Assembly: GCA_964405335.1 (NCBI GenBank)
Contig: CAYONP010000020.1
Coordinates: 2,069 to 66,068, forward strand
DNA from: an uncultured Fimbriimonadaceae bacterium
Lineage (GTDB): Bacteria; Armatimonadota; UBA10988
Direction: 5' to 3'
Length of the DNA: 64,000 nt
In this document: in pieces, positions 1 through 64,000 of the stretch
How positions within the stretch are numbered: position 1 is the first letter of the stretch
Layout of the letters: each line of letters opens with the position of its first letter
The notes under the pieces: model-generated
What the model saw: only the letters and a program-made list of their open reading frames with translations
Told to the model about the DNA's origin: nothing
The model's database searches: none
Position numbers and translations under genes: made by a program

Positions 1-734
1 TCGCGGCGGTCGGGCGAGACCGCCAGGCTGCCGGCCTCGACCGGCCGCCGCCAGAGCAGCGCCAGGTCGTCCCAGCGGCGCAGCGCGAGTTCACCGCCGC
101 CGAGCACCAGCAGCCCGGCGTCGCCGCCGAGCAGCCGCAGCGCTTCGACCGGGCGCGAGCCGGCCCAGGCCAGGCGGGCGCCCGTGTCCACCCGCCAGCG
201 CGTCAGCCGGTGCGCCCCAGCCTCTGCCTCGGCGGTGAGGCAGTCCACTCCCGTCGGGTCGAGCAGCAGTGCGGTGACCTCGCCGGCGACGGCCAGCGCG
301 CGCGCGGGCCGGCCGTCGCGCAGGTCGATGATCGGCACGCCGTGGGTGCCGGTGACCGCCACCAGCGGCCGGTCGCGCGCGGCGGCACCGGCCAGCCTCA
401 GGCAGCGCATCGGCCAGTGAGCCGGCTCGCCGTCGCCGGCGCGCAGCCACAGGCCGTCGGCCGCGACGACGGCGAGCCGACCGCCGGCGAGCCAGAACGG
501 ATCGCCGAGCCGGCCGGCGCCGACCGACCAACGCCCGCCGGCGCGTCGCGTGGTCAAATCGTATTGCGCCACGGCATCGGCCTCGGGCGCCGGCCGGGCC
601 ACGCGCACCGCGGCGGTGGTCCCGTCGGGCGAGAGGCAGAGCCCGCTCAGGCGCTCGCCCGGCAGCGCGATGGTCCATCGCCCGGCGACCTCGGCCGGCG
701 CCAAGCCGAGCAGCAGGGCGACGAGGAGGCTCAT
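1..734 (-). CDS. secreted hypothetical protein, 5'-complete, truncated by the window edge (possible beta-propeller-like)
   Basis: Not in the ORF track because it has no in-window stop. My own translation of the minus strand from ATG at 734-732 gives MSLLVALLLGLAPAEVAG..., a signal peptide, and reads open to position 1 with high GC3. The ATG overlaps the lysA stop (ATGA). The listed 91..786 minus ORF is an Arg-rich alternate frame. Confidence 0.5.
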   Translation of the reverse strand, partial: MSLLVALLLGLAPAEVAGRWTIALPGERLSGLCLSPDGTTAAVRVARPAPEADAVAQYDLTTRRAGGRWSVGAGRLGDPFWLAGGRLAVVAADGLWLRAGDGEPAHWPMRCLRLAGAAARDRPLVAVTGTHGVPIIDLRDGRPARALAVAGEVTALLLDPTGVDCLTAEAEAGAHRLTRWRVDTGARLAWAGSRPVEALRLLGGDAGLLVLGGGELALRRWDDLALLWRRPVEAGSLAVSPDRR

Positions 735-2041
735 CGCGCCGACCGCAGCCGCTCCGGCAGCAGCTCGCAGCGGAGCAGGTCGTCATAGGTCTCGCGGCGG
801 ACGATCAGCTCGGCCCGGCCGTCGGCGACCAGAACCATTGCCGGGCGGCAGAGCCGGTTGTAGTTGCTGGCCATCGAGTGGCAGTAGGCCCCGGTGCTCT
901 GCACCGCCAGCAGGTCGCCCGGCCGCGGGTCGGCCAGGGCCACGTCGCGGAACAGCGTGTCGGTCTCGCAGTGCTTGCCGGCAACGGTGACGGTGCGCTT
1001 CGGCTCGGCGTCGGCGCGGTCGGCGATGAAGCAGTGATACTCGGCGCCGTACATCTCGGGCCGCGGATTGTCGCTCAGCCCGCCATCGACGCTGAGGTAG
1101 GTGCGCACGCCGGGGATCTCTTTGATCGGCCCGACGCGGTAGAGCGTCAGCCCGGCCTCGCCGGCAATCGAGCGGCCCGGCTCGATCAGCAGGCGTGGAG
1201 CGGGCAGCCCGAGTTCGCTCCGCCGGGCGTCGAACGCGCCGACCACCTCGCGGCAGAACTCGGCCGGCGGCGGTGGGTCGTGCTCGGGCAGGTAACGGAT
1301 GCCCAGCCCGCCGCCCAGGTTAACCTGCCGGCAGTCGACGCCGGTGGCCTCGCGGATGGCGGCCATCAGGTCGGCCAGTTGCACCGCGGCGGCGGCGAAG
1401 GCCTGCCAGCCGAGGACCTGCGAGCCGATGTGCATGTGCAGGCCGAGGAACTCGACGCCGTCGAGCACGGTCGCCCGCCGGCAGGCGGCCAGCGCCTGGC
1501 CCGAGCCGATGCTCAGCCCGAATTTCGAGTCGATCTGGCCGACCTGCACGGCGGTGTGAGTCTTCGGCTTGACGTTGGGATTGACCCGTACCAGGACCGG
1601 AGTTGGCCGGCCGCCCAGCGCGGCCCATTGCTCGAGCTCGTCGAGGCTGTCGACGACCACGCGGCCGACGCCGGCGTCGTGGGCGAAGGCGATCTCGGCC
1701 GCGGACTTGTAGTTGCCGTGGAAGACGATCCGGGCCGGGTCAATCCCGGCCTGCAGCGCGACGGCCAGCTCGCCGCCCGAGGCGACGTCGAGGCCGAGGC
1801 CCTCGTCGGCGACCAGCCGGGCGACGGCGACGGTGAGCAACGCCTTGCCGGCATAGAGCAGTTCGCCGGAGTCGGCGACTGCGGCCAGCGCGGCGCGCCA
1901 GGCGCGGCAGTTGTCGCGAAAGTGCTGTTCATCGACGACGTAGAGCGGGGTACCGAACTGCTCGGCCAGCTCGACGGCGTCGCAGCCGCCGATCTCGAGG
2001 TGTCCCGCGTGGTTGACTCGTTGCGTCCCAAGGCGCATCAT
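731..2041 (-). CDS. lysA: diaminopimelate decarboxylase
   Basis: 436-aa ORF with a fold-III PLP decarboxylase signature end to end (GKALLTVAVARL, HIGSQ, GGGLGIRY, EPGRSIAGEAG). Confidence 0.9.
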   Translation of the reverse strand: MMRLGTQRVNHAGHLEIGGCDAVELAEQFGTPLYVVDEQHFRDNCRAWRAALAAVADSGELLYAGKALLTVAVARLVADEGLGLDVASGGELAVALQAGIDPARIVFHGNYKSAAEIAFAHDAGVGRVVVDSLDELEQWAALGGRPTPVLVRVNPNVKPKTHTAVQVGQIDSKFGLSIGSGQALAACRRATVLDGVEFLGLHMHIGSQVLGWQAFAAAAVQLADLMAAIREATGVDCRQVNLGGGLGIRYLPEHDPPPPAEFCREVVGAFDARRSELGLPAPRLLIEPGRSIAGEAGLTLYRVGPIKEIPGVRTYLSVDGGLSDNPRPEMYGAEYHCFIADRADAEPKRTVTVAGKHCETDTLFRDVALADPRPGDLLAVQSTGAYCHSMASNYNRLCRPAMVLVADGRAELIVRRETYDDLLRCELLPERLRSAR

Positions 2042-2112
2042 CGGCGGCCGGCTCCGGCAATCGGCCGGCCGATTATACCGATCCGGACGCGGAGCGGCAA
2101 GCGCGAGTCGGC

Positions 2113-2141
2113 TTGACAGGCGACCTGGCGTCGGCTACAAT
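2113..2141 (+). promoter_or_regulatory. near-consensus sigma70 promoter (TTGACA-17nt-TACAAT) upstream of the ACP gene
   Basis: TTGACA at 2113-2118, 17-nt spacer, TACAAT at 2136-2141. GGAG lies ~8 nt before the ATG at 2190. The region is divergent from lysA. Confidence 0.5.
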
Positions 2142-2189
2142 CCGCCGGATTGCGAGCCACGCACGCGGTCCTCGGTTTGGAGTCAAAGC

Positions 2190-2438
2190 ATGGATGTGGG
2201 CGGCCAGATCTTGCAGATCATCGCCGACTACAAGCAGGTCGACGTTGCTGAGATCGAGCCGTCCAAGACGTTCGCCGACCTGGACATCGATTCCCTTGAA
2301 GCCATCGACCTGGTCTACGAAATCGAGGACGCCCTGAAGGTCGAGGTACCCCAGGAAGAGCTCGACGGCATGCACACCGTTGCCGACATGCTCGCGGTCG
2401 TCTCGCGTCTCGCCGACGGCGAGTCGGCCGAGGCCTGA
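2190..2438 (+). CDS. acyl carrier protein
   Basis: 82 aa from an internal ATG of the 2013..2438 ORF. DLDIDSLEAIDLV phosphopantetheine-attachment motif (DSL), acidic, ACP-sized. Confidence 0.85.
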   Translation: MDVGGQILQIIADYKQVDVAEIEPSKTFADLDIDSLEAIDLVYEIEDALKVEVPQEELDGMHTVADMLAVVSRLADGESAEA

Positions 2439-2458
2439 GACCACCGCCCGAGAGCGCC

Positions 2459-3685
2459 ATGCGACGCGTCGTCGTGACCGGGATCGGCGTCGTCAGCGCC
2501 ATTGGACTCGACACCACCAGCTACACCGCCGGACTGCGCGAATCACGGCCCGGCACCGGACTGATTACCCGCCTGGACCGTGAGCGGTACCACACCCAGG
2601 TCGGCGCCGAGGTGGTCGGTCTCGGTTTCGATCACCTCATGCCGCCGGGCGACCAGCGCCACATCGACCGCCAGTCGCTGCTCGCGGTCGAAGCCGCGCA
2701 GCAGGCGGTCGACGCCGCGGGCTTCACCAGCGAGCCGGACCCGTTCCGCTGCGGCTGCATACTGGGCACCGGCATGGGACCGGCCGAGGCGGTCGAGGAG
2801 TCGGTCACCGCGTTCCATGTCGAGCACAAGAAGCCGCGGCCGACGATGATCCCGAAGATGATGGACAATGCCGCGGTGGGCCACGTCTCGATGCGCTTCC
2901 GCTGCCGCGGCGCGTCGCAGATGATCGTCACCGCCTGCAGCGCCTCGGCGCACGCACTGGGCCAGGCGATGCTGCTCATCCGCCACGGCGCCTGCGACGC
3001 CTGCCTGGCGGGCGGCAGCGAGGCGTTCCCCGGCCCGGCACTGTTCGCCGCCTGGGACTCGATGCGCGTCATGTCTCGCTCCAATGACCGCCCGCAGGCC
3101 GCCTGCCGGCCCTTTTCGCGCGACCGCGAGGGCTTCGTCATGGGCGAGGGCGCGGCCGTCATGGTGCTCGAAAGCGAGGAGCGCGCCCGCGCCCGCGGCG
3201 CCGAGATACTCGGCGAGCTGGCCGGCGTCGGCCTCAGCTCCGATGCGCATCACATCACCCAACCGCAGAGCGACGGGCAGCAGGCGGCCATCCGCGCCGC
3301 GCTCGACGATGCGCGCATTCGGCCCGAGCAGGTCGGCTACATCAACGCCCACGGCACGGCGACGCTGATCAACGATCCGCTCGAGAGCCAGTCGATTCGG
3401 GCGGCCTACGGCCCGGCGGCCGAACAGATCCCGGTCAGCTCGACCAAATCGGCGCTGGGCCACACCATCGGCGCCGCCGGAGCGCTCGAGGCGGCGGCGA
3501 CGCTGCTGGCCATGGGCGAGGGCTTCGTGCCGGCCACGCTGCATCTCGACGAGGTCGACCCCGAGTGCCGGCTCTGCCACGTGCCTGGCACCGCGCGCGA
3601 GCACCGGTTCGACATCGGTGTCAGCCACTCGTTCGCCTTTGGCGGGCACAACGTGGTGCTCGTCCTCCGCCGCTATGCCGGCTGA
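2459..3685 (+). CDS. beta-ketoacyl-ACP synthase I/II family (KAS, FabF/FabB-like)
   Basis: 408 aa. Active-site Cys in TACSASAHALGQA. Catalytic His motifs HGTAT and GHTIGAAG. C-terminal SHSFAFGGHN. Confidence 0.9.
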   Translation: MRRVVVTGIGVVSAIGLDTTSYTAGLRESRPGTGLITRLDRERYHTQVGAEVVGLGFDHLMPPGDQRHIDRQSLLAVEAAQQAVDAAGFTSEPDPFRCGCILGTGMGPAEAVEESVTAFHVEHKKPRPTMIPKMMDNAAVGHVSMRFRCRGASQMIVTACSASAHALGQAMLLIRHGACDACLAGGSEAFPGPALFAAWDSMRVMSRSNDRPQAACRPFSRDREGFVMGEGAAVMVLESEERARARGAEILGELAGVGLSSDAHHITQPQSDGQQAAIRAALDDARIRPEQVGYINAHGTATLINDPLESQSIRAAYGPAAEQIPVSSTKSALGHTIGAAGALEAAATLLAMGEGFVPATLHLDEVDPECRLCHVPGTAREHRFDIGVSHSFAFGGHNVVLVLRRYAG

Positions 3686-4103
3686 GCCGCGGCAGGTCGA
3701 GTCGGCCGGCGGCGTGATCCTCAACGGCGGCCGCGTGCTGCTGCTCAACAAGCGCACCAACCCCGAGTGGCGACTGCCCAAGGGCAGCGTCGAGCCCGGC
3801 GAGGAGCCGCGCGCTGCGGCCCTTCGCGAGGTCGCCGAGGAGACCGGCTTCACCGACCTTGAGGTGACCGGCGACCTCGGCGTGCAGACGGTCTTGTTCC
3901 GGCTCGCCGACGGCCTGGTCGAGCGCCGCGAGCACTCCTTCGCCTTGGCCTTGCGCAGCTTCGCCCGGCGGCCGCGGTCGCCGCGCGACTCGTTCCGCTT
4001 CGGCGTCGTCTGGCTGCCGGTCGAACAAGCGCTGGACCGCCTCAGCTTCGACAGCGAGCGGGCCGTGCTGCGGCGCGCCCTGGAGCTTGAGCAACAGGAC
4101 TGA
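3675..4103 (+). CDS. NUDIX hydrolase
   Basis: Nudix box GSVEPGEEPRAAALREVAEETG. Start chosen at the internal ATG (MPAEPRQ...) overlapping the KAS 3' end; the ORF frame opens at 3618. Confidence 0.7.
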   Translation: MPAEPRQVESAGGVILNGGRVLLLNKRTNPEWRLPKGSVEPGEEPRAAALREVAEETGFTDLEVTGDLGVQTVLFRLADGLVERREHSFALALRSFARRPRSPRDSFRFGVVWLPVEQALDRLSFDSERAVLRRALELEQQD

Positions 4104-4133
4104 GCCGTCGCGCGCCGAACCCCTCGCCGGGAG

Positions 4134-4754
4134 ATGACCATGCGCTGGACGGGTCTGGCCGTTCTGGTCGCGGCGGCGGTGGTGCTGGCCCAGGCCCTGC
4201 CCGAACCGTGGCGGTGGAGCGACGTGGGCAACGTGAGCGTCCCGGGCCGGGTCGCCTTCGACGACGATCGACTGACCGTCGCCGTCGCCGGGGCCGACAT
4301 CTGGGGCACCGCCGACGCCTTCTGCTTCGCCTATCAGCCGCTGCGCGGTGATGGCAGCGTGACCGCGAAGGTGCTGCGCATCGACCGCTCCGACGACTGG
4401 GCCAAGGCGGGGGTGATGATCCGCGAGTCGCTGGCGCCCGGCTCGCCCTACGCGTTCGTCTTCCTCACGCCGCGCAACGGCGCCAGCACGCAGTACCGCG
4501 CGGCGGCCGGCGACGGCGCGCAGGAGGCGCAGCGGCTGAGCGACGTCGGCTCGTCGCTGTGGGTGCATCTTGATCGCTCGGGCAACCAGTTCACGGCCTA
4601 CGTGCGGACGGCCGACGAGGCCGAGTGGCAGCCGGCGGGCAGCGTCACCGTGCCGATGGCCGAGGAGGTGCTGGTCGGCGCGGCGGTGACCAGCCACGCC
4701 CACAAGATCTCCGCCAGGGGCCAGTTCGCGGGGTTGACCGTGCATGAGCGGTGA
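4134..4754 (+). CDS. secreted ConA-like lectin/glucanase-fold protein (DUF1349-like), function unknown
   Basis: Signal peptide MTMRWTGLAVLVAAAVVLAQA. Motif pattern W..G.DIWG..D.F.Y.....GD....AKV...D...DWAKAGVMIRESL is typical of jelly-roll LamG/ConA-like domains. Confidence 0.5.
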   Translation: MTMRWTGLAVLVAAAVVLAQALPEPWRWSDVGNVSVPGRVAFDDDRLTVAVAGADIWGTADAFCFAYQPLRGDGSVTAKVLRIDRSDDWAKAGVMIRESLAPGSPYAFVFLTPRNGASTQYRAAAGDGAQEAQRLSDVGSSLWVHLDRSGNQFTAYVRTADEAEWQPAGSVTVPMAEEVLVGAAVTSHAHKISARGQFAGLTVHER

Positions 4755-4802
4755 GGCGACGATCGCCGGTGAAAGACCGCCCCGCCCCGCGGGTTCCTGA
4801 CC

Positions 4803-5429
4803 ATGACCACCGCGGAGATCTGGCGGCGGTCGGTCGGCGAGGGCGACGAGCAGGCGCGGTCGGAGCTGTTCGAGCGCTACCGGCCGTTCGTCCTGGGCCG
4901 CATCCGTCGGGCGGCGGCGGCGCGGAACTGGTTCTGGCTCGACGACGCCGACGAGCTGGCCCAGGCGGTGCTGGTCCGCTTCTTCGAGGCCGCGCGCGAC
5001 GGGCGGTTCGTCTATCGCGACGAGGAGCAACTGCGCGGCTTCCTGGTACGGACGATCTTCTTCCTGGCCATGAAACGCAAGGACGCCGCGGCGTTCGAGC
5101 GACCGTGGAGCGACCTGGCCGGCGACGACGACCCGGCGGCGCGGTTCGAGCCGCTGCGCTTCGTTGACGCGGCGTTTGACGAGGCGGCCCGGCGCGAGTG
5201 CCGGCGCGAGCTCTACGCCGCGATTGAGCGGCTGCAGCCGGCGCGGCGAGAGGTGCTGACGTACACGCTGCTCGGCCTGGCGCCGCGCGAGATTGCCCCG
5301 CGCATGGGGCGCACGGCCAACGCGGTCTCGGTGCTGAAGTTCCACGCGCTCGAAGACCTGCGGGCCGAGCTCGAGGCGGGCGGGTTTGCCGCCGAGTGCG
5401 CGCGGTTCTGGCTGGATCGCGGAGAGTGA
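4803..5429 (+). CDS. ECF-type RNA polymerase sigma factor
   Basis: Sigma-70 region 2 (FERYRPFVLGRIRR) and region 4 HTH (LTYTLLGLAPREIAPRMGRTANAVSVLKFHA). Confidence 0.8.
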   Translation: MTTAEIWRRSVGEGDEQARSELFERYRPFVLGRIRRAAAARNWFWLDDADELAQAVLVRFFEAARDGRFVYRDEEQLRGFLVRTIFFLAMKRKDAAAFERPWSDLAGDDDPAARFEPLRFVDAAFDEAARRECRRELYAAIERLQPARREVLTYTLLGLAPREIAPRMGRTANAVSVLKFHALEDLRAELEAGGFAAECARFWLDRGE

Positions 5430-5430
5430 C

Positions 5431-6096
5431 ATGGATGACGCCGACATCCTGCGCCGAATGAGCGACGCCGAGGCCGGCCGAAGCACGCCCGAGGCGGCGC
5501 CCGTCGCCCGGATGCTCGGCCTGTTGCGCGGCTTCTCGCCCGCCACGCGCGAGGCCTGCCCCAGCCGCGACGACCTGGTCGCCCACGAGGCCGGCGAGCT
5601 GTCGACCGACGACTCGAGCCGCGTCGCCGCGCACCTCGCCGCCTGCCCCTTCTGCGCCGCCGACCTGGCCGACTACCGAGCGCTGGTCGCGCCGCCGCTG
5701 TTCGAGCTGGTTGCCCGCCTGGTCGCCGACGGCATCGAGCTGGTCCGCCACGGCTTCCCCGCCGGTGGCGCGGCCGAACCGGTGCTGGTCCGCGGCGACG
5801 AGCCGGGTGGCGGCCTGATCCTGATTGCCCCCTGCGACGGCCGCGAGATCGAGGTCCGGCTGCAGCCGGCCACCGCCGAGTCGGCCGACCTGCGGCTCGT
5901 GCTGCGGCCCGACCAGCGCGCCGAGCGCCACCGCCTCAACCTGCTGCGCGGCGACGAGCTGCTCGAGTCGCGCGTCGCCGTCGGCGCCGAGGAGATCACC
6001 TTCGCCGCCGTCGCCGCGGGGGACTACACCGTCGCGGTCGAGCCGCTCGACGGCGGCGCGCCGGCGCGGGTCGGGCTGCGACTGGAGGCCGCGTGA
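5431..6096 (+). CDS. putative anti-sigma factor (zinc-finger type)
   Basis: Immediately downstream of the ECF sigma, overlapping by a few nt. HLAACPFCAADL zinc-binding motif typical of ZAS anti-sigma N-termini. Start taken at the internal ATG (MDDADILRR). Confidence 0.6.
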   Translation: MDDADILRRMSDAEAGRSTPEAAPVARMLGLLRGFSPATREACPSRDDLVAHEAGELSTDDSSRVAAHLAACPFCAADLADYRALVAPPLFELVARLVADGIELVRHGFPAGGAAEPVLVRGDEPGGGLILIAPCDGREIEVRLQPATAESADLRLVLRPDQRAERHRLNLLRGDELLESRVAVGAEEITFAAVAAGDYTVAVEPLDGGAPARVGLRLEAA

Positions 6097-7394
6097 GCAT
6101 CGCCGACGGCCGGCGCCTGCCGCGGGCGGTGTTTCGCATCGACCGCGAGCGGATGCGGCAGGGCTGGTACTCCGACCACTACTTCAACAACATCGCGACC
6201 ATCCTCGGCCACCTGGCCGACGACGGCTACACCTTCGCGGGCGAGCACCCCGCCTGCGACGCCGACCTGGCCCGCGGCGTGGCCGTCGGCGACATTCAGG
6301 TCGAGCTGCAGTTCTTCTGTCGCCGCGAGCCGCGGGCCGTCGCCGCGGGGGTCGACCATGCGCTGGCCATTCTGTCCGAGTGCGCCGAGGGCGACCCGGC
6401 CGCGCTCGAAGTCGAAGCCGTCCAGGACGGCGACCTGCTTCAGCCGTGGCAGCCGGCGCTCCGCGTCCGCGGCCGGTACCGCGACTTCGCCATCCTCGAG
6501 ACCCCGCTGCTCGGCGCCATGGCCCGCCGCACGCGCATCGCCACCAACGTCTACGAGACCTTCATCGCCGCGCGGGGCAAGCCGATCCTGTTCTTCCCCG
6601 CGCGGTTCGACATCCACGAGACCCAAGCCGGCGACGGCTACGCCTACCGCGTCGGCCTCGAGCGCTACAACCTCGACTTTGCCGGCTCGGCTGCACCGGC
6701 CATCAGCACCCACGCCCAGGGCGACTGGTGGGGCCTCACCGGCGGCGGGACCATCGCCCACGCCTACATCCTCAGTTTCTTTGCCGACACCGCCGAGGCG
6801 GTGCTGCAGTTCGCCCGCATCCTGCCGCCCGAGGTGCCACGCATCGCGCTGGTCGACACCAACAACGACTGCGTGACCGACTCGCTGCGCACCGCGCGGC
6901 GGCTGTTCGCCGAGTTCCTCGCCCTCCACCGCGCCGGCCGGCGCGACGAGGCCGAGCGCTACCGCCTGACCGGCGTGCGGGCCGACACCGGCGCCAACCT
7001 GCGCGACGCCTGCGTCGAACCGCTCGGCGACCCGGCGCTCGACTGCGGCGTCAACGCGCGGCTGATCCACCACCTCCGCCGCGCGCTCGACACCGAGGGC
7101 GAGGCGATCGCCGTCGCGCCGGGCGAGCGCGAGCTGGCGCGTACCTATTTCCGCGGGATTAAGATCGTCGCCACCGGCGGGTTCGATCCGGCGCGGATCG
7201 AGCAGTTCGAGGCGCTCGGCGTGCCGGTCGACATCTACGGCGTCGGCAGCTCGCTGCTGCGCGGCCGGCACTGCGACTTCACCGCCGACGTGGTGCGGGT
7301 GAAGCTCGGCGACGACTGGATCGACATGGCCAAAGTCGGCCGCCGTCACCTCGACAACCCCGACCTGCGGCCGGTGGCGATGCCGATGGCTTAG
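6093..7394 (+). CDS. nicotinate phosphoribosyltransferase-family protein
   Basis: 433 aa. Type II PRTase/NAPRTase-like conservation (GGGTIAHAYILSF, VDTNND, GIKIVATGGFD, YGVGSSL). GTG start overlaps the upstream stop (GTGA). Confidence 0.7.
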   Translation: MSIADGRRLPRAVFRIDRERMRQGWYSDHYFNNIATILGHLADDGYTFAGEHPACDADLARGVAVGDIQVELQFFCRREPRAVAAGVDHALAILSECAEGDPAALEVEAVQDGDLLQPWQPALRVRGRYRDFAILETPLLGAMARRTRIATNVYETFIAARGKPILFFPARFDIHETQAGDGYAYRVGLERYNLDFAGSAAPAISTHAQGDWWGLTGGGTIAHAYILSFFADTAEAVLQFARILPPEVPRIALVDTNNDCVTDSLRTARRLFAEFLALHRAGRRDEAERYRLTGVRADTGANLRDACVEPLGDPALDCGVNARLIHHLRRALDTEGEAIAVAPGERELARTYFRGIKIVATGGFDPARIEQFEALGVPVDIYGVGSSLLRGRHCDFTADVVRVKLGDDWIDMAKVGRRHLDNPDLRPVAMPMA

Positions 7395-8377
7395 CGGCTC
7401 CAATCGACCACCACGCCCATCCAGGCCGGGTCCTTCGCCGCCAGCGACGCGTAGGCCGTGCCGAACTCCTGTGGGGCGATGGTCTGGGTCCAGAGCGGGT
7501 CGAGGTCGATGGCGCCGGCGCGTAGCCAGCCGAACGCGCGGTGCAGGTTGGCCTCGGTCGACGGCCCGCCGGCGGGACTCCCGCGCCGCGGCAGCAGCAT
7601 CTCCCAGCCACCTCGGACCGTGACGTGGCTCCAGATGATGCGGCTGAGCAGCGGCGCCAGGTCGACCTGACAAGAGGTGCGCGCGCCGCCCAGGAAGCAG
7701 ACCTCGCCGCCGGGCGCGGTGCTCGCGAGTGCCGTGGGAAAGACGTCGGCCCGGCCGGTGGCGTCGACCGACAACGCCGCGCCGGGGGCGAGCCGGGCGA
7801 TCACGTCGTCGACCGTTGGATCGAGTGTCTCGGCGCCGCACGACTCCGCGCGGGCGCGACGGGGCGCATCGGGGTCGATGCCCACCGCACGCCGGCCGAA
7901 CAGGCCCGCGACGCGGACCAGGAACTGGCCGACCAGGCCGAGCCCGAACACCGCGACAGGCCCGGGCTGGTGCAGCGGCGCGTGGCAGAACGGCGTCAGC
8001 GCGATGTTGATCATCCGGGCGAAACAGGCCGCGCCGGGCTCCAGATCGTCGACCGGCAGCGCCAGCCCGCCGGCGGCCAACAGCTTGTGCGAAGCGTGGC
8101 AGGCCTGGCTGTCGGCCTGCGCGGGGAAGACGAACACGCGCCGGCCGAGCAGGCCGCCGTCGAGCCCCTCGCCGACGGCCTCAACGCGGCCGACGGCGGT
8201 GTAGCCAGGGTAGCCCGGCCGCTCGCGCGCGACGTAGTAGCTGGACAGCTCGGTGCCGGGCGAGATCAGGCTCGCCTCGGTGCGCAGGAGCAGCTCGCCG
8301 GGGCCCGGGTCGGGCAGCTCGAACGGCTCGAGCACGATCTGCTCGGGCGAGTAACAGGCGATTCGCCGTCCCGTCAT
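7391..8377 (-). CDS. zinc-type alcohol dehydrogenase / MDR superfamily oxidoreductase
   Basis: Rossmann GxGxxG (VAVFGLGLVGQ) and an N-terminal GroES-like domain (ISPGTELS). Start at the internal ATG (MTGRRIACYSPEQ). Confidence 0.75.
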   Translation of the reverse strand: MTGRRIACYSPEQIVLEPFELPDPGPGELLLRTEASLISPGTELSSYYVARERPGYPGYTAVGRVEAVGEGLDGGLLGRRVFVFPAQADSQACHASHKLLAAGGLALPVDDLEPGAACFARMINIALTPFCHAPLHQPGPVAVFGLGLVGQFLVRVAGLFGRRAVGIDPDAPRRARAESCGAETLDPTVDDVIARLAPGAALSVDATGRADVFPTALASTAPGGEVCFLGGARTSCQVDLAPLLSRIIWSHVTVRGGWEMLLPRRGSPAGGPSTEANLHRAFGWLRAGAIDLDPLWTQTIAPQEFGTAYASLAAKDPAWMGVVVDWSR

Positions 8378-8453
8378 GCGCGGCTCCCGCCGCGGGTTAC
8401 CCCGCCGCCGACATGCCTCCTCCGCCGGACTCATACTGCCCGAGGAGCAAGGC

Positions 8454-9332
8454 ATGAGCACGGTGACCGACATCCCTGTCGAGGCGCTCGAAGTCCGCGC
8501 CGACGACCTCGACGTCGACCGCGCCGCGGCAATCTACCGCGAGCACGGCGCGCTGGTGGTGCGCGGCTTGATGAAGCCCTACCTGGACGCGATTCAGCGC
8601 GACATCGAGGCCTCGGCGCAGCAGGCGATTGCGCTGCTCGGCGAGGCGCGGCAGGTGCCCGAGGGCTGGGTCACCCCCGACGGCACGCTCTTCCTCCCGG
8701 CCCCGCCGGGCTTCAGCCGCGACCGGCAGATCATGGTCCTCGGCGTCAACTACCAGACCTCGGCGACCTTCTTCCACAGCGCCTTCGACCCGACGATGGT
8801 AGCCATTGTGACAGCCATCCTCGGCCCCGATGTCGAGCTCTTCGGCAACGGCCAGTGCCTTTACAAAGAGCCGGTCGGCGGGCATCCCAAGCACCTGCAC
8901 CAGGACGAGGCCTACTTCGAGCACCGCCACGAGGGGCCGTGCGCCTGCCTCAGCTACGTGGTCGACACCGAGCTGGTCAACGGCGCGCTGTACGTGGTGC
9001 CCGGTTCGCACCGGCTCGGCTCGCTCAAGCACGTCGACACCTTCTCGCACCTCGGCCTCGACGCAGACGAATGGCCGTGGGAGCGGGCGCTGCCAATCTG
9101 CGGCCGGGCCGGCGACAGCATCTTCTTCCACGTCCGGACGATTCACGGCTCGCAGGAGAACCACTCGACCGCCGCGCGCCCGGTGTTCATTCACCGTTAC
9201 CGCCGGGCGGACGACTACGTGGTTATTTCGGCCACCTCGACGACCAACCGCGCCGAGGCGGAGCAGCGCGCGGCGGCGGCGCGGAAGGAGAACCAGCGGG
9301 GGTTCATGGTGGCGGGGTTTCGGGGGTTTTAG
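8454..9332 (+). CDS. phytanoyl-CoA dioxygenase (PhyH) family Fe(II)/2-oxoglutarate oxygenase
   Basis: HQDEAYFEH and a downstream His (VVPGSHRLG) match the PhyH 2-His-1-carboxylate facial triad pattern. Start at the internal ATG (MSTVTD). Confidence 0.75.
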   Translation: MSTVTDIPVEALEVRADDLDVDRAAAIYREHGALVVRGLMKPYLDAIQRDIEASAQQAIALLGEARQVPEGWVTPDGTLFLPAPPGFSRDRQIMVLGVNYQTSATFFHSAFDPTMVAIVTAILGPDVELFGNGQCLYKEPVGGHPKHLHQDEAYFEHRHEGPCACLSYVVDTELVNGALYVVPGSHRLGSLKHVDTFSHLGLDADEWPWERALPICGRAGDSIFFHVRTIHGSQENHSTAARPVFIHRYRRADDYVVISATSTTNRAEAEQRAAAARKENQRGFMVAGFRGF

Positions 9333-9407
9333 GCGGGGCGGTAGCGCTGCCCGCCAGGCCCGGAGGTGACGCGTGTAGGGCGATGGGCCGCGCAGCGGCC
9401 CCGACGC

Positions 9408-9629
9408 TCACAGCAGCTCCAGGAACTCCTCCACCGTCATTCCGGCATCGCGGATCAGCGCGCGCAGCGTGCCGATGGACAGCTCCTTGTGCTGAGGGAC
9501 GCAGAGGTTCGCCGTCGCGCCTGGTTTGACCATCACAAGGTGGCTGCCGACCTGACCAAGTCGACGCCAGCCCGCCTTGCGAAACGCCTTGGCGGCGTCG
9601 CGGCCGGAAATGCCGGCAAGCCGGGCCAT
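9408..9629 (-). CDS. hicA: HicA-family toxin (mRNA interferase)
   Basis: 73 aa. LRALIRDAGMTVEEFLELL C-terminus and KAGW..L.Q.GSH core are typical of HicA/YcfA dsRBD-like toxins. Confidence 0.8.
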   Translation of the reverse strand: MARLAGISGRDAAKAFRKAGWRRLGQVGSHLVMVKPGATANLCVPQHKELSIGTLRALIRDAGMTVEEFLELL

Positions 9630-9636
9630 GACCGAG

Positions 9637-9849
9637 CTACAGGCTGACCAGGACCGGCGTCAAGCCGGCGTCTGCCAGACCCTCCACCGCCTTCTGGTCC
9701 TCCGCCCACAGCCAGGCTTGGATCGCCTCCTTGATGTTGACCAGCGCCTCGGCCTCGTCATTGCCCTGCGAGACGCAGCCGGGCAGCGCGGGGCAGCGGG
9801 CCACCACCCAGCCGTCCTCCGCCTCCTCCAGCACCACGTGCCACATCAT
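9637..9849 (-). CDS. hicB: HicB-family antitoxin (UPF0150)
   Basis: 70 aa. VVLEEAEDGWVVARCPALPGCVSQGNDEAEALVNIKEAIQAWL is the HicB N-terminal RNase-H-like fold signature. It lies 8 bp upstream of hicA on the same strand. Confidence 0.75.
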   Translation of the reverse strand: MMWHVVLEEAEDGWVVARCPALPGCVSQGNDEAEALVNIKEAIQAWLWAEDQKAVEGLADAGLTPVLVSL

Positions 9850-9897
9850 CGCCGTCGTCCTGCCGGGCCGAGGGCCCGTTCCATTGTAGCACCCGCC

Positions 9898-11559
9898 CTA
9901 CCCCGCCCGCTCCAGCTCCCGCGCCACCGCCTCGTTCGGCTGGCGGATCTCCTCGGCGCTGCGGATGGTCACGGTCGGAATCGCGCCGAGCTGCTCGTGC
10001 AACCTCATCCGCACGCGCTCCTCATCGCTCTTGCCGCTCAGGCGGCTGTAGCCGAAGGTGCGGCAGAGGTCGCCGTAGAGGAACGCGCCGACCGCCGCGC
10101 GGCCACAGCGCTCCAGGCCGTCGGCGCTGGCCTGCCAACTGCGGAACAGGTGCGCCTGGGCGAAGCTGAGGCCGAGCGTGGTCTCGTTCAGACCCTCGCC
10201 GCCGACAGCCAGCCCGCCGCCGAGGCCGGCGACTTGGTCGATCAGCCGCGCCATCCCCTCGCTGCTGGTCAGCTCCTCGACCAGGCAGTTGTCGAGGTTG
10301 AAACTGCACAGCGTGACGTCGATGAAGACCGTGTCGGTGTCGAGCCGCTCGGCCGCCGCGAGGATTCGCTCGCAGAGAATGCCGCGCCAGCGCGACAGGC
10401 CGGGGTGGACCTTGATCATCACATTCCGCGCGCGGTTGCGGCTGAGACTGAGGTTGCCGTTCGGCACGCCGATGACCTGCCGCGACTCGTGGTCGTACCC
10501 CCAGCCGAGCCGCGTCCGGCCGGTCAGCGAGCGATACTCGAAATCGCGTACCTGGGCATAGACCGGGTGGGTCGGATCCATGTCGACGCTGTTGGCGTGC
10601 GGCATCAGGTGGAAGCCCATCGCCCGCGCCTTGGCGAAGGTCTCTACCGCCTGCGCCGAGGGCACGTAGTCGGGGTAATTCTGGTCGTAGATGTCGGTCC
10701 GCCACTGCGAGTAGTGGATCAGCACGGTGCGCGGGTCGAGCCGCTCGGCCAGCGCGTCGAGGATCTCGGGGTCGCCGTTGTACCACGACAGCGCGAAGCG
10801 GATGTCGCCGTGCCACGGCTTGCGTCGCGCCGCCTCGCGGTCGAGGTGGTAGGCGCTCCGCAGCCACTCGCGGTAGCGCCCGGCGGGCACCTGCCAGTCG
10901 CCGTCGTGGACGTTGATGCGCCAGGTCAGCCCGCCGGCGGCGCGCTGATCGTGCAGCGGGCCGTGCGCCTCGGTGTCGAAGCCGAGTTCACCACCCGCGA
11001 TGTCGAGGCCCTTGTAGCGGTAGCGGTCGTCCCGGCAGTGGACCCAGAACCCGCCCTCGCGGTCCTGCAGGATGACGAACCCGGCCTCCCAGTTGTGCGG
11101 CCACTGCCAGCGCTGCTGCAGCAGGGGATCGTCCAGCGCCAGCCGCGCGCCCTGAAACAACGGCGCGACCAGTTCGAGCCCGGCGCCGATGCCGGGCAGC
11201 CGCCAGCGCACCGCGTGAACGCCCGCGCGGCTCGACTGCGCGGACGGCTCGAGCAGCAGGTCGCCCGTGGCGGGATCCTCGCCGACGGTCAGCACTCCTT
11301 CGGCATCCCAGCCGTCGAAGCGGACCTGCGCGGCGTGGTCATTGAGCCGGTGCAGCGAGATGCTGGCGGCCAGCGGGCCAACCACATCGACCGGCGGCTG
11401 GTTGAGGTAGAGCAGCCGCAGCGCCGACCCCTCGCCGGCGGCGGCGACCAGCTCGGCGCCGGTCGATTTGCTGCGCAACGAGATGAGGAAGCCGCGGCGA
11501 ATGGTGGCCGTCAGGGTAGCGGTATCGACGTGGAGCACGTCGTCGCGAATGGTGATCAT
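9898..11559 (-). CDS. hypothetical protein, possible TIM-barrel glycoside-hydrolase-like
   Basis: Start at the internal ATG (MITIRDD) preceded by GGAGGG. No secure family; GEGLNE is reminiscent of a clan GH-A acid/base motif. The N-terminal 100 Arg-rich residues of the 655-aa track ORF are rejected. Confidence 0.55.
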   Translation of the reverse strand: MITIRDDVLHVDTATLTATIRRGFLISLRSKSTGAELVAAAGEGSALRLLYLNQPPVDVVGPLAASISLHRLNDHAAQVRFDGWDAEGVLTVGEDPATGDLLLEPSAQSSRAGVHAVRWRLPGIGAGLELVAPLFQGARLALDDPLLQQRWQWPHNWEAGFVILQDREGGFWVHCRDDRYRYKGLDIAGGELGFDTEAHGPLHDQRAAGGLTWRINVHDGDWQVPAGRYREWLRSAYHLDREAARRKPWHGDIRFALSWYNGDPEILDALAERLDPRTVLIHYSQWRTDIYDQNYPDYVPSAQAVETFAKARAMGFHLMPHANSVDMDPTHPVYAQVRDFEYRSLTGRTRLGWGYDHESRQVIGVPNGNLSLSRNRARNVMIKVHPGLSRWRGILCERILAAAERLDTDTVFIDVTLCSFNLDNCLVEELTSSEGMARLIDQVAGLGGGLAVGGEGLNETTLGLSFAQAHLFRSWQASADGLERCGRAAVGAFLYGDLCRTFGYSRLSGKSDEERVRMRLHEQLGAIPTVTIRSAEEIRQPNEAVARELERAG

Positions 11560-11969
11560 GGGTTGCCCTCCTGCGCATGCCATAGCTCGGGCGTGACGAA
11601 CTCGAGCAGGTTGCCCGCCGGATCGCGGAAGTAGAGCGAGTAGCGGCCGTCGGACCAGTCGATTTCGTGCTCGACGGGCACGCCGGCGGCGGCGAGCCGT
11701 ACGCGCCAGGCGTCGATCTCCTGCCGCGTGGCGGCAAAGGCGAGGTGGCCCGGCCCGCGCGCGCCGTGGCTGGGCGCCTCGCGGCTCAGTTCGGTGACTT
11801 CGGCGGCGAAGATCAGCAGCATGTCGTCGCCGCAGCGGAAGAAACGATGCCGGCCGGGCTCGCAACCCACCAGCTCGAGGCCGAGCACCTGGTGGTAGAA
11901 CCGCTCGGCGGCGTCGAGGTCGTCGACGTAGAGGCTGCTCTCGATCACCCGCCCGGCGCGGAGCCTCAT
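11556..11969 (-). CDS. VOC / glyoxalase-bleomycin resistance family protein
   Basis: 137 aa. SLYVDDLDAAERFYHQVLGLEL N-terminal beta-alpha-beta-beta-beta module and C-terminal YFRDPAGNLLEF. Its stop overlaps the start of the downstream gene, and its ATG overlaps the upstream gene stop. Confidence 0.75.
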   Translation of the reverse strand: MRLRAGRVIESSLYVDDLDAAERFYHQVLGLELVGCEPGRHRFFRCGDDMLLIFAAEVTELSREAPSHGARGPGHLAFAATRQEIDAWRVRLAAAGVPVEHEIDWSDGRYSLYFRDPAGNLLEFVTPELWHAQEGNP

Positions 11970-13009
11970 GGCCGCTCCGCGATCGAGATACCGCGCTCGA
12001 CGGTCGCCGGCTCGCCGGTCTCGCGGGCGAGTGATAGCGCCGCCGCCGAGACCGGCCCGCTCGAGGGCAGGCGCCAGCCCTGTTGGCGCGCGCGTAGCGA
12101 CTCCTGGATCGCGCGCAGTAGCGCCGCCGCGTTGCGGGCCGTGCCTTCGAACGAGAACTCGTCGTCGTCGCAGACCACTTGCCAGCGCCCGTCGCGCATG
12201 CGGCAATCGAGCAGTTCGGCCCAGCCGAGGTGCCGCCGGCCGCGCCGGTCGCGGACGGTCAGGCCGGTGACGTCGGCCTCGATGCGGCCGGTCGAGCCGA
12301 CGAGCTGCTTCCAGATCACCAGCCCGAGCCCGCCCGAGAAGACGCCGAGGAAGATGCTGGCGTGGGCGAGGATGAACAGCCACATGCCGATCCGGCCGGC
12401 GCCCGACGGTCCGCCACCGCGCAGGAACAGGCTGTAGAAGGTGACCAGCCCACCGGTGATCAGCAGCCAGACGGGGATCAGCGCATAGCCGACCAGCGAG
12501 CCGCGCCGGCCGCCACAGACCAGATAGCCGTCGGGCTCGATGCCCAGCCAGCCGGCGATCTGCTCGGCGGGGAGCAGCTCGCCCGCCGGCTCGTCGGCCT
12601 CCTGGCGCTGGCCGATGACCGCCTCGACGCGGCGCAGCAGCCGCGGCCAGGTGGCGATGCCCTGACCGCCGATCAGCTCGCCGTCGCGGGTGACCACGGC
12701 GGCGCCGTCACGGCCGGGGCGCACGTCGACCATCTGGTCCCACGGCACCCGCCGCGCGGCGCGGAGGTAGTACAGCTCGTGCAGGCCGGCCTCGTCGAGC
12801 ACCACCGCGCGGCGCTGGCTGCGCAGCCAGCGCACACCGCCGATGGTGCAGGCCAGCGCGGCGCCCCAGCCGATGAGGCCGAAGAGCAGCCCGATGGCCA
12901 ACGGCGCCATGAGCAGCGCCGAACCGAAACCGAGGCCCCAGCAGAAGACGAAGGCACAGCCGGGCCAGCCCTGCGGCAGCTTGAACTGCTGGTCATAGAC
13001 CTCGCGCAC
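11966..13009 (-). CDS. integral membrane protein, unknown function
   Basis: 347 aa with several hydrophobic helices (GCAFVFCWGLGFGSALLMAPLAIGLLFGLIGWGAALA; IPVWLLITGGLVTFYSLFL; MWLFILAHASIFLGVFSGGLGLVIW). Same-strand operon with the two downstream genes. Confidence 0.55.
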   Translation of the reverse strand: MREVYDQQFKLPQGWPGCAFVFCWGLGFGSALLMAPLAIGLLFGLIGWGAALACTIGGVRWLRSQRRAVVLDEAGLHELYYLRAARRVPWDQMVDVRPGRDGAAVVTRDGELIGGQGIATWPRLLRRVEAVIGQRQEADEPAGELLPAEQIAGWLGIEPDGYLVCGGRRGSLVGYALIPVWLLITGGLVTFYSLFLRGGGPSGAGRIGMWLFILAHASIFLGVFSGGLGLVIWKQLVGSTGRIEADVTGLTVRDRRGRRHLGWAELLDCRMRDGRWQVVCDDDEFSFEGTARNAAALLRAIQESLRARQQGWRLPSSGPVSAAALSLARETGEPATVERGISIAERP

Positions 13010-13080
13010 CAGCGCCTCCCGGCAGTCATTGTGCCCGGACCAGAGGCGGCGCGCAACGGCCGGCGCCGCCGCGCGGCGGT

Positions 13081-15264
13081 TCAGTTCGGCCCGGAGCAGA
13101 GCAGATACCGCGGCGCGTCGTCGACCACCAGCTCGACGGAGCCGTCGACCACGGCGACCGCCCGCCGGTGGCCGAGGAAGTCCATCACCTCGGCCTCGCC
13201 CTCGGCGGCGAGGCGGACCGGTCGCGGCGCGCCGGTGGTCCAGACCGCCCTCACCGCGCCGCCCTGGCGGTCGAAGCGGTAGGCCCAGACATCGTCGCCA
13301 AGGCCGGCCTCCCGGCCCCGCGGCGTGGCGCCCTCGAGCGCCAGCGAGCAGGCGGCCATGGCGTTGACCAGCGGCTTCGGGCTACACCGCCGGGTGGCCC
13401 AGGGGTTGCCGTCGACGTCTTTGTTGAACAGGAACCCGAAGCAGTCGTGGCGGTCGTAGTCGATGCCGAAGAAGGCGAGGAACGCCCGCACGCCTTCGCC
13501 CTGGCAGATGATGGCCGTGCGGACCAGCCGCTTGGCCTGCTCGCGGTACTCGTGGCCGGCGCCGACCATGCCGCGGTAGCCGGCTTCGGTGATGTAGATG
13601 GGCAGCTCGCGGCCGTGGTTGTACTGCCGCATGAGCGCGCGCAGTCCGGCCAGCTTGCCGGGAAAGTCGTTCTCTTCGGGATGATACGCACTCTCGACGT
13701 AACCATGCGTCTCGATGCCGTCCAGATAGTCCAGCACGCCGGCGCGGAAGACCGTCTCGAACCAGGTCAGGTCGAGCACCGAGGGACACGGCCCGAGGAG
13801 CATGCCGTCGAGATCCTCGGCGGTGATCACCTCGCGGGTGCGGCGGAATAGATCGACCACCTGCGCCGGCGTGAACTCGGGCTGCTGGCTGATGTACGGC
13901 GGCATGTTCAGGTTCAGCTCCCAAGCACCGCCATAGAGCCGTGGCCGCTGGTGCGGGTAGCGCGCCCGCTCGACGCGCACCGCGTCGCGGAGCATGGCGA
14001 GGTAGTCGTCCCAGTCGCCGAACGGCGGCGCCTCGGGCCCGACTCGCTGTGCCCAGGCCGGGATCTCACCGCGCAGATTCGGCCTCATCGGCAGGATGTG
14101 GAACCGGTGCTCCGGCTCGGGCCCGCGCTCCATCGCCGCGGCGGCCCAGGGCGCCACGCCGCCGTCGCGCACCGGCCGCTCGGGCTCGAGCCAACGCCAG
14201 CCGGTGTAGCCGAACCGCCAGGCCAGGCCGCACCGATCGGCCAGGCCGAGGAAGTCGCCGTGCAGTCCGTAGTAGGCGCGCTGGCCGACCTCCCTGAAAC
14301 GAGCCAGGTTCGCCTCGATCGTGGTCGGCAGAACCGCGAAGGTGGCCAGGCCGGTCGGCACCGTGCCCTCGGCCCGGATGCACGAGCGCGCCGACAGGTC
14401 GTCACCGTCGGCGTCGGTCCAGAACGCGGTCACTTCGTAGTAGCCGTGCGTCGCCGGCGTGGCGTCGACCGTCTGCTCGGCGGCCGGCGGCACGTGGCCG
14501 CCGTCGATGGTCGTGCCGCTCCAATCGCTGATCTGGTAGCGGAAGCCGGCAGTGCCGGGCGGCGGTGTGCCTCGGCGGGTGAAAGTCAAACGCACCGGCT
14601 CGCCCGGCTCGAACAGGTGGTGCTCGGGTTGGTTGGTGTTGACCTCGAGCCAGCCGGTCAAACGCTCCTGGCGGTAGGAGCCGATGCGGTCGACATAGAG
14701 CGCACAACCCGGCGTGCTGGTGACCAGACTGATGCCGCGCAGGCCGGCGGCCAGCGCGGCGGTCAGCGGCTCTCCCTCGGCCGAGCGGAACGACTCGAGC
14801 GGCAGCACGAACGGGACCATCCGCCCGGCCGGGAACGAGGCGTCGGCGACGACGGTCGAGAAGGCCCGGCCGTCGGCGAGCTTCAGCACCAACTGGATCC
14901 ACCACTTCGTCTCACGGTGCGAGCCGAGCACGATGGTCAGTCCGTCGCACTCCGGCGGAACGATCCCGGCCGGCAGGTCGCCGCGGCCGACGCTGAACCA
15001 GTTGTGGCCCGGCTCGCGGTCGGTCTGGTCACGGCGGATCGGCTCGCAGCGCAGCAGCGTCTCGGCGACACCGGGCAGCTCGTAGCCGGCGGCGACGGTG
15101 AAGCCGACATTGCTGCCCGCCGCGGCCGTCCAGAGCGCCTGGCGATCGGCGGTGAAGTCTTCGAGCAGCCCGAGCTCCTCGCGTGGCCCGAGCACCACCT
15201 CGGCCGGCTCCGCCCCGGCCACGGCGGCCACCCACACCAACCAGACCAGGTGCCGTGCGCCCAT
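13081..15264 (-). CDS. secreted glycoside-hydrolase-like protein (TIM barrel, ITEAGY nucleophile-type motif)
   Basis: Signal peptide MGARHLVWLVWVAAVAGA. PIYITEAGY resembles the clan GH-A nucleophile region. Start at the internal ATG. Confidence 0.6.
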   Translation of the reverse strand: MGARHLVWLVWVAAVAGAEPAEVVLGPREELGLLEDFTADRQALWTAAAGSNVGFTVAAGYELPGVAETLLRCEPIRRDQTDREPGHNWFSVGRGDLPAGIVPPECDGLTIVLGSHRETKWWIQLVLKLADGRAFSTVVADASFPAGRMVPFVLPLESFRSAEGEPLTAALAAGLRGISLVTSTPGCALYVDRIGSYRQERLTGWLEVNTNQPEHHLFEPGEPVRLTFTRRGTPPPGTAGFRYQISDWSGTTIDGGHVPPAAEQTVDATPATHGYYEVTAFWTDADGDDLSARSCIRAEGTVPTGLATFAVLPTTIEANLARFREVGQRAYYGLHGDFLGLADRCGLAWRFGYTGWRWLEPERPVRDGGVAPWAAAAMERGPEPEHRFHILPMRPNLRGEIPAWAQRVGPEAPPFGDWDDYLAMLRDAVRVERARYPHQRPRLYGGAWELNLNMPPYISQQPEFTPAQVVDLFRRTREVITAEDLDGMLLGPCPSVLDLTWFETVFRAGVLDYLDGIETHGYVESAYHPEENDFPGKLAGLRALMRQYNHGRELPIYITEAGYRGMVGAGHEYREQAKRLVRTAIICQGEGVRAFLAFFGIDYDRHDCFGFLFNKDVDGNPWATRRCSPKPLVNAMAACSLALEGATPRGREAGLGDDVWAYRFDRQGGAVRAVWTTGAPRPVRLAAEGEAEVMDFLGHRRAVAVVDGSVELVVDDAPRYLLCSGPN

Positions 15265-15387
15265 GGTGCGCTCCGCGCCCGCCGGCGACATTCGGCGGCC
15301 GACCGCGCGGCCCTGCGCGGAGGGGCCTCACGCGCGGCGGCGAACTCCGCTCGGCGCCGCGCCGTCTTAGCGGCAGTGGAGCCCACG

Positions 15388-16455
15388 ATGCGCTCGACGG
15401 CCCGACTCGTCCTGGTGCTGACCTTTGCCCTGCCGGCGGCCGCGCAATTCGGGCCGCCTCAGCCGCCGCAGCCGGGCCAGCCGGGCCAGCCGGGTATGGC
15501 GCCGGGCATGATGCCGCCGGGCGGCGGACCGGGTGGACCGGGTCCGGCCAACGGCCACCTGCGGCTGGCCTTGCTCGACGATTTCGCCGGCGAGCCGACT
15601 TCGCGGCTGTTCATCCAGGGCGCCGGCGTGCCCAGCCTGGCGCGGCTGGGCGATGGCACCATCGTCGCCGCCTACCAGTGGTTTCCGATGGGTGAGCCGG
15701 ACAGCTTCGACCGCGTCGCGGTGCAGTTCTCGTACGACGACGGAGTGTCGTGGACGCTGCCCGAGAGCATCGTCGTCGAGGGCTTTCCCGAGGCCTACCA
15801 GCGGCCGTTCGACCCGACCCTGGTCGAACTCGACGACGGCACGCTGCGGCTCTACTTCACCAGCGGCCCGGCGGCGATGCTGGGCCTGCGCGGCGGGCCG
15901 GGGCCCGATACCGCCATCTACCGCGCTGACTCGGAGGATGGCCTCCACTACTCCTTCGATCCCGAGGCGGTGTGGCAGAACCCCGACAACCAGCCGACCT
16001 TCGACCCGGCCGTGGTGCGCGTCGGCGACACCTGGCACCTGATCTGCCCGCGGCAGCCGGCCGGTGCCTATCACGCGACGTCGGTCGACGGACTGCTGTT
16101 CCACCCTGCGGCGGAGATTCCGCCGGCCCGGGGCCAGCAGTGGATCGGCAACCTGGTCGCCGTGGGCGACACCATTAGGTTCTACGGCGGCGGGCCGATG
16201 GGCCTCTGGTACGCCGAGTTCGCCGAGGGCGCCGGCTGGTCCGGGCCGCAGGCAGTCGGCCTGCCCGGCGGCGACCCGGCCGTGCTGCCGCTCGACGACG
16301 GCCGCCTGATGCTCCTGTTTGTCAACCTGGGCATGGGCATGGGGCCGCCGCCCGGTATGCCGGGCATGCCCGGCGGTGGGATGCCGCCCGATCAGCCGCC
16401 GCAGCCCGGCCGGCCGCCGCAGCCGCCGGGCGCGGGGGGCCTCATCCGACGCTGA
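15388..16455 (+). CDS. secreted BNR/sialidase-like beta-propeller protein with Pro/Gly-rich terminal extensions
   Basis: Signal peptide MRSTARLVLVLTFALPAAAQ. BNR motif SYDDGVSW. Pro/Gly/Gln/Met low-complexity stretches at both ends. Only the C-terminal 355 aa of the 834-aa track ORF is taken; the remainder is antisense to the preceding GH gene. Confidence 0.65.
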   Translation: MRSTARLVLVLTFALPAAAQFGPPQPPQPGQPGQPGMAPGMMPPGGGPGGPGPANGHLRLALLDDFAGEPTSRLFIQGAGVPSLARLGDGTIVAAYQWFPMGEPDSFDRVAVQFSYDDGVSWTLPESIVVEGFPEAYQRPFDPTLVELDDGTLRLYFTSGPAAMLGLRGGPGPDTAIYRADSEDGLHYSFDPEAVWQNPDNQPTFDPAVVRVGDTWHLICPRQPAGAYHATSVDGLLFHPAAEIPPARGQQWIGNLVAVGDTIRFYGGGPMGLWYAEFAEGAGWSGPQAVGLPGGDPAVLPLDDGRLMLLFVNLGMGMGPPPGMPGMPGGGMPPDQPPQPGRPPQPPGAGGLIRR

Positions 16456-16719
16456 TCAGGCGAGCACGTCGAGCCTTGGGCCGGCCGCCGGCGCGGTTGC
16501 CGGTGGTGGCTCGCCGACCTCGATGCCGGCCTGGCTTAGCGCCTCGCGGCTCAGGATTGCCGCGTCGCCGCCGGCGGTGATCAGCAGCGTGTGACCGGGC
16601 GGCACCACCGGTGCGCGCGGCGCGCTCGCCGACGGCGCCGGCCGCGGTTCGCGGGCCGGCTGAAGCTCATCGAGCAGTTGGCGCAGTCTGACCTGGTCGG
16701 TGCGCATCGGTGCCCTCAC
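16456..16719 (-). CDS. small hypothetical protein (weak call)
   Basis: 87-aa ORF 45 bp downstream of the rhamnosidase gene on the same strand. No recognisable family. Confidence 0.25.
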   Translation of the reverse strand: MRAPMRTDQVRLRQLLDELQPAREPRPAPSASAPRAPVVPPGHTLLITAGGDAAILSREALSQAGIEVGEPPPATAPAAGPRLDVLA

Positions 16720-16764
16720 CGCCAGTCTACCGGCCCGCCGGCGCGGGCGCCTGACCCAATCGGG

Positions 16765-19584
16765 CTATCCGCGCCGCTCTCCGTTGACCGTCACCTCGGC
16801 CTCGCGTGGCGGGGTGACCTCGAGCTCGATGCCCGCCGGCGCGGTGATGCGGAGCTGGAACGGCCGGCCTGGCTCGTTCTCCCACTGCACCTCGATCTCG
16901 CCCCGCGGCGTGGGCAGGCGGCCGCGGCACCAGGCGAGCTCGCCCGGGTGCGGCGCGACGACGGCCTGCGAAAAGCCCGGCGCCGCCGGCTGCACGCCGA
17001 GCACATAGGTGCTGAGGAAGAAGGTCGGCGCGGCCGACCAGCCGTGGCAGTGGCTGCGGGTCAAGCGGCCGCCGCGGCCCGACCACATCTCCCAGAAGGT
17101 GGTCGCGCCCATGTCGACCATGAAGCCCCAGTCGTCGCGGATGGTGTCGAGGAACTCGCGGTCCTTGCCCTCCTGCTGATAGGCCTCGAGCAGGAAGAAC
17201 TCGAAGAACGGGCTGCCCGCTTCGACGAAGCCCTCGGGCGGCGTGTCCATGATGTCGCGGCAGCGGGCGCGCCGCTCGCCCTGCGCTACACCCGAGGTGT
17301 AGGCCGCCGTCTGCGTCTGCTGCGAATAGACCGTGCTCTGCTCGGCGCCGTGCAGGCAGTCCGTGTAGGCCCGCTGCTCGTCATTCCACAGCCGCGCGTT
17401 GATCGCGCTGCTCAGCGCCTCGGCCAGCGCCCGCCACTCGGCCGCCAGGCCGTTCTGGTTCAGCCACTCGGCCAGCTCGGCGGCGTCGCGCAGCGCGTGG
17501 GCCGCGAGGCAGTTCTGGTGCGTCACCACGCCCTGGTTCGGCGTGTCCATCGGCGCCCAGTCGAACATGTTCCAGGCGCGGATGCTGAACAGCCCGTCGG
17601 CATCAAGATGCTGCTTGATCCCCTCGACGTTGCGCTCGATCCAGGGCAGCAGCGCCGCCGCGCCGGCCCCGTCGCCGCTGAACAGGTGGTACTCGCGGCA
17701 GCTCCGCATCCACAAGAAGCTCCACGCGGGGAGGAGGTTCCGCCACGCGCTGGGCACGTGCGATTCGGTGATCGGCGAGCGCTCCAGGCTGTGCGCGACC
17801 TGCTCCAAGCAGCGGTGCCACAGCCGCGGGTCGCCGTTGACCGCCCAGTCGATCAGCGCCTCGTTTCGCGCGTCGCCGACCCAATGGGTCTGCTCATAGG
17901 TCGGGCAGTCGGTGTAGGTGTCCTCGGCGCAGCACCGCCACGACCGCGCGCCGACCTGCCAGATGCGGTCGAGCTGCGCGTCGGAACAAGCGAAGTGACC
18001 GCGGTTCGACGGCGGATAGCTCGAGAACAGCACCTCGACGCCACGCAGCTTCACCGGGCCGGTCAGGTTGCGCAGGATCAGGTAGCTGTATTGGAATCCG
18101 CGCCGGACGGTGCACTCGTACCGCCGCCGGCCGTCGCCACAGACGTAGCGGAAGCTGTTGTTCATCCCCTCGGCGAGGTTGTACCGGCCGTCGGGCTGGA
18201 TGAACTCGAAGTTGTGGCTGTCGAGCACCGTCGCCGCCGGCGCCTCGATCTCGAAGCGGTGGAAACCAACCACCTCGGCGCCGAAATCGAGCAGCAGCCG
18301 CACATCGGCGCCGGCTTCCGGCGGATGGACCGTCGCCCAGTCGGCGCCGGAGAGCAGCGCATCCGGGTTGTCGACCCGCACCACCGAGTCGACCACTTCG
18401 TCGGTGTAGGCCTGCACGAACGCGTCGTCGGGCGGCAGGTGCTCGGGCCGCATCGGCTGGAGCCAGGTCTGTCCGGCCGCCGCGGCGACGTCGCCCGACG
18501 CCCAGAACGCCTCGCCCGCCTCGAGCGTCGCCTCGGGCACCAGCGGCTGGGCGGCGATCAGTGACTCGTCCTTGTCGCCGTCGACCCGTCGCTGGTCGCG
18601 CTCGGAGAGCCCGAACGGCCCGGCCAGCGCCCAGGCCGCGCCGCCGGCCTCGCCGCCGACCGCGAAGCGCTGGCCGGGCGGGCCGTCGATCACCAGGCAG
18701 AACTCGGGCAGGTGATAGCCCCGGCGCAGATCGGTCACCAAGCTGTTCCAGCCGGCCCGCAGCGCCGCGGAACCACGCGCCTCCTCGCCATTGACCTTGA
18801 TCCGGCCGGGGTGCTTGTGCGGGATGTGGAAGCCGATCTCGCACGCCGCCGGCGCGTAGACCTGCGTCGCGAGGTAGGCGTGGGCGTAGACCATGTTGCT
18901 GGTCAGGTCGTCGGGCGCCAGGTAGGGCTTGGCGTAGATGGTGAACCGGTAGGGGCGGCTGCGCACCGCCTCCAGGCTGACCAGCCGCTTGGGCAGCACC
19001 GGCTCGCGGGTCAGGAACGGGATCGCCCGCGGCCCGAGATCGGCGTGCACGCCGTCGGGGTGCATCCGCGCGGCCACCGCCGCCGGCCAGGCCGCGTCGT
19101 CGTAGTCGGCTGCCTGCCAGCCGTCGGCCAGGCGCGCGTCGTACTGCTCCTCGAACGCCTCTTGGATGCTGATCCGCGGCACGTTCGACCGGCAGGCCGG
19201 CTCGGGCGAGGCCTTCCAACTCGCGTCGCTGAGCAGGTTCGCGCCGGCGATTTCGAGGTCGACCAGCAGCCCTTCGGGCGCGTGAAGGTACTGGAACGTC
19301 CCCTCGCCGAAATGCTGCACCAGCACGGCGATGGTGTTCGACCCGGCGCGGAGCAGCGGGGCGATGTCGTAGGTGTCATACCGCCAATGGCTCGGCCAGG
19401 CGCGCACCGGGCCGAAGCCGACATACTCGCCGTTGACCCACAGCACGTAGCGCGAGTCGGCGGTGATGCGCAGGCTGGCCGGCCCGCCGGCATGGTCAAA
19501 GGTGCGCCGGAAGCGCACGAACCGGTTGCGCGCCGGCAGCGGCTCGGCGGTCCAGATCCAGGCGGCACGGTCGAAGGCAGGCAC
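16765..19584 (-). CDS. alpha-L-rhamnosidase (glycoside hydrolase family 78)
   Basis: 939 aa. GH78 N-terminal beta-sandwich (YVLWVNGEYVGFGP) and the (alpha/alpha)6 catalytic-domain hallmark (WEMWSGRGG...SHCHGWSAAPTFFL). Confidence 0.8.
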   Translation of the reverse strand: MPAFDRAAWIWTAEPLPARNRFVRFRRTFDHAGGPASLRITADSRYVLWVNGEYVGFGPVRAWPSHWRYDTYDIAPLLRAGSNTIAVLVQHFGEGTFQYLHAPEGLLVDLEIAGANLLSDASWKASPEPACRSNVPRISIQEAFEEQYDARLADGWQAADYDDAAWPAAVAARMHPDGVHADLGPRAIPFLTREPVLPKRLVSLEAVRSRPYRFTIYAKPYLAPDDLTSNMVYAHAYLATQVYAPAACEIGFHIPHKHPGRIKVNGEEARGSAALRAGWNSLVTDLRRGYHLPEFCLVIDGPPGQRFAVGGEAGGAAWALAGPFGLSERDQRRVDGDKDESLIAAQPLVPEATLEAGEAFWASGDVAAAAGQTWLQPMRPEHLPPDDAFVQAYTDEVVDSVVRVDNPDALLSGADWATVHPPEAGADVRLLLDFGAEVVGFHRFEIEAPAATVLDSHNFEFIQPDGRYNLAEGMNNSFRYVCGDGRRRYECTVRRGFQYSYLILRNLTGPVKLRGVEVLFSSYPPSNRGHFACSDAQLDRIWQVGARSWRCCAEDTYTDCPTYEQTHWVGDARNEALIDWAVNGDPRLWHRCLEQVAHSLERSPITESHVPSAWRNLLPAWSFLWMRSCREYHLFSGDGAGAAALLPWIERNVEGIKQHLDADGLFSIRAWNMFDWAPMDTPNQGVVTHQNCLAAHALRDAAELAEWLNQNGLAAEWRALAEALSSAINARLWNDEQRAYTDCLHGAEQSTVYSQQTQTAAYTSGVAQGERRARCRDIMDTPPEGFVEAGSPFFEFFLLEAYQQEGKDREFLDTIRDDWGFMVDMGATTFWEMWSGRGGRLTRSHCHGWSAAPTFFLSTYVLGVQPAAPGFSQAVVAPHPGELAWCRGRLPTPRGEIEVQWENEPGRPFQLRITAPAGIELEVTPPREAEVTVNGERRG

Positions 19585-19645
19585 GGTACGGCTCCCGTCC
19601 AGGTCGCCGGGGCCGATTCAAGGCTCTGGTCAACACCCCTCCCGC

Positions 19646-22600
19646 CTACGGCCAGATGACCAGGTCGTCGAACGCAATCCAGGCATAGGACGGGCTGTCG
19701 TCGTCATCAACGGCGGCGAAGCGCACGCGCCGGCCGCGCAGGTCTGCCAGCTCCCAGGTCACCGTCTGCAGCCGGCCGGTCTGGCCGGGCGTGCCGGCGC
19801 GGCGCAGCTCCTGGCCGGTGTCGGCGTCGATCAGGGCGAACCAACAACGCTGGCCATGCCCGCCGGTAAGGAACGTCAGCCGGCTGCCGGTCACCTCGAA
19901 CGGTGCCGAGCGAATCGTGCCCGTCGCCTGCTCGCGGTGGGCCAGGCTGTCGGCGAACCAGCGGCCGGCGCCGCGCCGCTGCCAGGGGTCGGTCCCGCTG
20001 TCGCGGACACCCCACGCCTCGCCCTCGGTCTCCCAGCCGTCGAGGTTCGCGGCATCGAAGCCGAACAGCCGCCGCGGCAGGAGCGCCGCCAGTTCCCGCG
20101 CACGGGGCGAGAGCGCTGCCAGCGCCTCGTCGCCCGGCGCGCCGAAGGCCGTCACCGCGGCGATTGCCAGGCACGGATAGGCGCCGACCGTCTCGACCAG
20201 CAGGCTCTCGACCGGCCGCCAGCCGTTGAGGTCGAGCTCGATGAGGTTCATGACCGACTCGGGCGCCAGGTAGCGCAGGCTGTCGCACCAGTCGGTATCG
20301 TGGGTGGCGAAGTCGCCGATGCGGTGGCGCGGTCCCCACCAGTCGAGATCGCCGGGGAAGTGGAGCGTCCGCGTCCAGTAGGTCCCGTCGCCACACTTGA
20401 CCGTGACCTTGGCCACCGGCGCAAAGGTGTCGTGGTTGTCGAGCATCGGCACGAGCAGCAGATAGACCCGCGAGGCGCGGCCGGAGAGTGGGATGCGCAC
20501 GCTCGGCCGGTCGAGCTGGTGGCTGATCGGCAGCAGCCGCCCGCGCGGGTTGGCGAAGCTCAGCCCCGGTGCAGACTCGGGTCGGATCTCCGCTTCCGGA
20601 TCAAGCCCCTCGAGCGGCGGCCGGAGCGAGGCCCAGGGCTGATGCCCGTACGCCAGCCACGGCCGCCAGGTGCGCCAGGTGTCGTCGTCGGTGAGGAGGT
20701 CGTCGGGGAGTGCGGTGTGCCGGCAGCGGGCGTAGGCGAGGTCGCGGAGGTCGGGGTCGGCGGTGAAGCGGGGGGCGGTATCCACACGGGTGCGGTGGCG
20801 GCCGTGGTTACTGTCCACCTCGACCGTGTTGAGACCGGGCGCCAGTGGTGCTGCGTCGGCCGCATAGGAAGCGCCCTGTTCGGCCGGCTGGATCCCGCCG
20901 GGAGCGGAACGAGTCCACCGCCGACCGGTCAGTTCGTCGGCGTTCAATGCCCGCAGAGCTGGCTGACGGCCGCGGCCTGGCGGCCCTACCGTGAGGAACA
21001 GTCGACGATCACCGGCAGCCCGTCGGCCGGCAGCGCCATACTCCGTTGCCATGGCCGGCGGTCCGGGATCCATGGCCAGCCTGAGCTGGCCGGCGAAGAC
21101 CGCCACGATTCCCCGCGCTACTGCCTGCGGGTCAACGACAGCGGCCAAACCGTCGGCTCGCACTTGCACGACGAGCTCGGCGATTGCGCTAGGGCGGATG
21201 GCAGCCGGCTCGCTATCCGGCCGCCACCGGACCACGATCGTCGCCTCACGAGTGGGCTCGAGGCTCGTCCAGAGCGCACGACTCGCCTCGATATCGAGGA
21301 AGGACGGGCGCGTGTATCCAGCTTTGTCTGCGGTGACCTCCACCCACTCGCTGCACGGCAGCGGCGCGTCCAGCAGCAATCTCCGCGGTTCGGCACACCG
21401 CACCCAGATCACCCGCCGGTTCGCCTCCTGCTTCACCGTCATCACCACGTCGGGCGTCACCACGCGCGCCCGGGCCCACTCTAGCGGCAGGCAGGGCGAG
21501 ACGGTCAGCAGGTTGTTCGCCTGGTCCATGCTCAACCCGAACAGCCCCTCGATCACCGCCGACGCGAACACCCCCGCCGGCGGCGTGAAGTAGCTCGGGT
21601 GGCGCTCATTCACCTCCGGCCAACTGCCCTGATTGACCTCACTGGTTGCCAGGTCGGCAATCCAGCGCAGCGGCGCGATGGCCTTGTCGGCCTCACCCAG
21701 CTTGGCCCAGCCGAGCGTCGCCCAGGGCTGCTGCTGCGCACCGGCCTGGCTGCCAACCGTCGCCGGCACGTGGCGCGGGAAGTTGTTGCTGCAGTAGATC
21801 TCGCCCGACTCGCCGGTGAGCGTGTCGGCCACATGCATCATCGACAGATAGGCCTCGGGACCGCTCAGGATGCCGAAGATCACTGGCCAGATGTAAGTGT
21901 GATACTGCCCCTCCAGATGCTCGACGCCGAGGGGATCTTTGTAGTAAATGAACCGGCCGAGGTCGGGGCGGTAGAGCTCCTCGCGCAGCGTCGCCTCCAT
22001 CCGCTCTGCCCGGGCGAGGAGCTCGCTGGCCGCCTCCCAACCGTGCAGCTCCGTGGCCACCTCGGCACGTAACCGCAGCATCTCGATCCCGGCAATCGTC
22101 GGCGAGGTGCCGTCGTGCGGGGTCGAGACGTAGTCTTCCTGGTTGCCGATCTGCTGGCCGAAGCCGAGCAGGCCGTTGCCGTCCGGGTCGTGCGCGGCGA
22201 AGGTCTGGTCGACCACGCGGCGCAGCGGCTCTTCGATCTGGCGGAGGAACTCCAGATCGCCGGTGGTGTGCCAGTAGTGCGCCACGGACCAGCACCAGAA
22301 CTGGTTCCAGCCGCCGAAGTCGACCCGCGCGCGGCCCGAGGGGTCGAGGTCGGGCACCTGGCCCGAGGGCATCAGCCGCTCGGCGTGCGCCAGCAGCATC
22401 TCGCGGGTGCGGTCGGTCTGGCCGAGCCAGTCGGCGGCCAGGCTGTGCTGCATGGTCCAGAAGGTGCCCCAGTGATGCAGCGACTCGATCCAGCCGTACG
22501 GCCGCACCCAGGCATACTCGAGGTTGATGATCGCCGCGCGGAACGCCTCGTTCAGCTTCGGCTCGGGCGTCTCGATGTAGCAACTCGCCAGCAGCTCGCG

Positions 22601-23392
22601 CCAGTGGGCGCGGATGGTCGCCTCCAGCGCCGCGGGATCGTCGCCGGCCAGCTCCGCCGCTCGGTCGACGGTGTCGCCGAAGGCGAACAGCAGGTAGCCC
22701 TCGGCCACCGGCGGCGAGGTGACCGTCAGCCACTTGCCGTCGATGGTCGGCCGGCCGAGGTGGCTGCGCACGGCGACGGCAGGCAGCCCGTCGGTGGCGC
22801 AGGTCACCGCGTCGCCCGCCGGCTCGACGACGCACGGTTCGTCGAGGGCCAGGTCGGGCTGCTGGAGGTACTCCCAGCGCTTGGGCAACGGCGGCCCGAA
22901 ACCGTGGACGCCGACGCGGCCGGGCATGCCACAGCGGACCGTCAACGGCGCCGCCGGCCGGCAGGTGAGCTTGACCAGCGCCGAGCCCTCCCAGCGCATC
23001 GTGTCGCGGCCGTGCAGGCTGGGCAGCAGCTCGACCGTCACGTGTCGCCCGGCGACGGTGCCGGCCGCCTCGACCCCCTCGCCGCCGGGCAGGTTGCGCA
23101 CCGTGCGGTCGGCCGCGTCGCCGAGCCAGGCTACCGTGTCGTTGTCGGCGATTCCGACCCGCAGCTTGGCCAGCGCGACGTTGCCGAGCCAGTGGTCGGG
23201 GTGATGGTCGTAGGTGAACAGCCCCACGGCGCCGCCGGCCTCGTCGGCCGAGACGAGCGTCTCGTGCAGCGCCGCCAGGCGCTCGAACGCGGCCGCCGGC
23301 GGGCAGAGCAGGAGGCAGAGCAGCAGACGATGCACCGTGGTCTCCAAGCCCCGGAGCGGACATTGTAGGATAGTCCGGCGGGGAGGAGCCAC
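19646..23392 (-). CDS. large secreted multidomain glycoside-hydrolase-like protein ((alpha/alpha)6 barrel plus C-terminal jelly-roll domain)
   Basis: 1248-aa ORF. A probable GTG start near 23335 gives the signal peptide M-HRLLLCLLLCPPAAAFERLAA. Central region has an (alpha/alpha)6-like segment (WGTFWTMQHSLAADWLGQ; GWNQFWCWSVAHYWHTTGD). C-terminal ~150 aa is a LamG/GH32-C-like jelly-roll (FGFDAANLDGWETEGEAWGV...LTFLTGGHG). Confidence 0.7.
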   Translation of the reverse strand: MAPPRRTILQCPLRGLETTVHRLLLCLLLCPPAAAFERLAALHETLVSADEAGGAVGLFTYDHHPDHWLGNVALAKLRVGIADNDTVAWLGDAADRTVRNLPGGEGVEAAGTVAGRHVTVELLPSLHGRDTMRWEGSALVKLTCRPAAPLTVRCGMPGRVGVHGFGPPLPKRWEYLQQPDLALDEPCVVEPAGDAVTCATDGLPAVAVRSHLGRPTIDGKWLTVTSPPVAEGYLLFAFGDTVDRAAELAGDDPAALEATIRAHWRELLASCYIETPEPKLNEAFRAAIINLEYAWVRPYGWIESLHHWGTFWTMQHSLAADWLGQTDRTREMLLAHAERLMPSGQVPDLDPSGRARVDFGGWNQFWCWSVAHYWHTTGDLEFLRQIEEPLRRVVDQTFAAHDPDGNGLLGFGQQIGNQEDYVSTPHDGTSPTIAGIEMLRLRAEVATELHGWEAASELLARAERMEATLREELYRPDLGRFIYYKDPLGVEHLEGQYHTYIWPVIFGILSGPEAYLSMMHVADTLTGESGEIYCSNNFPRHVPATVGSQAGAQQQPWATLGWAKLGEADKAIAPLRWIADLATSEVNQGSWPEVNERHPSYFTPPAGVFASAVIEGLFGLSMDQANNLLTVSPCLPLEWARARVVTPDVVMTVKQEANRRVIWVRCAEPRRLLLDAPLPCSEWVEVTADKAGYTRPSFLDIEASRALWTSLEPTREATIVVRWRPDSEPAAIRPSAIAELVVQVRADGLAAVVDPQAVARGIVAVFAGQLRLAMDPGPPAMATEYGAAGRRAAGDRRLFLTVGPPGRGRQPALRALNADELTGRRWTRSAPGGIQPAEQGASYAADAAPLAPGLNTVEVDSNHGRHRTRVDTAPRFTADPDLRDLAYARCRHTALPDDLLTDDDTWRTWRPWLAYGHQPWASLRPPLEGLDPEAEIRPESAPGLSFANPRGRLLPISHQLDRPSVRIPLSGRASRVYLLLVPMLDNHDTFAPVAKVTVKCGDGTYWTRTLHFPGDLDWWGPRHRIGDFATHDTDWCDSLRYLAPESVMNLIELDLNGWRPVESLLVETVGAYPCLAIAAVTAFGAPGDEALAALSPRARELAALLPRRLFGFDAANLDGWETEGEAWGVRDSGTDPWQRRGAGRWFADSLAHREQATGTIRSAPFEVTGSRLTFLTGGHGQRCWFALIDADTGQELRRAGTPGQTGRLQTVTWELADLRGRRVRFAAVDDDDSPSYAWIAFDDLVIWP

Positions 23393-23457
23393 CTCCCGGC
23401 GGCGTATTGTGGACCGGCAAGTCCATTGCAGCGGGCGCGACGCGTGAGGAGGGCGCG

Positions 23458-24846
23458 ATGCACTACCCGTGGTGGTATGTCCCGGGCCTGACCGCTCCGA
23501 TGCTGATCGCGTTCATCGCCACGATCCACATCTTCTCGGCGCAGTATGCGGTCGGCGGTGGGATCATGCTCGCCGCGGCAACCAGCCGCGCGCACCGCGA
23601 GCAGGACGGGCCGATGCTCGACTACCTACGCCGCCACGCCTGGTTCTTCATCCTCTTCACCGTGGTCTACGGGGCGATGACGGGGGTCGGCATCTGGTGG
23701 GTCATCGGCCTCGCCTCGCCGCTGGCCACCGAGGCGCTGATCCACACCTTCGTCTTCGGCTGGGCAATTGAGTGGTGCACCTTCATCATCGAGATCGTGT
23801 CGGCCTTCCTGTTCTATTACTACTGGGGCCGCATCACGCCTCGCACGCATGTCATCCTCGGCTGGAGCTACGCCTGGGCGGCCTGGGTTTCGTTGGTGCT
23901 GATCACCGGCATCACCGCCTACATGCTCAACAGCGGCGCCGACGGGGCCAACGCCGGGTTCTGGCGCTGCTTCTTCAACCCGCAGTTCGTGCCCCAGGTG
24001 CTGGCGCGCACCGGCGGGTCGATCCTGCTGGCGGCGATCTACTTCTACGTCCACGCCTCGTTCAAGCTGCCCGAAGAGAGCCCGCAGCGGGCGCGGATCA
24101 TCACCTGGGCCGGCCACTGGACCTGGCCCGGCCTGATCCTGATTGCCCTCGGCGGAGTCGGTTGGTTCTTCGCCATGCCCGAGCGCGGTCGGGCCATCAT
24201 CGAGGGCGCCGGGGCGATGAACGTGCTGCTCGGCCTGGTGGTCAGCGTCACCGGGCTGGTGGTCGTGCTCATGGTCATGGGCCCGCGGCACCGGCCGAGC
24301 CTGGTGACCAAGCCGCTCGCCGTCGGCATGTTGCTGCTCGGCTTCATGGCCATCTGTTCGAGTGAGTTCCTGCGCGAGGCGGCGCGCAAGCCTTATGTGG
24401 TCGACAATGTGGTCTACGGCCACGGCATCTACAAGGCCGAGCTGGCGCGGTTCCAGGAGCGCGGCATCCTCAGCGAGGGCGTCTGGCCGCGCGCCTATGT
24501 GACCCTGTACCACCCGCGCCTGGCCGCCGCCCTCCGGCGCGGAGCCAAGGGCGGGCGGCGCGACAAGACCGGTGGGCTGACAGTTGACGACCGGCTCGAC
24601 GTCGGCCGCATGTTGTTCATGTATCACTGCAACGACTGTCACGCCGTGCGCGGCTATTCGGGGGTCTACGGCCTGATCCGCGGCTGGCGGCCGGACACCA
24701 TCCACCAACTGGTGCTGCGGCTGGATGAGTACCACTTCTTCATGCCGCCCTGGAGCGGCACCGCCGACGAGGCCGAGCTGCTGGCCGACTGGCTGGTCAG
24801 TATCGCCCCCGACCATCCCGAGCAGAGCCGGCCCGGGGCCGAATAG
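23458..24846 (+). CDS. cytochrome bd-like quinol oxidase subunit I homolog fused to a C-terminal monoheme cytochrome c domain
   Basis: N-terminal helix with a conserved His (IATIHIFSAQYAVGGG) like CydA helix 1. Multiple TM helices. C-terminal soluble tail carries a CNDCH (CxxCH) heme-c site. No obvious Q-loop. Confidence 0.65.
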   Translation: MHYPWWYVPGLTAPMLIAFIATIHIFSAQYAVGGGIMLAAATSRAHREQDGPMLDYLRRHAWFFILFTVVYGAMTGVGIWWVIGLASPLATEALIHTFVFGWAIEWCTFIIEIVSAFLFYYYWGRITPRTHVILGWSYAWAAWVSLVLITGITAYMLNSGADGANAGFWRCFFNPQFVPQVLARTGGSILLAAIYFYVHASFKLPEESPQRARIITWAGHWTWPGLILIALGGVGWFFAMPERGRAIIEGAGAMNVLLGLVVSVTGLVVVLMVMGPRHRPSLVTKPLAVGMLLLGFMAICSSEFLREAARKPYVVDNVVYGHGIYKAELARFQERGILSEGVWPRAYVTLYHPRLAAALRRGAKGGRRDKTGGLTVDDRLDVGRMLFMYHCNDCHAVRGYSGVYGLIRGWRPDTIHQLVLRLDEYHFFMPPWSGTADEAELLADWLVSIAPDHPEQSRPGAE

Positions 24847-24855
24847 GAGGCGGGC

Positions 24856-25992
24856 ATGAACCCCGATGAACTGCTGGCGCCCCTGACGCCCCGCGGCCTG
24901 CCCGCGCCGGTGGCGTTCCTGATGTTCTTTCGCGTGGTCGGGTTCATCCTCCACCTGGCGCCGATGCACTTGGTCTATGCCGGCACGCCACTGGTCGCGG
25001 TGCTGGCCTGGCGCCGCCGGGCCGAGGCGCGCACCCTCGCCGCGCGGCTTGGGCGCGTGCTCCCGGTGGCCGTCGCCCTGGCGGTCAACTTCGGCATCGT
25101 GCCGCTGCTCTTCGTGCAGACGACGCACTACCGCGTGTTCTATCCGGCGACCATCCTGATGGCCTGGCCCTGGATGCTGGTCATCGCCTGGCTGATCACG
25201 GCCTACTACGCGATCTACTTCTTCGCCGGGCAGGTGCGTGCCGGCGAGCCGAGCCGATGGGCGAAGCTGTGGCTCGGCCTGGCCGCCGTGCTGGTGGTGC
25301 TGATCGGCTTCACCTTCGCCAACGCGATGAGCCTGACCAGCAACGTCGCCGCCTGGTCGCCGCTGTATGAACAGACCAACGTCAGCGGCGCGGTCACCGG
25401 CTTGGCGCTGAACACCGCCGACCCGACGCTGCCCGCGCGCTGGCTGATGATGTTCGGTCTGGCGATCACCACCGTCGGCGCCTGGATTGCGCTCGACGCC
25501 GCCTGGTCTGCCGGCGGCGAGAGCGATGACTACCGCGCCTGGGCCGGCCAGGCGGCCTGGCGGGTCTACGCCGGCGGGCTGGTCGTCTTCGCCGTCTGCG
25601 GCTATCTCTATCTCGTGCGCACCATCCCGCTCGAGGACACGCAGGCGATCTTCGCGCCGCCGATGCGCTATCTGACGCTGCTCACCGGCGCGCTGCCCGG
25701 CGTGGTCCTGGTCTTGGTCTGGTGGCGGCGCAACCGGCCGTCGGCAGGCGGGGCGGCGTGGGTCTTCGCGGGGCAGTTGCTCGTTCTGGCGCTCAACGCC
25801 GTCTCGCGCCAGGCGCTGCAGAACCGCGAGCTGGACCCGTACTTCAATCCGCACCTCGAGCAGGTCACCACCCAATGGTCGACCTTGCCGCTGTTTCTGG
25901 TCGTCTTCGTGGCCACGCTGGGATTTGTTGCCTGGATGTTGGTTCGGGTGGTGAAGGAGAGTGGAACAGATTCGGCGGATTGGCCTTCATGA
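24856..25992 (+). CDS. polytopic membrane protein, putative cytochrome bd subunit II-like partner
   Basis: 378 aa with ~8-9 predicted TM helices. CydB-like size. 10 bp downstream of the CydA-like gene. Confidence 0.5.
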   Translation: MNPDELLAPLTPRGLPAPVAFLMFFRVVGFILHLAPMHLVYAGTPLVAVLAWRRRAEARTLAARLGRVLPVAVALAVNFGIVPLLFVQTTHYRVFYPATILMAWPWMLVIAWLITAYYAIYFFAGQVRAGEPSRWAKLWLGLAAVLVVLIGFTFANAMSLTSNVAAWSPLYEQTNVSGAVTGLALNTADPTLPARWLMMFGLAITTVGAWIALDAAWSAGGESDDYRAWAGQAAWRVYAGGLVVFAVCGYLYLVRTIPLEDTQAIFAPPMRYLTLLTGALPGVVLVLVWWRRNRPSAGGAAWVFAGQLLVLALNAVSRQALQNRELDPYFNPHLEQVTTQWSTLPLFLVVFVATLGFVAWMLVRVVKESGTDSADWPS

Positions 25993-26057
25993 ATAGGGAC
26001 GCCGGTCCGAACGTCTAGCCATAGAGCCGGATGCGGGCGGGGTGGCGGGAGGTGGCG

Positions 26058-26720
26058 ATGCGAGGCTGGTGGCCGCTCGCGTTGATCTGTGTCGGCTTGA
26101 CGGCGAGGGCGCTCGAGTCCGAAACCACGTGGTATCAGCCGGCGTTGGCCTACGAGGCCATCCCGTACGGACCCGAGTTCCGCTTCCAGGCCGAGTTCGG
26201 CGACGAGGTCGACCGCAACGCCTTCGTCCGGCACGTGCTCTCCCGGCACCTCGGTAACATCACCGACCAGCAGTTCGACATGATGAGCCTGCTCGCGCCC
26301 GAGGATGGGCTGATGGGCTTCCTCGCCCGCGGCACCAAGCTCGGCCTGGTCACCGGCTCGGCTGGCTATGTGCTCGGTGTGCTGACCGACGCCGCCGATC
26401 CGGGAACCATCGGCGCGGTCACGCTGGCCGGCGGGTTCTTCGCCGGCGCGCTGGGCTATGCCGACGGACCGTCATCGTTCACCCTCCGCTGCGGCGAGTC
26501 GAGCGCCTGCCGGCTGGTGCTCGGTTGGCAAGAGAAGCCCGGCTATCTGCCCCGCGCGGTGCCCGGCTTCGCCGGCAGCGGCGTCAACGGCAGTTTCACC
26601 GCCGGCGCCAGCCTGACCTTCGGCGGGCTCGACGGCGGGCCGGCTGCAGCGCTCTTCTGGGACCCGTTCGCCGCCGGTCGTTCGAGCCTCGGCGGGCTGT
26701 CGCTGACCGCCTCGTTCTAG
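26058..26720 (+). CDS. secreted Gly-rich hypothetical protein
   Basis: Signal peptide MRGWWPLALICVGLTARA at an internal start. Gly/Ala-rich C-terminal half. No family recognised. Confidence 0.45.
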   Translation: MRGWWPLALICVGLTARALESETTWYQPALAYEAIPYGPEFRFQAEFGDEVDRNAFVRHVLSRHLGNITDQQFDMMSLLAPEDGLMGFLARGTKLGLVTGSAGYVLGVLTDAADPGTIGAVTLAGGFFAGALGYADGPSSFTLRCGESSACRLVLGWQEKPGYLPRAVPGFAGSGVNGSFTAGASLTFGGLDGGPAAALFWDPFAAGRSSLGGLSLTASF

Positions 26721-27553
26721 CCGGGCGGCGGGACCAGTGCCTCGGCCAGCGGCCGGGCGGTGTCGACGTAGAAGACGTACTTGATCCAGTAGCTCCGCGC
26801 ATCCTTGGCCGGGTGCAGGCCGACCTTGTGCAGCCCCCCGTCGCGCGGGATGCGCAGGCTGAAGCCGAAGCTCTCGCCCCGCTTGACCGCAACGTTGCCG
26901 ACCAGCTCGGAGTCGACCGCCAGGTAGACACGGCCGGTCTCGCGCAGCAGCCGGGCACGGCCCCAAACCACCCAGTCATTGCCGCGCTGTTCGAGGGCGA
27001 CGTTGTGGAAGTCGTAGTAGTGGACGCCGAACACCTGGGTGGCCATGTGCGTGCCGCCGCGACTGAACACCCCGACGCCGAGGTGGGTGTACTGCGGGTC
27101 GAGGATGTTGGCCCGGTGTGGCGGCGAGTTCATCCAGCCGTCGCGTGAGTACATGAACCAGCGGGCCAGCTCCTCGGTCGCCATGCCGCCGCCGCCGAGC
27201 CGCACGAAGGCGATGTTCTCGGCCACGAACGCCTCCCAATAGCCGGCCCGCCAGGCGCGCTGGCCGGGTTCGCGCCAGGCGTCGTGCGGCGCGTCGTGGG
27301 CGAAGTAGTCTTCGAGCACCATCTCGCGGCTGTGCTGCCGCGCGGCGACCTGCAGCGAGGCCAGCGGCCGCAGCTCGGGGATGTCGCGCCGTCGCCGCTC
27401 GTCGTTGACCATCTCGAGAATGCGCTGTTCGACCGCCGGGGTGCCGGGGTGCTCATCCTCGCTCCAGAGCGGCCGGAGGAAGACGCGGTTCGGCTCCTGC
27501 GCGGCAGCGGGCAGGGCGGCGAGCAGAAGCAGCAGGATACGGGCCCAGGACAT
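26717..27553 (-). CDS. secreted CAP (SCP/PR-1-like) domain protein
   Basis: Signal peptide MSWARILLLLLAALPAAAQ. CAP motifs HSREMV...YFAH and GHY-like HTHLGVGV. Confidence 0.7.
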   Translation of the reverse strand: MSWARILLLLLAALPAAAQEPNRVFLRPLWSEDEHPGTPAVEQRILEMVNDERRRRDIPELRPLASLQVAARQHSREMVLEDYFAHDAPHDAWREPGQRAWRAGYWEAFVAENIAFVRLGGGGMATEELARWFMYSRDGWMNSPPHRANILDPQYTHLGVGVFSRGGTHMATQVFGVHYYDFHNVALEQRGNDWVVWGRARLLRETGRVYLAVDSELVGNVAVKRGESFGFSLRIPRDGGLHKVGLHPAKDARSYWIKYVFYVDTARPLAEALVPPPG

Positions 27554-27662
27554 GGCGTCGCCTCTCACGGGCTGGATCATAACCTGAGACGCGTCGCCGC
27601 GCACCGAGGTGCTGAACGGGCATTGAACGGCCGCAGATGCTCCTGAACCGCCTGCCGAGCGG

Positions 27663-27691
27663 TTGACGACCGGCCGGTCGGGCGCTATTCT
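27663..27691 (+). promoter_or_regulatory. candidate sigma70-like promoter upstream of aspartokinase (weak)
   Basis: TTGACG, 17-nt spacer, TATTCT, ending ~25 nt upstream of the GTG start at 27716. Confidence 0.3.
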
Positions 27692-27715
27692 GCCGGCGCG
27701 GACGCGGCGTGAACG

Positions 27716-29038
27716 GTGACTGAGCGTTGGGTGTGCAAGTTCGGCGGCACGTCGGTGGCCGACGCCACGCGCGTCGACCAGGTGCGGCGGATTCTGGCCG
27801 CCGACCCGCGCCGCTCGGTGGTCGTGGTCTCGGCTCCCGGCAAGCGCAGCGACGAAGACCAGAAGATCACCGACCTGCTGCTCATCGCCAAGCGGCTGGC
27901 CGCCGCCGAGCTGAGCTTCGACGCGCCGCTGCGGGTGATCGCCGAGCGGTTCGACGAACTCGCCGCCGACCTCGACGTGCCCGACCTGGCGGGCCCGCTG
28001 ATCGATGAGCTATGCCAAGGGCTGAACAACGGGCAGGGCGAGGACTGGGTCGCCAGCCGCGGTGAGGCGATGTGCGCGCGAATCGTCTCGGCGGCCTTGG
28101 AGGCGACCTACATCGAGCCGTACGAGACGCTCGGCATCGACGCCACCGGGCGGCCCACGCCGGACAGCTACGAGCGCCTGGCGCTGGCCGTCGCCGACGA
28201 GCCGTTGGCGGTGGTGCCCGGCTTCTATGGCCGCGGGCCGACCGGTGAGGTGAAGGTCTTCACCCGCGGCGGCAGCGACATCACCGGCGCCGTGGTGGCC
28301 CGCGCCATCGGCGCCACGGTGTACGAGAACTGGACCGACGTGTCGGGCCTGATGATGGCCGATCCGAAGCTGGTGCCGCAAGCCAAGCCGATGCGCGAGG
28401 TGACCTACGACGAGCTGCGCGAGCTCAGCTACATGGGCGCCCGCGTGCTGCACGAAGAGGCGGTGCTGCCGGTCCGTGGCGTCGGCATCCCGATCCACAT
28501 CCGCAACAGCCTGCGGCCCGACGACCCCGGCACGATGATTGTGCCCGACCGCGACCCGCGCCGGCAGCCGGTGATCGGCGTCGCCGGCGAGGCCTGCTTC
28601 ACCGCCGTGCATGTCTACAAGACGCTGATGAACCGCGAGCGCGGGTTCGGCCGGCGGCTGCTGGGCATCATCGAAAGCCACGGGATCAGCTTCGAGCACA
28701 GCCCCACCGGCATCGACTCGATGTCGGTCGTGCTGCGCGACGACGAGCTGGGCCACAAGATCGATCTGGTGGTCACTGAGATCCAGCGCGTGCTGCAGCC
28801 CGAGCGGATCGAGGTCCACAGCGGCCTGGCGATGATCGCCCTGGTCGGCCTGGGCATGGCCCACCAGGTCGGCATCAGCGCGCGGCTGTTCGGCGCGCTG
28901 GGCGCCGCGGGGGTTAATGTGCAGCTAATCTCGCAGGGCATCTCTGAGCTGAGCATCATCGTCGGTGTGGCCAAGGCCGATTTCGCCGCCGCGGTGCGGG
29001 CGATCTACGCGGCCTTCGCCGAGCTTGGGGAGGGCTGA
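27716..29038 (+). CDS. aspartate kinase
   Basis: 440 aa. KFGGTSVA N-terminal kinase motif, VVVVSAPG, C-terminal ACT domains. GTG start. Confidence 0.9.
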   Translation: MTERWVCKFGGTSVADATRVDQVRRILAADPRRSVVVVSAPGKRSDEDQKITDLLLIAKRLAAAELSFDAPLRVIAERFDELAADLDVPDLAGPLIDELCQGLNNGQGEDWVASRGEAMCARIVSAALEATYIEPYETLGIDATGRPTPDSYERLALAVADEPLAVVPGFYGRGPTGEVKVFTRGGSDITGAVVARAIGATVYENWTDVSGLMMADPKLVPQAKPMREVTYDELRELSYMGARVLHEEAVLPVRGVGIPIHIRNSLRPDDPGTMIVPDRDPRRQPVIGVAGEACFTAVHVYKTLMNRERGFGRRLLGIIESHGISFEHSPTGIDSMSVVLRDDELGHKIDLVVTEIQRVLQPERIEVHSGLAMIALVGLGMAHQVGISARLFGALGAAGVNVQLISQGISELSIIVGVAKADFAAAVRAIYAAFAELGEG

Positions 29039-30054
29039 TGCGCTGGATCGAGTTCCCCGACCCACGGCTCGCCGTCTTCGGCCTGCCCTGGTTCGCCGAG
29101 AACTCGCCCGACCTGTTCCGCCTGCCCAAGTCGCGCCAGGCCCGCTACCGCGAGGCTGTCTGGCACCTGGCCAAGTCGCCGGCCGGGGGGCGCATCCGGT
29201 TTGTCACCGACGCCAACGAGCTACGCATCCGGCTCGACTACGGCGACGTCGGGCACATGAACAACATGCACCGGATCGGCCAGCACGCCGTCGACTGCTA
29301 CGCCGACGGCGTCTTCTGGCGCAACGCCGCGCCGGCCGAGGAGGGGCAGAGCGAACTCGAAACGACGCTCTACTCGGGCGTCGGCACGGCGACACGGGCG
29401 ATCGACCTCTACCTGCCGCTCTACCACCACGTTCGCGTGGTCGCGGTCGGGCTCTCCGACAACGCACTGATCTCCCCCGCTCCACCCTTCGCCCACCCTC
29501 TGCCGGTGGTCTTCTATGGCTCCAGCATCACCCAGGGCGGCTGCGCCAGCCACAGCGGGAACAGCTACCAGGGCATCCTCTGCCGCGACTTGAACCTCGA
29601 TCAGGTCAACCTCGGCTTCAGCGGCAACGGGCTGGGCGAACCCGAGCTGGCCGAGGCGATGGCCGACATCGAGGCGTCGGCCTATGTCGTCGACTACTCG
29701 CAGAACTGCCCCACCGTCGAGCAGATGGCCGAGACCTACGGCCCGTTCCTGCGCATCCTGCGCGAGGCGCGGCGCGACACGCCGATTCTCTGCCTCACGC
29801 CCATCAGCGCCGCGCCCGAGGCCTGGTCGGCCACCACGCGCGAGACCCTCGAGGCCAAGCGCGAGGTGGTTCGGCGCGCAGTGATCATGCGCCACCAAGC
29901 CGGCGACCAGCGGGTCCAGGTGATCGAGGGACCGGCGCTGCTCGGGCCCGACCAGATGGACGGCATCGTCGACGCGAGCCACCCCAACGACCTCGGCTTC
30001 TGGCACATGGCCAATGGGTTGAAGCGCCCACTCGCCGGAGCGCTCGGGCTCTAG
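29038..30054 (+). CDS. SGNH/GDSL-family hydrolase (esterase)
   Basis: Block I GDS-like (VVFYGSSITQGG) and block V DASHPND (Asp-x-x-His). The ATG overlaps the aspartokinase stop. Confidence 0.7.
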   Translation: MRWIEFPDPRLAVFGLPWFAENSPDLFRLPKSRQARYREAVWHLAKSPAGGRIRFVTDANELRIRLDYGDVGHMNNMHRIGQHAVDCYADGVFWRNAAPAEEGQSELETTLYSGVGTATRAIDLYLPLYHHVRVVAVGLSDNALISPAPPFAHPLPVVFYGSSITQGGCASHSGNSYQGILCRDLNLDQVNLGFSGNGLGEPELAEAMADIEASAYVVDYSQNCPTVEQMAETYGPFLRILREARRDTPILCLTPISAAPEAWSATTRETLEAKREVVRRAVIMRHQAGDQRVQVIEGPALLGPDQMDGIVDASHPNDLGFWHMANGLKRPLAGALGL

Positions 30055-30066
30055 CCGAGGTGCCGC

Positions 30067-31068
30067 ATGACCCCCCGCGAGCGATTCGAGGCGGCAATCG
30101 CCGGCCGGCCGGTCGACCGCCTGCCCTGCCATCCGCTGACCATGACCTTCGCCAGCCGGCTGATCGGCCGGCCCTACCGCGACTATGTCCACGACCACCG
30201 CGTGTTGGCCGCCGGTCAGCTCGCCGTCGCCGAGACCTTCGGCATCGACTTCGTCTCGGTGATCAGCGATCCGTGCCGCGAAGTCGACGACCTGGGCGGC
30301 GAGTGCACCTACTTCGACGACGAGGCCCCGGCCTGCGACAGCCGCCGCGCCCTGCTGGCCGAGAAGACCGACCTCGCTCGCCTGCAGCCGCCCGACCCGC
30401 TGGGAGGCGGGCGGATGCATGACCGCGTGAACGGCGTGGCGCTGCTGCGCGAGCGCGTTGGGCCCGACTTCCCGGTCCTCGGCTGGGTCGAAGGGCCGAT
30501 CGCCCTGGCCGTCGACCTGCGCGGGATGCAGGCGCTGATGCTCGACACCGTCGACGACCCCGAGTTCGTGCGCGACCTGTTCGCCTTCGCCGTCGACCTC
30601 GAGATCGAGTTCGCCCGCGCGCAGGTCGCTGCCGGGGCCGACTCCATCGGCATCGGCGATGCCGCCGCGTCGCTGGTCGGCCAGACGTTCTACGAGCGCT
30701 ACGTGCTGCCCGAGGAGCGGCGGCTGGTCGACGCGATCCACTCCCTCGACGCGGCGGTGCGACTGCACATCTGCGGCAACACCTCGCACCTGTTCGCCGG
30801 CATTGCCACCCTCGGCTGTGAGCTGGTCGACATCGACTACACCGCCGACCTGGCCGCCGCCCGCGCGTCGATGCCGACCACCGCGCTGCTGGGCAACCTC
30901 GAGCCGGCCCGTTACCTGCTCCGCGGCACGCCCGACGAGGTGACGGCCAAACTGGCCGAGTGCCACGCGGTCGCCGGCGATCGGTTCGTTGTCGGCGCCG
31001 GCTGCGAGGTGCCGAAGTTCAGCCCGCACGAGAACGTGCGGGCGATGGTCCGGTACGCGGCGGCCTAG
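30067..31068 (+). CDS. uroporphyrinogen decarboxylase (URO-D) family protein (MtaA/CmuA-like)
   Basis: 333 aa. URO-D fold conservation (PLTMTFASRLIG; VRLHICGN). Confidence 0.75.
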   Translation: MTPRERFEAAIAGRPVDRLPCHPLTMTFASRLIGRPYRDYVHDHRVLAAGQLAVAETFGIDFVSVISDPCREVDDLGGECTYFDDEAPACDSRRALLAEKTDLARLQPPDPLGGGRMHDRVNGVALLRERVGPDFPVLGWVEGPIALAVDLRGMQALMLDTVDDPEFVRDLFAFAVDLEIEFARAQVAAGADSIGIGDAAASLVGQTFYERYVLPEERRLVDAIHSLDAAVRLHICGNTSHLFAGIATLGCELVDIDYTADLAAARASMPTTALLGNLEPARYLLRGTPDEVTAKLAECHAVAGDRFVVGAGCEVPKFSPHENVRAMVRYAAA

Positions 31069-31225
31069 GCGAGGATGTCCCGCCAAGACGACCTGCTGGC
31101 GGGGGTCGGCGTGTGCCAAGAGTGACCTCGGGGAATTGGTGAGCTACCTCGGTCCGCCCGGGTTGCGCAGCCGGCGCCCTCGCCGCGGGCCAGGTTGAGG
31201 GCCAGCACGCGAGCCACCGAGCAGC

Positions 31226-32065
31226 TCAGCCATCTGCGGCGTCCAGGTCTGCTATCAACCCCGGCCCTGAACCCGCGCGCAGCTCCCGCAACAAGTCTTG
31301 CGCAACCATATCAACCCGGACATCACCATCATGCCCCGTCCTCCTAGCCAGAAACTCCAACGGCCGGATCAAGCTCGAGATCGCTCCAGCGAGCTCCTCG
31401 TCAGGCCCGCCGCTCCGCGCGACCCGAGCCAGTAGGCCGATACCGACTAGCAAATCCATCCACGCCGGATGCCCCGACCAACCCGCCAACGCACGGTCGC
31501 GCGGGGATCTCCGCGACAGCGCGAGTATCTCTTCAAGCAAATCACGGTCTGTCCTGCGCGCACTCGCCCCGCCCCTGCCACCCACCGCGAGCGCCTCGTT
31601 AACTTGCTTCAGTAGCTTGGGCCACCACATGTCGAACACAGGTTCCAACACCTCCGGCGGCAAAGCAGCATCTGCCAGTTCGTTATTGATCATCTTGACG
31701 ACGCGCCTCATCTCCTCTTCCGAGAATCTCGCGGCCTGAAACTGCACCAAGGGGCCCGTAACATCCGCGGGCTGCATACCTTCAAAAAGGAGAGGGCAGA
31801 CCTTGGCTTGATCCACACTCTTGGCAAGGGCACCCGCCTCGAACAATAGCCAAGGAGCGTTATGACTCTCCGTCGTAATAACCAGTAGACCAACACAACT
31901 CGCCTCAAGCTCATTCGCGATCTCCGTAGACCAACGTGATCCCTTCGCGACGTCATCTGGACTGAAATAGGGGCGGACAGCCTGAAGCACGCTAGGCAAC
32001 CACTGCCGGAGTACATCCGCCACCGCCCGGCTTCGCTCACCAGACCAGCTGATGAAGACTCTCAT
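31226..32065 (-). CDS. TIR-domain protein (putative NADase; ThsB-like) with C-terminal alpha-helical extension
   Basis: Start at internal ATG (MRVFISWSGERS) with GGAGAAAG Shine-Dalgarno 7 nt upstream. FISWSG..., SRWSTEIANELE (W-x3-E putative catalytic Glu) and LLVITTES are canonical TIR blocks. The C-terminal ~140 aa are helical and uncharacterised. Confidence 0.85.
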   Translation of the reverse strand: MRVFISWSGERSRAVADVLRQWLPSVLQAVRPYFSPDDVAKGSRWSTEIANELEASCVGLLVITTESHNAPWLLFEAGALAKSVDQAKVCPLLFEGMQPADVTGPLVQFQAARFSEEEMRRVVKMINNELADAALPPEVLEPVFDMWWPKLLKQVNEALAVGGRGGASARRTDRDLLEEILALSRRSPRDRALAGWSGHPAWMDLLVGIGLLARVARSGGPDEELAGAISSLIRPLEFLARRTGHDGDVRVDMVAQDLLRELRAGSGPGLIADLDAADG

Positions 32066-32154
32066 ATCTTTCTCCCCGCATGTCGCCTGTTGCTCTGTAC
32101 AGACGACCCACGGCACTGTCGCTTCATGAGCGAAGCTGCGGCGTCGGGCCTCTT

Positions 32155-33123
32155 TTATGTGAGAATCTGTTGGAGGATTACCATCGCAGCTGCTCGGATC
32201 TGTTCTGACTGGTGGTCCAGCACCCTGAACTTCTCCGGCCAGTTAGGATCCTGCGGCGCCTTAAGTTCCCGCCAGTATAACTTCAGGACTCTCTCAGTTC
32301 GCTCGACCTGCTGCATCGCGCCGGCCAGGTCGCCGCGCCCGATGGGCTCATCCGTTATCTCGCCAAGGTCGACCTTCTTCATGGTGCGCATTGGGCGCAC
32401 ACCTTGCATGCCCTGAAGGAGGATCACGATCGTCTGCTCGTAACCATACCAACGCTGACTAACCAATGCGGTCTTTAGGTAGTCGTGACCGATCGCAAAG
32501 AACTCGGACCTAGGCTTGTCAGTGATCTTGCGCAGGCCCTGAGCCTCAGCTGGAAACCAGTTATAGAGCAAGCCGTATGTGCCGTATGTGTCAATTAGCT
32601 GCTTTGCGCTGTTGAGCGGCACCGTGATTTCGCCGATGCAGAATTCTGCTTCGCCGGAATATACGGCGTCCGGGATTTGTTCGAATGTGTCCAGCACGCG
32701 TGTTCCGGCACTGCCCGCGTAATCGAAATCTCCAGGGATGAGCCAGTAGACGTCATAGACAGTAGTGCGCTGGTCAAAAGCATATCCGAGTCCATGCAGC
32801 CACATCTGACAGGTGTCCACGCTCCAGGCATGGAGCACAGTGGACTGTTGCTCCACCTCAGTTGACATTAAACGTAGAAAGGTAGGGTTCTGTGAGTTGC
32901 GATGGAAGGTCTGCCGATTCACAACGGTTATTGGACGCGCATAGCGCGAGGGAGCTGCAGCTAGTTTCGTGATGAGGTTGGCATACAACGCCTTAAGATG
33001 CCGGTCATCACGTGGTTGACTGAAAGGGTAAATGACAATCGGGTGGATTCTCCTGCTCTGGGGTGTTGACGCATCCCCGCTTGGAGCTGCCAGGGTGTCT
33101 GGTTGAGTCGTTGAGTTCGGCAT
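32155..33123 (-). CDS. hypothetical protein, TIR-operon partner (no recognisable family; predicted alpha/beta Rossmann-like)
   Basis: 322-aa ORF 86 bp upstream of the TIR gene on the same strand. Lowest GC in the window. Alternating buried beta-strand-like segments (IVIYPF, ITVVN, VYWLIPGDFDYAGSAG, TIVILLQG). Confidence 0.6.
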   Translation of the reverse strand: MPNSTTQPDTLAAPSGDASTPQSRRIHPIVIYPFSQPRDDRHLKALYANLITKLAAAPSRYARPITVVNRQTFHRNSQNPTFLRLMSTEVEQQSTVLHAWSVDTCQMWLHGLGYAFDQRTTVYDVYWLIPGDFDYAGSAGTRVLDTFEQIPDAVYSGEAEFCIGEITVPLNSAKQLIDTYGTYGLLYNWFPAEAQGLRKITDKPRSEFFAIGHDYLKTALVSQRWYGYEQTIVILLQGMQGVRPMRTMKKVDLGEITDEPIGRGDLAGAMQQVERTERVLKLYWRELKAPQDPNWPEKFRVLDHQSEQIRAAAMVILQQILT

Positions 33124-33720
33124 ATGCTCCAGTCGCTCCCAAACCGCGGTTGCCGTTCACGCCGCCAGGCAAGCGCGGCCCAGCAGATCCTGTTCGCCCT
33201 CTACCCCTTTTGGGTAGCGTACCGTCTTGGGAAGGCGCTGTCAATGGACGTTGTGGCGTCCTCCTGGCCTGAAGTTGGCGGCTTGCGAGTAGCAGCCTCT
33301 GGTCGCACCTGACGCCACGCTGCAAGTTGATTGATGGCTGGATACAGTGGCCCGCCCTTTCCAGCTACGCCAGGTGGACGAACAGCACCTCTCCGCACTG
33401 CCGGTGCTCCGTCGTTGACGGCGGACTGTTGGATACCTCTGGTTCGCCCGTGCCTGGCGCGCCGGCGAGTCCTCGCAGACCGCTAGCGACATCCGCGCAT
33501 GCGCCTGTTTGGCGAGATTGAGGACTGACAGGTCAACCTGGCCGCGCGCGTCGCGCACCTGCCAACGCTGCTCAGCGGCAGGGCCGGCAGTCGCTCGGCG
33601 GCTTGCCTGGCGGCTGAACCGGAAACGGCTGGCTGTGAGTGCGCGCAGCAGGACGCCCATCGCGCTGTGCGTGGGAAGCGGCGGACGAGGTTCTGCCCTT
33701 CGCCCGGCGTATAGCCCGCC

Positions 33721-35619
33721 ATGACCGCACGGGTCGTGCTGCTGGGTCTGGTGTTGGTGCCGCTGCAGGCGTTCTGGACCGTCCACATGGAGCTGGTCCG
33801 CGACGGCATCTTCCCCTCGGTGCTCAGCCTGCTGTTCACCGTCGTCTTCCTGCTCTTCGTCGTCTGCCTGGCCAACCTGGCGGTGCGCCGCGTGGCTCCG
33901 CGGCTGGCGCTGCGCGGCGACGAACTGCTGGCGCTCTACATTGTGCTGGCCGCCGGAGCCAGCCTGACCGGCTGCGACGTCGGCCAGACGCTGGTCCACC
34001 TCGTCGGCGCGCCGTACCGCCTGGCCACGCCCGAGAACGCTTGGTCACTGCACTTCCACCGCTACCTGCCGAGCTTTCTGCACCTCGACGACGCGGCCGT
34101 GCTGGAGGGCTTCTACGAGGGCGCCAGCTCGTTCTATCAGTGGCGCATCACGCGGTTCTGGCTCGGGCCGATCGCCAACTGGATGATCTTCTGCGGCCTG
34201 ATGCTGCTGGCCATGCTGGCGACCAATGTGCTGGTCCGCCGGCAGTGGGTCGAGCACGAGCGGCTGACCTTCCCGATTGTCCAGGTGCCGCTCGGCATGA
34301 CCCTGCAGCCCGGCTTCTGGAGCCACCGCGGGCTCTGGTGGGGCTTCGCCGTCGCGGCGTCGATCGACCTGGTCAACGGCCTCAACGCGCTCGTCCCGTG
34401 GGTGCCGCGGATTCCGTGCAAGCAGTTCATCTTGCTCGGCACCCTGACCAGCAGCAAGCCCTGGACCGCGGTCGGCTGGTGGCCGGTGACGGCCTATCCG
34501 TTCGCCATGGGGATCGGCTTCTTGATGCCGCTGGAGATGAACTTCTCATGCTGGTTCGGCCTGCTGCTGTGGAAGGCGCAGAAGGTCGTCGCGATGCAGC
34601 TCGGCGTCGACACCGGCTGGCTGCAGGCGCTGTACCAGGCCGAGCAGGTCAGCGGCGTCTGGCTGGCGGTGCTGCTCTTCGCCGCCTGGAGCGGCCGGCA
34701 CCACTGGCGCGCGATGTGGCATGGCCTGTGGCGCGGCGAGACCGCCGCCGCGCGGGTCGAGCCGTTCGGCGTGCGGACCTGGGCGGCGCTGGCGGTGGTC
34801 GGCTGGGCGGGGATGATCGTCTTCGGCGCGCGGTCGGGGATGAGCGCCGGCTTCGCCGCCGCCTACTTCACCGTCTACCTCGGCTTTTCGCTGGCGCTGA
34901 CGCGGATGCGGGCAGAGTTCGGCCCGCCCTGCCACGACCTGTTCGGCGCCGGGCCCGACCGGACCTTCATCACCTGGCTCGGCGGCCGCGGCATCGCGCC
35001 GCGCAACCTGGCCTCGACGGCGGTGTTCTACTGGCTCAGCCGCGAATCGCCGCGCAGCCACCCGATGCCACCCCAGCTCGAGAGCCTGTTCCTCGCCTCG
35101 GGCGGCCGGCTCAGCCTGGCTCGCGTCGCGCCGGCCATCTGGCTGTTCGGCTGCCTCAGCGCGCTGGTCACCTTCTGGGCGGTGCTCCACTTCGGCTACG
35201 ACCTGGGCAGCCAGGCCAAGTTCCGCGGCCCGGCCACCTGGTTTGCCAGTGAGGGCTTCAACCGCCTCGACGCCTGGCTGGTCAGCCCGCCCGAGCCGCA
35301 GGCCGGGCCGCGCATCGCCATGGTCGCCGCCTTCGTGCTCAGCCTGCTCTGCCTGGTGCTACGCACGCGCTGGCTCGGCTTCGGCTTCCACCCCGCCGGC
35401 TACGCCATCTCGAGCTGGTGGGCCATCAACCTGCTCTGGTTCCCGCTGCTGATTGCCTGGGCGACCAAGCTGGTCATCTTCCGGTACTTCGGCGGCCGCG
35501 CCTACCGCCACGCCCGGTGGTTCTTCATCGGCCTGATTCTCGGCGAGTTCGTGGTCGGGTCGCTGTGGCAGCTCGCCGCGATGATCTGGCGGACGACGAC
35601 GTACGCGTTTTGGATCTGA
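33721..35619 (+). CDS. large polytopic membrane protein (Trp-rich; possible glycosyltransferase-C-fold or transporter-like), unknown function
   Basis: 632 aa with more than 12 hydrophobic helices. Confidence 0.6.
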
Positions 35620-35671
35620 GCGGCGAGAAGGAGCGCCGCCCGACGCGGCGAACCGACGTTCGCGCGAGGAG

Positions 35672-36655
35672 ATGGTCATGGCCAAGGTGGTGGGTGAGCC
35701 GTTGCCGAACATCCCGTGGGAGGATCGGCCGGCCGGCTCGAGCGAGGTCTGTTGGCGCTACAGCGGTAATCCGGTCATCCCGCGCGATGCTATTCCCTGC
35801 GCCAACAGCATCTTCAACAGCGCGGTGGTGCCCTATCTGGGCGCGTTTGCCGGCGTCTTTCGGATCGATGACCGCGCGCGGCGGATGCAGCTCCACGCCG
35901 GCCGCAGCGCCGATGGCCTGCACTGGGAGCTGGCGCCGGAGCCGATCCAGTTCATCGCCGACGATCCCGACATCGGGCGGTTCGAATACGGCTACGACCC
36001 GCGGGTGGTCTGGCTCGAAGACCGTTACTACGTGACTTGGTGCAACGGCTATCACGGACCGACCATCGGCGCGGCCTACACGCACGACTTCGCCTCGTTC
36101 TACCAGCTCGAGAACGCGACCGTGCCGTACAACCGCAACGGGGTGCTGTTTCCGCGGCGGATCGGCGGCAGCTTCGCCATGCTGCACCGCCCGAGCGACC
36201 GCGGCCACACGCCGTTCGGCGACATCTTCTACAGCGAGAGCCCCGACTTCGTGCACTGGGGCCGTCACCGGCATGTGATGAGCCCCGCGGGCGGCTGGGA
36301 GTCGACCAAGATCGGCGCCGGGCCGATTCCCATCGAGACCGACGAGGGCTGGCTGCTGATCTACCACGGCGTGCTGACGAGCTGCAACGGCTATGTCTAT
36401 AGCGCCGGTGTGGCGCTGCTCGACCTCGAACAGCCCTGGCGGGTGATCGGCCGCGGGAGGTACTACATCCTGAACCCGAGCACGTACTACGAGTGCGTCG
36501 GCGATGTGCCGAACGTCGCCTTCCCCTGCGCCGCGCTGTGCGACGCGCCGAGCGGCCGGCTGGCGATCTACTACGGCGCCGCCGACACCGTTGTGGCGCT
36601 CGCCTTCGCCTACGTCGACGAGCTGATCGACCACCTACGGCGGTACCCGCGCTAA
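35672..36655 (+). CDS. GH130-family glycoside phosphorylase/hydrolase (beta-mannoside phosphorylase-like)
   Basis: 327 aa. GH130/DUF377 five-bladed propeller hallmarks ([42 protein letters not shown]). Confidence 0.8.
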
Positions 36656-36657
36656 CC

Positions 36658-39342
36658 GTGCGCACCGTTGTTCTGGCCGACGCACCCAGACTGGCCTTGC
36701 CGGCCGACTGTGACGACTTCCGCGTGGTCACGCCGAATGCGCAGGCGGCGCGGGCGCTCGGGGTGCCGAAGTGCGACTTCCGCACGCTGGCCGTGGCGGT
36801 GCTGCGCGGCCGGGGCATCCGCTTGGCACCAGAGCCGGCGGCCCACCGCGCTCTCCGGCGGGCCGTGGCCAAGGTAGGCTTCGCGAGCCCGGAGCGCTTC
36901 GCCGCCGTGCTGGAGCCGTCGCTCAAACGCGTGATGCGCAGCGGTGCCGGCCTCACCGTGCTGCTCCAACACGGCGGCCGGGCGGCGCGCCTGGCCGAGG
37001 TGATCGGGGTCTACCGCGAGAAGCTCGGCGACAAGCTGATCGACGAGGCCGACGCGCTGCACCGCGCCGCTGAACACCCGCCTGAGCAGGCGCGGATGCT
37101 GGTCTATGGCTATCCACGCCTGGACACCGACGAGCTGGCCCTGCTCGACGCCGTCGCCGGCGACGGCAGCCTGCTCATCCTGCCCGGCGGCGAGGCGGCG
37201 CTGTTCGACGAGAGCCGGCAGATCGCCGAGGCGCTGGCGCAGCGTGGCTGGCAGGTCGAGCGCGCGACGGCCCGCGGCGAAACGGTCGGCGACCGGCTGG
37301 CGGCGCGGTACCTCGGCGGGCAAATCGAAGTCGCGGTGACCGGCCACGGATACCCCGACGACGAGGCCGAGGTGCGCGGGGTGCTGGCGCAGGTCAAGCG
37401 TCGCCTGCGCGACGGCGTGGCGCCGAGCGACATCGTGCTGATCGCGCGCGATGAGCGGCACTACGAGCCGATCGTGACCGCGGTGGCCGAGGAGTATGGC
37501 CTGCGCGTGCGGCCGGGCTATCGGCGCCCGTTGACCGAGACGCGGCTCGGCGGCTGGCTGGCCCTGCTGCTCGAGGCGCTGGCCGAGGGCCGGCCGTTCG
37601 AGCCGACGCTGCGCCTCTACGGCTCCGGCCTGCTCGACGACGTCGAGCCGGAGCAGCTTGCCGACCCGCGCCGCGAGCGGGCGGTCGGCGCGCGGTGGGA
37701 CGCCTACGCGCTACCGGTCATCGTGCCGTTGGGCGGCCTGCCCGACCAGCAGTCGATGCCGAGCTGGACCGCCTGGCTGCGCGGGCTGATTGAGTCGCTC
37801 GACCTGCGCGGGCGCCTGGCCGCCTGGCCGCGCGAGTTGTACGCGCTCGCGTTGCTGCTCGACGGCCTCGGGTACCTGGGCGACGCCGGCGCCGTTCCGG
37901 CCCGGTGGTTTGCCGCCGAGGTGCTCGACCTGCTCGGCGCGCTGACCGTCGAGTCGGCGCCGGGTCGCGGCGGGGTGGAGCTGCACACGCCGTTGGCGGT
38001 CTACGGCGCGACGATCCCGCACCTCTTCATCCTCGGCGCGGTCGAGGGCCGACTGCCGGCGGCGGTCGACGATGACCCGTACCTGGACTTCCACCTGCGC
38101 GAAGCGCTGGCCCGGCGCGGGGTGCCGCTCGAGCTGGCCGCCGACGCGGCGCGACGCGAGGAGCTGTCGCTCCACACCCTGCTCCTGACGGCCGCCGGCG
38201 AGGTGGTCATCTCGGTGCCGCGCAGCATCGGCGGGGCCGCGGTCCTGCCCAGCCCGCTGGTCGAGCGGCTGGGCCTGAGCCTCGTCGCGCCGCCGGTGAT
38301 TCACGCCGCACCGCGCGAGGTGCTCCGAGCCGACCTGGCCGCCGCGACGGGACCGATCGCCGAGCAGGCGCGGCGCGCGGCAAGGGTCGAGCTGCGCCGG
38401 GAGTCGTCGCAGGCGCATGACCATCACGACGGCCGGCTCGGCCGGGCGGTTGACCCGCCGGGTGCGTTCAGCATCACGCAGTTGACCGCGTTGGGGCAGT
38501 GTCCGTTCAAGTGGTTTACCGAGCGGCGCCTGGGCCTGGCCGAGGCCGAAGAGGGCCTGGCCGAGCCCGACGCGCGACTGACCGGCAGCCTGGCGCACCG
38601 CGCCCTGGAGCTGGCCGGCCGGGCCGCGGCGGCCGCCGGCGCGGCGGACGAGCGGGATGTCTGGGTCTACTACCTCCCCCACGCTCTCGACCTGGCCGCC
38701 GGCCAGGCGGGTGAGTCGGCGGCGGCGCGCGAGGTGCTCGACGTCGCGGGCGAGCCCGAGCCCGACGCCGATGAGCCGGAGCTGCACCAACTCGGCCGGC
38801 TCAGCCACTGGCCGCTGCTGCGGCAGGAGTGGCTCGAGGTGCTGACACGCGCGGTCGAGGTCGACTCCTTCTGGTCGGCCGGCGTGCCGACCGAGTTCGA
38901 GTGCCGCTTCGATGAGGACTGGCACGGGCTGCGCCTGCGCGGCGTGATTGACCGCATCGACCTGCTCGACAACGGCGGCGCGGTGCTGTTCGACTACAAA
39001 ACCCGCAGCGGCACCGACCGGCCAACCGGCGTGCAGGACGAGACGGGCAAGGCGCGGCTCGACCTGCAACTCACCGCTTACGCCGAGATCTACGCCGAGC
39101 TGAGCGGCGAGCCGGCGGTCGACGCCCACTATCTCAATCTGCGCTCCGCCCAGCGGGCGAAGGACCCGAGCGAGGCGTCGCGGGTCGACGGGGCAGCCTT
39201 CGCCGGCGAGGTCATCGAGCGCTTCGGCGCCGGCGACTTCGCCGTCGAGCCCGACGGCGCCCGCGAGGCCTGCCGTTACTGCGACCTAACCCTAGTCTGC
39301 CGGATCGGCCCGCGGCTGGAGCGGAAGCGAGGGGCGGAATGA
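36658..39342 (+). CDS. AddB-like helicase-nuclease subunit (inactivated helicase plus PD-(D/E)XK nuclease with Fe-S Cys cluster)
   Basis: GTG start 2 nt after the GH130 stop. C-terminal RecB-family nuclease (VIDRIDLL...LFDYKTRSG...QLTAYAEIY) and CRYCDLTLVC. AddA follows with a 4-bp overlap. Confidence 0.7.
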   Translation: MRTVVLADAPRLALPADCDDFRVVTPNAQAARALGVPKCDFRTLAVAVLRGRGIRLAPEPAAHRALRRAVAKVGFASPERFAAVLEPSLKRVMRSGAGLTVLLQHGGRAARLAEVIGVYREKLGDKLIDEADALHRAAEHPPEQARMLVYGYPRLDTDELALLDAVAGDGSLLILPGGEAALFDESRQIAEALAQRGWQVERATARGETVGDRLAARYLGGQIEVAVTGHGYPDDEAEVRGVLAQVKRRLRDGVAPSDIVLIARDERHYEPIVTAVAEEYGLRVRPGYRRPLTETRLGGWLALLLEALAEGRPFEPTLRLYGSGLLDDVEPEQLADPRRERAVGARWDAYALPVIVPLGGLPDQQSMPSWTAWLRGLIESLDLRGRLAAWPRELYALALLLDGLGYLGDAGAVPARWFAAEVLDLLGALTVESAPGRGGVELHTPLAVYGATIPHLFILGAVEGRLPAAVDDDPYLDFHLREALARRGVPLELAADAARREELSLHTLLLTAAGEVVISVPRSIGGAAVLPSPLVERLGLSLVAPPVIHAAPREVLRADLAAATGPIAEQARRAARVELRRESSQAHDHHDGRLGRAVDPPGAFSITQLTALGQCPFKWFTERRLGLAEAEEGLAEPDARLTGSLAHRALELAGRAAAAAGAADERDVWVYYLPHALDLAAGQAGESAAAREVLDVAGEPEPDADEPELHQLGRLSHWPLLRQEWLEVLTRAVEVDSFWSAGVPTEFECRFDEDWHGLRLRGVIDRIDLLDNGGAVLFDYKTRSGTDRPTGVQDETGKARLDLQLTAYAEIYAELSGEPAVDAHYLNLRSAQRAKDPSEASRVDGAAFAGEVIERFGAGDFAVEPDGAREACRYCDLTLVCRIGPRLERKRGAE

Positions 39343-42300
39343 GGCTCACGCCAAACCCCGAGCAGCAGGCGGCGGCGAGCCATCCCTCCAGCCTGGCGGT
39401 GACCGCCAGCGCCGGCACCGGCAAGACCGCGATGCTGGTCGAGCGTTACCTGCACCATCTGCTGGCCGGCGGTCTGAGGCCGCTGCAGGTGGTCGCCGCG
39501 ACGTTCACCGAGAAAGCCGCGGGCGAACTGCGCGAACGGGTGAGGAAGCGCCTGCGCGAGGAGTTGGGTAGCGCCGACCCGCGGCTGGCCGAGCTCGATG
39601 CCGCGCCGATCGGCACGCTGCACAGCCTGGCCGCGCGGATCTGCCGCGAGCATCCCGAGGCGGCCGAGGTCGCGCCGGGGTTCGTCATCCTCGACGAGAC
39701 CGAGGCACCGATCTGGTCGCGCCAGCGGGTCGATGAGCTGCTGACCCGCCTGCCGCCCGAGCGGTTCGCCGGCCTGCGCTGGAGCCTGGCTCGCGCGGCG
39801 GTGCACCGGCTGCTGGACGAGCCCTTCGTGGCGGCGCAGGCGCTGGAGCGGGTGACTCGTCCGTGGGCCGAGGTGCGCGCCGAGTGGGCAACCTGGGCCG
39901 CGGCCGAGCGCGAGGCCGGCCTGGCCGAGCTGACCGCGCCGCCGTGGGACGAGACGGTCGGCTTTCTGCGCAGTGTCCGCGGCGCTTCAGACGACGGCGC
40001 CGAGATCGCCCGCCAGACCATCCTCGACGGCGTCGAGCTCTTCGAGGCGGGTGAGTTGCGGCCCGGCTTGGAGCTGATGGCTTCGGCCGACCTGCGCTAC
40101 GGTCGCAAGGCGGCCTGGCGGTGCGACCTGGCCGAGGTGAAGGCGGCCCTGAAACTGCTCTGCGAGCGGGCCCGCAAAGCACGCAAGGACGGCCGCGCAA
40201 CGGCCGAGGTGACCGACCTCGACGAGCATCACCACAGCCTGCTGCAGCGCTTGCGCGGGTTGGTCGAGACAGTCGGCGGCGGCCTGAGCGAGCTGAAGCG
40301 CCAAGCCGGCCTGCTCGGCTACGCCGACCTCGAGACCGGCGCGCTACTGGCGCTCGGGCGCGAGGATGTGCGCCGCTGGTATGCCGAGCGGTGGCAGGCG
40401 ATTCTGGTCGACGAGGCGCAGGACGTCAACCCGACCCAGGCCGAGCTGCTGCGCCGGCTGCGCGATCTCGAGCCGGCGCCGACGCTGACCGCGGTCGGCG
40501 ACGTGAAGCAGTCGATCTACGGCTTCCGCCACGCGCGGCCGGAGGAGTTCGAGGCGCTCGGGCACGCACTCGGCGCGCCGCACCGGCTGAGCCGCACCTA
40601 CCGCCAGCACCGCCCGCTGGCCGAGACGCTCAACGCCCTATTCGCGCCGGTTCTGGGTGAGCAGCACGCGCCCGTGGAGTCCGAGCGTGAACCGCCGCAC
40701 CCCGGCCGCTACGTCGAGCTCGCCGTGGTGGCCGAAAAGGCCTCGGCCGCGACCGGCCGTCAGGCCGAGGCGGCTTATCTGGCTGCGCGACTGACCCAGT
40801 GGCTCGGCCAACTGCCGGTCCACGACCGGCAGGCCGACTGCGTCCGGCCGCTCGAGCCGCGTGACGTGGCCGTGCTCTCGCGCGCCTGGCAGCCGCTCGA
40901 TCTGTTCGCCGACGCCTTCGCCGCGGCGGGCATTCCGGTGGTCCACCACGGCGGCGGCAGTCTGCTCGCCACGCGCGAGGCGCTCGACGGCATCGCACTG
41001 CTGCGCACGCTGTGCGATCCGGGCGACCGGCTCGCGCTGGCGGCTGTGCTGCGCGGGCCGATGTGTGCCGTCGATGACGTTGCCCTCGACGACTTGGCCC
41101 GGCCCGGCGACCAGCCCTGGCCGAAGCGTCTCGACGGCATTGCCGCGGCCGCCTGGCTCGCCGAGCTGCGCAAGATGGCCCGGTGTGAACCGCCGTCGCG
41201 GCTGCTCGAGCGGGCCGACGAGCTGACCGGCTACAGCGCGGTGCTGGCCAATCTGCCGCTGGCCGAGCGGCGGCTGGCCGACTGGCGCGGCTTCATCGCC
41301 GCCGTGCGCGAGGCCGAACGGGGGCACCTAGACCTGTTCGCCATCGTGCGCTGGCTCCGCCAGTTGCTGGAGGCCGGCGTCGAGCTGCCGCGGCCGTCGC
41401 TCGAGGCGCACGACGCGGTCAGCCTGGCGACCATCCACTTCGCCAAGGGGCTCGAGTGGCCGGTGGTGATCGTGCCCGACCTGTCGCGCCAATCGCGAGG
41501 CAACGACCCGCGTCTGCGGCTCGACGCGGCGCGCGGCGTGGCGCTCGACCTGCCGCTGCCCGACGATCAGCCGCAGCCGTTCCTGACCTGGCTGCTGAAA
41601 GCGAACGACAAGCAGCGCGAGGCCGATGAGCTGAAGCGGCTGGCCTACGTCGCACTGACCCGCGCCCGCGACCGGCTGCTGCTCACCGCCGGCCGCACGA
41701 GCGGCGGCAGCTCGCTGCTTGAGCTGCTCTCCGAGCCGCTGGCCGCCGCCGGTGTCACCGCCGACGCCATCCCCTTCGACCCGGCCGCGCCGCTGCCCGA
41801 GCCGACGGTCAAGCCGACGACTGGCCCGGCACCCGAAGCGGTGCTGCTGGAGCGGCTGCAGACGGGCCTCGACGAGGTGGTCGCCTCGGCGCTCGACCTC
41901 TACGAGCGCTGTCCGCGCCGGTTCTGGTACGACCAGGTCGAAGGCCATCCCGGCCTGCCGGTCGACGGCGAGGGTGGTGAGGCGCGGCGCATCGGCATCC
42001 TGGTCCATCACGCCCTCGAGCACGGTCTGCGCTCCGGCGCGGAGTTGCGCCTGCAGGATGCGGCGATCTCCGACGACGGCCTCCAGCACGCGCTGGCGCT
42101 GCTGGCGAGTTGGGATCAACACTCGGCCTTCGCCGCCGTCCGCGAGGCCGCCGCCGAGCCGGAGGTCGAGCAGGTCGGCGAGCTGCACGGCGTGCGGCTG
42201 ACGGCGCGGATCGACCGCCTCGCCGGCGAGTTCGTGCTCGACTACAAGACCGGTCAGACGGCCGTTGCCGAGACGCACGACCTTCAGCTCTGGGCCTATG

Positions 42301-42506
42301 CGCGGCTGAGCGGTCGCCCGGCGGCATACGTCGCCGACCTCGAAACGCCGCGCCTGCTGGCCCTCGACCCAGCGCGGGTCGATGCGCTCGAGGCACGCGC
42401 CGAGGCGGTGCTGAGCGGCATCCGGCAGGGCGAGTTCGAAGCCCGGCCCGGCGAGGCGACGTGCCGGGTTTGTCCCTACTCGGCGGTCTGCCCGGCGGCG
42501 GTGTAG
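39339..42506 (+). CDS. AddA/UvrD-family ATP-dependent helicase-nuclease
   Basis: 1055 aa. Walker A (ASAGTGKTAML), UvrD motifs (ILVDEAQDVNPTQAELL; TYRQHRP; SIHFAKGLEWPVV) and a C-terminal PD-(D/E)XK (IDRLAGEFVLDYKTGQ). Confidence 0.85.
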   Translation: MRLTPNPEQQAAASHPSSLAVTASAGTGKTAMLVERYLHHLLAGGLRPLQVVAATFTEKAAGELRERVRKRLREELGSADPRLAELDAAPIGTLHSLAARICREHPEAAEVAPGFVILDETEAPIWSRQRVDELLTRLPPERFAGLRWSLARAAVHRLLDEPFVAAQALERVTRPWAEVRAEWATWAAAEREAGLAELTAPPWDETVGFLRSVRGASDDGAEIARQTILDGVELFEAGELRPGLELMASADLRYGRKAAWRCDLAEVKAALKLLCERARKARKDGRATAEVTDLDEHHHSLLQRLRGLVETVGGGLSELKRQAGLLGYADLETGALLALGREDVRRWYAERWQAILVDEAQDVNPTQAELLRRLRDLEPAPTLTAVGDVKQSIYGFRHARPEEFEALGHALGAPHRLSRTYRQHRPLAETLNALFAPVLGEQHAPVESEREPPHPGRYVELAVVAEKASAATGRQAEAAYLAARLTQWLGQLPVHDRQADCVRPLEPRDVAVLSRAWQPLDLFADAFAAAGIPVVHHGGGSLLATREALDGIALLRTLCDPGDRLALAAVLRGPMCAVDDVALDDLARPGDQPWPKRLDGIAAAAWLAELRKMARCEPPSRLLERADELTGYSAVLANLPLAERRLADWRGFIAAVREAERGHLDLFAIVRWLRQLLEAGVELPRPSLEAHDAVSLATIHFAKGLEWPVVIVPDLSRQSRGNDPRLRLDAARGVALDLPLPDDQPQPFLTWLLKANDKQREADELKRLAYVALTRARDRLLLTAGRTSGGSSLLELLSEPLAAAGVTADAIPFDPAAPLPEPTVKPTTGPAPEAVLLERLQTGLDEVVASALDLYERCPRRFWYDQVEGHPGLPVDGEGGEARRIGILVHHALEHGLRSGAELRLQDAAISDDGLQHALALLASWDQHSAFAAVREAAAEPEVEQVGELHGVRLTARIDRLAGEFVLDYKTGQTAVAETHDLQLWAYARLSGRPAAYVADLETPRLLALDPARVDALEARAEAVLSGIRQGEFEARPGEATCRVCPYSAVCPAAV

Positions 42507-44452
42507 AAGACCTGACGCAGCGCCTCGCAGACCGGTTTCGGCCGGCCCTCGACGTCGATCAGCGCGTTGCCGATGGGGCACGGGAAGCAGTCGTGGCCGT
42601 GCCAGATGATGAACCCGCCGCAGGCCGGAAAGCGCTCTTTGTGCCGCGCCGCGGCGAACGCCAAGGCCACCGCCTGCTCGCGTTGCGTCTGCTCGATGTA
42701 GGCCGCCAGCGCCGCTTCGGGCTCGAGGCCGGCAAGGTGCGCAAAGCGGTGTAGCATCAGCCACCAGGCGCTGGAGTGCCGCCACTCGGGCCCGTCGGGT
42801 GGCCACCAGCCGCGCGGCAGGTAGCGGCGGATCACCTCGGCGTCGCAGGCGCCGGGCATGCCGGTTTCACTGCGGAAGAGGGAGTCGTCGCGGCGGAACA
42901 GCTCGAACCAGCCCTCCAGGTCGGCGGCGCCGCCGATGCCCCACGGGCCGTGGACGCAATGGTGCAGGCCGCTGCCCACCGTCTCGAGCGAGGCGCTGAA
43001 GCGCGGGCCGTAGGCCGAGGTGGGCAGGAACCGGCGGCCCGGATCGTCGCGCTCGACCACCGCCGCCAGCGCGGCCAGGCAGGGGTGGCTCAGGTCGCAC
43101 GGCACGCCGCCGCCGGTCTTCGAGCCGGGGCCGGACGACTGCAGCTCGTTGCCGCCACACCACATCAGCAGGCTGGCATGGTGCGCACGCCGCGTGATGT
43201 AACTGCCGGCGATGCGCTCCAGCTCGGCGATGGCGGCCGGCTGCTCGGGCGGCCAGTTGTCGATGCCCGAGGACGACAGGGGGAACTCCTGCCAGACCAG
43301 GATCCCGGCCTCGTCGCAGGCATCATAGAACGACTCGGGCGGCAGGTAGGCGCCGCCCCAGACGCGCAGCACGTTGCAGCCCATGTCGCGATAGAGCGCC
43401 ACCCGCTGGCGATAGTCGGCCGCCGTGGTGTCCGGGTAGGCCACTCGGACCGGCGACCAATTGGCCCCCTGCAGAAACGTCGGCGTGCCGTTGACCTCGC
43501 AGATCCAGGGCAGCGCATCGGCCGGCGCGCCGTCGCAGGGCAACCAGCGCACGCGCTTGAAGCCAACGCGGCGGGTGGCCGACCAGAGCACCTGATCCGA
43601 CTCGTCGATCACGTCGACGTCGAGCCGGTAGAGCTTCTGCGCGCCGGCCAGGTTGGGTTGCCACGGTGTCACCGCACCGGGCTCGAGACGGACCTCGTTG
43701 ACCCCCTCGCCGATCGGCAAGACCAGCATCTGCAGCAACGAATCGCCGTCGTAGAGCGCGGCGCTGACCCGCCGCAGGCGGCGATCGGCGGCCGGCCGGT
43801 GCTCCAGTCGCAGGTGCACCGTGCCCGTCGCCAGGTCGTCGGCCAGCTCGGTCCGCACCGGGCCGAGGTGCAGTTCGGCGGCCGCGCCGGTGAGCAGCCG
43901 CAGCCCGCCGACCACGCCGATCGGCACGAACCGCGCACACCAATCCCAGGAGAAGTTGTAACGCGGCTTGAAGTAACGCGACCGCGAGGTGTAGCCGATC
44001 TGGCCCTGCTCCTCGGGCGGCGTGTCGAAGACGATGCTGAGCCAGTGCTCGGCGCCGTCGCCGAGTTGCTCGGTCAGATCGAACCGCTGCGGCGTCAACG
44101 CGCCCGACCAGCTCGCGACCTCGCGGCCGTCGACCAGAACCCAGCCCGCGTAATCGAGCCCCTCGGCCGCCAGCACGATGGGCTCATCGTGCGGCGCGGT
44201 GAGCCGGCAGACCAACTCCCAGTGCCGGTGCTCGACCCACTCGCAGGCGAGCGAGTTGAGGCCGACCAGCCAGTCTTCGATCCGCCCGGCGCGACGCAGC
44301 GCCTCCTGCACGGTGCCGGGCACCACCGCGTCGACCGGGCCGACGTCGAAGCCGATGCCCTGACCCGTCTCCATCGATGCGCGCAGCCGCCACGAGTACG
44401 GCCGCCAGCCCTGCCACTGCCAGTCCAGGTCGTTCAGCTCAATCGCCGACAT
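42476..44452 (-). CDS. GH2-family glycoside hydrolase (beta-mannosidase-like)
   Basis: N-terminal sugar-binding jelly-roll, Ig-like beta-sandwich and TIM barrel with WCGGNE acid/base motif. Start at the internal ATG (MSAIELNDLDWQW). Confidence 0.7.
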   Translation of the reverse strand: MSAIELNDLDWQWQGWRPYSWRLRASMETGQGIGFDVGPVDAVVPGTVQEALRRAGRIEDWLVGLNSLACEWVEHRHWELVCRLTAPHDEPIVLAAEGLDYAGWVLVDGREVASWSGALTPQRFDLTEQLGDGAEHWLSIVFDTPPEEQGQIGYTSRSRYFKPRYNFSWDWCARFVPIGVVGGLRLLTGAAAELHLGPVRTELADDLATGTVHLRLEHRPAADRRLRRVSAALYDGDSLLQMLVLPIGEGVNEVRLEPGAVTPWQPNLAGAQKLYRLDVDVIDESDQVLWSATRRVGFKRVRWLPCDGAPADALPWICEVNGTPTFLQGANWSPVRVAYPDTTAADYRQRVALYRDMGCNVLRVWGGAYLPPESFYDACDEAGILVWQEFPLSSSGIDNWPPEQPAAIAELERIAGSYITRRAHHASLLMWCGGNELQSSGPGSKTGGGVPCDLSHPCLAALAAVVERDDPGRRFLPTSAYGPRFSASLETVGSGLHHCVHGPWGIGGAADLEGWFELFRRDDSLFRSETGMPGACDAEVIRRYLPRGWWPPDGPEWRHSSAWWLMLHRFAHLAGLEPEAALAAYIEQTQREQAVALAFAAARHKERFPACGGFIIWHGHDCFPCPIGNALIDVEGRPKPVCEALRQVFYTAAGQTAE

Positions 44453-44585
44453 GCCAATCCCCGCCGCATTATCGCAGGCTGCGGCCACGCCATCCAGCAT
44501 CGCCACGGTGGCAATGGACGCCGGCGCCCCGGCGACACAGAATACTGGGCATGCTGGGCCGGTCGCCGTACCTGGAGCGACAGTG

Positions 44586-45368
44586 ATGGGTTGGGAGGAG
44601 CCGGACAGCTCCGGCGCCGCGCGTCATCTGCTGTGGACCGGGGGGTGGGACTCGACCTACCGTCTGCTCGAGCTGCTCTACGTCCACGGCCGCGAGGTAC
44701 AGCCGCACTACATCCTCGACGAAGACCGGCAGTCGTTGCGCCATGAGCTGCGCACGATGGCGCAGATCCGCGGCCGGCTTGCCCAACAGCCGGGCCTGCC
44801 GCGCCTGCATCCGACGCGGTTCATCGCGCGCTGCGACGTGGCGCCCGACGAGGCAATCACCGCGGCCTTCCACCGCCTGCGGCAGCGCGGACACCTCGGC
44901 TCGCAGTACCACTGGCTCGCCCGCTACGCCGCGCAGATGGCCGGTCTGCCACTCGAGCTCGGGTTCGTCAACGGGCCGATTGGCGACTTCGACATCCGGC
45001 CCTTCATCGTCGAGCGCGAGGTGGACGGCGAGGCCTGTCTGGTCCTCGGTGAGCCGGACGACCCGGACCTGCGCATCTTCGAGCGTTTCCGCTGCCCGCT
45101 GATCCGGCTCGATAAGCCGACCTTACGCACCGAGGCGCGGCGGCACGGCTTCGCCGACCTGCTCGAGCAGTCGTGGTTCTGTCACCGGCCGACCAGCGCG
45201 GGTCGCCCCTGCGGTCTGTGCGGACCCTGCCGCACCGCGGTCGAGCTGGGCATGGCCGACCGACTGCCCGCCAGCGCGCACCTTCGGCGCCGGCTCTACG
45301 ACCTGGCGGCCTATCCGGTCCGACGGCTGCGGCGGTTGACCGCATCGGCGGTGCCTCATCTGGCATGA
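44586..45368 (+). CDS. QueC-like PP-loop ATPase paralog 1 (7-cyano-7-deazaguanine synthase family, divergent)
   Basis: PP-loop LLWTGGWDSTY aligns with queC LMSGGMDSCV. C-terminal PLIRLDKP...EQSWFCHRPTSAGRPCGLCGPCR aligns with queC PLIRLSKA...TWSCYQAEELACGVCDSCR (Cys4 zinc site). Confidence 0.7.
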   Translation: MGWEEPDSSGAARHLLWTGGWDSTYRLLELLYVHGREVQPHYILDEDRQSLRHELRTMAQIRGRLAQQPGLPRLHPTRFIARCDVAPDEAITAAFHRLRQRGHLGSQYHWLARYAAQMAGLPLELGFVNGPIGDFDIRPFIVEREVDGEACLVLGEPDDPDLRIFERFRCPLIRLDKPTLRTEARRHGFADLLEQSWFCHRPTSAGRPCGLCGPCRTAVELGMADRLPASAHLRRRLYDLAAYPVRRLRRLTASAVPHLA

Positions 45369-45429
45369 CGAGGAGAGTGAGTCACCGGCCGGGCATACGA
45401 TTTGCAGTTCGCCACCTAGCTACGCCGCT

Positions 45430-46557
45430 GTGGGCGAATGGCCGGAGGCGAACATGGCGCGAAGGGGAATGGGCATCGCTCGCGGTCTGCGGCGGCGAGC
45501 CAGAGCTGTCGCCGAGACGCGCGCCATGCTGGCCCATCCGGCTGCTGCCGCGGGGTACTACTCGGAGCTGCCGCGCAAGTCGCGAGCCCGCATCCTGGTA
45601 GACCTGTACGGCTTTGCCTTGCGCTACGGCGAACTCGACCTGCTGTACCTACCCAGTGGCCGCGACACGACCGACCCGGCGCAGACGGCCAGGTACCTGC
45701 CCAATCCCGAGTTTCGCCGCCTGCGCCGGCGGCTCAACCACCGAGCCAGTTGGCCCACCGGCTTCGACGCCCAGATCGTGTCTGAAGACAAGGCGATCGC
45801 CGACTGGATCCTCACCGCGCTTGGCCTGCCTCACCCGCAGACGGACGGTTGCCTCTCAGGCGGCGACTACTATGACCGGGCAGGCGCTGCTCATCCGATT
45901 GAGGAGCTGACGAACCTGCTGCCTGCCGAGTGGGACGGGCTGTGCAAGCCGCTCGGTGGCATGTGTGGCGCCGGCATCCACTCGCTCAAGACCTGTGGCG
46001 ACACGCTGCTGCTCGACGGCGAGCCGTTGGCACCGGTCGCACTCGCCGAGCGACTGCGCGGGCCACAACTGCTGCAGGGGCGTGTGCAGCAGCATGTTGC
46101 CTACGCCGCGCTACATGCGACGTCGGTCAACACGCTGCGGCTGGTGACCGAACAGGCGACTGGTGAGGCACGGCTACTGAGCGCAGCGCTGCGCGTCGGC
46201 TGCGGGGGCAAGCTGGTCGACAACTGGGCCGCCGGTGGTCTGATCATCCGAGTCGACCCGGCCTCGGGTACCCTCGGTCGGCACGGCTTTCGCAAGCCCG
46301 GCTACGGCGGTCGGTACGACAGGCACCCGGACAGTGGCATCGGCTTCGAGGGGTATGAGCTGCCGTTCGCTCGCGAAGCGATCGAGCTGGTGCTCCGTGG
46401 GCAGCGGCGATTGCACTGCTTCGGCTCGATCGGCTGGGACATCGCGGTCACGCCGGACGGGCCGCTGGTCCTGGAGTTCAACCACGACTGGGATGGCGGC
46501 ATCCCAATGGTCCTGGAGCCGGACTTCGCCACCACGTTGAGGACCTTGGCCGGTTGA
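45430..46557 (+). CDS. ATP-grasp family ligase (sugar-transfer-associated ATP-grasp-like)
   Basis: C-terminal ATP-grasp catalytic region (GWDIAVTPDGPLVLEFN) and a central Gly-rich loop. Inserted between QueC-like paralogs 1 and 2. Confidence 0.6.
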   Translation: MGEWPEANMARRGMGIARGLRRRARAVAETRAMLAHPAAAAGYYSELPRKSRARILVDLYGFALRYGELDLLYLPSGRDTTDPAQTARYLPNPEFRRLRRRLNHRASWPTGFDAQIVSEDKAIADWILTALGLPHPQTDGCLSGGDYYDRAGAAHPIEELTNLLPAEWDGLCKPLGGMCGAGIHSLKTCGDTLLLDGEPLAPVALAERLRGPQLLQGRVQQHVAYAALHATSVNTLRLVTEQATGEARLLSAALRVGCGGKLVDNWAAGGLIIRVDPASGTLGRHGFRKPGYGGRYDRHPDSGIGFEGYELPFAREAIELVLRGQRRLHCFGSIGWDIAVTPDGPLVLEFNHDWDGGIPMVLEPDFATTLRTLAG

Positions 46558-46683
46558 CGATCAGCTCGGGCTGTGGTCGGCCGGCGCGAATCCGAGCCCA
46601 ACGGACCCGCTTGACAGGTGACTCCTGTGGCACCAGACTGATCGGACCGCGCGGTGATGCGGACGCCGGTCTCGGAGCGGCGA

Positions 46684-47433
46684 ATGGTCGGGGCAGGGAC
46701 GGACGGGTTGGCCGTTCACCTCCTCTGGACCGGGGGCTGGGACTCGACTTACCGCCTGCTCGAACTGCTGCTCGCCGGACGGGCGATCCAGCCGCACTAC
46801 ATCCTCGATGACGACCGGCTCTCGCTCGGCCACGAGTTGCGTACCATGGCCCGTATCCGCCAGCACCTGGCCGCGTGGCCGGGACTGCCCTGCCTGCACC
46901 CGACGCGGTTCGTCGCCAAGACGGAAATCGCCCCTCAGCCGGAGATCACCGCCGCCTTCCGCCGCCTGCGCACCGCTGGTCACCTCGGCTCGCAGTACCA
47001 TTGGCTGGCGCGCTATGCCGCCCAGCTCGAGGGCACGCCGCTCGAGCTGTGCATCGACAACGGCCCGCTCGGCGTCCACGACCTGCGACCGTGGACCATC
47101 GAGCGGAGTGACGGCGAGGTGACCTGGTGGGAGCTCGAACCGGCAATCGAGGGCGACCTGCGCCTGTTCCTGTCCTTCCGGCTGCCGTTGATCCACGTCG
47201 ACAAGCCGGCGATGCGCCGCCGCGCGCAAGAGCTCGGCTTTGACGAGCTGCTGGAGCAGACCTGGTTCTGCCACCAGCCGACCCGGCGCGGCCGGCCGTG
47301 CGGTCGCTGCGTGCCCTGCCGGGTGGCGGTCGAAACGGGGCTGGGTGACCGGGTGCCGGCGATCGCGCGCGCTCGTCGGACCGCCGGCGATATGGTGCGC
47401 CGGTGGGCTAGACGGGCACGGGTAGCCGGTTAA
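46684..47433 (+). CDS. QueC-like PP-loop ATPase paralog 2
   Basis: Roughly 65% identical to paralog 1 (HLLWTGGWDSTYRLLELL, GHLGSQYHWLARYAAQ, WFCHQPTRRGRPCGRCVPCR). Weak TTGACA-like box upstream at ~46611. Confidence 0.7.
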   Translation: MVGAGTDGLAVHLLWTGGWDSTYRLLELLLAGRAIQPHYILDDDRLSLGHELRTMARIRQHLAAWPGLPCLHPTRFVAKTEIAPQPEITAAFRRLRTAGHLGSQYHWLARYAAQLEGTPLELCIDNGPLGVHDLRPWTIERSDGEVTWWELEPAIEGDLRLFLSFRLPLIHVDKPAMRRRAQELGFDELLEQTWFCHQPTRRGRPCGRCVPCRVAVETGLGDRVPAIARARRTAGDMVRRWARRARVAG

Positions 47434-47489
47434 GACGCAGGCGTCGTGGCCGATGCCATCTCCGTGGAAGGGCGCATGGAGTTTGCATC

Positions 47490-48260
47490 GTGACACAGTC
47501 TGGGAGCCAGCGACGGACGAGGCAGGTGCTCTGGTCGGGCGGCTGGGACTCCTCGTACCGGGTCATGGAGCTCGTGCTGGTCCTGGGCTACGATGTCCAG
47601 CCGCACTACATCCTCGACGACGTGCGTGACTCGCTGCTGTTCGAGCTGCGCGCCATGAATGAGCTGCGCCGCGAGATCAACCGGCGATCGACGACCGGCG
47701 CCCAGCTGCTGCCAACCAGCTACACCGGTCGCTACGAGATCGCCGCCGACGCCGAGATCAGTGGGTCGATCCGAGACCTCCAGCGGGTGTCGCACATCAG
47801 CGGCCAGTACGACTACCTGGCGCGATATGCCAAGCAACTCGGCACGCACGAGCTGGAGATGGGCTTGGTCGACGGCACGATGGGGGAGTGGGACATTCGG
47901 CCGTTGATTGTCGAACGTCGCGAGGATGACGACGTCTGGTACGAGTTCGACCCAGCACGGATGGACCACGAACTGGCTGTCTTCGCCTGGTTCCGCTACC
48001 CGATCATCCGGCACCACAAACGCTCTCTGCTCGATCGGGCCCGGACGTTCGGCTTCGCCGACCTGCTGGCCGGCAGCAGTTGGACCTGCCACCGGCCGAC
48101 GCGCCGCGGCCAGGCATGTGGGCGGTGCATCCCGTGTCGCTTTCTGCGCGAGTGCGGACTGGGCCGCCAGATGCCCTGGACGTCGCGCCTGGTCGGCTTG
48201 GCGCGCGACCTGGCCGCCGCGGCGCTACCCACGCGGCCGGTCCATCGCCGCCTGCACTGA
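47490..48260 (+). CDS. QueC-like PP-loop ATPase paralog 3
   Basis: VLWSGGWDSSYRVMEL, QPHYILDD, SGQYDYLARYAKQ, WTCHRPTRRGQACGRCIPCR. More divergent, roughly 40% to paralogs 1 and 2. Confidence 0.7.
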   Translation: MTQSGSQRRTRQVLWSGGWDSSYRVMELVLVLGYDVQPHYILDDVRDSLLFELRAMNELRREINRRSTTGAQLLPTSYTGRYEIAADAEISGSIRDLQRVSHISGQYDYLARYAKQLGTHELEMGLVDGTMGEWDIRPLIVERREDDDVWYEFDPARMDHELAVFAWFRYPIIRHHKRSLLDRARTFGFADLLAGSSWTCHRPTRRGQACGRCIPCRFLRECGLGRQMPWTSRLVGLARDLAAAALPTRPVHRRLH

Positions 48261-48304
48261 CCGCCGCGCGCGGGGCGTGTTACCATGAGCGCGGCAGACA
48301 GGCG

Positions 48305-49357
48305 ATGGCCGATCGCGACATCATCTTCGAGGCGGCGCGGCTCCACTTCGAGGAAGGGCTCAAGCAGGACGAGGTGGCCCAGCGCCTGAAGGTCTCACGC
48401 CCGACCGCGGCGCGCTACCTGGCCATGGCCCGCGAGATGGGTTACGTCAAGATCCGCGTGCTCGAGCCGCAGAGCCACGCCTTCCTGCACGACCTCGAAG
48501 TCGAGCTGTGCGAGCGGTTCCCCAAGCTGCGCGAGGCGCTGCTCACCCCCTCGCGGCCCGAGACCGCCGTCGCCGGCCACCCCACCGCGCGACGCGCCGT
48601 GGTCGACGAGCTGGCCGAGCGCGCGGCGAGCCGGGTCGATCAGCTGCTGACCAGCCAGCGACGCCGCAGCGCGCCGGTGGTCGCCGTCGCGCGGGGGGAG
48701 ATGATCGACGCGGTGATCCGGCGGATCAAGCCGAGCCGGCCGGTGCCCGAGCTGGAAGTCCTGCCCATGCTCGGCTACCTGCGCAGCCGCGACTATCCTT
48801 ACGACGCCAATCGGCTGGCGCAGGAGCTGGCCCGCATCTACGCCGGCGACTATGAGTGGATCCCCGCCCCCGCCGTGGTCACCGCCGACGAGGCGGCCGT
48901 GCTGCGCGCCATGCCGCTGGTCGCCGAGCCGTTGCGCAAGCTCGAAGACGATGTCGACCTCGTGTTGACCAGCATCTCCTGCCCCTACTTCACCCGCCAG
49001 AACGGCGAGCGGGCGATGCGCGAGCAGACGCTGCTGCAGTCCGAGCGGGTGACCCGCGAACAGATTGCCGAGCTGGTCGACCGCGAGCGCGTGGTGGGCG
49101 AGATCTGCGGCTGGTACTTCAGCGCCGGCAAGCTCGTCGAACCGCCCGGCATCACCGTCCTCGGCCTGCCCCTGGCCGTCCTGCAACGCAAGGCCGCGAT
49201 GCCCGAGGTGGCGGTGATCGGCGTCGCCGGCGGCGACGCCGACCGCCTGGCGGCCATCGACGCGGCGCTGCACCTCGGGCTGATCAACATCCTGGTCACC
49301 GACTACCTGACCGCCCACCGCCTGCTCGATCGCGCGCGGCACGACGGAGAGAGCTGA
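48305..49357 (+). CDS. SorC/CggR-family sugar-binding transcriptional regulator
   Basis: N-terminal HTH (LKQDEVAQRLKVSRPTAARYL) and C-terminal sugar-phosphate-binding domain. Confidence 0.65.
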   Translation: MADRDIIFEAARLHFEEGLKQDEVAQRLKVSRPTAARYLAMAREMGYVKIRVLEPQSHAFLHDLEVELCERFPKLREALLTPSRPETAVAGHPTARRAVVDELAERAASRVDQLLTSQRRRSAPVVAVARGEMIDAVIRRIKPSRPVPELEVLPMLGYLRSRDYPYDANRLAQELARIYAGDYEWIPAPAVVTADEAAVLRAMPLVAEPLRKLEDDVDLVLTSISCPYFTRQNGERAMREQTLLQSERVTREQIAELVDRERVVGEICGWYFSAGKLVEPPGITVLGLPLAVLQRKAAMPEVAVIGVAGGDADRLAAIDAALHLGLINILVTDYLTAHRLLDRARHDGES

Positions 49358-49358
49358 G

Positions 49359-50408
49359 ATGACCAGCAGCCCGCTGCTCGAGCACCTCGGCGCGGCCGAG
49401 ACCATCGACCTGGCCGGCTGGCGGATTGCCGCGCACTACGGCGAACCGGCCGCCGAAGTCGCCGCCGTGCACCGGGCCGCCGGCCTGATCGACCGCGGCG
49501 AGCGGGGCCGGATCGCGGTGCTTGGCGAGGCGCGGTGCGACTGGCTGAACAAGATCGTCAGCAACGACACCTCGCGGCTGGCGCCGGGCGACGGGCTGCG
49601 GGCGCTGCTGCTGACCGTCAAGGGGCGCATCGGCTGTGACCTGCGGGTCTACGCCCTGGCCGACCGCCTCCTGGTCGACACGGCTTTCGACACCGCCGAG
49701 GGCCTGCTCGAGAACCTGCGCCGCTTCCGGCTCTATGGCGACGCCATCGAGCTGCGCGACCTGCGGCCGGAGACCTGCCAACTCGGCCTGCACGGCCCCG
49801 CAGCGGCCAGGCTGGCGAGTGAGGTGAGTGGTCTCGACGCCGCCTCGATCGAGCGCTACGGCTGCATCGAGAGCGACGGGCTGCTGCTGGTCCGTCACGA
49901 TGAGTTCGGCGAGCCGGGATACGACCTGATCGCGCCGGTCGACCGCGGCCCGGCGCTGTGGGCAACGCTCTCGGCGGAGGCGCAGCCGTTCGGATGGCTG
50001 GCGGCCGAAATCATGCGCGTCGAGGCGGGCGAGCCGCGCTGGGGAGCCGAGCTGAACGGCGACCACTTCCCGCTCGAAGCCGAGCTCGAAGAGGCGTTGA
50101 GCCACACCAAGGGCTGCTACCCGGGCCAGGAGGTGGTCGCCCGGATGCGCGACCGCGGTCATCCGAACAAGCTGCTGCGCCCGCTTGCCGTCGCCGGCGA
50201 CAAGGTGCCCGTCCGCGGCGCCCACGTGCTGGCCCGCGACGAGCCGAAGCCGGTGGGCACCATCTACAGCGCCGTCGCCTCGCCGACGCTGGGGGTCCGC
50301 GCCCTGGCCTACCTCAAGACCGAGTGCGCCGAGCCGGGCACCACACTGTTCGCCGTGGTCGACGGCCCGCCGGCGAAGGCCACGGTGCTCGCGCGGCCGG
50401 CGCGCTAG
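49359..50408 (+). CDS. YgfZ/GcvT-like folate-binding protein
   Basis: Aminomethyltransferase-fold motifs (DLAGWRIAAHYG; KGCYPGQEVVARM). Confidence 0.7.
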   Translation: MTSSPLLEHLGAAETIDLAGWRIAAHYGEPAAEVAAVHRAAGLIDRGERGRIAVLGEARCDWLNKIVSNDTSRLAPGDGLRALLLTVKGRIGCDLRVYALADRLLVDTAFDTAEGLLENLRRFRLYGDAIELRDLRPETCQLGLHGPAAARLASEVSGLDAASIERYGCIESDGLLLVRHDEFGEPGYDLIAPVDRGPALWATLSAEAQPFGWLAAEIMRVEAGEPRWGAELNGDHFPLEAELEEALSHTKGCYPGQEVVARMRDRGHPNKLLRPLAVAGDKVPVRGAHVLARDEPKPVGTIYSAVASPTLGVRALAYLKTECAEPGTTLFAVVDGPPAKATVLARPAR

Positions 50409-50893
50409 AGGCCGATCAGCGTCGCCTCGCGCGCGGAGGTGTCGAAGACCACCACCGTGCGCCGGCCGGTCAGCCAGCCGCCGACCTCGCCCGGGTTGAT
50501 CACCCAGCACCCCTCGGCCCGGCGCAGGTCGATCGCGTGGGTATGGCCGTAGACCACCACGTCGTAGAGCCCCGACGCAGCCAGCGCCTCGACCGGCTCG
50601 GGCTCGTGGTGGATGGCGAAGCGGCAGCCGGCGATCACCGGATAGGCGAACTTCGGCTGCAGCTCCCAGCCGTAGTCGGCAAACCGCCGGCTCAGGCCGA
50701 GCCGCTCACCGTCGTTGTTGCCCAGCACCGCGGTGACGGGCACCTCGAGCGCCTGCAGCGGCGGCAGCGCAAAGGGCGCGACGAAGTCGCCCGCGTGGAT
50801 CAGGTGCCCGACGCCGGCGTCCTGCAACGCCGCCACCGCCGCCTCGACCGCGGGCAGGTTGTCGTGCGTGTCGGAGATGATGCCGACGATCAA
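50405..50893 (-). CDS. YfcE/MJ0936-family metallophosphoesterase
   Basis: ISDTHDN, HAGDF and GHTH metal-ligand motifs. 162 aa. Confidence 0.8.
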   Translation of the reverse strand: MIVGIISDTHDNLPAVEAAVAALQDAGVGHLIHAGDFVAPFALPPLQALEVPVTAVLGNNDGERLGLSRRFADYGWELQPKFAYPVIAGCRFAIHHEPEPVEALAASGLYDVVVYGHTHAIDLRRAEGCWVINPGEVGGWLTGRRTVVVFDTSAREATLIGL

Positions 50894-51294
50894 CCGCCGC
50901 TCCCGATCACGGTCACTACCACGCGACGCTGCCGCGGGCCGTCGAACTCGCAGAACTGGATCGCCTGCCAGGTGCCCAGCAGCAGCCGCCCGCCGGCGAT
51001 TGGCACCGTCTGCGAGGCACCGCAGAGGATCGCCTTGACGTGCGCCGGCGAGTTGCCCTCGCCGTGGCTGTAGGCCGCGTCCCAGGGCACCAGGCGGTCG
51101 AGCACGGCCAGCACGTCGCGGGCGACATCGGGATCGTAGCCCTCGTTGACCGCCAGCCCGGCGGTGGTGTGCGGGCAGTAGACCTGGCAGAGTCCGTCCC
51201 GCACGCCGCTCTCGCTGACCACCTTTCGCACGTCGGCGGTGATATCGAGGATCTGGTCGCGACTCGACGTCTGCAGTTGGAGTGTCTTCTCCAT
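50890..51294 (-). CDS. YjbQ/UPF0047 family protein
   Basis: Start at internal ATG (MEKTLQLQTS). CQVYCPHTTAGL and HGEGNSPAHVKA motifs. Confidence 0.7.
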   Translation of the reverse strand: MEKTLQLQTSSRDQILDITADVRKVVSESGVRDGLCQVYCPHTTAGLAVNEGYDPDVARDVLAVLDRLVPWDAAYSHGEGNSPAHVKAILCGASQTVPIAGGRLLLGTWQAIQFCEFDGPRQRRVVVTVIGSGG

Positions 51295-51340
51295 GAGCTT
51301 AGTATGGCGCCACGTTGCGCCCAACCTCCGTTGGCGGTGT

Positions 51341-52084
51341 TCATCGCCCCTCGTCCGTGCCGCGCCGAGCACGGGGCCAGAGCAGACGATGTAGTTGGAG
51401 CTGCAACGTTACTTCCAGTCGCTGTTCCATGATCCAGCTCGCGAGCTGGCCTGGCAGCGGCCAGGCGTTCAGGTCGCCGGTGAACGCCAGCGGCGTGGCC
51501 GGGCTCAAGGCACAGCGCACGCCCGGCCTGGGCGGGTGCTCGGCCAGCGCCGCGGCCGCCCAGTCGAAGTCGGCCCGATCGGCGATCACGATCTTCAGGT
51601 CGTCGAGCCCCGGCCGAAGCAACGGCACGTTCGGCCAGAGGTTATCCGCCACGTGGCCGCTCGACGGCGCTTTGAGGTCCATCACCACCCGCACGCGCGG
51701 GTCAAGGCCGACGATGCTCAGGCTGCCCGAGGTCTCGAGCAGAACCTCGTGGCCGGCCTCGCACAGCGCCACCAGCAGGTCGCGACAGGCCGGCTGCAGC
51801 AGCGGCTCGCCGCCGGTCACCTCGACCAGCGTGACGCCGTCGGCCTGGTCGACCAGCTCGCCGAGCGTCATCGCACGCCGCTCATCGGGCCCGAACAGGC
51901 CGGGCTTCCAGGTGTAGGGCGTGTCGCACCAGGGGCAGCTCAGGTGACAGCCGGCCAGGCGGATGAACCAACAGACCCGGCCCGCGTCGGCGCCCTCGCC
52001 CTGCAGGCTGAGGTAGACCTCGCTGACCGACAACGTCCGGTCGAGGTCGACCGGGCCGGCGATCTGCTCGGCCGGCCGGCTCAT
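51341..52084 (-). CDS. queE: 7-carboxy-7-deazaguanine synthase (radical SAM)
   Basis: QueE-type cluster motif CHLSCPWCDTPYT and the EVTGGEPLLQ SAM-binding motif. Confidence 0.85.
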   Translation of the reverse strand: MSRPAEQIAGPVDLDRTLSVSEVYLSLQGEGADAGRVCWFIRLAGCHLSCPWCDTPYTWKPGLFGPDERRAMTLGELVDQADGVTLVEVTGGEPLLQPACRDLLVALCEAGHEVLLETSGSLSIVGLDPRVRVVMDLKAPSSGHVADNLWPNVPLLRPGLDDLKIVIADRADFDWAAAALAEHPPRPGVRCALSPATPLAFTGDLNAWPLPGQLASWIMEQRLEVTLQLQLHRLLWPRARRGTDEGR

Positions 52085-52764
52085 CGGGCCGGCTCGGCAT
52101 AGGCCAGCGGGTCGGCCACGCCGGCCCGGGCAAAGCCGCGCAGCCGCAGGCGGCAGCTATCGCACACGCCGCAGGCCAGCTCCTCGGCCTGGTAGCAGCT
52201 CCAGGTCAGGTGCAGCGGCGCGCCGAGCTCGACCCCGCGGGCTACGATCTGCGCCTTGCTCAGCCGGATCAGCGGGGTGATGATCCGCGGGTCGGGCGAT
52301 TCGTCGTGGTTGCCCTCGGCAAGGGCCGCCTCCATCGCGTCGCAGAAGCTGCGGCGGCAGTCGGGGTAGCCGGACGAATCCTCCTCGACCATGCCGGTCC
52401 AGATGCTCTCCGCGCGCAGCACCTCGGCCCAGGCGGCGGCGATGAAGAGCAGATTGCCGTTGCGCTGCGGCACGTAGGTCACCGGGATGCCCGGCCGATC
52501 GAGGTCTTCGCCGGCGGGCACGGCGAGGCCGGCATCGGTCAGCGCCGAGCCGCCGAAGGCGCGCAAGTGGGCGATGTCGACGGTCTGCCGCCGGCCGATG
52601 CCGAGCGCGTCGCAGACGTCGGCGAAGGCGCGCTGCTCGCGCTGCTCGGTGCGCTGGCCATAGGTGATGTGCAGGGCCGCGACGTCGTGCCCCTCGCGCA
52701 GCGCCAGCGCGGCGGTGACGCAGCTATCCATGCCGCCCGACATGAGCACCACCGCCAGGGGCAT
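52081..52764 (-). CDS. queC: 7-cyano-7-deazaguanine synthase
   Basis: PP-loop SGGMDS and C-terminal CYQAEELACGVCDSCRLR zinc site. Overlaps queE by 4 bp. Confidence 0.9.
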   Translation of the reverse strand: MPLAVVLMSGGMDSCVTAALALREGHDVAALHITYGQRTEQREQRAFADVCDALGIGRRQTVDIAHLRAFGGSALTDAGLAVPAGEDLDRPGIPVTYVPQRNGNLLFIAAAWAEVLRAESIWTGMVEEDSSGYPDCRRSFCDAMEAALAEGNHDESPDPRIITPLIRLSKAQIVARGVELGAPLHLTWSCYQAEELACGVCDSCRLRLRGFARAGVADPLAYAEPAR

Positions 52765-52767
52765 TGG

Positions 52768-54921
52768 TCACTCCAGCCGCAACACGGCGCCGCTCGAGGC
52801 GCTGGTCGCCATCCCCGTGTAGCGGGCCAGCCAGCCACGCGTGTAGCGCGGCGCCGGCGGCCGCCAGGCGGCGCGGCGGTCGGCCAGCTCGGCCTCGTCG
52901 ACCAGCAGCGCCAGCTCGCCGGCGGGGATGTCGACCCGGATCCGGTCGCCCGGCTCGACCAGGGCGATCAACCCGCCGGCGGCGGCCTCCGGGCTGACAT
53001 GCCCGATGCAGGCGCCGGCCGTGCCGCCCGAGAAGCGGCCATCGGTGATCAGCGCGACGCTCGAATCGAGCTTCATGCCCTTGATGTAGCTGGTCGGGGC
53101 GAGCATCTCCTGCATCCCCGGCCCGCCGCGCGGCCCCTCGTAGCGGATGACCACCACGTCGCCGGCCTTCACCCGGCCGCCGAGGATGCCCGAGCAGGCC
53201 TCCTCCTGCGACTCGAAGACCACCGCCGGGCCTTCGTGCCGCAGCATCTCGGGCAGCACGCCGGCACTCTTCACGACCGCCCCGTCGGGCGCCAGGTTGC
53301 CGAACAAGATGCTCAGCCCGCCGGTCGGCGAGTAGGCCGTCGCGCCGGTGCGGATACAGTCGTACGGATCGAGGCTCAGCAGCGCGGCGCCGAAGGTCGC
53401 CTTGGCCGACGCGGCGCGGGCGGGCGTCCAGTCGAGAGTCAAGGCGGCGACGCGACCTTGGTCGACCGCATCGATGGTGAACACCGCCATGCGGGCCGGC
53501 TCGGCACCTTCGCGCACCATGCAGGCCAGCACCGCGGCTTCGCCATCGACCTCGCCGGGCAGCGCCGGAAAGCGCGTCCCCGGCTGCGCGCGCGACGCGG
53601 AGAACCAGGCCTCGATATCCTCGGGGATGCCGTCGCCGCCGACCGCCCGCCGCTCGCAGCCGTCGCTGAGCAGCGACCGAAAGGCGGGGGCGTTGCCGGC
53701 GTTCCAGGCGGCCGCCAGCCCGCGGGCCAGGGCGGCGGTGCCATTCGGCACGGTCACCTCACCGTTCAGGATATCCTCGACCCGCGTCTTGCGTCCGACC
53801 GGCGGCTCGCCGCCGACCACGTAGAGGTCAAGCGCCGCGGGGCACGCCGCCGGGCTGCGCAGGTCCCAGGCGGCGATGTTGTCGCCCAAGCTGAGGCCGG
53901 TCACCGTCGGGCAGTCGAGGTCGAGCAGCCCGGCGTCGTGCCGCACCAGCTCGCCAAGGATGGTGTGAATGCCGCCCGAGGCGTGGACGTCCTGGACGTG
54001 ATAGGCCGATGAGGGCGAGACCTTGCACAGGTTCGGCGTCGTTGCACTCAAGCGGTTGATCCGCTCGATGTCGTAATCGACCCCGGCCTCGTGGGCAATC
54101 GCCAAGGTGTGCAGGATGGTGTTGGTGCTGCCGCCCATCGCCATGTCGAGCCGCAACGCGTTGTCGATGCTCTCGGCGGTGACGATGTCGCGCGGCTTGA
54201 GGTCCTCGGCGATCAGCTCGACGATCCGCTCGGCGGCCCAGTCGTAGAGCTGCCGCCGCGCCGGGCTGACGGCCAGCGTGGTGCCGTTGCCGGGCAGCGC
54301 CAGGCCGAGCGCCTCGCACAGGCAGTTCATCGAGTTGGCGGTGAACATCCCGCTGCACGAGCCGCAGGTCGGGCAGGCGGCCTCTTCCAGCGCGGCCAGC
54401 TCGTCGGCGCTCAGCTCGCCGGCGTTGTGCTCGGCCACGCCATAGAACACGCTGATCAGATCGCTGCCGCCCGCGCCGGCGGCCATCGGCCCGCCCGAGA
54501 CGAAGATGGTCGGGAGGTTGCACCGCACCGCGGCCATCATCATGCCGGGCACAATCTTGTCGCAGTTGGGCACGCAGATCATGCCGTCGAAGCAGTGCGC
54601 CTCGACCATCGTCTCGACGCTGTCGGCAATGATCTCGCGGCTGGGCAGCGAGAACTTCATCCCCTCGTGGCCCATGGCGATGCCGTCGTCGACACCGATG
54701 GTGTGGAACACGAACGGCACGCCGCCGGCCGCCCGCACCGCGCGTTTGAGGTACTGCCCCACCTCGGCCAGGTGCGCATGGCCCGGGATGATGTCGACGT
54801 GGCTGTTGACAATCGCGACGAAGGGCTTGCTCACGTCGTCGCTGGTGAAGTTGCCGGTCGCCCGCAGCAACGAGCGGTGCGGCGCCCGTTCAAACCCGAG
54901 CTTGACCGTGTCCGAACGCAT
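52768..54921 (-). CDS. ilvD: dihydroxy-acid dehydratase, with an unusual ~140-aa internal insertion
   Basis: IlvD/Edd motifs ([12 protein letters not shown]; DGRFSGGT; [16 protein letters not shown]; GHVSPEAA). 717 aa against ~560-616 typical. Confidence 0.85.
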
Positions 54922-55008
54922 GAGGAACTCCGGCGGGTCGCTTGGAGAGCGGCTTTCTGCGTATCATAGCCCAGCGACGGCGATGCGGCAACGGGAGCCC
55001 ACCAGCCC

Positions 55009-56034
55009 ATGACCCACCGTGAACGACAACTGGCCGCCATCCGGCACCAAGTCGCCGATCGCGTGCCGGTCGACTGCATCTGCATCGAGCCGATCGAGGC
55101 CATCGCCGCGCACCTCGGCATCGCGCCCGAGGCGGTCCACGACGCGCTCGGGATCGACGGCCGACTGGTCGCCCCCGCCTGGCTCGGCGAGCCGCGCGTT
55201 GGACTCGACGGTCAGCCGCTCAGCGCCTGGGGCACCGTGCCGAGTGGCGACTACGGCACCGCGCGCTGGGCCCCGCTCGCCGGCGCCACCAGCATCGCCG
55301 AGGTCGAGCGGCACCGCCTGCCCGACCCGGCCGAGTTCGACTACGCCGGCGCCGCCCGCCGCGCCGCCGACATGGCCGACTACGCCGTGCGCGGGCCCTA
55401 CTGGTTGCCGCTCTTCTGCGGCGTCTGCGACCTGTTCGGCATGGAGCGCGCGCTGCTCCACCTGGCGCTCGAGCCGAGGCTGTTCGAAGCGGCCCTCGAG
55501 CGCATCTTCGCCGTCGTCCACGAGGTCTGCCGCCGACTGCTCGAAGCCAGTGGCGAGGCGCTGCCGATCCTCTGCCTCGGCGACGACTTCGCCACCCAGC
55601 GCGGGCTGATGATGTCACCGGCGGTCTGGCGGCGCTACCTGCTGCCGCGCTATGCGGCGCTGTTCGAGCTGGCCCGGCAGCGCGGGCGGTCCGTCTGGTT
55701 CCACTCTTGCGGCGACATCACGGCGGTGCTGCCCGACCTGATCGAGGCGGGCATGGACGTCTGGGAGACGGTCCAGCTCGACACGCTGCCGCTCGGCGCC
55801 ACCGACCTCAAGCGCGAGTACGGCCGCGACCTGTGCTTCTTCGGCGGCATCAGCACCCAGCGTCTGCCCTACCTGACGCCGGACCAGGTGCGAACCGAGA
55901 CCCGCCGCTGCCTAGAGCGGCTCGGCGCCGGCGGCGGCTACATCTGCGGTCCCGACCACCACCTGAAGCCCGACGTGCCGCCGGCGAACGCGGTGGCGTT
56001 GTTTGGTGAGGCGGTGGGGTTTGGGGGGATGTAG
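55009..56034 (+). CDS. uroporphyrinogen decarboxylase (URO-D) family protein, second paralog
   Basis: 341 aa. URO-D fold (PVDCICIEP; VWFHSCGD), distantly similar to the 30067..31068 paralog. Confidence 0.7.
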   Translation: MTHRERQLAAIRHQVADRVPVDCICIEPIEAIAAHLGIAPEAVHDALGIDGRLVAPAWLGEPRVGLDGQPLSAWGTVPSGDYGTARWAPLAGATSIAEVERHRLPDPAEFDYAGAARRAADMADYAVRGPYWLPLFCGVCDLFGMERALLHLALEPRLFEAALERIFAVVHEVCRRLLEASGEALPILCLGDDFATQRGLMMSPAVWRRYLLPRYAALFELARQRGRSVWFHSCGDITAVLPDLIEAGMDVWETVQLDTLPLGATDLKREYGRDLCFFGGISTQRLPYLTPDQVRTETRRCLERLGAGGGYICGPDHHLKPDVPPANAVALFGEAVGFGGM

Positions 56035-56234
56035 CCGGCCCTGTTTGAGCGGAGAGGGGCTCAGAATGCGGCGAGGCGGGGGTTAGCGGTCAGGGCGGAA
56101 CGACGAGCGGCGGCACCTGAGCTGACTGCCGGCCTCGCCGGCGAGTTCGTAGGTGGGCGCAGGCGCTGCAACGGGGCGGCGTTCGCGGGCGGCACAAGGA
56201 GGTCGGGTCCATCGCGCGGCTCTGGCAGCTTCTG

Positions 56235-58061
56235 TCACGGCCATACTGCGCCGGCTAGCGGAGCCAGCACCTTGATGGGCAGCGACATCGTAGTCCCCGG
56301 CTCGACGATGAACGGATCACTGCGCCATTCCAGTAACTGGAGTTGGTTGATGGAGGTAGGCCGGTAGAGGAGGCGATACGCCACCGCCGGCGGCGGACAG
56401 GTTAGCTCGTAGCCGCCGTTCTGATCTGTCGCGACCGAGTAACAGGCGCGCCACTGCCCGTTCCACAGCGCCTCAACAGCAACCGAGCAGGGGGTGGCCG
56501 GGCTGCCTTCTGCGGCGAAGACCAGACCGCGTACGCGACCGGCGGTGCCGGTGGCGAGGTTGAGGGTGATGGCATCGAAGTCGTCGTCAGGGAGTGTCAG
56601 CCGCGGCTCGGGGGTGGCGTCCATACCATACCAAGCTGCCAGGGACAGTCGACGGCCGCGGAAGCGCCCCGGTAGTTCGAACACACCGTTGGCGTCGGTC
56701 CTCAGGGAGCGCGCCGGCCGCGCGGCGCCCCGCATCAGTTGCACCGCCACCTGCGCCTGGGACACAGGTTGACCGTCTGGCCCCAGCACCACACCTCGGA
56801 GCGGTTCGGGCGTGCTCAGGTCGAGGACCATCTCGCGCTCCGGTTCGTCGAAGATCTCGATCTCGACGCAAGCCGCCAAGTCATCCTCGGCCCTCATACC
56901 GCTACGGGCACTGAACAAGGTCCAGCCGGGCGGCACGCGTACCTCGAAACGGCCCTCCGGCCCAAGTTGGTAGTACTCGGCGCCGTCCGGACGCGAGGCT
57001 CCAGAGACAACCAACTGCACCCAGGGCGGCATCGGCCCGTCCTCAGCCGGCAGTACCTGACCATGCACGAGGGTGCCCGGAATGAGCCGCAGCACTGGTG
57101 TCGCTCCGGCGCCCAGGAGCCCAGGCATGGCACGGGCAGCCGCAGCGGTCCACTCAACGGCCCGCTCCTCGTCCAGATAGGTTTCGAGGTAGTGCCAGTC
57201 GAGCGCCAGCGAGTCGATGCGATAATGACCGTTGTCGTCGGTCACCGCCCAGCCCACCGAGCCCGGCTCATCAACTCCCGCAGCACGAATACGGATTCCG
57301 GCCGCCGGCCCGCCCGTTGGGCCATAGACGACCCGACCCTCGAGGCGCCCCGCCAACTCAACCCTGAAGCACAACGGCTCCCGCGTCGGTCGATAGGGAT
57401 AGAAATGACTGCCGCCGGCGATGAGGACCACGCCGTCCGCTCGCACATGCACCTGACCGAGGCGGTCAAGCTCGATGAACCGACGGTCGAGGACCTCGAA
57501 GCTCAGCTCACCGGTCGGTACGCCGGCCAGTCGGCAATCGCCGTAGGCATCGGTTTGCGCAGCCACTCCATCTCGAAGCTGCTCAGGGAGAGTCAGGCCG
57601 TTGACGGAGCGGATCCGCACGCGGACTGCCTCGGTGGAGATCAGCGGGTGCTCCACGCGTGCCGGCACCTCATGCCCGCGTTCCATCCGAAGCGCTACGA
57701 ATTCGGGCACTTGGCCGAGCACAAGAACTAGCGGCGCACAGTCTGGTGCGGTCACCAGCAGGCCGGACCAGAGGTAGTTGCCCGGCCTGGTTACCCGGCA
57801 GTTCCGCGGCAAGACGAACAAGCCATGCTCGTCAGTCACCGCGGTGGCGAAGTCCGGTGCGTCCGGCCCGAGGCCCAAGAGCCGCCAATGGACCTCCACG
57901 CCCGGCATCTGATCGCCGTCCGGGTCGAGTAACTGCCCCTCAAGAATGCCGCCCGGCACCTCGGCCACTTCGTCGGCCAACACCGGTGGCAACTCGGACC
58001 GCGGTGCGGGTGCCGCCGCACCGAGCCAGACCAGCATCCAGCAGGTCAGACCAACCACCAT
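56235..58061 (-). CDS. secreted protein with tandem carboxypeptidase-regulatory-like/Cna-B-type beta-sandwich repeats
   Basis: Signal peptide. Repeated ~80-aa modules with G.V.D..G.P..GA.V motifs (GQLLDPDGDQMPGVEVH; GRVVYGPTGGPAAGIRI; GVVLGPDGQPVSQAQVAV). Confidence 0.55.
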   Translation of the reverse strand: MVVGLTCWMLVWLGAAAPAPRSELPPVLADEVAEVPGGILEGQLLDPDGDQMPGVEVHWRLLGLGPDAPDFATAVTDEHGLFVLPRNCRVTRPGNYLWSGLLVTAPDCAPLVLVLGQVPEFVALRMERGHEVPARVEHPLISTEAVRVRIRSVNGLTLPEQLRDGVAAQTDAYGDCRLAGVPTGELSFEVLDRRFIELDRLGQVHVRADGVVLIAGGSHFYPYRPTREPLCFRVELAGRLEGRVVYGPTGGPAAGIRIRAAGVDEPGSVGWAVTDDNGHYRIDSLALDWHYLETYLDEERAVEWTAAAARAMPGLLGAGATPVLRLIPGTLVHGQVLPAEDGPMPPWVQLVVSGASRPDGAEYYQLGPEGRFEVRVPPGWTLFSARSGMRAEDDLAACVEIEIFDEPEREMVLDLSTPEPLRGVVLGPDGQPVSQAQVAVQLMRGAARPARSLRTDANGVFELPGRFRGRRLSLAAWYGMDATPEPRLTLPDDDFDAITLNLATGTAGRVRGLVFAAEGSPATPCSVAVEALWNGQWRACYSVATDQNGGYELTCPPPAVAYRLLYRPTSINQLQLLEWRSDPFIVEPGTTMSLPIKVLAPLAGAVWP

Positions 58062-58206
58062 GTCGCGCTCCCACGGCGCAGGATGCAGTGGACTTCACGG
58101 CATGTCAAGGCACTACCCATGAGGTCAGGTCCAACAATCATGCGGTCAGTTTCGATTCTGCGCCAGGATCGAAACATCCTGCCCGAAACCGAGACCTGAC
58201 CCGGGC

Positions 58207-58416
58207 TTACGCCGCCACCTCGAATCGCAGGACGATCAACTCCTCGCTCGGCACCGCCAGCATCGCGTAGGTCCGCCCGTCGTCGTCGCTGAACTCGACC
58301 ACCGTGCCGACCTGACCACGGCGGAGCCCGGCCGACTGCTGGTCGGTCAGCAATGCCACCGCCTCGAGCAGCCGTATCTCGGCAGTGCGCATCGCCTCAG
58401 ATGATCTCCAGCTCAT
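58207..58416 (-). CDS. DUF4926-like small protein
   Basis: 69 aa. GQVGTVVEF...YAMLAV matches the DUF4926 SH3-like small-protein pattern. Overlaps the upstream GH172 gene start by 20 bp. Confidence 0.45.
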   Translation of the reverse strand: MSWRSSEAMRTAEIRLLEAVALLTDQQSAGLRRGQVGTVVEFSDDDGRTYAMLAVPSEELIVLRFEVAA

Positions 58417-59494
58417 CCGCCGACGGCAGCGCCGGGAACGGCGCGGTCGGCAGCACCTGGTACCAATAGGCCACGCTCGCCAGATCGTCCTGCAGCGGCA
58501 GGTAGCGCCCGCCGGCGCGCCAGCCGAGGGCCTGGATGGTCACCCGCAGGTCGGTCTGGAAGCGGATCGGGTCGGTGATGTGCCAGCGGTACTGCCCGAA
58601 CCGTATCTGGCTGTTCCACAGCTTGTCTGGCAGGTGCACCTCGGGCATGCCGGTGTACGGACTGCTGAACGGCACGTAGGCGTTGTCGACCACGTAGCAG
58701 TAGGCGCCGCAGAAGTAATCTTCGGTGCCGGTACCACAGATGGTCGGATAGTCGGTGTCGCCGTCCATGAAGAACTTGATCTCGCCCTCGCCCCACCAGC
58801 CGGTGTTGTTGCTCCCCCAGGCCAGGTAGGTGCCGACGTAGTGGCCCTGGCCGCGAAGGCCGTCGACGATGGTGTAGTCGGTCTGGAAGGGCAGTGGGTT
58901 GGTCCGCCGGAACTGGGCGTGGAAGTAAGCCGCGTCGTCGCGCACCGGGCCGAGCGCGTAGTCGACCTGGTAGTAGAGCGTCATCTTCCCTTCGCCAGGC
59001 TTGAAGCTCACCTGGTCGGCCAGGTTGGTCATCGTGATCCGGCAGCGCCGGCGGAACGGCATCGGCCAGTAGCAGTTGAACCCGTTGCGGGGATTGACGC
59101 AGACGGCCAGGCTGTTGACCTGCGCATACTTGCCCCAGCCCTGGGCGAAGAAGTCGCCGACGGGCACCTCGACCGATGGATGCTCCTGATCATCCCAGTA
59201 GAAGCGGAGGATCGACCAGCGGTAGTTGCCGGTCGGCGTCATCCAGATGTGCTGGATCGCGCCGGGCCCTTCGATGTCGGCGAGCACGAACTCGGTGCCC
59301 GGCTCGATCACCACCGAGGGGCTGATCTTCCAGCCCTGGCCCAGGTCGCGCGCGCAGCCGGCGCCGGTGCCCTCGGTGGCCATGCCGCCGGCACCCTTGG
59401 CACCGGTGAAGTTCTCCGGGCTGGCCGAGCGCGTCTGAGCGTCGCTCAACCGGTACAGCGTGCCGAGGTCCACCGCGAGGCCGTCGAATCCCAT
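58397..59494 (-). CDS. GH172 / DUF2961 family glycoside hydrolase
   Basis: 365 aa. DUF2961 jelly-roll hallmarks (GPGAIQHIWMT, RFYWDDQ, GTGTEDYFCGAY). Confidence 0.75.
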   Translation of the reverse strand: MGFDGLAVDLGTLYRLSDAQTRSASPENFTGAKGAGGMATEGTGAGCARDLGQGWKISPSVVIEPGTEFVLADIEGPGAIQHIWMTPTGNYRWSILRFYWDDQEHPSVEVPVGDFFAQGWGKYAQVNSLAVCVNPRNGFNCYWPMPFRRRCRITMTNLADQVSFKPGEGKMTLYYQVDYALGPVRDDAAYFHAQFRRTNPLPFQTDYTIVDGLRGQGHYVGTYLAWGSNNTGWWGEGEIKFFMDGDTDYPTICGTGTEDYFCGAYCYVVDNAYVPFSSPYTGMPEVHLPDKLWNSQIRFGQYRWHITDPIRFQTDLRVTIQALGWRAGGRYLPLQDDLASVAYWYQVLPTAPFPALPSADELEII

Positions 59495-59572
59495 GCGTCA
59501 CTCCTTGCCGGCGGGGCGGTTCGGCGTGGCTGGGGCAAGGCCTCCCAGAATCGCGCCGCCAGAGGGCGCCAG

Positions 59573-61387
59573 TCATCGGTCATCGCGCCACGTGATGAAT
59601 TCAGGCCAGTCCCAATTCACTTTCTCGCACTCGCGGTGTCGTGCGGATCGGTCTTGATAGTATGGCAGCAGCCTGTCGCGGTAGTTCTCCACAAACCACC
59701 CCCACAGATACTCCGGCGGCTCGTGCAACATCGCGTTTGCCCAGCGTGCTGCATCGGGGTCGGAGCGAAAGTACTGCCTCCACGTCTTGAGCGTCTGATC
59801 GTGGTGCCAAAGCTCCGGCAGTGGCTCTGCGAATCCGGAGCCGGTCGTGGGATCTGTGTTGACAATGTCCGAGAGCCACAAAGCAAACATGAAGTGGTGA
59901 TCGGCAAGAAGCCCCTTCACCGGATCCTCCCCCGCCGAGAGGGCCGCTCCGAGGTGCTGGCCGAACCACGGCGAAGTTCGGAGCCACTGGCCTACATGAT
60001 CTTCTGTCGAGCGTAGCGCCTCGCATCTCAGCAGATGGCAGCGATGAAGCGGCGTTGACGACTCCCCGTCCTTCACCGGAAGACCGTAGAGCCGGGAGAG
60101 GAAGGGCCAGCGGCGAAGGTGGACGCTGATGAGCGACCACGTGACGACGAGCGCCACGTGAGCGAACCGGATCGACCATTCGGGCCACTCGTAGTAGCTG
60201 CCGCTTCGCTGCCGATCCACATACATCGAATCTGGGAGGTGTGCCGCAATGTCATTGAGCAGGATGTCGAAAGTCCCGGCGTCGTCGAGCTCGATCACCA
60301 CCGCACCCACCCGGGCCAGGCCTTCGATGCTGGCCAGGACCAACTTTGCCAAGTCTTCCAAGCTCCGTGCCGTTGTCTCTTTGCGAGGGTCGCCTAGCGA
60401 GCTGCGCAGCTCGAGAGTCACGCTGTCACGAAGCCGGCGGCAGAAGTCGACCAAACGGGGTCGTTCGCCGCGAAGTATGAGGGCTCGGACCTCGCGCTCC
60501 AGCACTTCCGGCGACTGCACCGTTGTTTCGCTGGAGAGTGCCTCGATGCGGCTTTCGAGTGTGCGAAGTGCCTCATCAGCGCTCTCTATGCGCATCACGC
60601 GACACCGGTCGTTGCCCCGCAGCTCCGCGACGACCTCGCTCTCCTGGCCGCATGCCAGCCAGTAGAGCAGGTACGGACTGCAGCGCTCTTGGAGCAGCCG
60701 ACAGACGCGCTCGTTCTGCCACCCGTGGTAGCCTACGACGATGATCGCGTTCCGACTTAACAGCTCCGCCAGCACCGCATCCATCGCCGGGTCGAGGTCG
60801 GCAACCTCGGCGGGGGTATTGCGCAGCACGCCGTCGGCCCAGTGACCGTGCGGCTTGAACACGACGCATCGCTCGTGCTCGAACAGCGCCGGATCCGCAC
60901 ACTGCTGCTGCGTGCTGAGGACCGGCGCTTGGATCCCGACCTCGCGCAGGGCGTCTTCCATCAGCGGGTCGAAGTTCGTCGTGACGATGCGCCGTACGCG
61001 CCCGTCGCGGGCTAGGCAAGCGATCACTTGATGTGCCTTGGTCGGCGGGATGACCTCTTCGTTCTGGTCGTCACCCTCCCGCACGAACATGCTGCGCAGG
61101 TACGCTGTCCGATCAGGGATCGACGGACGCACGCGCTCGATCAGTGTGCTGTAGTCGCTGGAGGCCAAGCCCTCGTTCTCGGCCCATTCCTGCACGGCCG
61201 GCGGCAACGGGTCCTGGTCCTGCGTCGCAGCGATGTAGAGTTCCGTCAGCATCCGGTTGTGCACGTCCCACCCCGACGGAATGCCCGCGGCCTTGCTCAC
61301 ACCCGAACCCAGAAACACAACGAACTCGCCACGGCTGCTGGCGAGTTGGATAGCGAGCGACAGTAGGTCGAGTGCTTCGGGGTCCAT
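59573..61387 (-). CDS. SIR2_2-family (ThsA/DSR-like) putative NADase defense protein with uncharacterised Trp-rich C-terminal domain
   Basis: N-terminal EFVVFLGSGVSKAAGIPSGW and IVTTNFDPLMEDAL (the TTNYD-like SIR2 motif) followed by a His-containing loop (VFKPHGHW). The C-terminal ~330 aa has no recognisable domain. GC ~60% by eye against ~70% background. Confidence 0.8.
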   Translation of the reverse strand: MDPEALDLLSLAIQLASSRGEFVVFLGSGVSKAAGIPSGWDVHNRMLTELYIAATQDQDPLPPAVQEWAENEGLASSDYSTLIERVRPSIPDRTAYLRSMFVREGDDQNEEVIPPTKAHQVIACLARDGRVRRIVTTNFDPLMEDALREVGIQAPVLSTQQQCADPALFEHERCVVFKPHGHWADGVLRNTPAEVADLDPAMDAVLAELLSRNAIIVVGYHGWQNERVCRLLQERCSPYLLYWLACGQESEVVAELRGNDRCRVMRIESADEALRTLESRIEALSSETTVQSPEVLEREVRALILRGERPRLVDFCRRLRDSVTLELRSSLGDPRKETTARSLEDLAKLVLASIEGLARVGAVVIELDDAGTFDILLNDIAAHLPDSMYVDRQRSGSYYEWPEWSIRFAHVALVVTWSLISVHLRRWPFLSRLYGLPVKDGESSTPLHRCHLLRCEALRSTEDHVGQWLRTSPWFGQHLGAALSAGEDPVKGLLADHHFMFALWLSDIVNTDPTTGSGFAEPLPELWHHDQTLKTWRQYFRSDPDAARWANAMLHEPPEYLWGWFVENYRDRLLPYYQDRSARHRECEKVNWDWPEFITWRDDR

Positions 61388-61477
61388 TGCCGATTCCGTA
61401 TCTTGCTTCTGATGAAAGCACTACTCGTCAGGCTCTTACACCGAGCCCGGCTTGTATCCTGCATGGCTCCCCAAACC

Positions 61478-61508
61478 CACACCGCCGCCGGCTCCCGCGA
61501 GCCGGCGG
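61478..61508 (-). terminator. GC-rich hairpin (putative intrinsic terminator) downstream of the small minus-strand ORF
   Basis: Perfect 10-bp inverted repeat CCGCCGGCTC-CCGC-GAGCCGGCGG followed on the minus strand by GGGTTTGGGG. Confidence 0.4.
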
Positions 61509-61532
61509 CGGTGAATTGGTTGCGGTAGTCGG

Positions 61533-61778
61533 TTACTCGGTCCCGGCGTCGCCGCCGGCGACCGGCGCGTCGGTCGCGCCGCCGGCGTCGTTGCTCACTC
61601 CGGCGTCACCGGCGCCGTCGGCGACCGGCGGGTCGTTGGTCGGCGTGGCGACGTCGGCCGTCGCCTCGGGCGGCAGCTCCTCGCTCTTTGGGCCGCAGGC
61701 GGGTAGCAGGGCCAGTCCGAGCAGCGCCAGGCCGGCAATCGTCGGCACGGTCCACTTGCGCATACGTCTTCTCCTCAT
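61533..61778 (-). CDS. small putative lipoprotein (weak call)
   Basis: Hydrophobic leader ending LLPAC (Cys lipobox-like), then an acidic Ala/Asp/Gly-rich tail. Confidence 0.35.
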   Translation of the reverse strand: MRRRRMRKWTVPTIAGLALLGLALLPACGPKSEELPPEATADVATPTNDPPVADGAGDAGVSNDAGGATDAPVAGGDAGTE

Positions 61779-61917
61779 AGTCCTCGGGCGGTATGGCGTC
61801 GTGCGCGACCAGGCCGCTCACGGCTCACGACTGATACGCGCCGGCGGCACGTTCGCGCGGTGAACCCGCCGGCGGCGGAGCCGGTCGACTCCGCCGCCGC
61901 GCGCACCGGGGCAGCGA

Positions 61918-62655
61918 TCAGTCGTAACCGATGGCGGTGGTGACGGTGCCGCCGAGGACGCCGTCGCAGTCGTAGTCGAGGTCGTTCTTGGCCGGCGCCC
62001 AGACGAAGTTGGCGTTGGCCAGCCGGTTCGGGTCGCTGATCCCGCCGAGCCACTTGACGTGGCCGTCGACGAAGCCGTAGTTGGCGCCCTCGTTATGCCG
62101 GTCGGCGCGGATGCAGCCCGAGGTGTTGCCGGCCCAGGTGCTGCCGACCACGGCTGGGTTGCTCAACTGCCGGCCGTCGGCCCAGGGGAAGGCGCCGGTC
62201 GGGACGATGTAGCAGATGGCCTGCTGGAACGGCGGCGTCGGCGCGGAGTTGGTGCCCTGTACGTCGGCGAAGCAGGGCGACTGCGCCGGGAGCGGGATTT
62301 CGGCCAACGAACGGCCGTTGCTGCCCATCGGGAAGTTGTAGCCGACGCTCAGCCAGACCCGCGTGGACGGGCAGGCCATGACCTGCTGGTTCTTCAGGTA
62401 GGGCTGCACCAGCTCGGTCCAGCGGAAGCCCCAGGCACCCGAGCCGCCGGTGGCCGAGTAGGGGATCACCCGCTCATCGTAGTCCTGGATGTATTGGATC
62501 AGGGAGAGCGTGAGCTGCTTGACGTTGCTCGAGCAGCTCGACTGGCGCGCCTTCTCCCGCGCCTTGGCGAAGACCGGGAAGAGGATGGCGGCGAGGATGG
62601 CGATGATCGCAATCACGACCAGCAGCTCGATCAGAGTAAACGCGCGTCGTCTCAT
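61918..62655 (-). CDS. prepilin-type N-terminal cleavage/methylation domain protein with DUF1559 (H-X9-G) domain
   Basis: [22 protein letters not shown] pseudopilin leader. C-terminal [14 protein letters not shown] is the DUF1559 signature massively expanded in Planctomycetota. Confidence 0.8.
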
Positions 62656-62939
62656 GCTTGGATCCTCCACGCAAAACACAGCCCGAAACGCACCACGACA
62701 CGGCGCGCGCCGGGGCTAGTGAACTATACGAACCACCGGGCCGCGGAGTTCAACGCCCACGGCCTGTGCATCGATTTTGCCACGGGTGTGGGTCGCCTTC
62801 ACGCCGAGTGGCGTTGGTTGACGCGAAAGTGAGACCGCGGGCGACCGCTGGCGGCCAAGGACACCTCGCCGCGCCGGCGAACGCCGGCTGTGGCACGTTG
62901 ATCGCGGCCGGCCGGCGAATAACGTGCGCGGGGCGGGGT

Positions 62940-63566
62940 ATGGCAGGACCGGGAGCAGGGCTCGCCGGAGCGAAGGAGCAGAAGCGCGTGGCCGAGGTCG
63001 ACTGCCGACTGGCCAACGAAGCGGTGCTCATCCGCCGGGCGCAGAACGGCGACCGCAACGCCTTTGGCGAGCTGGTCACCGCCTATATGCAGCGCGCCTA
63101 TTACGCCGCGCTGAGCCTGGTCGGCAACCATGATGACGCGCTCGACCTGTCGCAGGAGGCGTTTGCCCGCGCCTATCGCGCCCGGCAGACGATCGATCCC
63201 GAACAGCCGTTCTACAACTGGTATTACACCATCCTGCGGCGGCTCTGCTTCAACTTCGTGCGCGACCGCCGGCGGCGCCGCGAGCGGCTCGAGGAACATG
63301 CCGGGTGGCTGGTCGACGAAGCCGATGCGCGGGCCGCCGGTGACGACCCGGCACGGGCGGCCGAGGCGACCGAGCTGCACCGGCAGCTTCGGCGGGCGAT
63401 TGACCGGCTGCCCGAACGCGAGCGCGAGATGCTGGTGTTGAAGGAATACCAGAACCTGAAATACCGCGAGATCGCCGCGCTGCTGGAGATCCCGATCGGC
63501 ACGGTCATGAGCCGGCTCTATACCGCGCGCCGGCACCTGGCTGAGCTGATGGAGGGCGAACTGTGA
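62940..63566 (+). CDS. ECF-type RNA polymerase sigma factor
   Basis: Region 2 (AFGELVTAYMQRAYYAALSLVGNHDDALDLSQEAF) and region 4 (LKEYQNLKYREIAALLEIPIGTVMSRL). Confidence 0.8.
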   Translation: MAGPGAGLAGAKEQKRVAEVDCRLANEAVLIRRAQNGDRNAFGELVTAYMQRAYYAALSLVGNHDDALDLSQEAFARAYRARQTIDPEQPFYNWYYTILRRLCFNFVRDRRRRRERLEEHAGWLVDEADARAAGDDPARAAEATELHRQLRRAIDRLPEREREMLVLKEYQNLKYREIAALLEIPIGTVMSRLYTARRHLAELMEGEL

Positions 63567-64000
63567 GTGCAACCAATCGGGCCGACCCGCACTATGCCCA
63601 ACACCTGATGATGGCCGCGCTCGACGGCGAACTACTCGGCGAGGAGGCCGCCGAACTCGAACGCCTGCTCGCCCGCGACGCCGGCCTGCGCGAGGAATGG
63701 GAGCAGCTCAATCGGGTCAAGCAAGTGGCCGGTGGCCTCAGCCTGCGACCGGCGCCGACCGAGACCTGGAACCTCTACTGGGAGTCGGTCTACAACCGCC
63801 TCGAACGCGGGGTGGGCTGGTTCCTGACCGCGCTCGGCTTGGCCCTGGGCCTGTTCTACAGCGTCTGGTTCGGCATCGTGCGAGTGATCACCGCCGACCG
63901 CCTGCCCTGGCCGCTCAAACTGGCGCTGCTCGCCCTGCTGGTCGGCGGTGCGGTGCTGGTGGTCAGCGTGCTGCGCGAGAAGTGGTTCGTCGCCCGCGAC
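63563..64000 (+). CDS. putative membrane anti-sigma factor, 3'-truncated by the window edge
   Basis: GTG start overlapping the sigma stop (GTGA) with GGAGGG 7 nt upstream. Acidic N-terminal domain then a TM segment (WFLTALGLALGLFYSVWFGIV). Confidence 0.45.
   Translation, partial: MSATNRADPHYAQHLMMAALDGELLGEEAAELERLLARDAGLREEWEQLNRVKQVAGGLSLRPAPTETWNLYWESVYNRLERGVGWFLTALGLALGLFYSVWFGIVRVITADRLPWPLKLALLALLVGGAVLVVSVLREKWFVARD

Follow-up and report, generated by a model that had tools for sequence, protein, structure and literature searches.

The P2-like phage AC1 carries a three-gene locus, cloned with its three genes together, that protects against lambda, LF82_P8 and P2, and for which signalling to TM proteins has been proposed (Rousset et al. 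2022, PMC9122126). SpbK, from ICEBs1, is a single-gene TIR NADase abortive-infection protein that depletes NAD+ (PMC11984713).

Here we characterize a TIR gene located in a 64,000-nucleotide stretch of DNA from an uncultured Fimbriimonadaceae bacterium, the whole of which is referred to as the window. A sequence-only reading had combined this gene with its neighbour, whose product it could not recognise, into an undescribed two-gene, Thoeris-like system. Our analysis points to another arrangement, which we consider reasonably probable: a TIR NADase gene that acts alone in abortive infection and came in a 2.6-kb cassette together with an unrelated GT-A-like enzyme gene. The features of the locus are the following:

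30067..31068, plus strand: left flank, native URO-D-family gene (Pfam URO-D, 2.2e-59)
31060..33683, no strand: strain-specific low-GC cassette of 2,624 bp, delimited by blastn against the sister genome L250 and distinct in GC and tetranucleotides
31226..32065, minus strand: TIR gene, encoding 279 aa that end in a helical domain (stand-alone family; AC1 'TIR-TM' type)
31229..31570, minus strand: C-terminal helical domain, residues 166-279, with helices 173-186, 200-218, 223-242 and 249-276
31586..32065, minus strand: TIR domain, residues 1-160, with W72-x-x-x-E76
32066..32154, minus strand: intergenic spacer of 89 nt, holding the Shine-Dalgarno sequence GGGGAG of the TIR gene (read from the sequence)
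32155..33123, minus strand: partner gene, encoding 322 aa with a GT-A fold (mannosylglycerate-synthase-like) and belonging to a sequence-isolated family
33124..33683, no strand: non-coding island-specific stretch 5' of the GT-A gene, GC 0.67, missing from L250
33721..35619, plus strand: right flank, native DUF6785/DUF6784 polytopic membrane protein (Pfam, 1.3e-130 and 3.4e-25)

Composition, borders and origin of the cassette

The low-GC island that had been noticed by eye proved to be real. Segment 31060-33683 has a GC content of 0.606, against a mean of 0.709 for the other segments of 2624 bp (sd 0.021, minimum 0.645; z = -4.9), and in 400-bp windows GC is 0.54-0.60 from ~31600 to 33200 and 0.68-0.75 in the flanks on either side. 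The tetranucleotide distance between the island and the rest of the window is 0.469, an outlier with respect to the values found elsewhere (mean 0.185, maximum 0.302). GC3 is 0.66 in the TIR gene and 0.64 in the partner gene, and 0.90-0.96 (about 0.92) in most native genes.

The borders were defined by a blastn comparison of L250 with the window, in which the two are 98% identical over 22067-31059 and 33684-38189 and unrelated in between. The identity ends at 31059 and restarts at 33684, and the island therefore corresponds to 31060-33683. At this site L250 has a different cargo of 3.5 kb where the window has the 2.6-kb cassette, and the DUF6785/DUF6784 gene is syntenic in L250. On the evidence of the GC3 shift, the tetranucleotides and the different cargo in L250, the island is a foreign, horizontally acquired cassette, as had been proposed. 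The flanking genes had also been correctly named as a URO-D-family gene and a gene for a polytopic membrane protein. The left breakpoint falls in the final ~10 codons of that URO-D gene, whose product ends in '...MVRYAAA*' in the window versus '...MVEYASELTGGQSE*' in three relatives; judging from this alignment, these last ~10 codons are rewritten by the insertion.

No convincing direct or inverted flanking repeats, tRNAs, integrase, Rfam RNAs, promoters or terminators were found in or around the island, and neither a prophage nor an integrase was seen near it in the host. The stretch 33124..33683 has no homologue in any fetched locus, no Rfam match and no promoter-like site, and the non-coding parts of the island as a whole have homologues in none of the fetched loci.

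Both co-directional genes of the island were confirmed as ORFs with Shine-Dalgarno sites. The partner ORF (33123->32155, 322 aa) has GGAG 5 nt ahead of its ATG, and the TIR ORF (32065->31226, 279 aa) has GGGGAG ahead of its own; the start of the latter at 32065 is supported because the homologues share the same beginning, 'M(K/R)VFISWSG'. The genes lie 89 nt apart on one strand within the same replaced segment, with similar GC3, and a scan of the spacer gave no terminator-like site, so that the two genes may be co-transcribed and could have some functional connection in this strain.

The TIR protein and its family

The call of a TIR domain held up: Pfam returns TIR_2 (6.8e-09, above the cut-off) and no other domain. 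A catalytic glutamate in a W-x-x-x-E motif is an established mark of TIR-domain NADases. In the window protein, W72 and the catalytic-type E76 are invariant across 51 aligned homologues, and E76 falls in the same alignment column as the Glu in 'WCLDEL' of the plant TIR 3jrn. The AF2 model has a mean pLDDT of 80.5, and its nearest Foldseek neighbours are the NADase TIRs of SPARTA, AbTir, TIR-STING and ThsB (ThsB, E 8e-3). From the motif and these fold neighbours of the model we infer that the TIR domain would be catalytically competent and NAD+-cleaving.

The C-terminal domain contains no TM or hydrophobic segment. Its higher GC could suggest that a TM domain had been truncated and that the frame now runs on into native DNA; this was rejected because the homologues keep the whole 280 aa (coverage 87-100%) and because the L250 comparison places the entire TIR gene within the cassette. 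The 51 homologues are 49-62% identical to the window TIR; identity averages 61% per column, and every key residue is kept. Together with the intact ORF and the good Shine-Dalgarno site, this points to an active protein under purifying selection. These same observations make it improbable that the gene has no immune role and is decaying or neutral cargo, or serves another NAD-linked function: in favour of such a reading, neither a prophage nor an integrase lies near the island in the host, but the TIR family is strongly tied to mobile elements and defence neighbourhoods.

The proposed PADLOC check gave a match for the TIR gene and none for the partner gene. The sole model returned for the TIR protein was PDLC03016 ('TIR-TM', 4.9e-68), with residues 1-187 aligned to model positions 1-191 of 293, and no ThsB model appeared at E<=1; among PHROGs it matches phrog_13899 (3.8e-68). 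No explanation of the label 'TIR-TM' was found in the literature or in the PADLOC supplements. It might denote a TM-containing TIR protein or a CBASS or retron component, and a scan of the AC1 proteins settled the matter otherwise: AC1 gp02 gives a full-length match to PDLC03016 (2.7e-118, model positions 1-286), gp03 matches the '1TM-TIR' model (PDLC02977) and gp04 the '2TM-TIR' model (PDLC02978). Among relatives that have been tested experimentally, the TIR protein from the AC1 hotspot system is the nearest. Because the type member of the PADLOC model belongs to an experimentally validated system, the window TIR is plausibly anti-phage. This part of the sequence-only reading stands; its two-gene, Thoeris-like form is not supported.

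The membrane partners of the AC1 system did not accompany the TIR gene. A tblastn search with gp03 matched neither the window nor the fetched loci, one with gp04 gave no match in the window, and none of the ~250 loci examined, like the window itself, has the 1TM and 2TM genes. With the C-terminus of the window TIR as query, no AC1-type locus was found. There is thus a gap between annotation and biology, since defence databases file the AC1-type TIR under a three-gene system, and the membrane partners in that system show essentially no conservation.

We then considered the distribution of the family. A homologue search yielded 2,225 TIR homologues, the partner has ~1,760, and genomic context was sampled at ~250 loci from roughly 4,000 homologues of the TIR and partner proteins together. 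Members have the TIR domain at the N-terminus and a helical domain that varies at the C-terminus, are mainly 244-345 aa long (range 170-384) and lack a TM segment. Among the fetched loci, the C-terminus is of the window type in 13 sequences, of the AC1 type in 18 and of the mEp390 type in 1; the window-type domain is common to only 12 other fetched loci, none of which has a partner gene. Integrases (13 loci), terminase subunits and HNH are the neighbours seen most often, no neighbour family exceeds 13/159 loci, and toxin-antitoxin modules or other defence genes also adjoin. Family members occur on 79 IMG/VR contigs and 11 plasmids, at a moron site of the lambdoid phage mEp390 and in the P2 hotspot in AC1. 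No cyclase family was seen twice among 103 neighbours of TIR relatives. In the loci sampled, the family is solitary mobile cargo, nearly always alone, and the TIR-helical protein represents a large, cross-phylum, prophage-borne family.

This solitary habit also bears on the possibility that the TIR protein is a ThsB-like signal generator with a distant effector gene; one candidate would be the only SIR2 gene in the window, at 59573-61387. Relatives of ~39% identity adjoin a TM-Macro ThsA (type II Thoeris) in 2-3 of 159 loci, the signalling proposed for AC1 by Rousset et al. would fit, and the SIR2 protein matches PDC-S65 (3.3e-72) with weak ThsA-SIR2 similarity. However, PDC-S65, its best match, is a single-gene candidate system, the gene lies 28 kb away, Pfam finds no SLOG and no Macro domain in its product, the TIR protein matches no PADLOC ThsB model at the threshold given above, and most family members have no candidate effector nearby. 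We give this possibility little credence.

The GT-A-like gene and the pairing of the two genes

The partner protein had been called unrecognisable, which does not hold at the level of fold. Its predicted structure (pLDDT 92) shows a GT-A fold found with two methods, and it is recognisable from this model as a probable GT-A-fold, nucleotide-sugar-dependent glycosyltransferase-like enzyme. In sequence it stands apart: it has no match in Pfam or NCBIfam (E<=1), PADLOC, PHROGs or a phmmer search of the PDB, it is 7-14% identical to GT78, GT81 and GT55 enzymes, and a close profile (A1) and a broad one (A4, reaching to 23% identity) gave only chance matches against PDB chains. In the motif PGD132-F-x, D132, at the end of strand 125-130, is invariant down to 23% identity, and the third motif position varies. 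Three homologues (P0053, P0056 and P0065) look extended at the N-terminus; Pfam finds no domain in the additional residues, and their starts were probably miscalled.

In 59 of 82 loci the partner homologue is followed, after 6-135 bp, by a CBM48 gene, and at Verrucomicrobiota-type loci the GC of the partner gene equals that of the host. The family is resident in Verrucomicrobiota, in an operon with a CBM48 glucan-binding protein, which suggests a role in carbohydrate (alpha-glucan-type) metabolism and not in immunity. The GT-A and CBM48 operon thereby defines an uncharacterised, sequence-isolated enzyme family in this phylum. In the clade above 53% identity, GC departs from that of the host by 0.06-0.24; this minority clade, the window copy included, has moved between phyla. 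Searches of phages, plasmids and IMG/VR did not find the family.

The two genes were not found together again. A tblastn search with the window TIR gave 0/84 in partner loci, and one with the partner gave 0/162 in TIR loci, 116 of them with more than 1.2 kb upstream. The closest partner relatives, in six distinct contexts at 73% identity or above (L001/2, L008-L011, L253/4), have no TIR. The 261-aa protein downstream of the closest homologue (L001) is neither a TIR protein nor related to the window TIR (BLASTP E 0.11); it has no Pfam and no PADLOC match. The absence of the pair from all other loci examined is an outcome that the sequence-only reading had itself named as speaking against its undescribed two-gene system, and that proposal is not supported.

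A new two-component, Thoeris-like system, in which one protein senses or makes a signal and the other executes, is accordingly unlikely. What speaks for it is the adjacency of the co-directional genes without a terminator in one 2.6-kb cassette of matching GC3, and a chemical argument that serves as a lead only: NDP-sugars are the ligands of GT-A enzymes, and in chemical terms ADP-ribose is one of them. Against it stand the lack of co-occurrence, a TIR family that is solitary almost everywhere, the conserved CBM48 neighbour and Verrucomicrobiota residence of the partner, and the absence of the partner from phages, plasmids, viral contigs and PADLOC matches. A tempting false positive is thus removed, since adjacency in a low-GC islet is no evidence for a system.

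Very unlikely, too, is that the mobile GT-A clade is defence-island cargo, either a surface- or nucleic-acid-modifying enzyme or a module with interchangeable small effectors. The GC departure of the clade and its neighbours are consistent with this: an integrase and ORF6N at L004, an IS at L020, a toxin-antitoxin pair at L010, low-GC proteins with an N-terminal TM at L001 and L009, and, 18 bp downstream at L253/4, a 2H phosphoesterase. Yet the downstream genes are mutually unrelated and none has a PADLOC match, there is no co-directional neighbour at L003, L008 and L012, and the clade comprises only ~10 loci. The slightest chance is given to the inter-phylum clade being a so far unrecognised immune component for an NDP-sugar-like, possibly ADP-ribose-derived, molecule with interchangeable downstream effectors (TIR-helical here, the N-terminal-TM proteins of L001 and L009, the 2H phosphoesterase of L253); the two window genes would then make up a TIR-based two-gene system that is truly new.

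Proposed function and comparison with known systems

Under the solo TIR gene that we favour, a foreign 2.6-kb cassette would have replaced native DNA between the URO-D-family and DUF6785 genes, bringing a self-contained single-gene anti-phage protein, of inferred mechanism, and a GT-A-like gene as functionally unrelated cargo. The C-terminal helical domain may sense a phage cue or keep the TIR protein inactive. Upon infection, the TIR domains would self-associate into a composite active site and NAD+ would be consumed, and the infected cell would stop supporting the phage (abortive infection). Should a single gene be enough, it would rank with the smallest immune units based on TIR, and its specificity would probably be set by the exchangeable C-terminal domain.

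Among known enzymes, mannosylglycerate synthase (GT78), glucosyl-3-phosphoglycerate synthase (GT81) and mannosyl-3-phosphoglycerate synthase (GT55) have no profile-level link to the partner, which differs from them in that the second Asp of the classical DXD is not conserved and in its conserved CBM48 neighbour. CBASS and Pycsar TIR effectors differ from the window TIR, in which TIR_2, the only Pfam domain, is not fused to SAVED, STING or CNB, and no CD-NTase or pyrimidine cyclase was found in the island or flanks. With Thoeris the window protein shares the TIR fold and the catalytic-type Glu, but no ThsA, of the SIR2-SLOG (type I) or Macro-TM (type II) kind, is adjacent. The neighbour is the GT-A-fold protein, without Pfam or PADLOC match. 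SpbK is similar in concept as a lone TIR protein on a mobile element, although no sequence relationship with the window TIR was detected and PADLOC gave TIR-TM alone. The AC1 2TM-1TM-TIR system (DefenseFinder Rst_2TM_1TM_TIR) differs in its host, a P2 prophage there versus a 70%-GC environmental bacterium here, and in the C-terminal third of its TIR protein, which is not homologous, model positions 192-293 being unmatched by the window TIR. The two proteins are nevertheless 39.8% identical over residues 1-185, in both a linker connects the N-terminal TIR to a helical C-terminus that lacks a TM segment, and both are cargo of mobile elements.

Composition and history of the island

In 400-bp windows, GC content falls to 0.54-0.60 at about 31600-33200, against 0.68-0.75 on both sides. 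The island as a whole (31060-33683) has a GC content of 0.606, compared with a mean of 0.709 (sd 0.021; z = -4.9) when windows of 2.6 kb are taken from elsewhere in the 64 kb. In tetranucleotide usage it lies at a distance of 0.469 from the remaining window sequence (elsewhere mean 0.185, maximum 0.302), and GC3 is 0.66 in the TIR gene and 0.64 in its partner, compared with 0.90-0.96 in most native genes. The GC drop described from the sequence alone is therefore real, with sharp edges, and the two co-directional genes lie where they had been placed:

32065->31226, minus strand: TIR gene, 279 aa, Shine-Dalgarno site present
33123->32155, minus strand: partner gene, 322 aa, Shine-Dalgarno site present
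Island flanks: a URO-D-family gene on one side, a DUF6785/DUF6784 membrane protein gene on the other

A sister genome (L250), reached through proteins that cluster with the URO-D protein at 90% identity, shares 98% nucleotide identity with the window over 22067-31059 and 33684-38189, and between these stretches carries an unrelated 3.5-kb segment:

L250 8994-12517, minus strand: alternative cargo of three genes (153, 517 and 431 aa), at the same site as window 31060-33683

The 153-aa gene has a low GC content (0.60), the other two have native GC and signal-peptide-like N-termini, and none of the three matched Pfam or PADLOC. The chromosomal site varies between strains. The left breakpoint falls within the final ~10 codons of the URO-D-family gene, whose product ends in '...MVRYAAA*' in the window and in '...MVEYASELTGGQSE*' in three relatives. 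The window state is therefore derived, 2,624 bp of foreign sequence having taken the place of native DNA. Searches in and around the island for a tRNA, an integrase, repeats at its flanks or an Rfam element found none, and the 560 bp of non-coding DNA lying upstream of the partner have a homologue in none of the fetched loci. Foreign composition and the segment replaced relative to the sister genome demonstrate that the cassette is of foreign origin, as had been proposed.

The GT-A-like partner gene

A tblastn search with the TIR protein against 84 partner loci returned nothing, nor did the partner against 162 TIR loci (116 with more than 1.2 kb upstream); among roughly 250 loci, the pairing is unique to the window. 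The sequence-only reading had taken the pair for a novel two-gene Thoeris-like system and had itself named absence of the pair elsewhere as evidence to the contrary, and this part of it is not supported. Since the genes are separated by an 89-nt spacer in which a scan found no terminator, their co-transcription is possible; a functional link within this locus is conceivable, though no observation speaks for one.

Sequence searches with the partner gave nothing in Pfam, NCBIfam, PADLOC, PHROGs or PDB, and neither close nor broad profiles matched anything in PDB. The family is well conserved (1,764 matches in 90% clusters), and it is compact and sequence-isolated: when 1.84 billion representatives were scanned exhaustively, no more than 224 clusters matched at 50% identity. 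An AlphaFold2 model built from 60 homologues (mean pLDDT 92.2, pTM 0.88) was matched by Foldseek to mannosylglycerate synthase with a TM of 0.56, so that the protein earlier called unrecognisable is an orphan by sequence but has a predicted fold recognisable as that of the GT-A glycosyltransferases. Asp132, invariant in homologues down to 23% identity, ends strand 125-130 of the model, at the place where GT-A enzymes have their DXD motif; the second Asp of that motif is not conserved in the family. The identical database protein (P0016) has 237 aa and starts at Met86, and the public gene annotation appears truncated; conservation among homologues already begins near residue 24 ('IHPIVIYPF'), in a stretch that contains the fold's strand 1.

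The partner loci were drawn from GTDB species representatives (80, mostly Verrucomicrobiota MAGs) and from metagenomes (4). Of 82 loci that extend far enough downstream, 59 have a same-strand gene of ~94 aa starting 6-135 bp after the homologue; its product is a CBM48/AMPK-CBM glycogen-binding module (Pfam 6.3e-10). At these loci partner gene GC minus host GC is about 0, indicating a resident gene, and the operon represents an uncharacterised, sequence-isolated enzyme family. A minority clade (53-83% identity, window copy included), from Acidobacteriota, Pirellulaceae, Ignavibacteriota, Thermoanaerobaculia and others, is without the CBM48 gene, and its GC is off the host's by 0.06-0.24; this clade has been spreading by horizontal transfer. 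Neighbours are given here by locus, those of the minority clade being heterogeneous:

L014 6001-7253, plus 58 other loci within L016-L087: GT-A-like + CBM48 operon, mainly Verrucomicrobiota
L001/2, minority clade: GT2/GT1 genes and a low-GC N-terminal-TM protein
L004, minority clade: integrase and ORF6N
L020, minority clade: IS
L010, minority clade: DUF5615 toxin-antitoxin pair
L009, minority clade: 157-aa TM protein
L253/4, minority clade: 2H phosphoesterase, 18 bp downstream

The 2H-phosphoesterase-like gene at L254 4457-5161 has two HxT motifs (Pfam 2_5_RNA_ligase2, 4.6e-06); the GT-A homologue preceding it is 79% identical, with a 416-aa unknown gene upstream. The partner family was not found in cultured phages, plasmids or IMG/VR contigs. 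The most likely reading of the window's GT-A gene is that it is a passenger whose function relates to carbohydrates.

A mobile family of TIR proteins

That the other gene encodes a TIR domain is borne out by a Pfam TIR_2 match above threshold and by an AlphaFold2 model (mean pLDDT 80.5) that, among solved folds, comes closest to NADase TIRs (SPARTA, AbTir, TIR-STING and ThsB). Trp72-x-x-x-Glu76 is invariant in 51 homologues, and Glu76 aligns to the glutamate in 'WCLDEL' of a plant TIR, the established catalytic glutamate of TIR NADases. Judged from these alignments, the TIR domain is intact and its catalytic-type residues are conserved. Residues 166-279 form a helical domain, and there are no TM segments.

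The family is large and mobile, with 2,225 homologue matches, at least 511 confirmed metagenome stretches, 79 viral contigs and 11 plasmids. Most members measure 244-345 aa, the extremes being 170 and 384 aa. Conservation is high in the TIR half; the C-terminal domain, by sequence comparison, is variable and falls into different, mutually unalignable types (window type, 13 sequences; type of P2-like phage AC1, 18; phage mEp390 type, 1).

Across 159 TIR loci no neighbour family recurs often enough for a partner, the commonest being tyrosine integrases (13/159), followed by terminase subunits and HNH. Loci with the window-type C-terminus lie after hisD or adjoin HicAB, ParE-like or PIN toxin-antitoxin modules; others of this type have an integrase and a capsid gene, or a SIR2-TIR fusion, for neighbours. 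This fusion is 109 bp downstream of a 63%-identical homologue of the window TIR, with PIN and HigB toxin-antitoxin modules either side of the pair. The mEp390 homologue sits between the antiterminator Q and holin genes with its own bidirectional rho-independent terminators.

L088 5447-6769 / L249 6731-8053: SIR2_2 + TIR_2 fusion, 440 aa, ThsA-SIR2 and ThsB-like matches on one chain
L252 3501-4319: gp47, TIR-family homologue of lambdoid phage mEp390, a reverse-oriented moron

These loci show a solitary, mobile-element-borne distribution that is family-wide. The C-terminal helical domain may act as a specificity or autoinhibitory module, and infection would free TIR self-association, leading to NAD+ cleavage and abortive infection. 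Alternatively, the TIR protein could make a signal for an unlinked effector.

Relation to known defence systems

With neither ThsA beside it nor a cyclase or sensor domain at its locus, the window TIR does not qualify as a member of Thoeris or CBASS/Pycsar. Distant relatives (about 39% identity) adjoin a TM-Macro ThsA in 2-3 loci, the type II Thoeris arrangement. A second probable NAD-linked defence gene lies 28 kb from the TIR gene, and two further loci were noted in the window:

59573-61387, minus strand: 604-aa SIR2_2 protein, reduced GC3 (0.78), PADLOC candidate single-gene system PDC-S65 (3.3e-72), weak similarity to the ThsA SIR2 region
61918-62679, minus strand: DUF1559/N-methyl pseudopilin-type protein, from a family known to be expanded in Planctomycetota and so a tentative hint of a Planctomycetota-like host
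36493-42506, plus strand: AddAB-type helicase-nuclease pair, where PADLOC GajB matches reflect the generic UvrD helicase core only

The nearest tested relative is the TIR component of a three-gene system of phage AC1. The PADLOC model PDLC03016 ('TIR-TM', 293 positions) matches the window TIR at 4.9e-68, with the alignment confined to residues 1-187 and model positions 1-191, whereas AC1 gp02 covers it at full length (2.7e-118, in a scan of phage P2_AC1). The two genes preceding gp02 match the '1TM-TIR' and '2TM-TIR' models.

L251 (phage P2_AC1) 2803-4948: AC1 system, compared with L143-L199

This hotspot system was cloned by Rousset et al. and protects against lambda, LF82_P8 and P2 (PMC9122126); DefenseFinder names it Rst_2TM_1TM_TIR, and one survey remarks that detection of the complete system is practically nil. 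Consistent with that remark, homologues of the AC1 TM proteins were found neither in the window nor at any other TIR locus, including the 17 others with an AC1-type C-terminus, whose neighbours are integrase and terminase genes. By sequence homology, the window TIR is thus a relative of a component of a validated defence locus, and not a member of the three-gene system.

What stands of the sequence-only reading is a horizontal island with a probably defensive TIR gene, without the two-gene Thoeris-like system. We regard this gene as a stand-alone variant within a known TIR defence family, its C-terminal domain uncharacterised; the enzyme gene next to it is unrelated and comes from a GT-A family that is likewise uncharacterised. 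The three-gene definition of the AC1 system may over-specify a single-gene system, and the most useful by-product of the comparison is a testable proposal, namely that TIR-helical proteins of the AC1 type each act as a single-gene system.

Follow-up and report, generated by a model that had tools for sequence, protein, structure and literature searches.

Among enzymes of solved structure, those that most resemble the protein described here are three retaining glycosyl-glycerate synthases: mannosylglycerate synthase (MGS; CAZy family GT78; PDB 2bo4 and 2y4j-2y4m), glucosyl-3-phosphoglycerate synthase (GpgS; GT81; 7p5l), and mannosyl-3-phosphoglycerate synthase (MpgS; GT55; 3f1y and 2wvk). Amino acid identity to them is very low (7-11% for MGS, 8-13% for GpgS and MpgS), and our protein has 322 residues against the 397 of MGS; in addition, its family is accompanied by a 2H-like domain or a CBM48 protein, whereas GpgS and MpgS are accompanied by a HAD or a histidine phosphatase. 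The GT2 polyprenyl-phosphate glycosyltransferases, for example dolichyl-phosphate mannose synthase (DPMS; 5mlz), ArnC (8vxh and 9b77), and GtrB (5ekp), carry membrane helices and the GT2 signature (Glycos_transf_2), and the 322-aa protein has neither. A second set of described systems invites comparison through a neighboring TIR gene: Thoeris ThsA (SIR2/SLOG or Macro), and the cyclases found with a TIR effector in CBASS and Pycsar. Here the likeness is one of gene order, and only in the window (the whole stretch of 64,000 nucleotides analyzed); unlike these known TIR partners, the 322-aa protein contains no SIR2, SLOG, Macro, cyclase, or CD-NTase domain or fold. The preliminary description of this DNA had likewise seen no transmembrane segment and no cyclase, SIR2, SLOG, or Macro motif by eye, and on these points the two analyses agree.

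The gene lies on the minus strand at 32155..33123 and is complete, running from an ATG to a stop codon with a GGAG sequence 5 nt ahead of the ATG. The public record enters it as a 237-aa truncation (P0016), but conservation among homologs runs from residue 26 onward, so the 322-aa form is the correct one. Its G+C content is 0.550 overall and 0.638 at third codon positions (GC3), compared with 0.704 for the window as a whole and with a GC3 of 0.90-0.96 in six neighboring host genes; the minimum of all 969-bp windows falls at position 32151, and the gene is thus the lowest in G+C of any in the window, as first noted. The impression that it carries no known motif was also borne out: the protein matches nothing in Pfam, NCBIfam, PADLOC, or PHROGs, and searches of PDB by sequence, both with the single sequence and with profiles, returned chance-level matches only.

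A structural assignment was obtained from an AlphaFold2 model built with a 48-sequence alignment (pLDDT 92.3, pTM 0.88). In the model strands and helices alternate and the chain ends in a helical hairpin; the whole is predicted to be a single Rossmann-like alpha/beta/alpha domain with GT-A strand order that can be superposed on solved GT-A enzymes. The structure search that the preliminary description had proposed was run with Foldseek against PDB and gave a probability of 1.0 and a top TM-score of 0.55, the latter to MGS. Structure-comparison scores were 19.5 for MGS itself (2bo4, 247 residues aligned), 18.4 for glucosyl-3-phosphoglycerate synthase 7p5l, 17.3 and 16.3 for the mannosyl-3-phosphoglycerate synthases 3f1y and 2wvk, and 16.7 for dolichyl-phosphate mannose synthase. 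A viral structure library gave generic GT-A matches and nothing else. The protein therefore almost certainly has the GT-A fold, to judge from the predicted model, and the alpha/beta nucleotide-binding fold suspected at the outset can now be given a name.

The fold does not by itself make the protein a glycosyltransferase, and a GT-A-fold enzyme of another kind has to be weighed: a nucleotidyltransferase or pyrophosphorylase, or perhaps an enzyme that turns an NDP-sugar or a nucleotide derivative into a (cyclic) phosphodiester which the 2H protein would then open. The structural comparison bears on this directly. Sugar-phosphate nucleotidyltransferases score 13-14.5 over about 175 residues, whereas the scores of the glycosyltransferases are well above these and their alignments cover 215-247 residues, extending past the nucleotide-binding half of the domain; moreover, as described below, the conserved acidic motifs follow the order and spacing of those in MGS. 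On the other side, neither the canonical second Asp nor the metal-ligand His of such glycosyltransferases is conserved in this family, and the family includes members with a fused or adjacent 2H-like domain, of a superfamily that acts on cyclic phosphodiesters. The glycan chemistry to which the CBM48 partner and the GT2/GT4 genes upstream of some homologs point (see below) is a further argument against an enzyme of this other kind, and we consider it rather unlikely.

The conserved residues can be followed along the model. Residues 1-25 (33049..33123) form a tail whose length and sequence vary across homologs and which is mostly modeled at low confidence; pLDDT falls below 50 only here, at residues 1-3 and 9-18, and the block means for residues 1-20 are 48 and 49. 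This agrees with the disordered N-terminus predicted by the preliminary description, at a length of about 25 residues. Conservation begins with residues 26-34 (IHPIVIYPF; 33022..33048), which comprise strand beta1 (residues 26-31) and a P-F turn with an invariant P33. This segment is apparently the N-terminal nucleotide-binding motif of GT-A enzymes, and in MGS a similar motif reads LVVFPF. Residues 100-108 (WSVDTCQMW; 32800..32826), with D103 and W108 invariant and C105 and Q106 nearly so, follow strand beta3 and seem to occupy the place of the MGS GKGD loop; in MGS this loop (G75-K76-G77-D78) is invariant in 30 homologs, as are G214, K215, and H217, and our family has S-V-D-T-C-Q in place of the loop.

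At the end of strand beta4 (residues 125-130) lie residues 128-134 (LIPGDFD; 32722..32742), in which P130 and D132 are invariant. P130-G-D132 appears to sit where the DxD motif stands in GT-A enzymes, and the window protein reads D132-F-D134 here; other members may have D, E, N, Q, K, or R at position 134, so that the second Asp of DxD, unlike that of MGS, is not conserved. This is also the site of the glycine-rich loop (IPGDFDYAGSAGT) that had been taken as a sign of nucleotide binding. It is no glycine-rich nucleotide loop; only P130, G131, and D132 of it are conserved, and its AGSAGT portion varies freely. The most conserved block of the family is the helical segment of residues 172-191 (SAKQLIDTYGTYGLLYNWFP; 32551..32610), with invariant K174, D178, L185, W189, and F190. 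It is followed by residues 203-209 (KPRSEFF; 32497..32517; R205, E207, and F208 invariant), which by motif order and spacing may correspond to the QPLGGE (E166) region of MGS, and by residues 224-231 (RWYGYEQT; 32431..32454; R224, Y228, E229, Q230, and T231 near-invariant), a candidate equivalent of its DWGIDT (D192) region. Residues 253-258 (LGEITD; 32350..32367) include near-invariant G254 and D258. No His is invariant in the family, either in 48 closer or in 45 diverse members, and so H217, invariant in MGS, has no equivalent here; since an invariant His is lacking, D258 may stand in for this metal ligand, and its collinear spacing makes it a candidate replacement. The C-terminal helical hairpin (residues 266-321; 32161..32328) consists of helices 266-288 and 295-321, has Q272, R275, and W284 as invariant residues, and carries a conserved QQVERTERVLKxxWRE motif. 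Taken together, the conserved polar positions 33, 103, 132, 207, 229, and 258 appear to be collinear with MGS positions 7, 78, 100, 166, 192, and 217. Because the second DxD Asp is not conserved and an invariant metal-binding His is missing, catalysis may differ from that of MGS or be absent.

None of this similarity reaches significance at the level of sequence. With an MGS reference identical to 2bo4_A over residues 1-397 and an alignment of 30 MGS members, hhalign comparisons of the family (close and diverse alignments) with the MGS sequence or alignment gave probabilities of 0.5%, 0.09%, and 0.7%. In the top local profile alignment, residues 28-46 (PIVIYPFSQPRDD...) stand opposite MGS 2-20 (SLVVFPFKHEHPE...); at E 0.079 it is not significant, and it falls on the beta1 P-F turn, which is structurally equivalent in the two. 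A Pfam scan of 48 members at E<=10 yielded noise only and matched neither MGS domain (PF21967 and PF21969), and no glycosyltransferase family model in Pfam or NCBIfam was matched, so significant sequence similarity to GT81 or GT55 is lacking as well. Ten divergent or longer members provide no bridge to any known glycosyltransferase family. As far as profile comparison can tell, then, the protein has no sequence-level membership in GT78 or any other Pfam glycosyltransferase family.

It is nevertheless far from the "orphan" it was first called. A search of 5.8 billion proteins found 1,764 homologs at E<=1e-3, and when a profile was run exhaustively against 1.84 billion representatives at 50% identity, the matches formed 224 clusters at that level; all of the homologs listed are unnamed or annotated as "hypothetical protein," without a Pfam domain in any of them. 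Their hosts are mostly Verrucomicrobiota, with Acidobacteriota, Planctomycetota, Ignavibacteriota, Bacteroidota, and metagenome-assembled genomes of Proteobacteria also represented. Identity averages 51% per column in an alignment of 48 closer members and 25% in one of 45 diverse members, and in the latter 17 columns are invariant (P33, D103, W108, P130, D132, G164, K174, D178, L185, W189, F190, R205, E207, F208, Q272, R275, and W284). By these alignments the GT-A-like family is compact and strongly constrained. A literature search on TIR-TM, on CBM48 and glycosyltransferases of Verrucomicrobia, and on GT-A and 2H domains found nothing on it.

The reading that we prefer, with moderate confidence, is that the gene encodes a soluble, cytoplasmic GT-A-fold glycosyltransferase that was recently acquired by horizontal transfer and belongs to an undescribed family; that the predicted fold is put to true glycosyltransferase chemistry is itself somewhat more probable than otherwise. 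In such an enzyme a nucleotide-activated sugar would be held at the beta1 P-F turn and at the invariant Asp132 after beta4, probably with a divalent metal: the nucleotide would be bound by the P-F turn together with D103, and the diphosphate by D132, possibly with D258 and the metal. Residues 172-231, a large invariant block rich in aromatic and charged side chains, would form the acceptor site, and the sugar would then be passed to an acceptor that is small and soluble or of the glucan type, as for the structural relatives MGS, GpgS, and MpgS. Catalytic roles for D132, E207, E229, and D258 are putative, as are the donor and the acceptor; in view of the nearest structural relatives and of the CBM48 and 2H-like partners, the acceptor is likely to be a small phospho-acid, a sugar-phosphate, or an alpha-glucan.

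Genomic context was examined at 164 homologous loci, 84 from genomes and 80 from metagenomes. The sole widely conserved neighbor is a gene for a ~95-aa protein, a stand-alone module of the glycogen-binding type, that matches Pfam CBM_48 (6.3e-10) and AMPK1_CBM (1e-8), on the same strand and 6-141 bp downstream. Of the 84 genome loci 52 have it, as do, directly downstream, 48 of the 66 metagenome loci with enough downstream sequence; overall, it lies directly downstream in 100 of 150 loci with enough sequence. The pairing is a feature of Verrucomicrobiota, and this concentration in one phylum may mean that it partly reflects shared ancestry. A self-glucosylating primer of the glycogenin type was also considered, prompted by this CBM48 partner.

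The second partner is a ~250-aa domain found in association with the family in some Bacteroidota and Proteobacteria. It is fused to the C-terminus of the GT-like protein in one homolog of 570 aa (P0426), and it is encoded by an adjacent gene at three loci, downstream in L011, where a paralog of the GT-like gene follows it, and upstream in L043 and L045. It has two invariant H-x-T/S motifs and several sub-threshold matches: to 2_5_RNA_ligase2 in three of four members (best E 2.7e-4), to DUF1868 2H-phosphodiest in three of four (best E 0.048), and to an AKAP7-type 2H domain in PDB (E 0.055). The convergence of these matches, with the two motifs, makes it a probable 2H phosphoesterase. A neighboring gene in L008/L087 was tried as a third relative; two H-x-T motifs are present in its product, but similarity to the other members could not be detected, and it was set aside.

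Neither the CBM48 nor the 2H-like partner is present in the window, and both are also absent from the closest relatives of our gene, which are 73-83% identical to it and belong to four other phyla, in Pirellulaceae, Ignavibacteriota, Acidobacteriota, and Thermoanaerobaculia. At three loci (L001, L002, and L006) the GT-like gene lies downstream of glycosyltransferase genes (GT2/GT4); other close relatives lie beside toxin-antitoxin genes or lack a conserved neighbor, and a more distant homolog (53%; L004) lies beside integrase and toxin-antitoxin genes. The identity of 73-83% across phyla, together with the foreign base composition of the gene, indicates that it has been transferred horizontally. 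These same features would suit a stand-alone mobile accessory gene, for instance one that by itself serves a stress or anti-phage role through the glycosylation of some target and has nothing to do with TIR beyond a like existence in variable islands, all the more as family members outside Verrucomicrobiota are often solitary, with long spacers, near toxin-antitoxin, integrase, or Xre-type genes. Yet tblastn found no relative among 50,697 phage records and 72,556 plasmid records, PADLOC does not match the protein, and none of the 10 neighbors scanned is a significant defense gene; the stable CBM48 pairing in about 100 loci looks, moreover, like ordinary metabolism. A purely accessory role of this sort seems quite unlikely.

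In the window the next gene downstream, at 31226..32065 on the minus strand, encodes a 279-aa TIR protein (P0122) that shares a low-GC islet with our gene and is not a conserved partner of it. Its start is the ATG at 32065 rather than the GTG at 32116, since homologs begin at MKVFISWSG. The protein matches TIR_2 (7.8e-9), phrog_13899 (4.5e-68), and the PADLOC TIR-TM profile (5.8e-68; profile positions 1-191 of 293 only). By eye, the hydrophobic stretches of its C-terminal third are all too short for a membrane helix. It has 2,225 homologs, and those listed are mostly ~280-285 aa long and 54-67% identical over 85-100% of its length. At 12 loci, which represent seven different TIR homologs, it is a lone gene with changing neighbors (HicAB, a ParE-like gene, an integrase and a phage capsid gene, HEPN_Swt1, PIN, and a SIR2-TIR fusion), and no relative of the GT-like gene is present at any of the 12 at E<=0.1 (one chance-level alignment has E 0.46). 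As a lone gene among changing neighbors, without a GT-like relative, the TIR protein looks like a self-contained mobile module.

The islet that holds both genes is ~2.2 kb long (31200..33400) and is evident in the G+C profile as well as in GC3. Its 200-bp G+C values are 0.525-0.70, mostly 0.53-0.65, against about 0.70-0.75 in the adjoining DNA, and the GC3 of the TIR gene (0.66) is close to that of the GT-like gene. It contains no tRNA gene, no convincing flanking direct or inverted repeats, and no Rfam match; it is probably horizontally acquired DNA. The two genes are separated by 89 bp, a spacer that includes the TIR gene's own ribosome-binding site (GGGGAG), so each has its own Shine-Dalgarno sequence. 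A scan for promoters and terminators gave background-level results, with no clear terminator predicted between them. The common strand and composition, the 89-bp gap, and the lack of a predicted terminator mean that co-transcription and a local functional link are possible.

The preliminary description had gone further, presenting the protein as a TIR partner and suggesting that it might be a new domain, coupled to TIR, that senses a signal or acts as an effector. In its fullest form this would be a two-gene TIR defense cassette in which the GT-A protein senses phage, or binds or processes a nucleotide made by TIR. Apart from the arrangement just described and the near-equal GC3, which is compatible with co-acquisition, some features of the family would fit. 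The GT-A fold binds NDP-sugars, a class of compound to which products of the ADP-ribose type chemically belong; elsewhere the family is associated with a probable 2H phosphoesterase, and the 2H superfamily includes enzymes that act on ADP-ribose cyclic phosphate; several close homologs, too, lie among toxin-antitoxin and integrase genes. The distribution of the two genes argues otherwise. The co-occurrence check that had been suggested was run with the window TIR protein (tblastn, E<=0.1, over ~4-8 kb or to the contig end), and a TIR relative was found in none of the 164 family loci; with the converse result at the 12 TIR loci, the pairing recurs in 0 of 176 related loci, unlike that of known two-gene TIR systems, and the adjacency is confined to this window. 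One chance-level, sub-threshold TIR fragment was seen in L064, on the opposite strand and about 4.8 kb away. The TIR homologs are full-length, conserved lone genes whose neighbors vary, PADLOC has no significant match for the protein or for 10 neighbors of close homologs (top E 0.005), the recurrent neighbors are CBM48, a carbohydrate-binding module and the dominant one, and the 2H-like domain, and the two Shine-Dalgarno sequences also speak against a cassette. We regard such a cassette as very unlikely.

The GT-like protein is thus, very likely, functionally independent of the TIR gene. The islet is probably a spot tolerant of insertion at which two independently mobile genes, presumably independent in this genome also, were gathered, and it is most likely by chance that both were inserted there side by side; acquisition as a pair is possible and receives no support from the other sampled genomes. 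At the level of both fold and context, what was found is remote resemblance to an enzyme family with non-defense surroundings, an outcome that the preliminary description had itself named as refuting its proposed coupling to TIR. That the GT-A protein and TIR were acquired together as a new TIR system, in which the fold reads or modifies an ADP-ribose-type TIR product, is highly improbable; if it were true, the 2H association would hint that the family handles ADP-ribose or cyclic-phosphate-type nucleotides and not ordinary sugar donors. For the discovery of defense systems the case is a caution, in that adjacency to a TIR gene within a low-GC islet was here no evidence of partnership.

The finding is thus a modest one, and its remaining interest lies in a sizeable GT-A family that cannot be seen by sequence and has two unusual partners, and not in a new TIR system. 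If the assignment as a GT-A-fold glycosyltransferase holds, this would be an unnamed GT-A family of at least 1,764 sequences, invisible to current sequence libraries and a candidate for a new CAZy family. Its members come mostly from Verrucomicrobiota, Acidobacteriota, and Planctomycetota of soils and waters, and the pairings with CBM48 and 2H-like proteins suggest hypotheses for a step in glucan or compatible-solute metabolism in these poorly studied phyla.

The GT-like gene (window 32155–33123, minus strand) is represented in the public NCBI annotation by a 237 aa protein (P0016) that is N-terminally truncated and, owing to the truncation, is missing strand beta1 together with the P-F turn, which is conserved; the full 322 aa form is found in a Logan assembly (P0121). 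Elsewhere in this family of GT-A-fold proteins, a GT-like domain and a 2H-like domain (probable 2H phosphoesterase) are naturally fused in the 570 aa protein P0426. The two also occur as separate genes in a Saprospiraceae MAG (locus L011, 6001–8800), where the order is GT-like, 2H-like, GT-like, all on one strand, and the 2H-like gene is thus flanked by two diverged GT-like paralogues; among the loci sampled, this is the only one with two GT-like copies. Another family member, P0444 (423 aa), has a C-terminal extension that weakly matches the 8xMP membrane-protein family, and members of the latter family are also encoded just upstream of a TIR homologue in loci L165 and L166.

Small proteins are encoded downstream of several GT-like homologues. 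Those that follow close homologues in L001 (9062–9847) and L006 (7137–7610) each have an N-terminal membrane helix and are unrelated to each other; the one in L010 (1896–2432), which follows a more distant homologue (53% identity), has internal hydrophobic stretches. None of the three received a confident Pfam or PADLOC assignment.

On the other side of the GT-like gene in the window, about 600 bp (33124–33720) contain no convincing gene and have no Rfam match. The GC content of this section is intermediate (0.60–0.70), and it carries an imperfect 50 nt inverted repeat whose arms (33125–33174 and 33601–33650) are 70% complementary. Beyond it, 33721–36655 (plus strand) contains the gene for a 632 aa protein that spans the membrane several times and has DUF6785 and DUF6784 domains, followed immediately downstream by a GH130 beta-mannoside phosphorylase-type gene; the two may work as a pair on mannosides, one as transporter and the other as phosphorylase. 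Many long ORFs (100–630 aa) are present in window 26000–40000, including one at 29221–31119 (minus strand), and they share their DNA with annotated-type genes that run on the opposite strand or are read in another frame. Such ORFs are expected because the DNA is 70% GC, and they are probably not genes.

The window TIR protein (31226–32065, minus strand) belongs to a large family of 2,225 homologues, which among the matches listed are mostly ∼280–285 aa long and conserved across nearly their full length. Its match to the PADLOC "TIR-TM" model is restricted to the first 191 of 293 positions; its C-terminal region of ∼130 aa is conserved, and inspection by eye found no hydrophobic stretch of membrane-helix length in the C-terminal third. 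The protein also matches phrog_13899, so phages hold relatives of it. In L177 and L178 (3001–5289), a close homologue is encoded directly upstream of a 440 aa SIR2_2-TIR fusion protein and a PIN toxin pair adjoins these two genes, an arrangement that looks like a small defence island.

Follow-up and report, generated by a model that had tools for sequence, protein, structure and literature searches.

Three paralogs of a QueC-related PP-loop family and an ATP-grasp ligase form a candidate amide-forming module

The 64-kb stretch of DNA analyzed here (the window) carries a compact module of four genes, which encode an ATP-grasp ligase and three paralogs (P1, P2 and P3) of an unnamed PP-loop family. 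"FAM" is used here as a working name for this family. FAM is a distinct branch of the PP-loop ATP pyrophosphatases, and its nearest relative is QueC. Its genes recur next to ATP-grasp genes and in polysaccharide contexts, and distant FAM loci show no linkage to que genes. Our tentative reading, held with somewhat less than even confidence, is that the four genes are an accessory module for carboxylate-adenylating, amide-forming chemistry on a surface polymer.

The module and its surroundings

44586..45368, + strand: FAM paralog 1 (P1), an ORF for a 260-aa PP-loop ATPase of the LLWTGGWDS family
45430..46557, + strand: ATP-grasp ligase, PF14397 (ATPgrasp_ST), maximal ORF 375 aa
46654..47433, + strand: FAM paralog 2 (P2), 259 aa from GTG 46654
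47490..48260, + strand: FAM paralog 3 (P3), 256 aa, with WSGGWDSSY; the most divergent copy
Next gene after the module: SorC/DeoR-type regulator
Gene after that regulator: GcvT/YgfZ-like folate-binding protein
51341-52084, strand opposite to the module: queE, confirmed
52081-52764, strand opposite to the module: queC (PF06508, TIGR00364)

These ORFs bear out a preliminary description of the same DNA, which had reported paralogs of 260, 249 and 256 aa, an ATP-grasp gene between the first two, a SorC-type regulator and a YgfZ folate-binding protein as the next genes, and a genuine queC-queE pair nearby. The length of P2 depends on its start: the public call, identical to P0001 (100%), begins at ATG 46684 and gives 249 aa. 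The ATG of P1 is preceded by GGAG at 9-12 nt. The ATP-grasp ligase starts at 45526 in public data (343 aa), and residues 5' of this position that are shared with the locus L008 suggest a start near 45454-45469.

L008, a syntenic relative 81-88% identical, is also the reference for dN/dS, which is 0.18 for P1, 0.23 for the ATP-grasp ligase (81% identical to its orthologue), 0.19 for P2 and 0.19 for P3. All four genes are intact and under purifying selection. GC3 is 0.82-0.87 in the module and 0.90-0.96 in the flanking genes.

A GH2 glycosidase gene borders the module on the side away from the SorC-GcvT pair. The pair is kept without the module in related Armatimonadota (L091 and L092), and these relatives show that the neighbourhood is reshuffled between lineages. 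The module is therefore an accessory insertion, which would have entered between the glycosidase gene and the conserved pair in an Armatimonadota-like lineage, and the earlier inclusion of the regulator and folate-binding protein in the system is not supported. The queE-queC pair lies 3-4 kb downstream; four unrelated genes, two of them on the other strand, separate queE from the module. A TIR-domain gene is found 12 kb upstream. Searches of the whole 64-kb window gave no glycosyltransferase, flippase or sugar-nucleotide genes, and no preQ1 riboswitch or other Rfam match.

A PP-loop family related to QueC

Judged by their sequences, P1, P2 and P3 belong to a separate PP-loop family and are not QueC orthologues. 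In BLASTP comparisons P2 is 62% identical to P1 (E 5e-101) and 42% identical to P3 (E 3e-62), near the ~65% and ~40% first estimated, whereas its match to the window's queC is limited to 47 residues (38%, E 5e-5). The paralogs are thus much closer to each other than to queC, as had been proposed. Their Pfam QueC scores are 17.3 (P1), 27.3 (P2) and 23.8 bits (P3) against a cutoff of 22, and the matches are confined to the C-terminal ~50 residues (profile positions 154-204 of 210). None of the three matches TIGR00364, any other NCBIfam model (E<0.01) or PADLOC; the window's genuine queC matches PF06508 at 2e-67 (227 bits) and TIGR00364 at 172 bits. The earlier label "QueC-like" stands for the type of PP-loop protein, and is marginal at the level of sequence.

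QueC (PF06508 cluster 1, TIGR00364; PDB 3BL5 and 2PG3) and FAM share a PP-loop Rossmann-type fold, a similar size (~220-260 aa), an N-terminal xGGxDS phosphate loop, which is (T/S)GGWDS in FAM, a conserved Lys in a "PL..L.K" segment upstream of the zinc motif, and a C-terminal four-Cys zinc motif, C-x(8-9)-C-x2-C-x2-C, with x8 in QueC and x9 in FAM. The W(T/S)GGWDS(T/S)Y loop and the four cysteines of the preliminary description are present in all three paralogs, although the first spacing is x9 rather than x10 (C-x9-C-x2-C-x2-C, as C-H-x-P-x6-C-G-x-C-x-P-C). The likeness ends at the P-loop and the zinc-cysteine segment. FAM does not have the QueC motifs YxQxHxxE, VPxRN and YPDC, in which Y35 (in E. 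coli), R99 and Y131, respectively, are essential by mutagenesis. At the first of these FAM has Y-x-x-D-x-x-R-x-S-x-x-x-E, where only the Arg and Ser align and Y, Q and H are lost. VPQRN and YPDC occur in the window's queC; where these align, the paralogs read LGSQYHWLARY and lack YPDC.

The family signature is LLW(T/S)GGWDS(T/S)(Y/F) ... Y..D..R.S...E ... GxQY.WL ... K ... W(F)CH.P...G.PCG.C.PC, followed by a strongly basic tail. Seventeen residues are invariant in 34 diverse members, including the P-loop (G18, D20 and S21), one Lys (K174) and the four Cys, and P1, P2 and P3 keep all 17. Invariants specific to FAM are W15, W19, Y39, R45, E51, Q104 and the His after the first Cys; Y105 is nearly invariant. 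The tail, with a median net charge of +9, is compatible with binding to a membrane or a polyanion.

The AlphaFold2 model of P2 (pLDDT 93.4) has a PP-loop fold, Rossmann-like with an N-terminal PP-loop after strand 1, as is typical of the PP-loop ATP pyrophosphatase superfamily. Its best matches in the PDB are MnmA, QueC, Cap9 and QatC (TM 0.4-0.6, Foldseek probability 1.0), with MnmA/TrmU at the top and ThiI, GMP synthetase and NAD synthetase ranked lower. A FAM profile run against the PDB finds QueC as the sole family (E about 1e-3).

Among 1.84 billion representatives FAM comprises 843 clusters at E<1e-30 and 2138 at E<1e-3, numbers that indicate that canonical QueC is not recruited. Phage defence systems have recently been shown to reuse the QueC scaffold for protein-nucleobase conjugation, and FAM is a further sizeable branch on that scaffold (about 850-2100 clusters, in many phyla). 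Most members score under the Pfam QueC cutoff, and the branch is missing from a 2026 survey of the superfamily. Members that carry the name "7-cyano-7-deazaguanine synthase" would mislead reconstructions of the queuosine pathway. With 377 loci among 185,579 species genomes, FAM is rare; its patchy distribution spans many phyla of bacteria and includes at least one archaeal MAG. Tandem arrays of two to four copies arose independently in about eight lineages, and one protein (P0121) is a natural fusion of two full copies. Cultured carriers include the halophiles Halobacillus, Kushneria, Halomonas, Larsenimonas, Ectothiorhodospira and Thioalkalivibrio, as well as Parapedobacter deserti, Pontibacter vulgaris and Zooshikella. 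The last three and Halobacillus species are among the carriers to which genetic work could turn.

Genomic neighbours and possible functions

With 128.7 bits (cutoff 31.4; 3e-37) over profile positions 19-260 of 278, the window's ligase belongs clearly to PF14397, and databases call its homologues "sugar-transfer associated ATP-grasp". Outside the lineage, no FAM gene lies near its closest ATPgrasp_ST homologues. Pairing of the two kinds of gene recurs in unrelated phyla: in a survey of 80 distant FAM loci, 12 have an ATPgrasp_ST or TupA-like gene within 6 kb of FAM, directly adjacent in 10, an adjacency with a chance of ~8e-7 under random placement among ~12 neighbouring genes. In two loci (L022 and L084) the ends of the paired genes overlap or abut. 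The triple-plus-ATP-grasp arrangement has analogous arrays in L010 (TupA-FAM-FAM-FAM-TupA-GT1) and L084 (AsnB-FAMx3-TupA). In about 65 of the 80 loci FAM is solitary and its neighbours are heterogeneous. Other ligase types adjoin FAM in a few loci, Mur-ligase-like in L035 and CapK-like in L019, L034 and L041. The recurrent pairing and the lack of defence partners (none was found with PADLOC) make the uncharacterised ATP-dependent amide-forming pathway of the preliminary description a fair reading. The literature searched holds no precedent for an ATP-grasp enzyme paired with a QueC-like PP-loop enzyme.

The commonest neighbours of FAM are polysaccharide and capsule genes, namely GT1, GT2, GT4/WecA-like, flippases, PGA_cap, pyruvyl transferase and epimerases, a context that the preliminary description had not considered. 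The surface-polymer target is extrapolated from phyla other than that of the window. The repeated presence of FAM next to ATP-grasp amidoligases in loci for capsule and exopolysaccharide points to an enzymatic step, as yet unassigned, by which surface polymers acquire amide-type decorations. To our knowledge, the enzymes for many such decorations have yet to be identified.

The chemistry, substrate and stoichiometry that we infer for the module are as follows. Like QueC, Cap9 and QatC, on which the proposal is modelled, each of the FAM proteins would adenylate a carboxylate (R-COOH + ATP -> R-CO-AMP + PPi); ammonia or an amine would then accept the acyl group, giving an amide. ATPgrasp_ST may form a further amide bond via an acyl-phosphate, as in the TupA-like Cj1438C. 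The likeliest target would be a cell-surface polymer with carboxylates, or the lipid- or nucleotide-linked precursor of such a polymer; the carboxylate may belong to, for instance, a uronic acid, a pyruvyl ketal or an amino acid that has been added. P1, P2 and P3 may each act on different carboxylates or amines, or may form one hetero-oligomer. A bolder version, possible but in our view doubtful, makes FAM an unrecognised class of glycan- and polymer-tailoring enzymes in which QueC-type adenylation installs amides, conceivably an amidine or nitrile, together with ATP-grasp amidoligases; the expansion to three or four catalytically intact tandem copies, reached several times independently, would then reflect a hetero-oligomeric or stepwise "mini assembly line" for multi-amide decoration.

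The product could instead be small and soluble, for instance an osmolyte, a secondary metabolite or an amidated compound resembling an amino acid or peptide, and either serve in the cytoplasm or be exported. The ATP-grasp enzyme would make a peptide or amide bond and FAM would amidate or further ligate carboxylates. The absence of polysaccharide genes from the window agrees with this, and the transporters encoded with some FAM genes fit equally well: EamA-type exporters flank arrays in L010 and L086 and a single gene in L017, and an SNF symporter lies within the L039/L085 array. Many cultured carriers are halophiles, and an ATP-grasp-type ligase and an amidotransferase together produce the osmolyte N-acetylglutaminylglutamine amide. 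We nonetheless regard a soluble product as unlikely. The recognisable contexts of FAM are mostly glycosyltransferases, flippases, WecA-like proteins and PGA_cap, FAM is solitary in the halophilic gammaproteobacteria, with no conserved partners, and a soluble pathway has no need of the basic tail.

A 7-deazapurine pathway was among the earlier suggestions. FAM would take 7-carboxy-7-deazaguanine from the nearby QueE and make a derivative or amine conjugate of it, as Cap9 and QatC do. Profile and fold comparisons do place QueC closest to FAM among known relatives, and the nearness of queE-queC to the module is kept in the window's close relatives L005 and L008, the only ones with queE-queC within 10 kb of FAM. 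QatC also does without YxQxHxxE, VPxRN and YPDC and yet uses deazaguanine (PMC13329287), so the loss of these QueC substrate motifs in FAM is not decisive. The wider survey makes the pathway improbable and lends no significance to the nearness of queC-queE: in the 80 distant loci, a 10-kb radius around FAM never includes queC or queE, and que, TGT and GTP cyclohydrolase families are missing from the enriched neighbours. The four intervening genes, the reshuffled neighbourhood and the lack of a preQ1 riboswitch in the window point the same way.

It is quite improbable that FAM modifies tRNA or rRNA, like MnmA, TilS or TtcA, with the basic tail binding RNA. The top structural match to MnmA/TrmU, the charge of the tail, the many solitary genes among housekeeping neighbours and the RlmI-like methyltransferase or pseudouridine synthase genes near FAM in a few loci are in its favour. 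The rare, patchy spread, the lineage-specific tandem expansion and the tight adjacency to ATP-grasp amidoligases and glycosyltransferases are atypical for RNA-modification enzymes, however, as is the lack of RNA-binding domains such as THUMP or PUA in FAM.

Defence against phages by a QueC-like ligase system akin to Qat or type IV CBASS is very improbable in spite of the structural likeness to QatC and Cap9 and the upstream TIR-domain gene: no module protein matches PADLOC or the QatC model NF041925, the partners QatA, QatB, QatD, CD-NTase and Cap10 are absent beside the module and among neighbours in the 80 loci, and FAM occurs in only 5 of 2.9 million viral contigs. That P1, P2 and P3 are redundant or decaying preQ0 synthase copies, as some public annotations of FAM members would imply, is barely credible given the low dN/dS (0.18-0.19), the intact invariant residues, the missing TIGR00364 match and essential QueC motifs, and the canonical queC already in the window.

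Relation to known systems

Cap9 (type IV CBASS) and QatC (QatABCD) are QueC-family protein-deazaguanylating ligases. In both, a scaffold that had served nitrile synthesis has been turned to ATP-dependent amide ligation, and by analogy the related scaffold of FAM may have been likewise. The PDB neighbours of the FAM model in this group are 9nto_B and 9y02_B. FAM differs from them in the absence of defence partners and of PADLOC and NCBIfam matches, and the motifs recorded for clusters 2 and 9 (PMC13329287) are not the ones conserved in FAM.

The WbpG/PseA-type N-acetyl-sugar amidotransferases (PF06508 cluster 5), like FAM, are PP-loop enzymes of surface-polysaccharide loci, and their P-loop, SGGxDSxY, resembles the TGGWDS(T)Y/F of FAM. 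Cluster 5 proteins are 300-400 aa long and have CxxC(x)6CxC, with the motif order reversed relative to QueC (PMC13329287). Assignment of FAM to the WbpG type was rejected; there is no NCBIfam match (E<0.01), and the cysteine motif differs in form and position.

The closest parallel to the module's ligase is found among the TupA-like and ST-type ATP-grasp amidoligases (PF14305 and PF14397). In the literature searched, no FAM or PF14397 member is biochemically characterised, and the demonstrated activity is that of the TupA-like Cj1438C of Campylobacter jejuni, which amidates the C6 carboxylate of glucuronate (PMC11800379). TupA-like genes hold the same place beside FAM arrays in other phyla as the ATP-grasp gene does in the window.

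The four-gene module and its surroundings

The three paralogs, P1, P2 and P3, belong to an unnamed PP-loop family (here FAM) and form a module with an ATP-grasp gene.

Module genes and downstream genes of the window
44586-45368, + strand: P1, ORF, 260 aa
45430-46557, + strand: ATP-grasp ORF, PF14397 'sugar-transfer associated ATP-grasp', 128.7 bits
46654-47433, + strand: P2, ORF; 249 aa from ATG 46684, the start in the identical public protein P0001
47490-48260, + strand: P3, ORF, 256 aa
48305-50408: SorC and GcvT/YgfZ-like genes, a conserved pair (also L091 9001-11151 and L092 9001-11151, both Armatimonadota loci)
51341-52084, strand opposite to the module: queE, confirmed
52081-52764, strand opposite to the module: genuine queC, PF06508 2e-67, TIGR00364 172 bits

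The ORFs lie where the preliminary description had placed them, and its identification of queC, queE, the SorC-type gene and the YgfZ-like gene was confirmed. The cysteine motif, reported there with a spacing of x10, reads C-x9-C-x2-C-x2-C. Gaps of about 60-125 bp separate the four module genes, and the two genes after P3 encode a SorC/DeoR-type regulator and then a GcvT/YgfZ-like protein. The paralogs are, as first described, closer to each other than to queC. In BLASTP comparisons P2 is 62% identical to P1 (E 5e-101) and 42% identical to P3 (E 3e-62), and its alignment with the window's queC is limited to 47 C-terminal residues (E 5e-5).

Two metagenomic relatives share the exact gene order of the window, L005 at about 99% identity and L008 at 81-95%. 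The order is GH2 (-), P1, ATP-grasp, P2, P3, SorC and GcvT-like, followed on the other strand by metallophosphoesterase, YjbQ, queE and queC. The dN/dS values against L008 are 0.18 for P1, 0.23 for the ATP-grasp gene, and 0.19 for both P2 and P3. These values indicate that all four module genes are functional and not decaying; the pseudogenisation that the preliminary description had named as counting against its reading is not seen. GC3 of the module genes is 0.82-0.87, below that of the flanking genes (0.90-0.96). Promoter and terminator scans of the window gave no signal marking an operon boundary.

SorC homologues about 70% identical were found in Armatimonadota MAGs, including Fimbriimonadaceae. 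In L091 and L092 the SorC-GcvT unit stands behind a divergent GFO/IDH/MocA gene with neither FAM nor ATP-grasp, and in L090 SorC stands alone. The module-free pair rules out SorC and the GcvT-like protein as module members, although they had initially been grouped with the array, and marks the four-gene module as an accessory insertion with SorC and YgfZ/GcvT as bystanders.

The rest of the window carries housekeeping genes and glycoside hydrolases: a rhamnosidase (16765-19617), GH130 (35585-36655), GH2 (42476-44506) and DUF2961 (58397-59497). Interspersed with the latter are two URO-D-like genes of the uroporphyrinogen decarboxylase family (30055-31068 and 55009-56034). A URO-D gene also lies near the SorC pair in L091, and the URO-D-like genes there and in the window are probably not haem-related. 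A protein with a prepilin-type N-terminal methylation motif and DUF1559 is encoded at 61918-62715 (-); together with the SorC homologues it speaks for the window coming from the Armatimonadota. A TIR_2-domain protein (31226-32116, -; PF13676 7.8e-9) and an adjoining 322-aa ORF with no Pfam match (32155-33123, -) lie in the window's only low-GC stretch (0.61 vs about 0.71). This pair (31226-33123) could be a small defence island gained by horizontal transfer. Rfam at gathering thresholds and a tRNA scan returned nothing in the 64 kb, and no preQ1 riboswitch was found near queC/queE or the module.

Distribution and genomic context of the family

FAM was defined from an alignment of 34 diverse homologues (numbering as in P2 from 46684). 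Invariant in all 34 are W15, G18, W19, D20, S21, Y39, R45, E51, Q104 and K174 and, toward the C-terminus, C196, P199, C206, G207, C209, C212 and G219. This set defines a tight family. Every one of these residues is kept in P1, P2 and P3, so that all three appear to be active enzymes and none of them a scaffold. Among 1.84 billion cluster representatives the profile search gives 843 proteins at E<1e-30, rising to 2138 at E<1e-3, counts which show that FAM is bounded and does not merge with canonical QueC. Scanning 185,579 species genomes for the LWTGGWDS signature yielded 377 confirmed loci, none with more than 46% identity to the window protein. They occur in Gammaproteobacteria, Bacillaceae, Bacteroidota, Acidobacteriota, Nitrospinota, Verrucomicrobiota, Planctomycetota, Synergistota, Chloroflexota and one Bathyarchaeia MAG. 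Carriers available in culture include Parapedobacter deserti KCTC 52416 (L078) and Pontibacter vulgaris. A FAM relative is encoded by only five of 2.9 million viral contigs (L096-L100, from IMG/VR); three of these are about 30% identical, on contigs of 28-145 kb.

Context was compared in 80 distant FAM loci, using simple ORF calls and reporting only the most frequent Pfam families. An ATP-grasp gene, either ATPgrasp_ST (PF14397) or TupA-like (PF14305), lies within 6 kb in 12 of them and directly beside the FAM gene in 10 of those 12. Under random placement among about 12 neighbouring genes, the probability would be about 8e-7. The ends of the two genes overlap or abut in L022 and L084. The recurrence of a FAM array with ATP-grasp, the neighbourhood comparison proposed in the preliminary description, is seen in three-copy form in L010 and L084.

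Gene order at representative FAM loci
L010, Synergistales: EamA, TupA, FAM, FAM, FAM, TupA, GT1
L084, Prolixibacteraceae: AsnB-like amidotransferase, FAM x3, TupA
L078, Parapedobacter: GT2, ATPgrasp_ST, FAM, GT1
L041, Planctomycetaceae: deacetylase-like, CapK-like, FAM, ATPgrasp_ST ... PGA_cap
L057, Kiritimatiellae: FAM, ATPgrasp_ST, polysaccharide pyruvyl transferase
L035, Tichowtungia: WecA-like, FAM, Mur-ligase-like, FAM

GT1 is among the commonest neighbours (8 members among immediate neighbours, 10 in the 15 most informative loci), with GT2, Glyco_trans_1_2, WecA-type GT4, flippases, PGA_cap (4) and epimerases. In most loci FAM is solitary with unrelated neighbours, including those of halophilic gammaproteobacteria, which were checked for a shared osmolyte-type context and had none. 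The closest ATPgrasp_ST homologues of the window ligase have no FAM next door. Where it occurs, then, the linkage is tight, and it recurs, but it is facultative. One cassette of three Glyco_trans_1_2 genes and a methyltransferase lies upstream of a Pontibacter FAM array (L003 1-3510) and of a solitary ATPgrasp_ST in Steroidobacteraceae (L093 1-3903), which hints that FAM and ATPgrasp_ST may act independently of each other in one kind of glycan pathway.

Between two and four FAM copies are present in 10 of the 80 loci. Sister-genome orthologues aside, the closest relative of a copy is usually another copy of the same array, a pattern that shows independent tandem expansion in about eight lineages, several reaching three or four copies. 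P0121 (517 aa) consists of two complete FAM units head-to-tail, each with P-loop and cysteine motif intact; FAM units may accordingly act as dimers or hetero-oligomers. P0234 (568 aa) joins a FAM unit to a C-terminal domain of about 300 aa without a Pfam match. The terminal motif of this domain recalls ATP-grasp enzymes (…YGELDVLRDLDDYRIYIIDVNNTP), but neither BLASTP against the window ligase nor a Pfam search at E<=1 supports its being one.

Proposed chemistry and alternatives

QueC adenylates a carboxylate, moves the acyl group to ammonia and then dehydrates the amide to a nitrile; in Cap9 and QatC the acceptor of the acyl group is a protein N-terminus. ATP-grasp enzymes form amides via acyl-phosphates. 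In the Campylobacter capsule the glucuronate C6 carboxylate is amidated by the TupA-like domain Cj1438C (PMC11800379). By analogy with the QueC branch, FAM proteins would activate a carboxylate by adenylation and pass the acyl group on to nitrogen, and the ATP-grasp enzyme would form an amide through an acyl-phosphate. P1, P2 and P3 could differ in carboxylate or amine specificity or form one hetero-oligomer. The most economical reading is that the module would form amides in several steps on a surface polymer that bears carboxylates, or on the precursor of such a polymer. For this window the polymer target is extrapolated from other phyla, and no glycosyltransferase or flippase was found anywhere in the 64 kb.

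This lack of polysaccharide genes would also fit a module making a soluble amidated metabolite, as would the EamA and SNF transporters adjoining some arrays; such a product is rather unlikely. A 7-deazapurine role for FAM is improbable. Its sole positive support is queE-queC proximity in this one lineage, on which the preliminary description had leaned, but queC or queE homologues lie within 10 kb of none of the 80 distant loci. The loss of QueC motifs in FAM is no proof against a deazaguanine substrate, because QatC lacks them as well (PMC13329287).

At its C-terminus FAM carries a strikingly basic tail (median length 33 residues, median net charge +9); the rest of the protein has a net charge of about 0. 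Docking on a polyanionic polymer or on the membrane, the site of lipid-linked intermediates, would fit such a tail, and binding to nucleic acid would fit no less well; RNA modification by FAM is therefore retained as a quite improbable alternative. A defence system is highly improbable, since neither PADLOC nor QatC model NF041925 matches the paralogs, and a redundant preQ0 synthase is scarcely credible given paralog dN/dS of 0.18-0.19 and no TIGR00364 match. With surface-polymer amidation as the preferred reading, FAM gives a concrete, testable lead on a still unassigned step in the amidation of surface polymers or metabolites.

Comparison with QueC and related systems

Judged by profile comparison, P1, P2 and P3 are not QueC orthologues. 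Pfam QueC covers just the last ~50 residues of each (17.3, 27.3 and 23.8 bits; cutoff 22), and a precomputed PF06508 match exists for only about 28% of the homologues listed. When all module proteins were scanned, the paralogs and the ATP-grasp protein had no PADLOC or NCBIfam match, TIGR00364 QueC and NF041925 QatC being among the models without a match to the paralogs. The confident AlphaFold2 model of P2 (pLDDT 93.4) has its best PDB matches among PP-loop enzymes, namely MnmA/TrmU, QueC 3BL5, Cap9 9NTO and QatC 9Y02, with TM-scores of only 0.4-0.6. Against all PDB sequences QueC is the sole match of the FAM profile (E about 1e-3), the matching parts being the P-loop and the 'PL..L.K ... C ... 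CG.C..C' segment. These matches make QueC the nearest known relative, though a distant one.

In the literature searched, on QueC-like proteins with ATP-grasp, PF14397/ATPgrasp_ST and QueC with polysaccharide clusters, nothing on FAM was found, nor any FAM-ATP-grasp amidoligase pairing or convergent tandem amplification. FAM matches none of the ten clusters described in the 2026 QueC superfamily survey (PMC13329287). Recognising it corrects a misleading annotation, since a few members are publicly named '7-cyano-7-deazaguanine synthase'. The canonical QueC signature comprises SGGxDS, YxQxHxxE, VPxRN, YPDC, a conserved Lys and C(x)8CxxCxxC, and Y35, R99 and Y131 are essential by mutagenesis (PMC13329287). 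FAM has the first motif (the P-loop), the Lys and the zinc motif in common with QueC but lacks YxQxHxxE, VPxRN and YPDC, the three substrate-pocket motifs. The components of the module come from known superfamilies; FAM itself is a hitherto undescribed family and has a signature of its own.

What the first reader, a model, noticed from the sequence alone, without database searches (positions are those of the whole stretch)
59573..61387. Stand-alone 604-aa SIR2_2-family protein with a novel C-terminal domain in a lower-GC segment
The N-terminal ~270 aa carry the defense-type SIR2 (PF13289-like) motifs VFLGSGVS...IPS and TTNFD, as in ThsA, DSR1/2 and SIR2-HerA. The C-terminal ~330 aa (Trp-rich, helical) match nothing I recognise. 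It is smaller than DSR1/2 (~1000 aa), lacks SLOG, and has no HerA or pAgo neighbour. GC is ~60% by eye against ~70% background. Flanking genes are glycan-metabolism genes and a small ORF followed by a strong hairpin. This is a candidate single-gene NAD-depleting abortive-infection protein with a new sensor domain.
Basis: partly seen in the sequence, partly recalled or inferred. Interest (0 to 1): 0.65.

Follow-up and report, generated by a model that had tools for sequence, protein, structure and literature searches.

The report
Divergent stand-alone SIR2 defence candidate
This 604-residue protein joins a predicted NAD-destroying SIR2 enzyme to an uncharacterised helical domain, and it is a distant member of a widespread family that PADLOC already lists (PDC-S65) as an untested candidate anti-phage gene.

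Summary
ORF 59573-61387 (-) encodes 604 aa with an intact defence-type SIR2 domain (GSGVS, TTNFD with N138, KPHG with H180) and an all-alpha, Trp-rich C-terminal domain (CTD). Gene GC is 63.5% against 70.5% for the window.

PADLOC's PDC-S65 profile matches at E=3e-72. PDC systems are 145 untested 'guilt-by-embedding' candidates. Typical family members are 570-600 aa and occur in at least 422 species genomes of bacteria and archaea and on 48 plasmids. None of 80 loci examined has a conserved partner gene.

The SIR2 domain is closest to the SIR2 of short-pAgo SIR2-APAZ (SPARSA). The CTD is not APAZ, SLOG or DSR-like, and it has no Pfam, PDB-sequence or Foldseek/PDB match. On its own it finds only itself among 1.84 billion representative proteins. 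Profile-profile comparison nevertheless shows it is a very divergent copy of the family's own CTD (hhalign 82%, controls far lower).

Against its one close relative, the gene evolves much faster than its neighbour, and the change is concentrated in CTD residues 396-500.

Most likely it is a single-protein, NAD+-depleting abortive-infection sensor-effector. That function is inferred, not shown. Verdict: new, divergent member of a known candidate kind; moderate interest.

The parts
59573..61387 (-). Complete ORF: 604-aa SIR2 + helical-CTD protein, a divergent PDC-S65-like member
   Evidence: ORF listing. PADLOC PDC-S65 PDLC05061 E=3.3e-72, residues 7-456 against profile positions 18-462 of 592. 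A 100%-identical protein is present in NCBI as P0001.
60524..61387 (-). N-terminal SIR2 (Rossmann) domain, residues 1-288; the predicted NADase effector
   Evidence: Pfam SIR2_2. AlphaFold pLDDT is mostly 84-96. Best PDB relatives are SPARSA SIR2-APAZ 8jkz/8in8 (profile E=1.3e-22; Foldseek 4.7e-9), followed by DSR2, ThsA and KomC.
61295..61309 (-). GSGVS loop (G27-S31), the NAD-binding glycine-rich motif
   Evidence: G27, S28, G29 and S31 are invariant in 58 family sequences.
60968..60982 (-). TTNFD motif (T136-D140) containing the catalytic Asn138
   Evidence: Invariant in the family. It aligns to TTNFD/N142 of GsSir2. The N142A mutant of GsSir2 loses NADase activity (PMC10781750).
60845..60856 (-). 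KPHG motif (K178-G181) containing the catalytic His180
   Evidence: K178 and G181 are invariant and H180 is conserved in at least 90%. It aligns to KIHGD/H186 of GsSir2. The H186A mutant of GsSir2 loses NADase activity.
59576..60523 (-). C-terminal all-alpha domain (residues 289-604); the putative sensor/regulatory domain
   Evidence: All-helical in both models. No Pfam match, no PDB sequence match, no significant Foldseek hit in PDB or BFVD. phmmer against 1.84e9 representatives finds only itself. Remote colinear homology to the family CTD.
59888..60202 (-). Fast-diverging CTD segment (residues 396-500)
   Evidence: Compared with the homologue in L081 this segment is 70.5% identical, dS 0.53, dN 0.20. 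Residues 286-395 are 99% identical (dS 0.05), and the adjacent DUF2961 gene is 98.6% identical (omega 0.04).
61388..61479 (-). 92-nt lower-GC leader between the upstream hairpin and the ATG; presumed own promoter region (inferred)
   Evidence: Sequence read directly. No sigma-70 consensus was found, and that scan does not cover other promoter types.
61480..61513 (-). 15-bp GC hairpin: likely terminator of the upstream DUF1559/lipoprotein unit, marking the 5' boundary of the SIR2 transcription unit
   Evidence: Fold gives -46.4 kcal/mol, z=-5.33, and 0 of 200 shuffles fold as well. It begins 19 nt after the stop codon of ORF 61533-61778.

Best explanation
The gene encodes a single-polypeptide sensor-effector of the SIR2 defence class. 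It is a remote sub-lineage of the PADLOC candidate family PDC-S65.

Proposed mechanism:
1. The N-terminal SIR2 domain is an NAD+ glycohydrolase, using Asn138 and His180. It is held inactive in uninfected cells.
2. The C-terminal all-alpha domain acts as the regulatory or recognition module.
3. When the CTD binds a phage-derived trigger, most plausibly a protein as in DSR2, it releases or oligomerises the SIR2 domain.
4. NAD+ is depleted and the infected cell stops supporting phage replication (abortive infection).

What is shown: domain identity, intact catalytic motifs, family membership, the stand-alone arrangement, mobile and defence-flavoured contexts of relatives, and fast, mosaic evolution of the distal CTD.

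What is inferred: NADase activity, autoinhibition, the nature of the trigger, and the abortive-infection outcome.
For: 1. SIR2_2 scores above Pfam's gathering score. GSGxS, TTNFD and KxHG are invariant or nearly invariant in the family. N138 and H180 align to the experimentally essential N142 and H186 of GsSir2.
2. The strongest profile match is PADLOC PDC-S65 (E=3.3e-72). Next come the pAgo-associated SIR2 (5.6e-26), ThsA (2e-6) and HerA-type SIR2 (6e-6). Every detectable relative is a defence NADase.
3. Core family members match PDC-S65 end to end at 660-729 bits. PDC families were defined by embedding within BREX, DISARM and type I R-M systems.
4. Across 80 genome loci no partner gene is conserved. 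The commonest neighbours are tyrosine integrases (8 loci) and type I R-M subunits (4-5 loci). Immediate neighbours include HsdM/HsdS, MADS mad2/mad5, TIR_2, AAA_21/AAA_15 and type ISP.
5. Relatives sit on 48 plasmids, 22 of them conjugative or mobilizable, next to VapBC, Shedu SduA, IS5 and an integrase.
6. The same SIR2 type is fused to other C-termini: TPR in P0082 and NB-ARC/TPR in P0120. This is the effector/sensor modularity typical of immune proteins.
7. Lower GC and GC3 than the host genome suggest horizontal acquisition.
8. Against the homologue in L081, in the same genomic context, the gene has omega 0.32 while its neighbour has 0.04. Divergence is concentrated in CTD residues 396-500.
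Against: - No experiment exists for this protein or for PDC-S65. 'PDC-S65' occurs in 0 papers of the library, Payne et al. call the PDCs untested, and the later validation study did not include S65.
- In this window the gene is not in a defence island. Its neighbours are glycan-related or unknown-function genes with no PADLOC hits. No tRNA was found in the window; integrases and transposases were not searched for systematically.
- The gene-DUF2961 arrangement is conserved in a related organism. No terminator separates them, so co-transcription with a non-defence gene is possible.
- The PDC-S65 match is weak compared with core members (243 against about 700 bits) and stops at profile position 462 of 592.
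- Omega is below 1 everywhere, so positive selection is not demonstrated.
- The distal CTD model has low confidence (pLDDT 40-65).
- The neighbourhood survey has no formal enrichment control.
Confidence: 0.58

Rival explanations
1. It is a SIR2 effector used in some other conflict or stress context, not specifically anti-phage. Examples are an addiction or toxin module, anti-plasmid defence or competition between mobile elements, or an NADase triggered by cellular stress.
For: Relatives are common on plasmids and next to toxin-antitoxin genes, IS elements, LexA and SRAP. The gene has no identified trigger. The family is only a computational candidate.
Against: Every characterised relative of this SIR2 clade (SPARSA, DSR2, ThsA, KomC, Avs5) acts against phage. 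No antitoxin-like partner is conserved in 80 loci.
Confidence: 0.17
2. It is a housekeeping or regulatory sirtuin-like enzyme (protein deacylase, ADP-ribosyltransferase or metabolic NADase) that works with the downstream DUF2961/DUF4926 genes as part of a glycan-utilisation operon.
For: Same strand as DUF2961, with a 78-nt gap and no terminator detected between them. The same gene order occurs in the related contig L081. No mobile-element or defence genes flank it here.
Against: DUF2961 does not recur next to family members in 80 other loci. No neighbour family occurs in more than 8 loci, and none of the immediate neighbours recurs in more than 3 of 141. Canonical sirtuin models (CobB) score only E about 3e-4, far below their cutoffs. 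The gene's GC3 (0.78) differs from DUF2961's (0.93). It evolves roughly ten times faster at non-synonymous sites than DUF2961.
Confidence: 0.12
3. It is an orphaned SIR2-APAZ subunit of a short-pAgo (SPARSA) system that has lost its Argonaute partner.
For: The SIR2 domain's nearest solved and PADLOC-known relative is SIR2-APAZ. SIR2-APAZ proteins have the same length, 584-587 aa.
Against: All similarity ends at the SIR2 domain (query residues 20-249 in PADLOC; profile positions 113-261 in PDB). APAZ is built on beta-sheet cores (PMC10781750), whereas the CTD here is all-alpha. The CTD profile and model do not hit SPARSA chains. No pAgo lies next to it here or recurs in the 80 loci.
Confidence: 0.03
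4. It is a decaying or non-functional remnant of a horizontally acquired gene.
For: The CTD is an orphan at sequence level. The match to the family profile is weak. The distal CTD is modelled with low confidence.
Against: The 604-codon ORF is intact with the family-typical length. All catalytic residues are retained. An ortholog of identical length, without indels, exists in a second organism with omega 0.32, which indicates purifying selection.
Confidence: 0.05

Closest known systems
PADLOC phage-defence candidate PDC-S65 (Payne et al., bioRxiv 10.1101/2024.01.29.577857)
   Same: A single gene of about 590 aa with an N-terminal SIR2_2 domain and a C-terminal helical domain. HMM match E=3.3e-72 covering the SIR2 domain and the proximal CTD. 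Same invariant catalytic motifs. The CTD is colinear by hhalign.
   Different: Scores about 243 bits against 660-729 bits for core members. Profile positions 463-592 are not aligned. The CTD is undetectable by single-sequence search and is twice as Trp-rich. This locus is not embedded in an R-M, BREX or DISARM system.
SPARSA SIR2-APAZ (GsSir2; PDB 8jkz, 8jl0, 8in8, 8y80)
   Same: The closest solved SIR2 domain (profile E=1.3e-22; Foldseek E=4.7e-9). The Asn/His dyad aligns (N138/H180 to N142/H186). Overall length is similar.
   Different: No APAZ domain and no pAgo partner. The CTD is all-alpha rather than alpha/beta. Activation therefore cannot be guide-RNA/target-DNA dependent through an Argonaute.
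DSR2 (and DSR1), defence-associated sirtuins
   Same: A single polypeptide with an N-terminal SIR2 NADase followed by an alpha-helical C-terminal region. This is the best working analogy: in DSR2 the helical region binds the phage tail tube protein.
   Different: About 600 aa against about 1000-1260 aa. NCBIfam Dsr1 scores 19.3 bits against a cutoff of 1400. There are no PADLOC DSR hits. The full-length Foldseek alignment to DSR2 has rmsd about 20 A and TM 0.37, explained by the SIR2 domain alone. DSR2 is absent from the CTD-only hits.
Thoeris ThsA
   Same: A SIR2 NADase effector with weak similarity (PADLOC 2e-6; PDB profile 6e-6).
   Different: No SLOG/STALD domain and no adjacent ThsB. ThsA is activated by a cyclic ADPR isomer signal; nothing here suggests a second-messenger receptor.
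SIR2-STAND proteins (Avs5-like; P0082, P0120)
   Same: P0082 carries a PDC-S65-type SIR2 domain (440 bits) as its N-terminal effector.
   Different: Those proteins have NB-ARC and/or TPR modules. The query has no NTPase domain.

Membership tests
PADLOC PDC-S65 | Significant match to the PDC-S65 profile HMMs (PDLC05061 / PDLC05060) | tested here: met
   E=3.3e-72 (242.6 bits) and E=1.2e-39.
PADLOC PDC-S65 | Match along the whole profile, including the distal C-terminal domain | tested here: inconclusive
   Only profile positions 18-462 of 592 are aligned, whereas core members cover about 12-591. hhalign supports colinear homology over 262-281 of 319 CTD columns at 82% probability, with controls at or below a score of 23.
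PADLOC PDC-S65 | Single-gene system with no obligatory partner | tested here: met
   No conserved neighbour in 80 loci or on plasmids.
PADLOC PDC-S65 | Association with or embedding in defence systems (the basis of the candidate call) | tested here: inconclusive
   At family level, type I R-M, MADS, TIR and Shedu neighbours occur in a minority of loci, without a formal control. This locus has no defence neighbours. The nearest defence-like gene is a TIR protein 27 kb away.
PADLOC PDC-S65 | Demonstrated anti-phage activity | not testable with these tools
   No published test was found.
Defence-type SIR2 NADases (Pfam SIR2_2, PF13289) | Pfam SIR2_2 match above the gathering score | tested here: met
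   34.6 bits against a cutoff of 24.5.
Defence-type SIR2 NADases (Pfam SIR2_2, PF13289) | Catalytic Asn and His plus the glycine-rich NAD loop | tested here: met
   N138, H180 and G27-S31 are conserved and align to N142/H186 of GsSir2.
Defence-type SIR2 NADases (Pfam SIR2_2, PF13289) | NAD+ hydrolysis on activation | not testable with these tools
   Requires biochemistry.
SPARSA / short pAgo SIR2-APAZ | C-terminal APAZ domain | tested here: not met
   Similarity ends at about residue 250-280. The CTD is all-alpha. There are no SPARSA hits with the CTD profile or model.
SPARSA / short pAgo SIR2-APAZ | Adjacent short pAgo gene | tested here: not met
   The neighbours are DUF2961, DUF4926 and a lipoprotein-like ORF.
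Thoeris ThsA | C-terminal SLOG/STALD domain and a neighbouring ThsB (TIR) | tested here: not met
   The ThsA HMM matches only SIR2 residues 114-183. No SLOG is found in Pfam. No TIR gene is adjacent.
DSR1 / DSR2 | Family HMM match and about 1000-1260 aa architecture with MID/CTD sensor domains | tested here: not met
   NCBIfam Dsr1 scores 19.3 bits against a cutoff of 1400. The protein is 604 aa. The CTD model does not retrieve DSR2.
SIR2-HerA (Nezha) | Adjacent HerA ATPase | tested here: not met
   No HerA is present here or recurrent in the 80 loci.

The most novel reading that the evidence does not exclude
The all-alpha C-terminal domain of this family is a structurally new class of phage-sensing module. 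It has no significant PDB or BFVD fold match and no Pfam family. In this Planctomycetota-like lineage it has diverged beyond sequence recognition, with a recombining hypervariable segment (residues 396-500) that sets trigger specificity. The protein would then be the minimal 'mini-DSR': one SIR2 plus one compact sensor, with a previously unknown trigger.
Probability: 0.3. Interest if true: 0.6.

Novelty: new member of a known kind. Interest (0 to 1): 0.4.

Why it matters
SIR2 NADases are among the most common abortive-infection effectors. The well-studied examples are either large (DSR1/2, Avs5) or multi-component (Thoeris, SIR2-HerA, SPARSA).

PDC-S65-like proteins are compact single-chain versions. 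They are present in hundreds of bacterial and archaeal species and on plasmids. Yet the library holds no experimental test and no structure, and the function of their C-terminal domain is unknown.

This locus adds a far-diverged lineage with a natural allele pair (88% identical, with differences clustered in one CTD segment). That pair could guide mapping of the recognition surface. If validated, the family would give a minimal model for how a small helical domain gates a SIR2 NADase. It would also improve annotation of many proteins now labelled only 'SIR2 family protein'.

Tried and rejected
- SLOG, APAZ or DSR-sensor identity of the CTD: rejected. The PADLOC, NCBIfam and PDB-profile matches stop at the SIR2 domain. 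The CTD profile finds no PDB sequence match and no Pfam family. Foldseek of the CTD model against PDB and BFVD gives nothing with E<=0.001, only generic helical repeats with TM<=0.34.
- A hidden conserved partner gene: rejected by all-vs-all clustering of ORFs within +/-5 kb in 80 loci and by bulk PADLOC and Pfam scans of 141 nearest neighbours.
- A membrane helix in the CTD: the maximum Kyte-Doolittle 19-residue score is 1.75, on a segment containing charged residues, so it is not convincing.
- An ncRNA or tRNA attachment site near the gene: Rfam gives 0 hits and there are no tRNAs.
- Promoter consensus upstream: none found.
- Single-sequence search for the CTD elsewhere, or fused to other effectors: only a self hit.
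- Look-up of the exact source contig failed. The organism was not determined and is only inferred to be Planctomycetota-like, from DUF1559 plus N-methyl proteins.
- A literature search for any test of PDC-S65 found none.
Full report
OBSERVATION

Pfam finds SIR2_2 (PF13289, 34.6 bits against a gathering score of 24.5). In a 58-sequence family alignment G27, S28, G29, S31, T136-T137-N138-F139-D140, K178 and G181 are invariant, and H180 is conserved in at least 90%.

The gene's GC is 63.5% (GC3 0.78). The 45 ORFs of the window average 70.5 +/- 3.5% (GC3 0.89 +/- 0.065), and this is the second-lowest-GC ORF (profile). 'Lower GC' is therefore right, but 'about 60%' overstates it.

Downstream on the same strand lie:
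- DUF2961 (58397-59494), reached after a 78-nt gap with a GGAG ribosome-binding site and no detected terminator;
- DUF4926 (58207-58416);
- a CarboxypepD_reg protein.

Upstream is an 81-aa lipoprotein-like ORF (61533-61778). Its stop codon is followed 19 nt later by a 15-bp perfect GC hairpin at 61480-61513 (-46.4 kcal/mol, z=-5.3). This most simply terminates the upstream DUF1559/lipoprotein unit, and it leaves a 92-nt leader before the SIR2 start codon.

WHAT THE PROTEIN BELONGS TO

PADLOC-DB gives a strong hit to PDC-S65: PDLC05061, E=3.3e-72, residues 7-456 against profile positions 18-462 of 592. Weaker hits follow to the pAgo-associated SIR2 (Aga_SIR2-PNTD1-PNTD2, 5.6e-26, residues 20-249 only), ThsA (2e-6) and HerA-type SIR2 models. 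NCBIfam Dsr1 scores 19.3 bits against a cutoff of 1400.

PDC systems are the 145 'phage defence candidates' that Payne et al. derived by guilt-by-embedding within BREX, DISARM and type I R-M systems. The authors explicitly describe them as untested (bioRxiv 10.1101/2024.01.29.577857). 'PDC-S65' appears in no paper of the library. The one validation study I found tested other PDCs.

A database search returned 134 homologues, nearly all 570-610 aa with SIR2_2 as the only Pfam domain. A genome scan confirmed at least 422 loci in bacteria and archaea. They include Pseudomonas, Citrobacter, Bradyrhizobium, Thermoguttaceae, Methanosarcina and Heimdallarchaeota. Forty-eight plasmids carry relatives, and 22 of those plasmids are conjugative or mobilizable. 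Only two phage records do.

Core members (P0008, P0013, P0069, P0047) match PDC-S65 end to end at 660-729 bits. The query and its one close relative P0002 score about 240 bits. The window protein is therefore a remote sub-lineage of this family.

STAND-ALONE STATUS

I called ORFs in the 80 fetched loci and clustered everything within +/-5 kb. No neighbour family recurs. The largest cluster is a tyrosine integrase (8 loci), followed by type I R-M HsdS, HsdR and HsdM (4-5 loci each).

Bulk scans of the 141 nearest flanking ORFs found 121 different Pfam families, none in more than 3 ORFs. Among them was a sprinkling of defence-type genes: HsdM/HsdS, MADS mad2/mad5, TIR_2, AAA_21/AAA_15 and type ISP. 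Annotated plasmid contexts show VapBC, Shedu SduA, IS5, an integrase and LexA.

This supports a single-gene module in variable, often mobile or defence-rich regions. I did not run a formal enrichment control.

SIR2 DOMAIN

The family profile's best PDB relatives are 8jkz, 8jl0 and 8in8 (E=1.3e-22, SIR2 region only). These are the Geobacter SPARSA SIR2-APAZ subunit. N138 and H180 align with N142 and H186 of that protein. Alanine mutants of those two residues abolish NADase activity (PMC10781750).

The AlphaFold model (mean pLDDT 75) has a confident Rossmann-type SIR2 domain at residues 1-288. Foldseek retrieves SPARSA, DSR2, ThsA and KomC. All detectable relatives are defence NADases. Canonical deacylase sirtuin models score only marginally.

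C-TERMINAL DOMAIN

Residues 289-604 are all-alpha in both the full-length and the domain-only models (the domain-only model has pTM 0.74 and pLDDT 72, and is weak beyond about residue 450 of the protein).

The CTD is not APAZ, which is built on beta-sheet cores, and it is not SLOG. Negative results:
- no Pfam family in any of 38 family CTDs;
- no PDB sequence relative, even with a profile at E<=10;
- no Foldseek hit with E<=0.001 in PDB or BFVD, only generic TPR, ARM or designed helical repeats with TM<=0.34.

DSR2 aligned to the full-length model over 620-690 columns, but at rmsd about 20 A and TM 0.37, which the SIR2 domain alone explains. DSR2 does not appear among the CTD-only hits.

A phmmer search with the CTD alone against 1.84 billion representative proteins found only the protein itself. 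It is nevertheless not an unrelated domain:
- the PDC-S65 HMM aligns through residue 456;
- a profile of the other members' CTDs aligns to its first ~155 residues;
- hhalign of query plus P0002 against 56 family CTDs gives a colinear alignment of 262-281 columns (score 42, probability 82%, P about 1e-5). The reversed control scores 16.2 and 20 column-shuffles score 10.3-22.7.

The 'novel C-terminal domain' is thus the family's own uncharacterised CTD, diverged almost beyond recognition. It is unusually Trp-rich (4.7% against a family median of 2.1%). The same SIR2 type also occurs fused to TPR or NB-ARC modules (P0082, P0120), which shows effector/sensor modularity.

EVOLUTIONARY BEHAVIOUR

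The only close homologue, P0002 (Logan run SRR26372211, contig L081), sits in the same context. Its downstream DUF2961 fragment is 144/146 identical, yet the SIR2 protein is only 88.4% identical.

Nei-Gojobori estimates:

| Region | Identity | dS | dN | omega |
|---|---|---|---|---|
| SIR2 gene, whole | 88.4% | 0.216 | 0.069 | 0.32 |
| SIR2 domain, residues 1-285 | 93% | 0.162 | 0.036 | 0.22 |
| CTD 286-395 | 99% | 0.048 | 0.004 | 0.09 |
| CTD 396-500 | 70.5% | 0.53 | 0.20 | 0.37 |
| CTD 501-604 | 82.7% | 0.340 | 0.113 | 0.33 |
| DUF2961 (146 codons) | 98.6% | 0.154 | 0.006 | 0.04 |

The ten-fold range of dS along one gene suggests mosaic recombination between alleles. The relaxed or diversifying pattern is focused on the distal CTD. 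That is what one expects of a recognition surface. It does not prove positive selection, because omega is below 1 throughout.

MECHANISM, WITH STATUS OF EACH STEP

- Shown: an intact SIR2 fold and catalytic dyad; membership, though remote, of a single-gene family catalogued as a defence candidate; no partner gene; mobile and defence-flavoured contexts of relatives; compositional signs of acquisition; fast, mosaic CTD evolution.
- Inferred: the SIR2 domain is an autoinhibited NADase; the helical CTD recognises a phage component, by analogy with DSR2, whose helical C-terminal region binds the tail tube protein; binding activates NAD+ depletion and abortive infection.

My confidence in this reading is about 0.58.

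Rivals:
- a SIR2 effector used in another conflict or stress setting (0.17);
- a housekeeping or regulatory enzyme co-transcribed with DUF2961 (0.12). This is supported by the missing terminator and the conserved adjacency. It is opposed by the absence of DUF2961 next to other family members, the GC3 contrast (0.78 against 0.93) and the rate contrast;
- an orphan SIR2-APAZ (0.03, effectively refuted);
- a decaying gene (0.05, opposed by the intact ortholog pair under purifying selection).

NOVELTY AND SCORE

The kind of system (SIR2 NADase plus sensor, single gene) is known, and the family is already in PADLOC. The protein is therefore a new, divergent member of a known (candidate) kind and not a new system.

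Noticed in passing
window 31226-33123 (- strand): A second low-GC islet (GC 0.54-0.60 against 0.70). ORF 31226-32116 is a TIR-domain protein that matches PADLOC 'TIR-TM' (E=5.8e-68, profile positions 1-191 of 293) and Pfam TIR_2. The adjacent 322-aa ORF 32155-33123 has the lowest GC in the window (0.552, GC3 0.64) and no Pfam or PADLOC hit. This may be a second, independently acquired NADase-type defence candidate, 27 kb from the SIR2 gene.
   Followed up: partly
window 58207-58416 (-) and 58397-59494 (-): A 69-aa DUF4926 ORF overlaps the 3' end of the DUF2961 gene by 20 nt, which suggests translational coupling. The role of this small protein, directly downstream of the SIR2-DUF2961 pair, is unknown.
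   Followed up: no
L081:19-1833 compared with window 59573-61387: Synonymous divergence varies about ten-fold along the SIR2 gene (dS 0.05 for codons 286-395, 0.53 for codons 396-500). The flanking DUF2961 gene has dS 0.15. This suggests allele mosaicism by recombination within the gene.
   Followed up: partly
P0082 (997 aa) and P0120 (864 aa): A PDC-S65-type SIR2 domain (440 bits for P0082) is fused to TPR/PF25872 or to NB-ARC+TPR instead of the family CTD. The same effector is therefore paired with STAND- or TPR-type sensors.
   Followed up: partly
window 61918-62679 (-) and 62658-63566 (+): A DUF1559 protein with a prepilin-type N-methylation motif, next to an ECF sigma factor. Together with about 70% GC this points to a Planctomycetota-like source organism. 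This is an inference; the organism was not determined.
   Followed up: no
window 30067-31068 (+) and 55009-56034 (+): There are two URO-D-like (uroporphyrinogen decarboxylase family) paralogues in the window. One borders the TIR islet, and the other lies 3.5 kb downstream of the SIR2 gene's 3' end (gene end 59573), beyond DUF2961, DUF4926 and the CarboxypepD_reg gene. This is probably coincidental.
   Followed up: no
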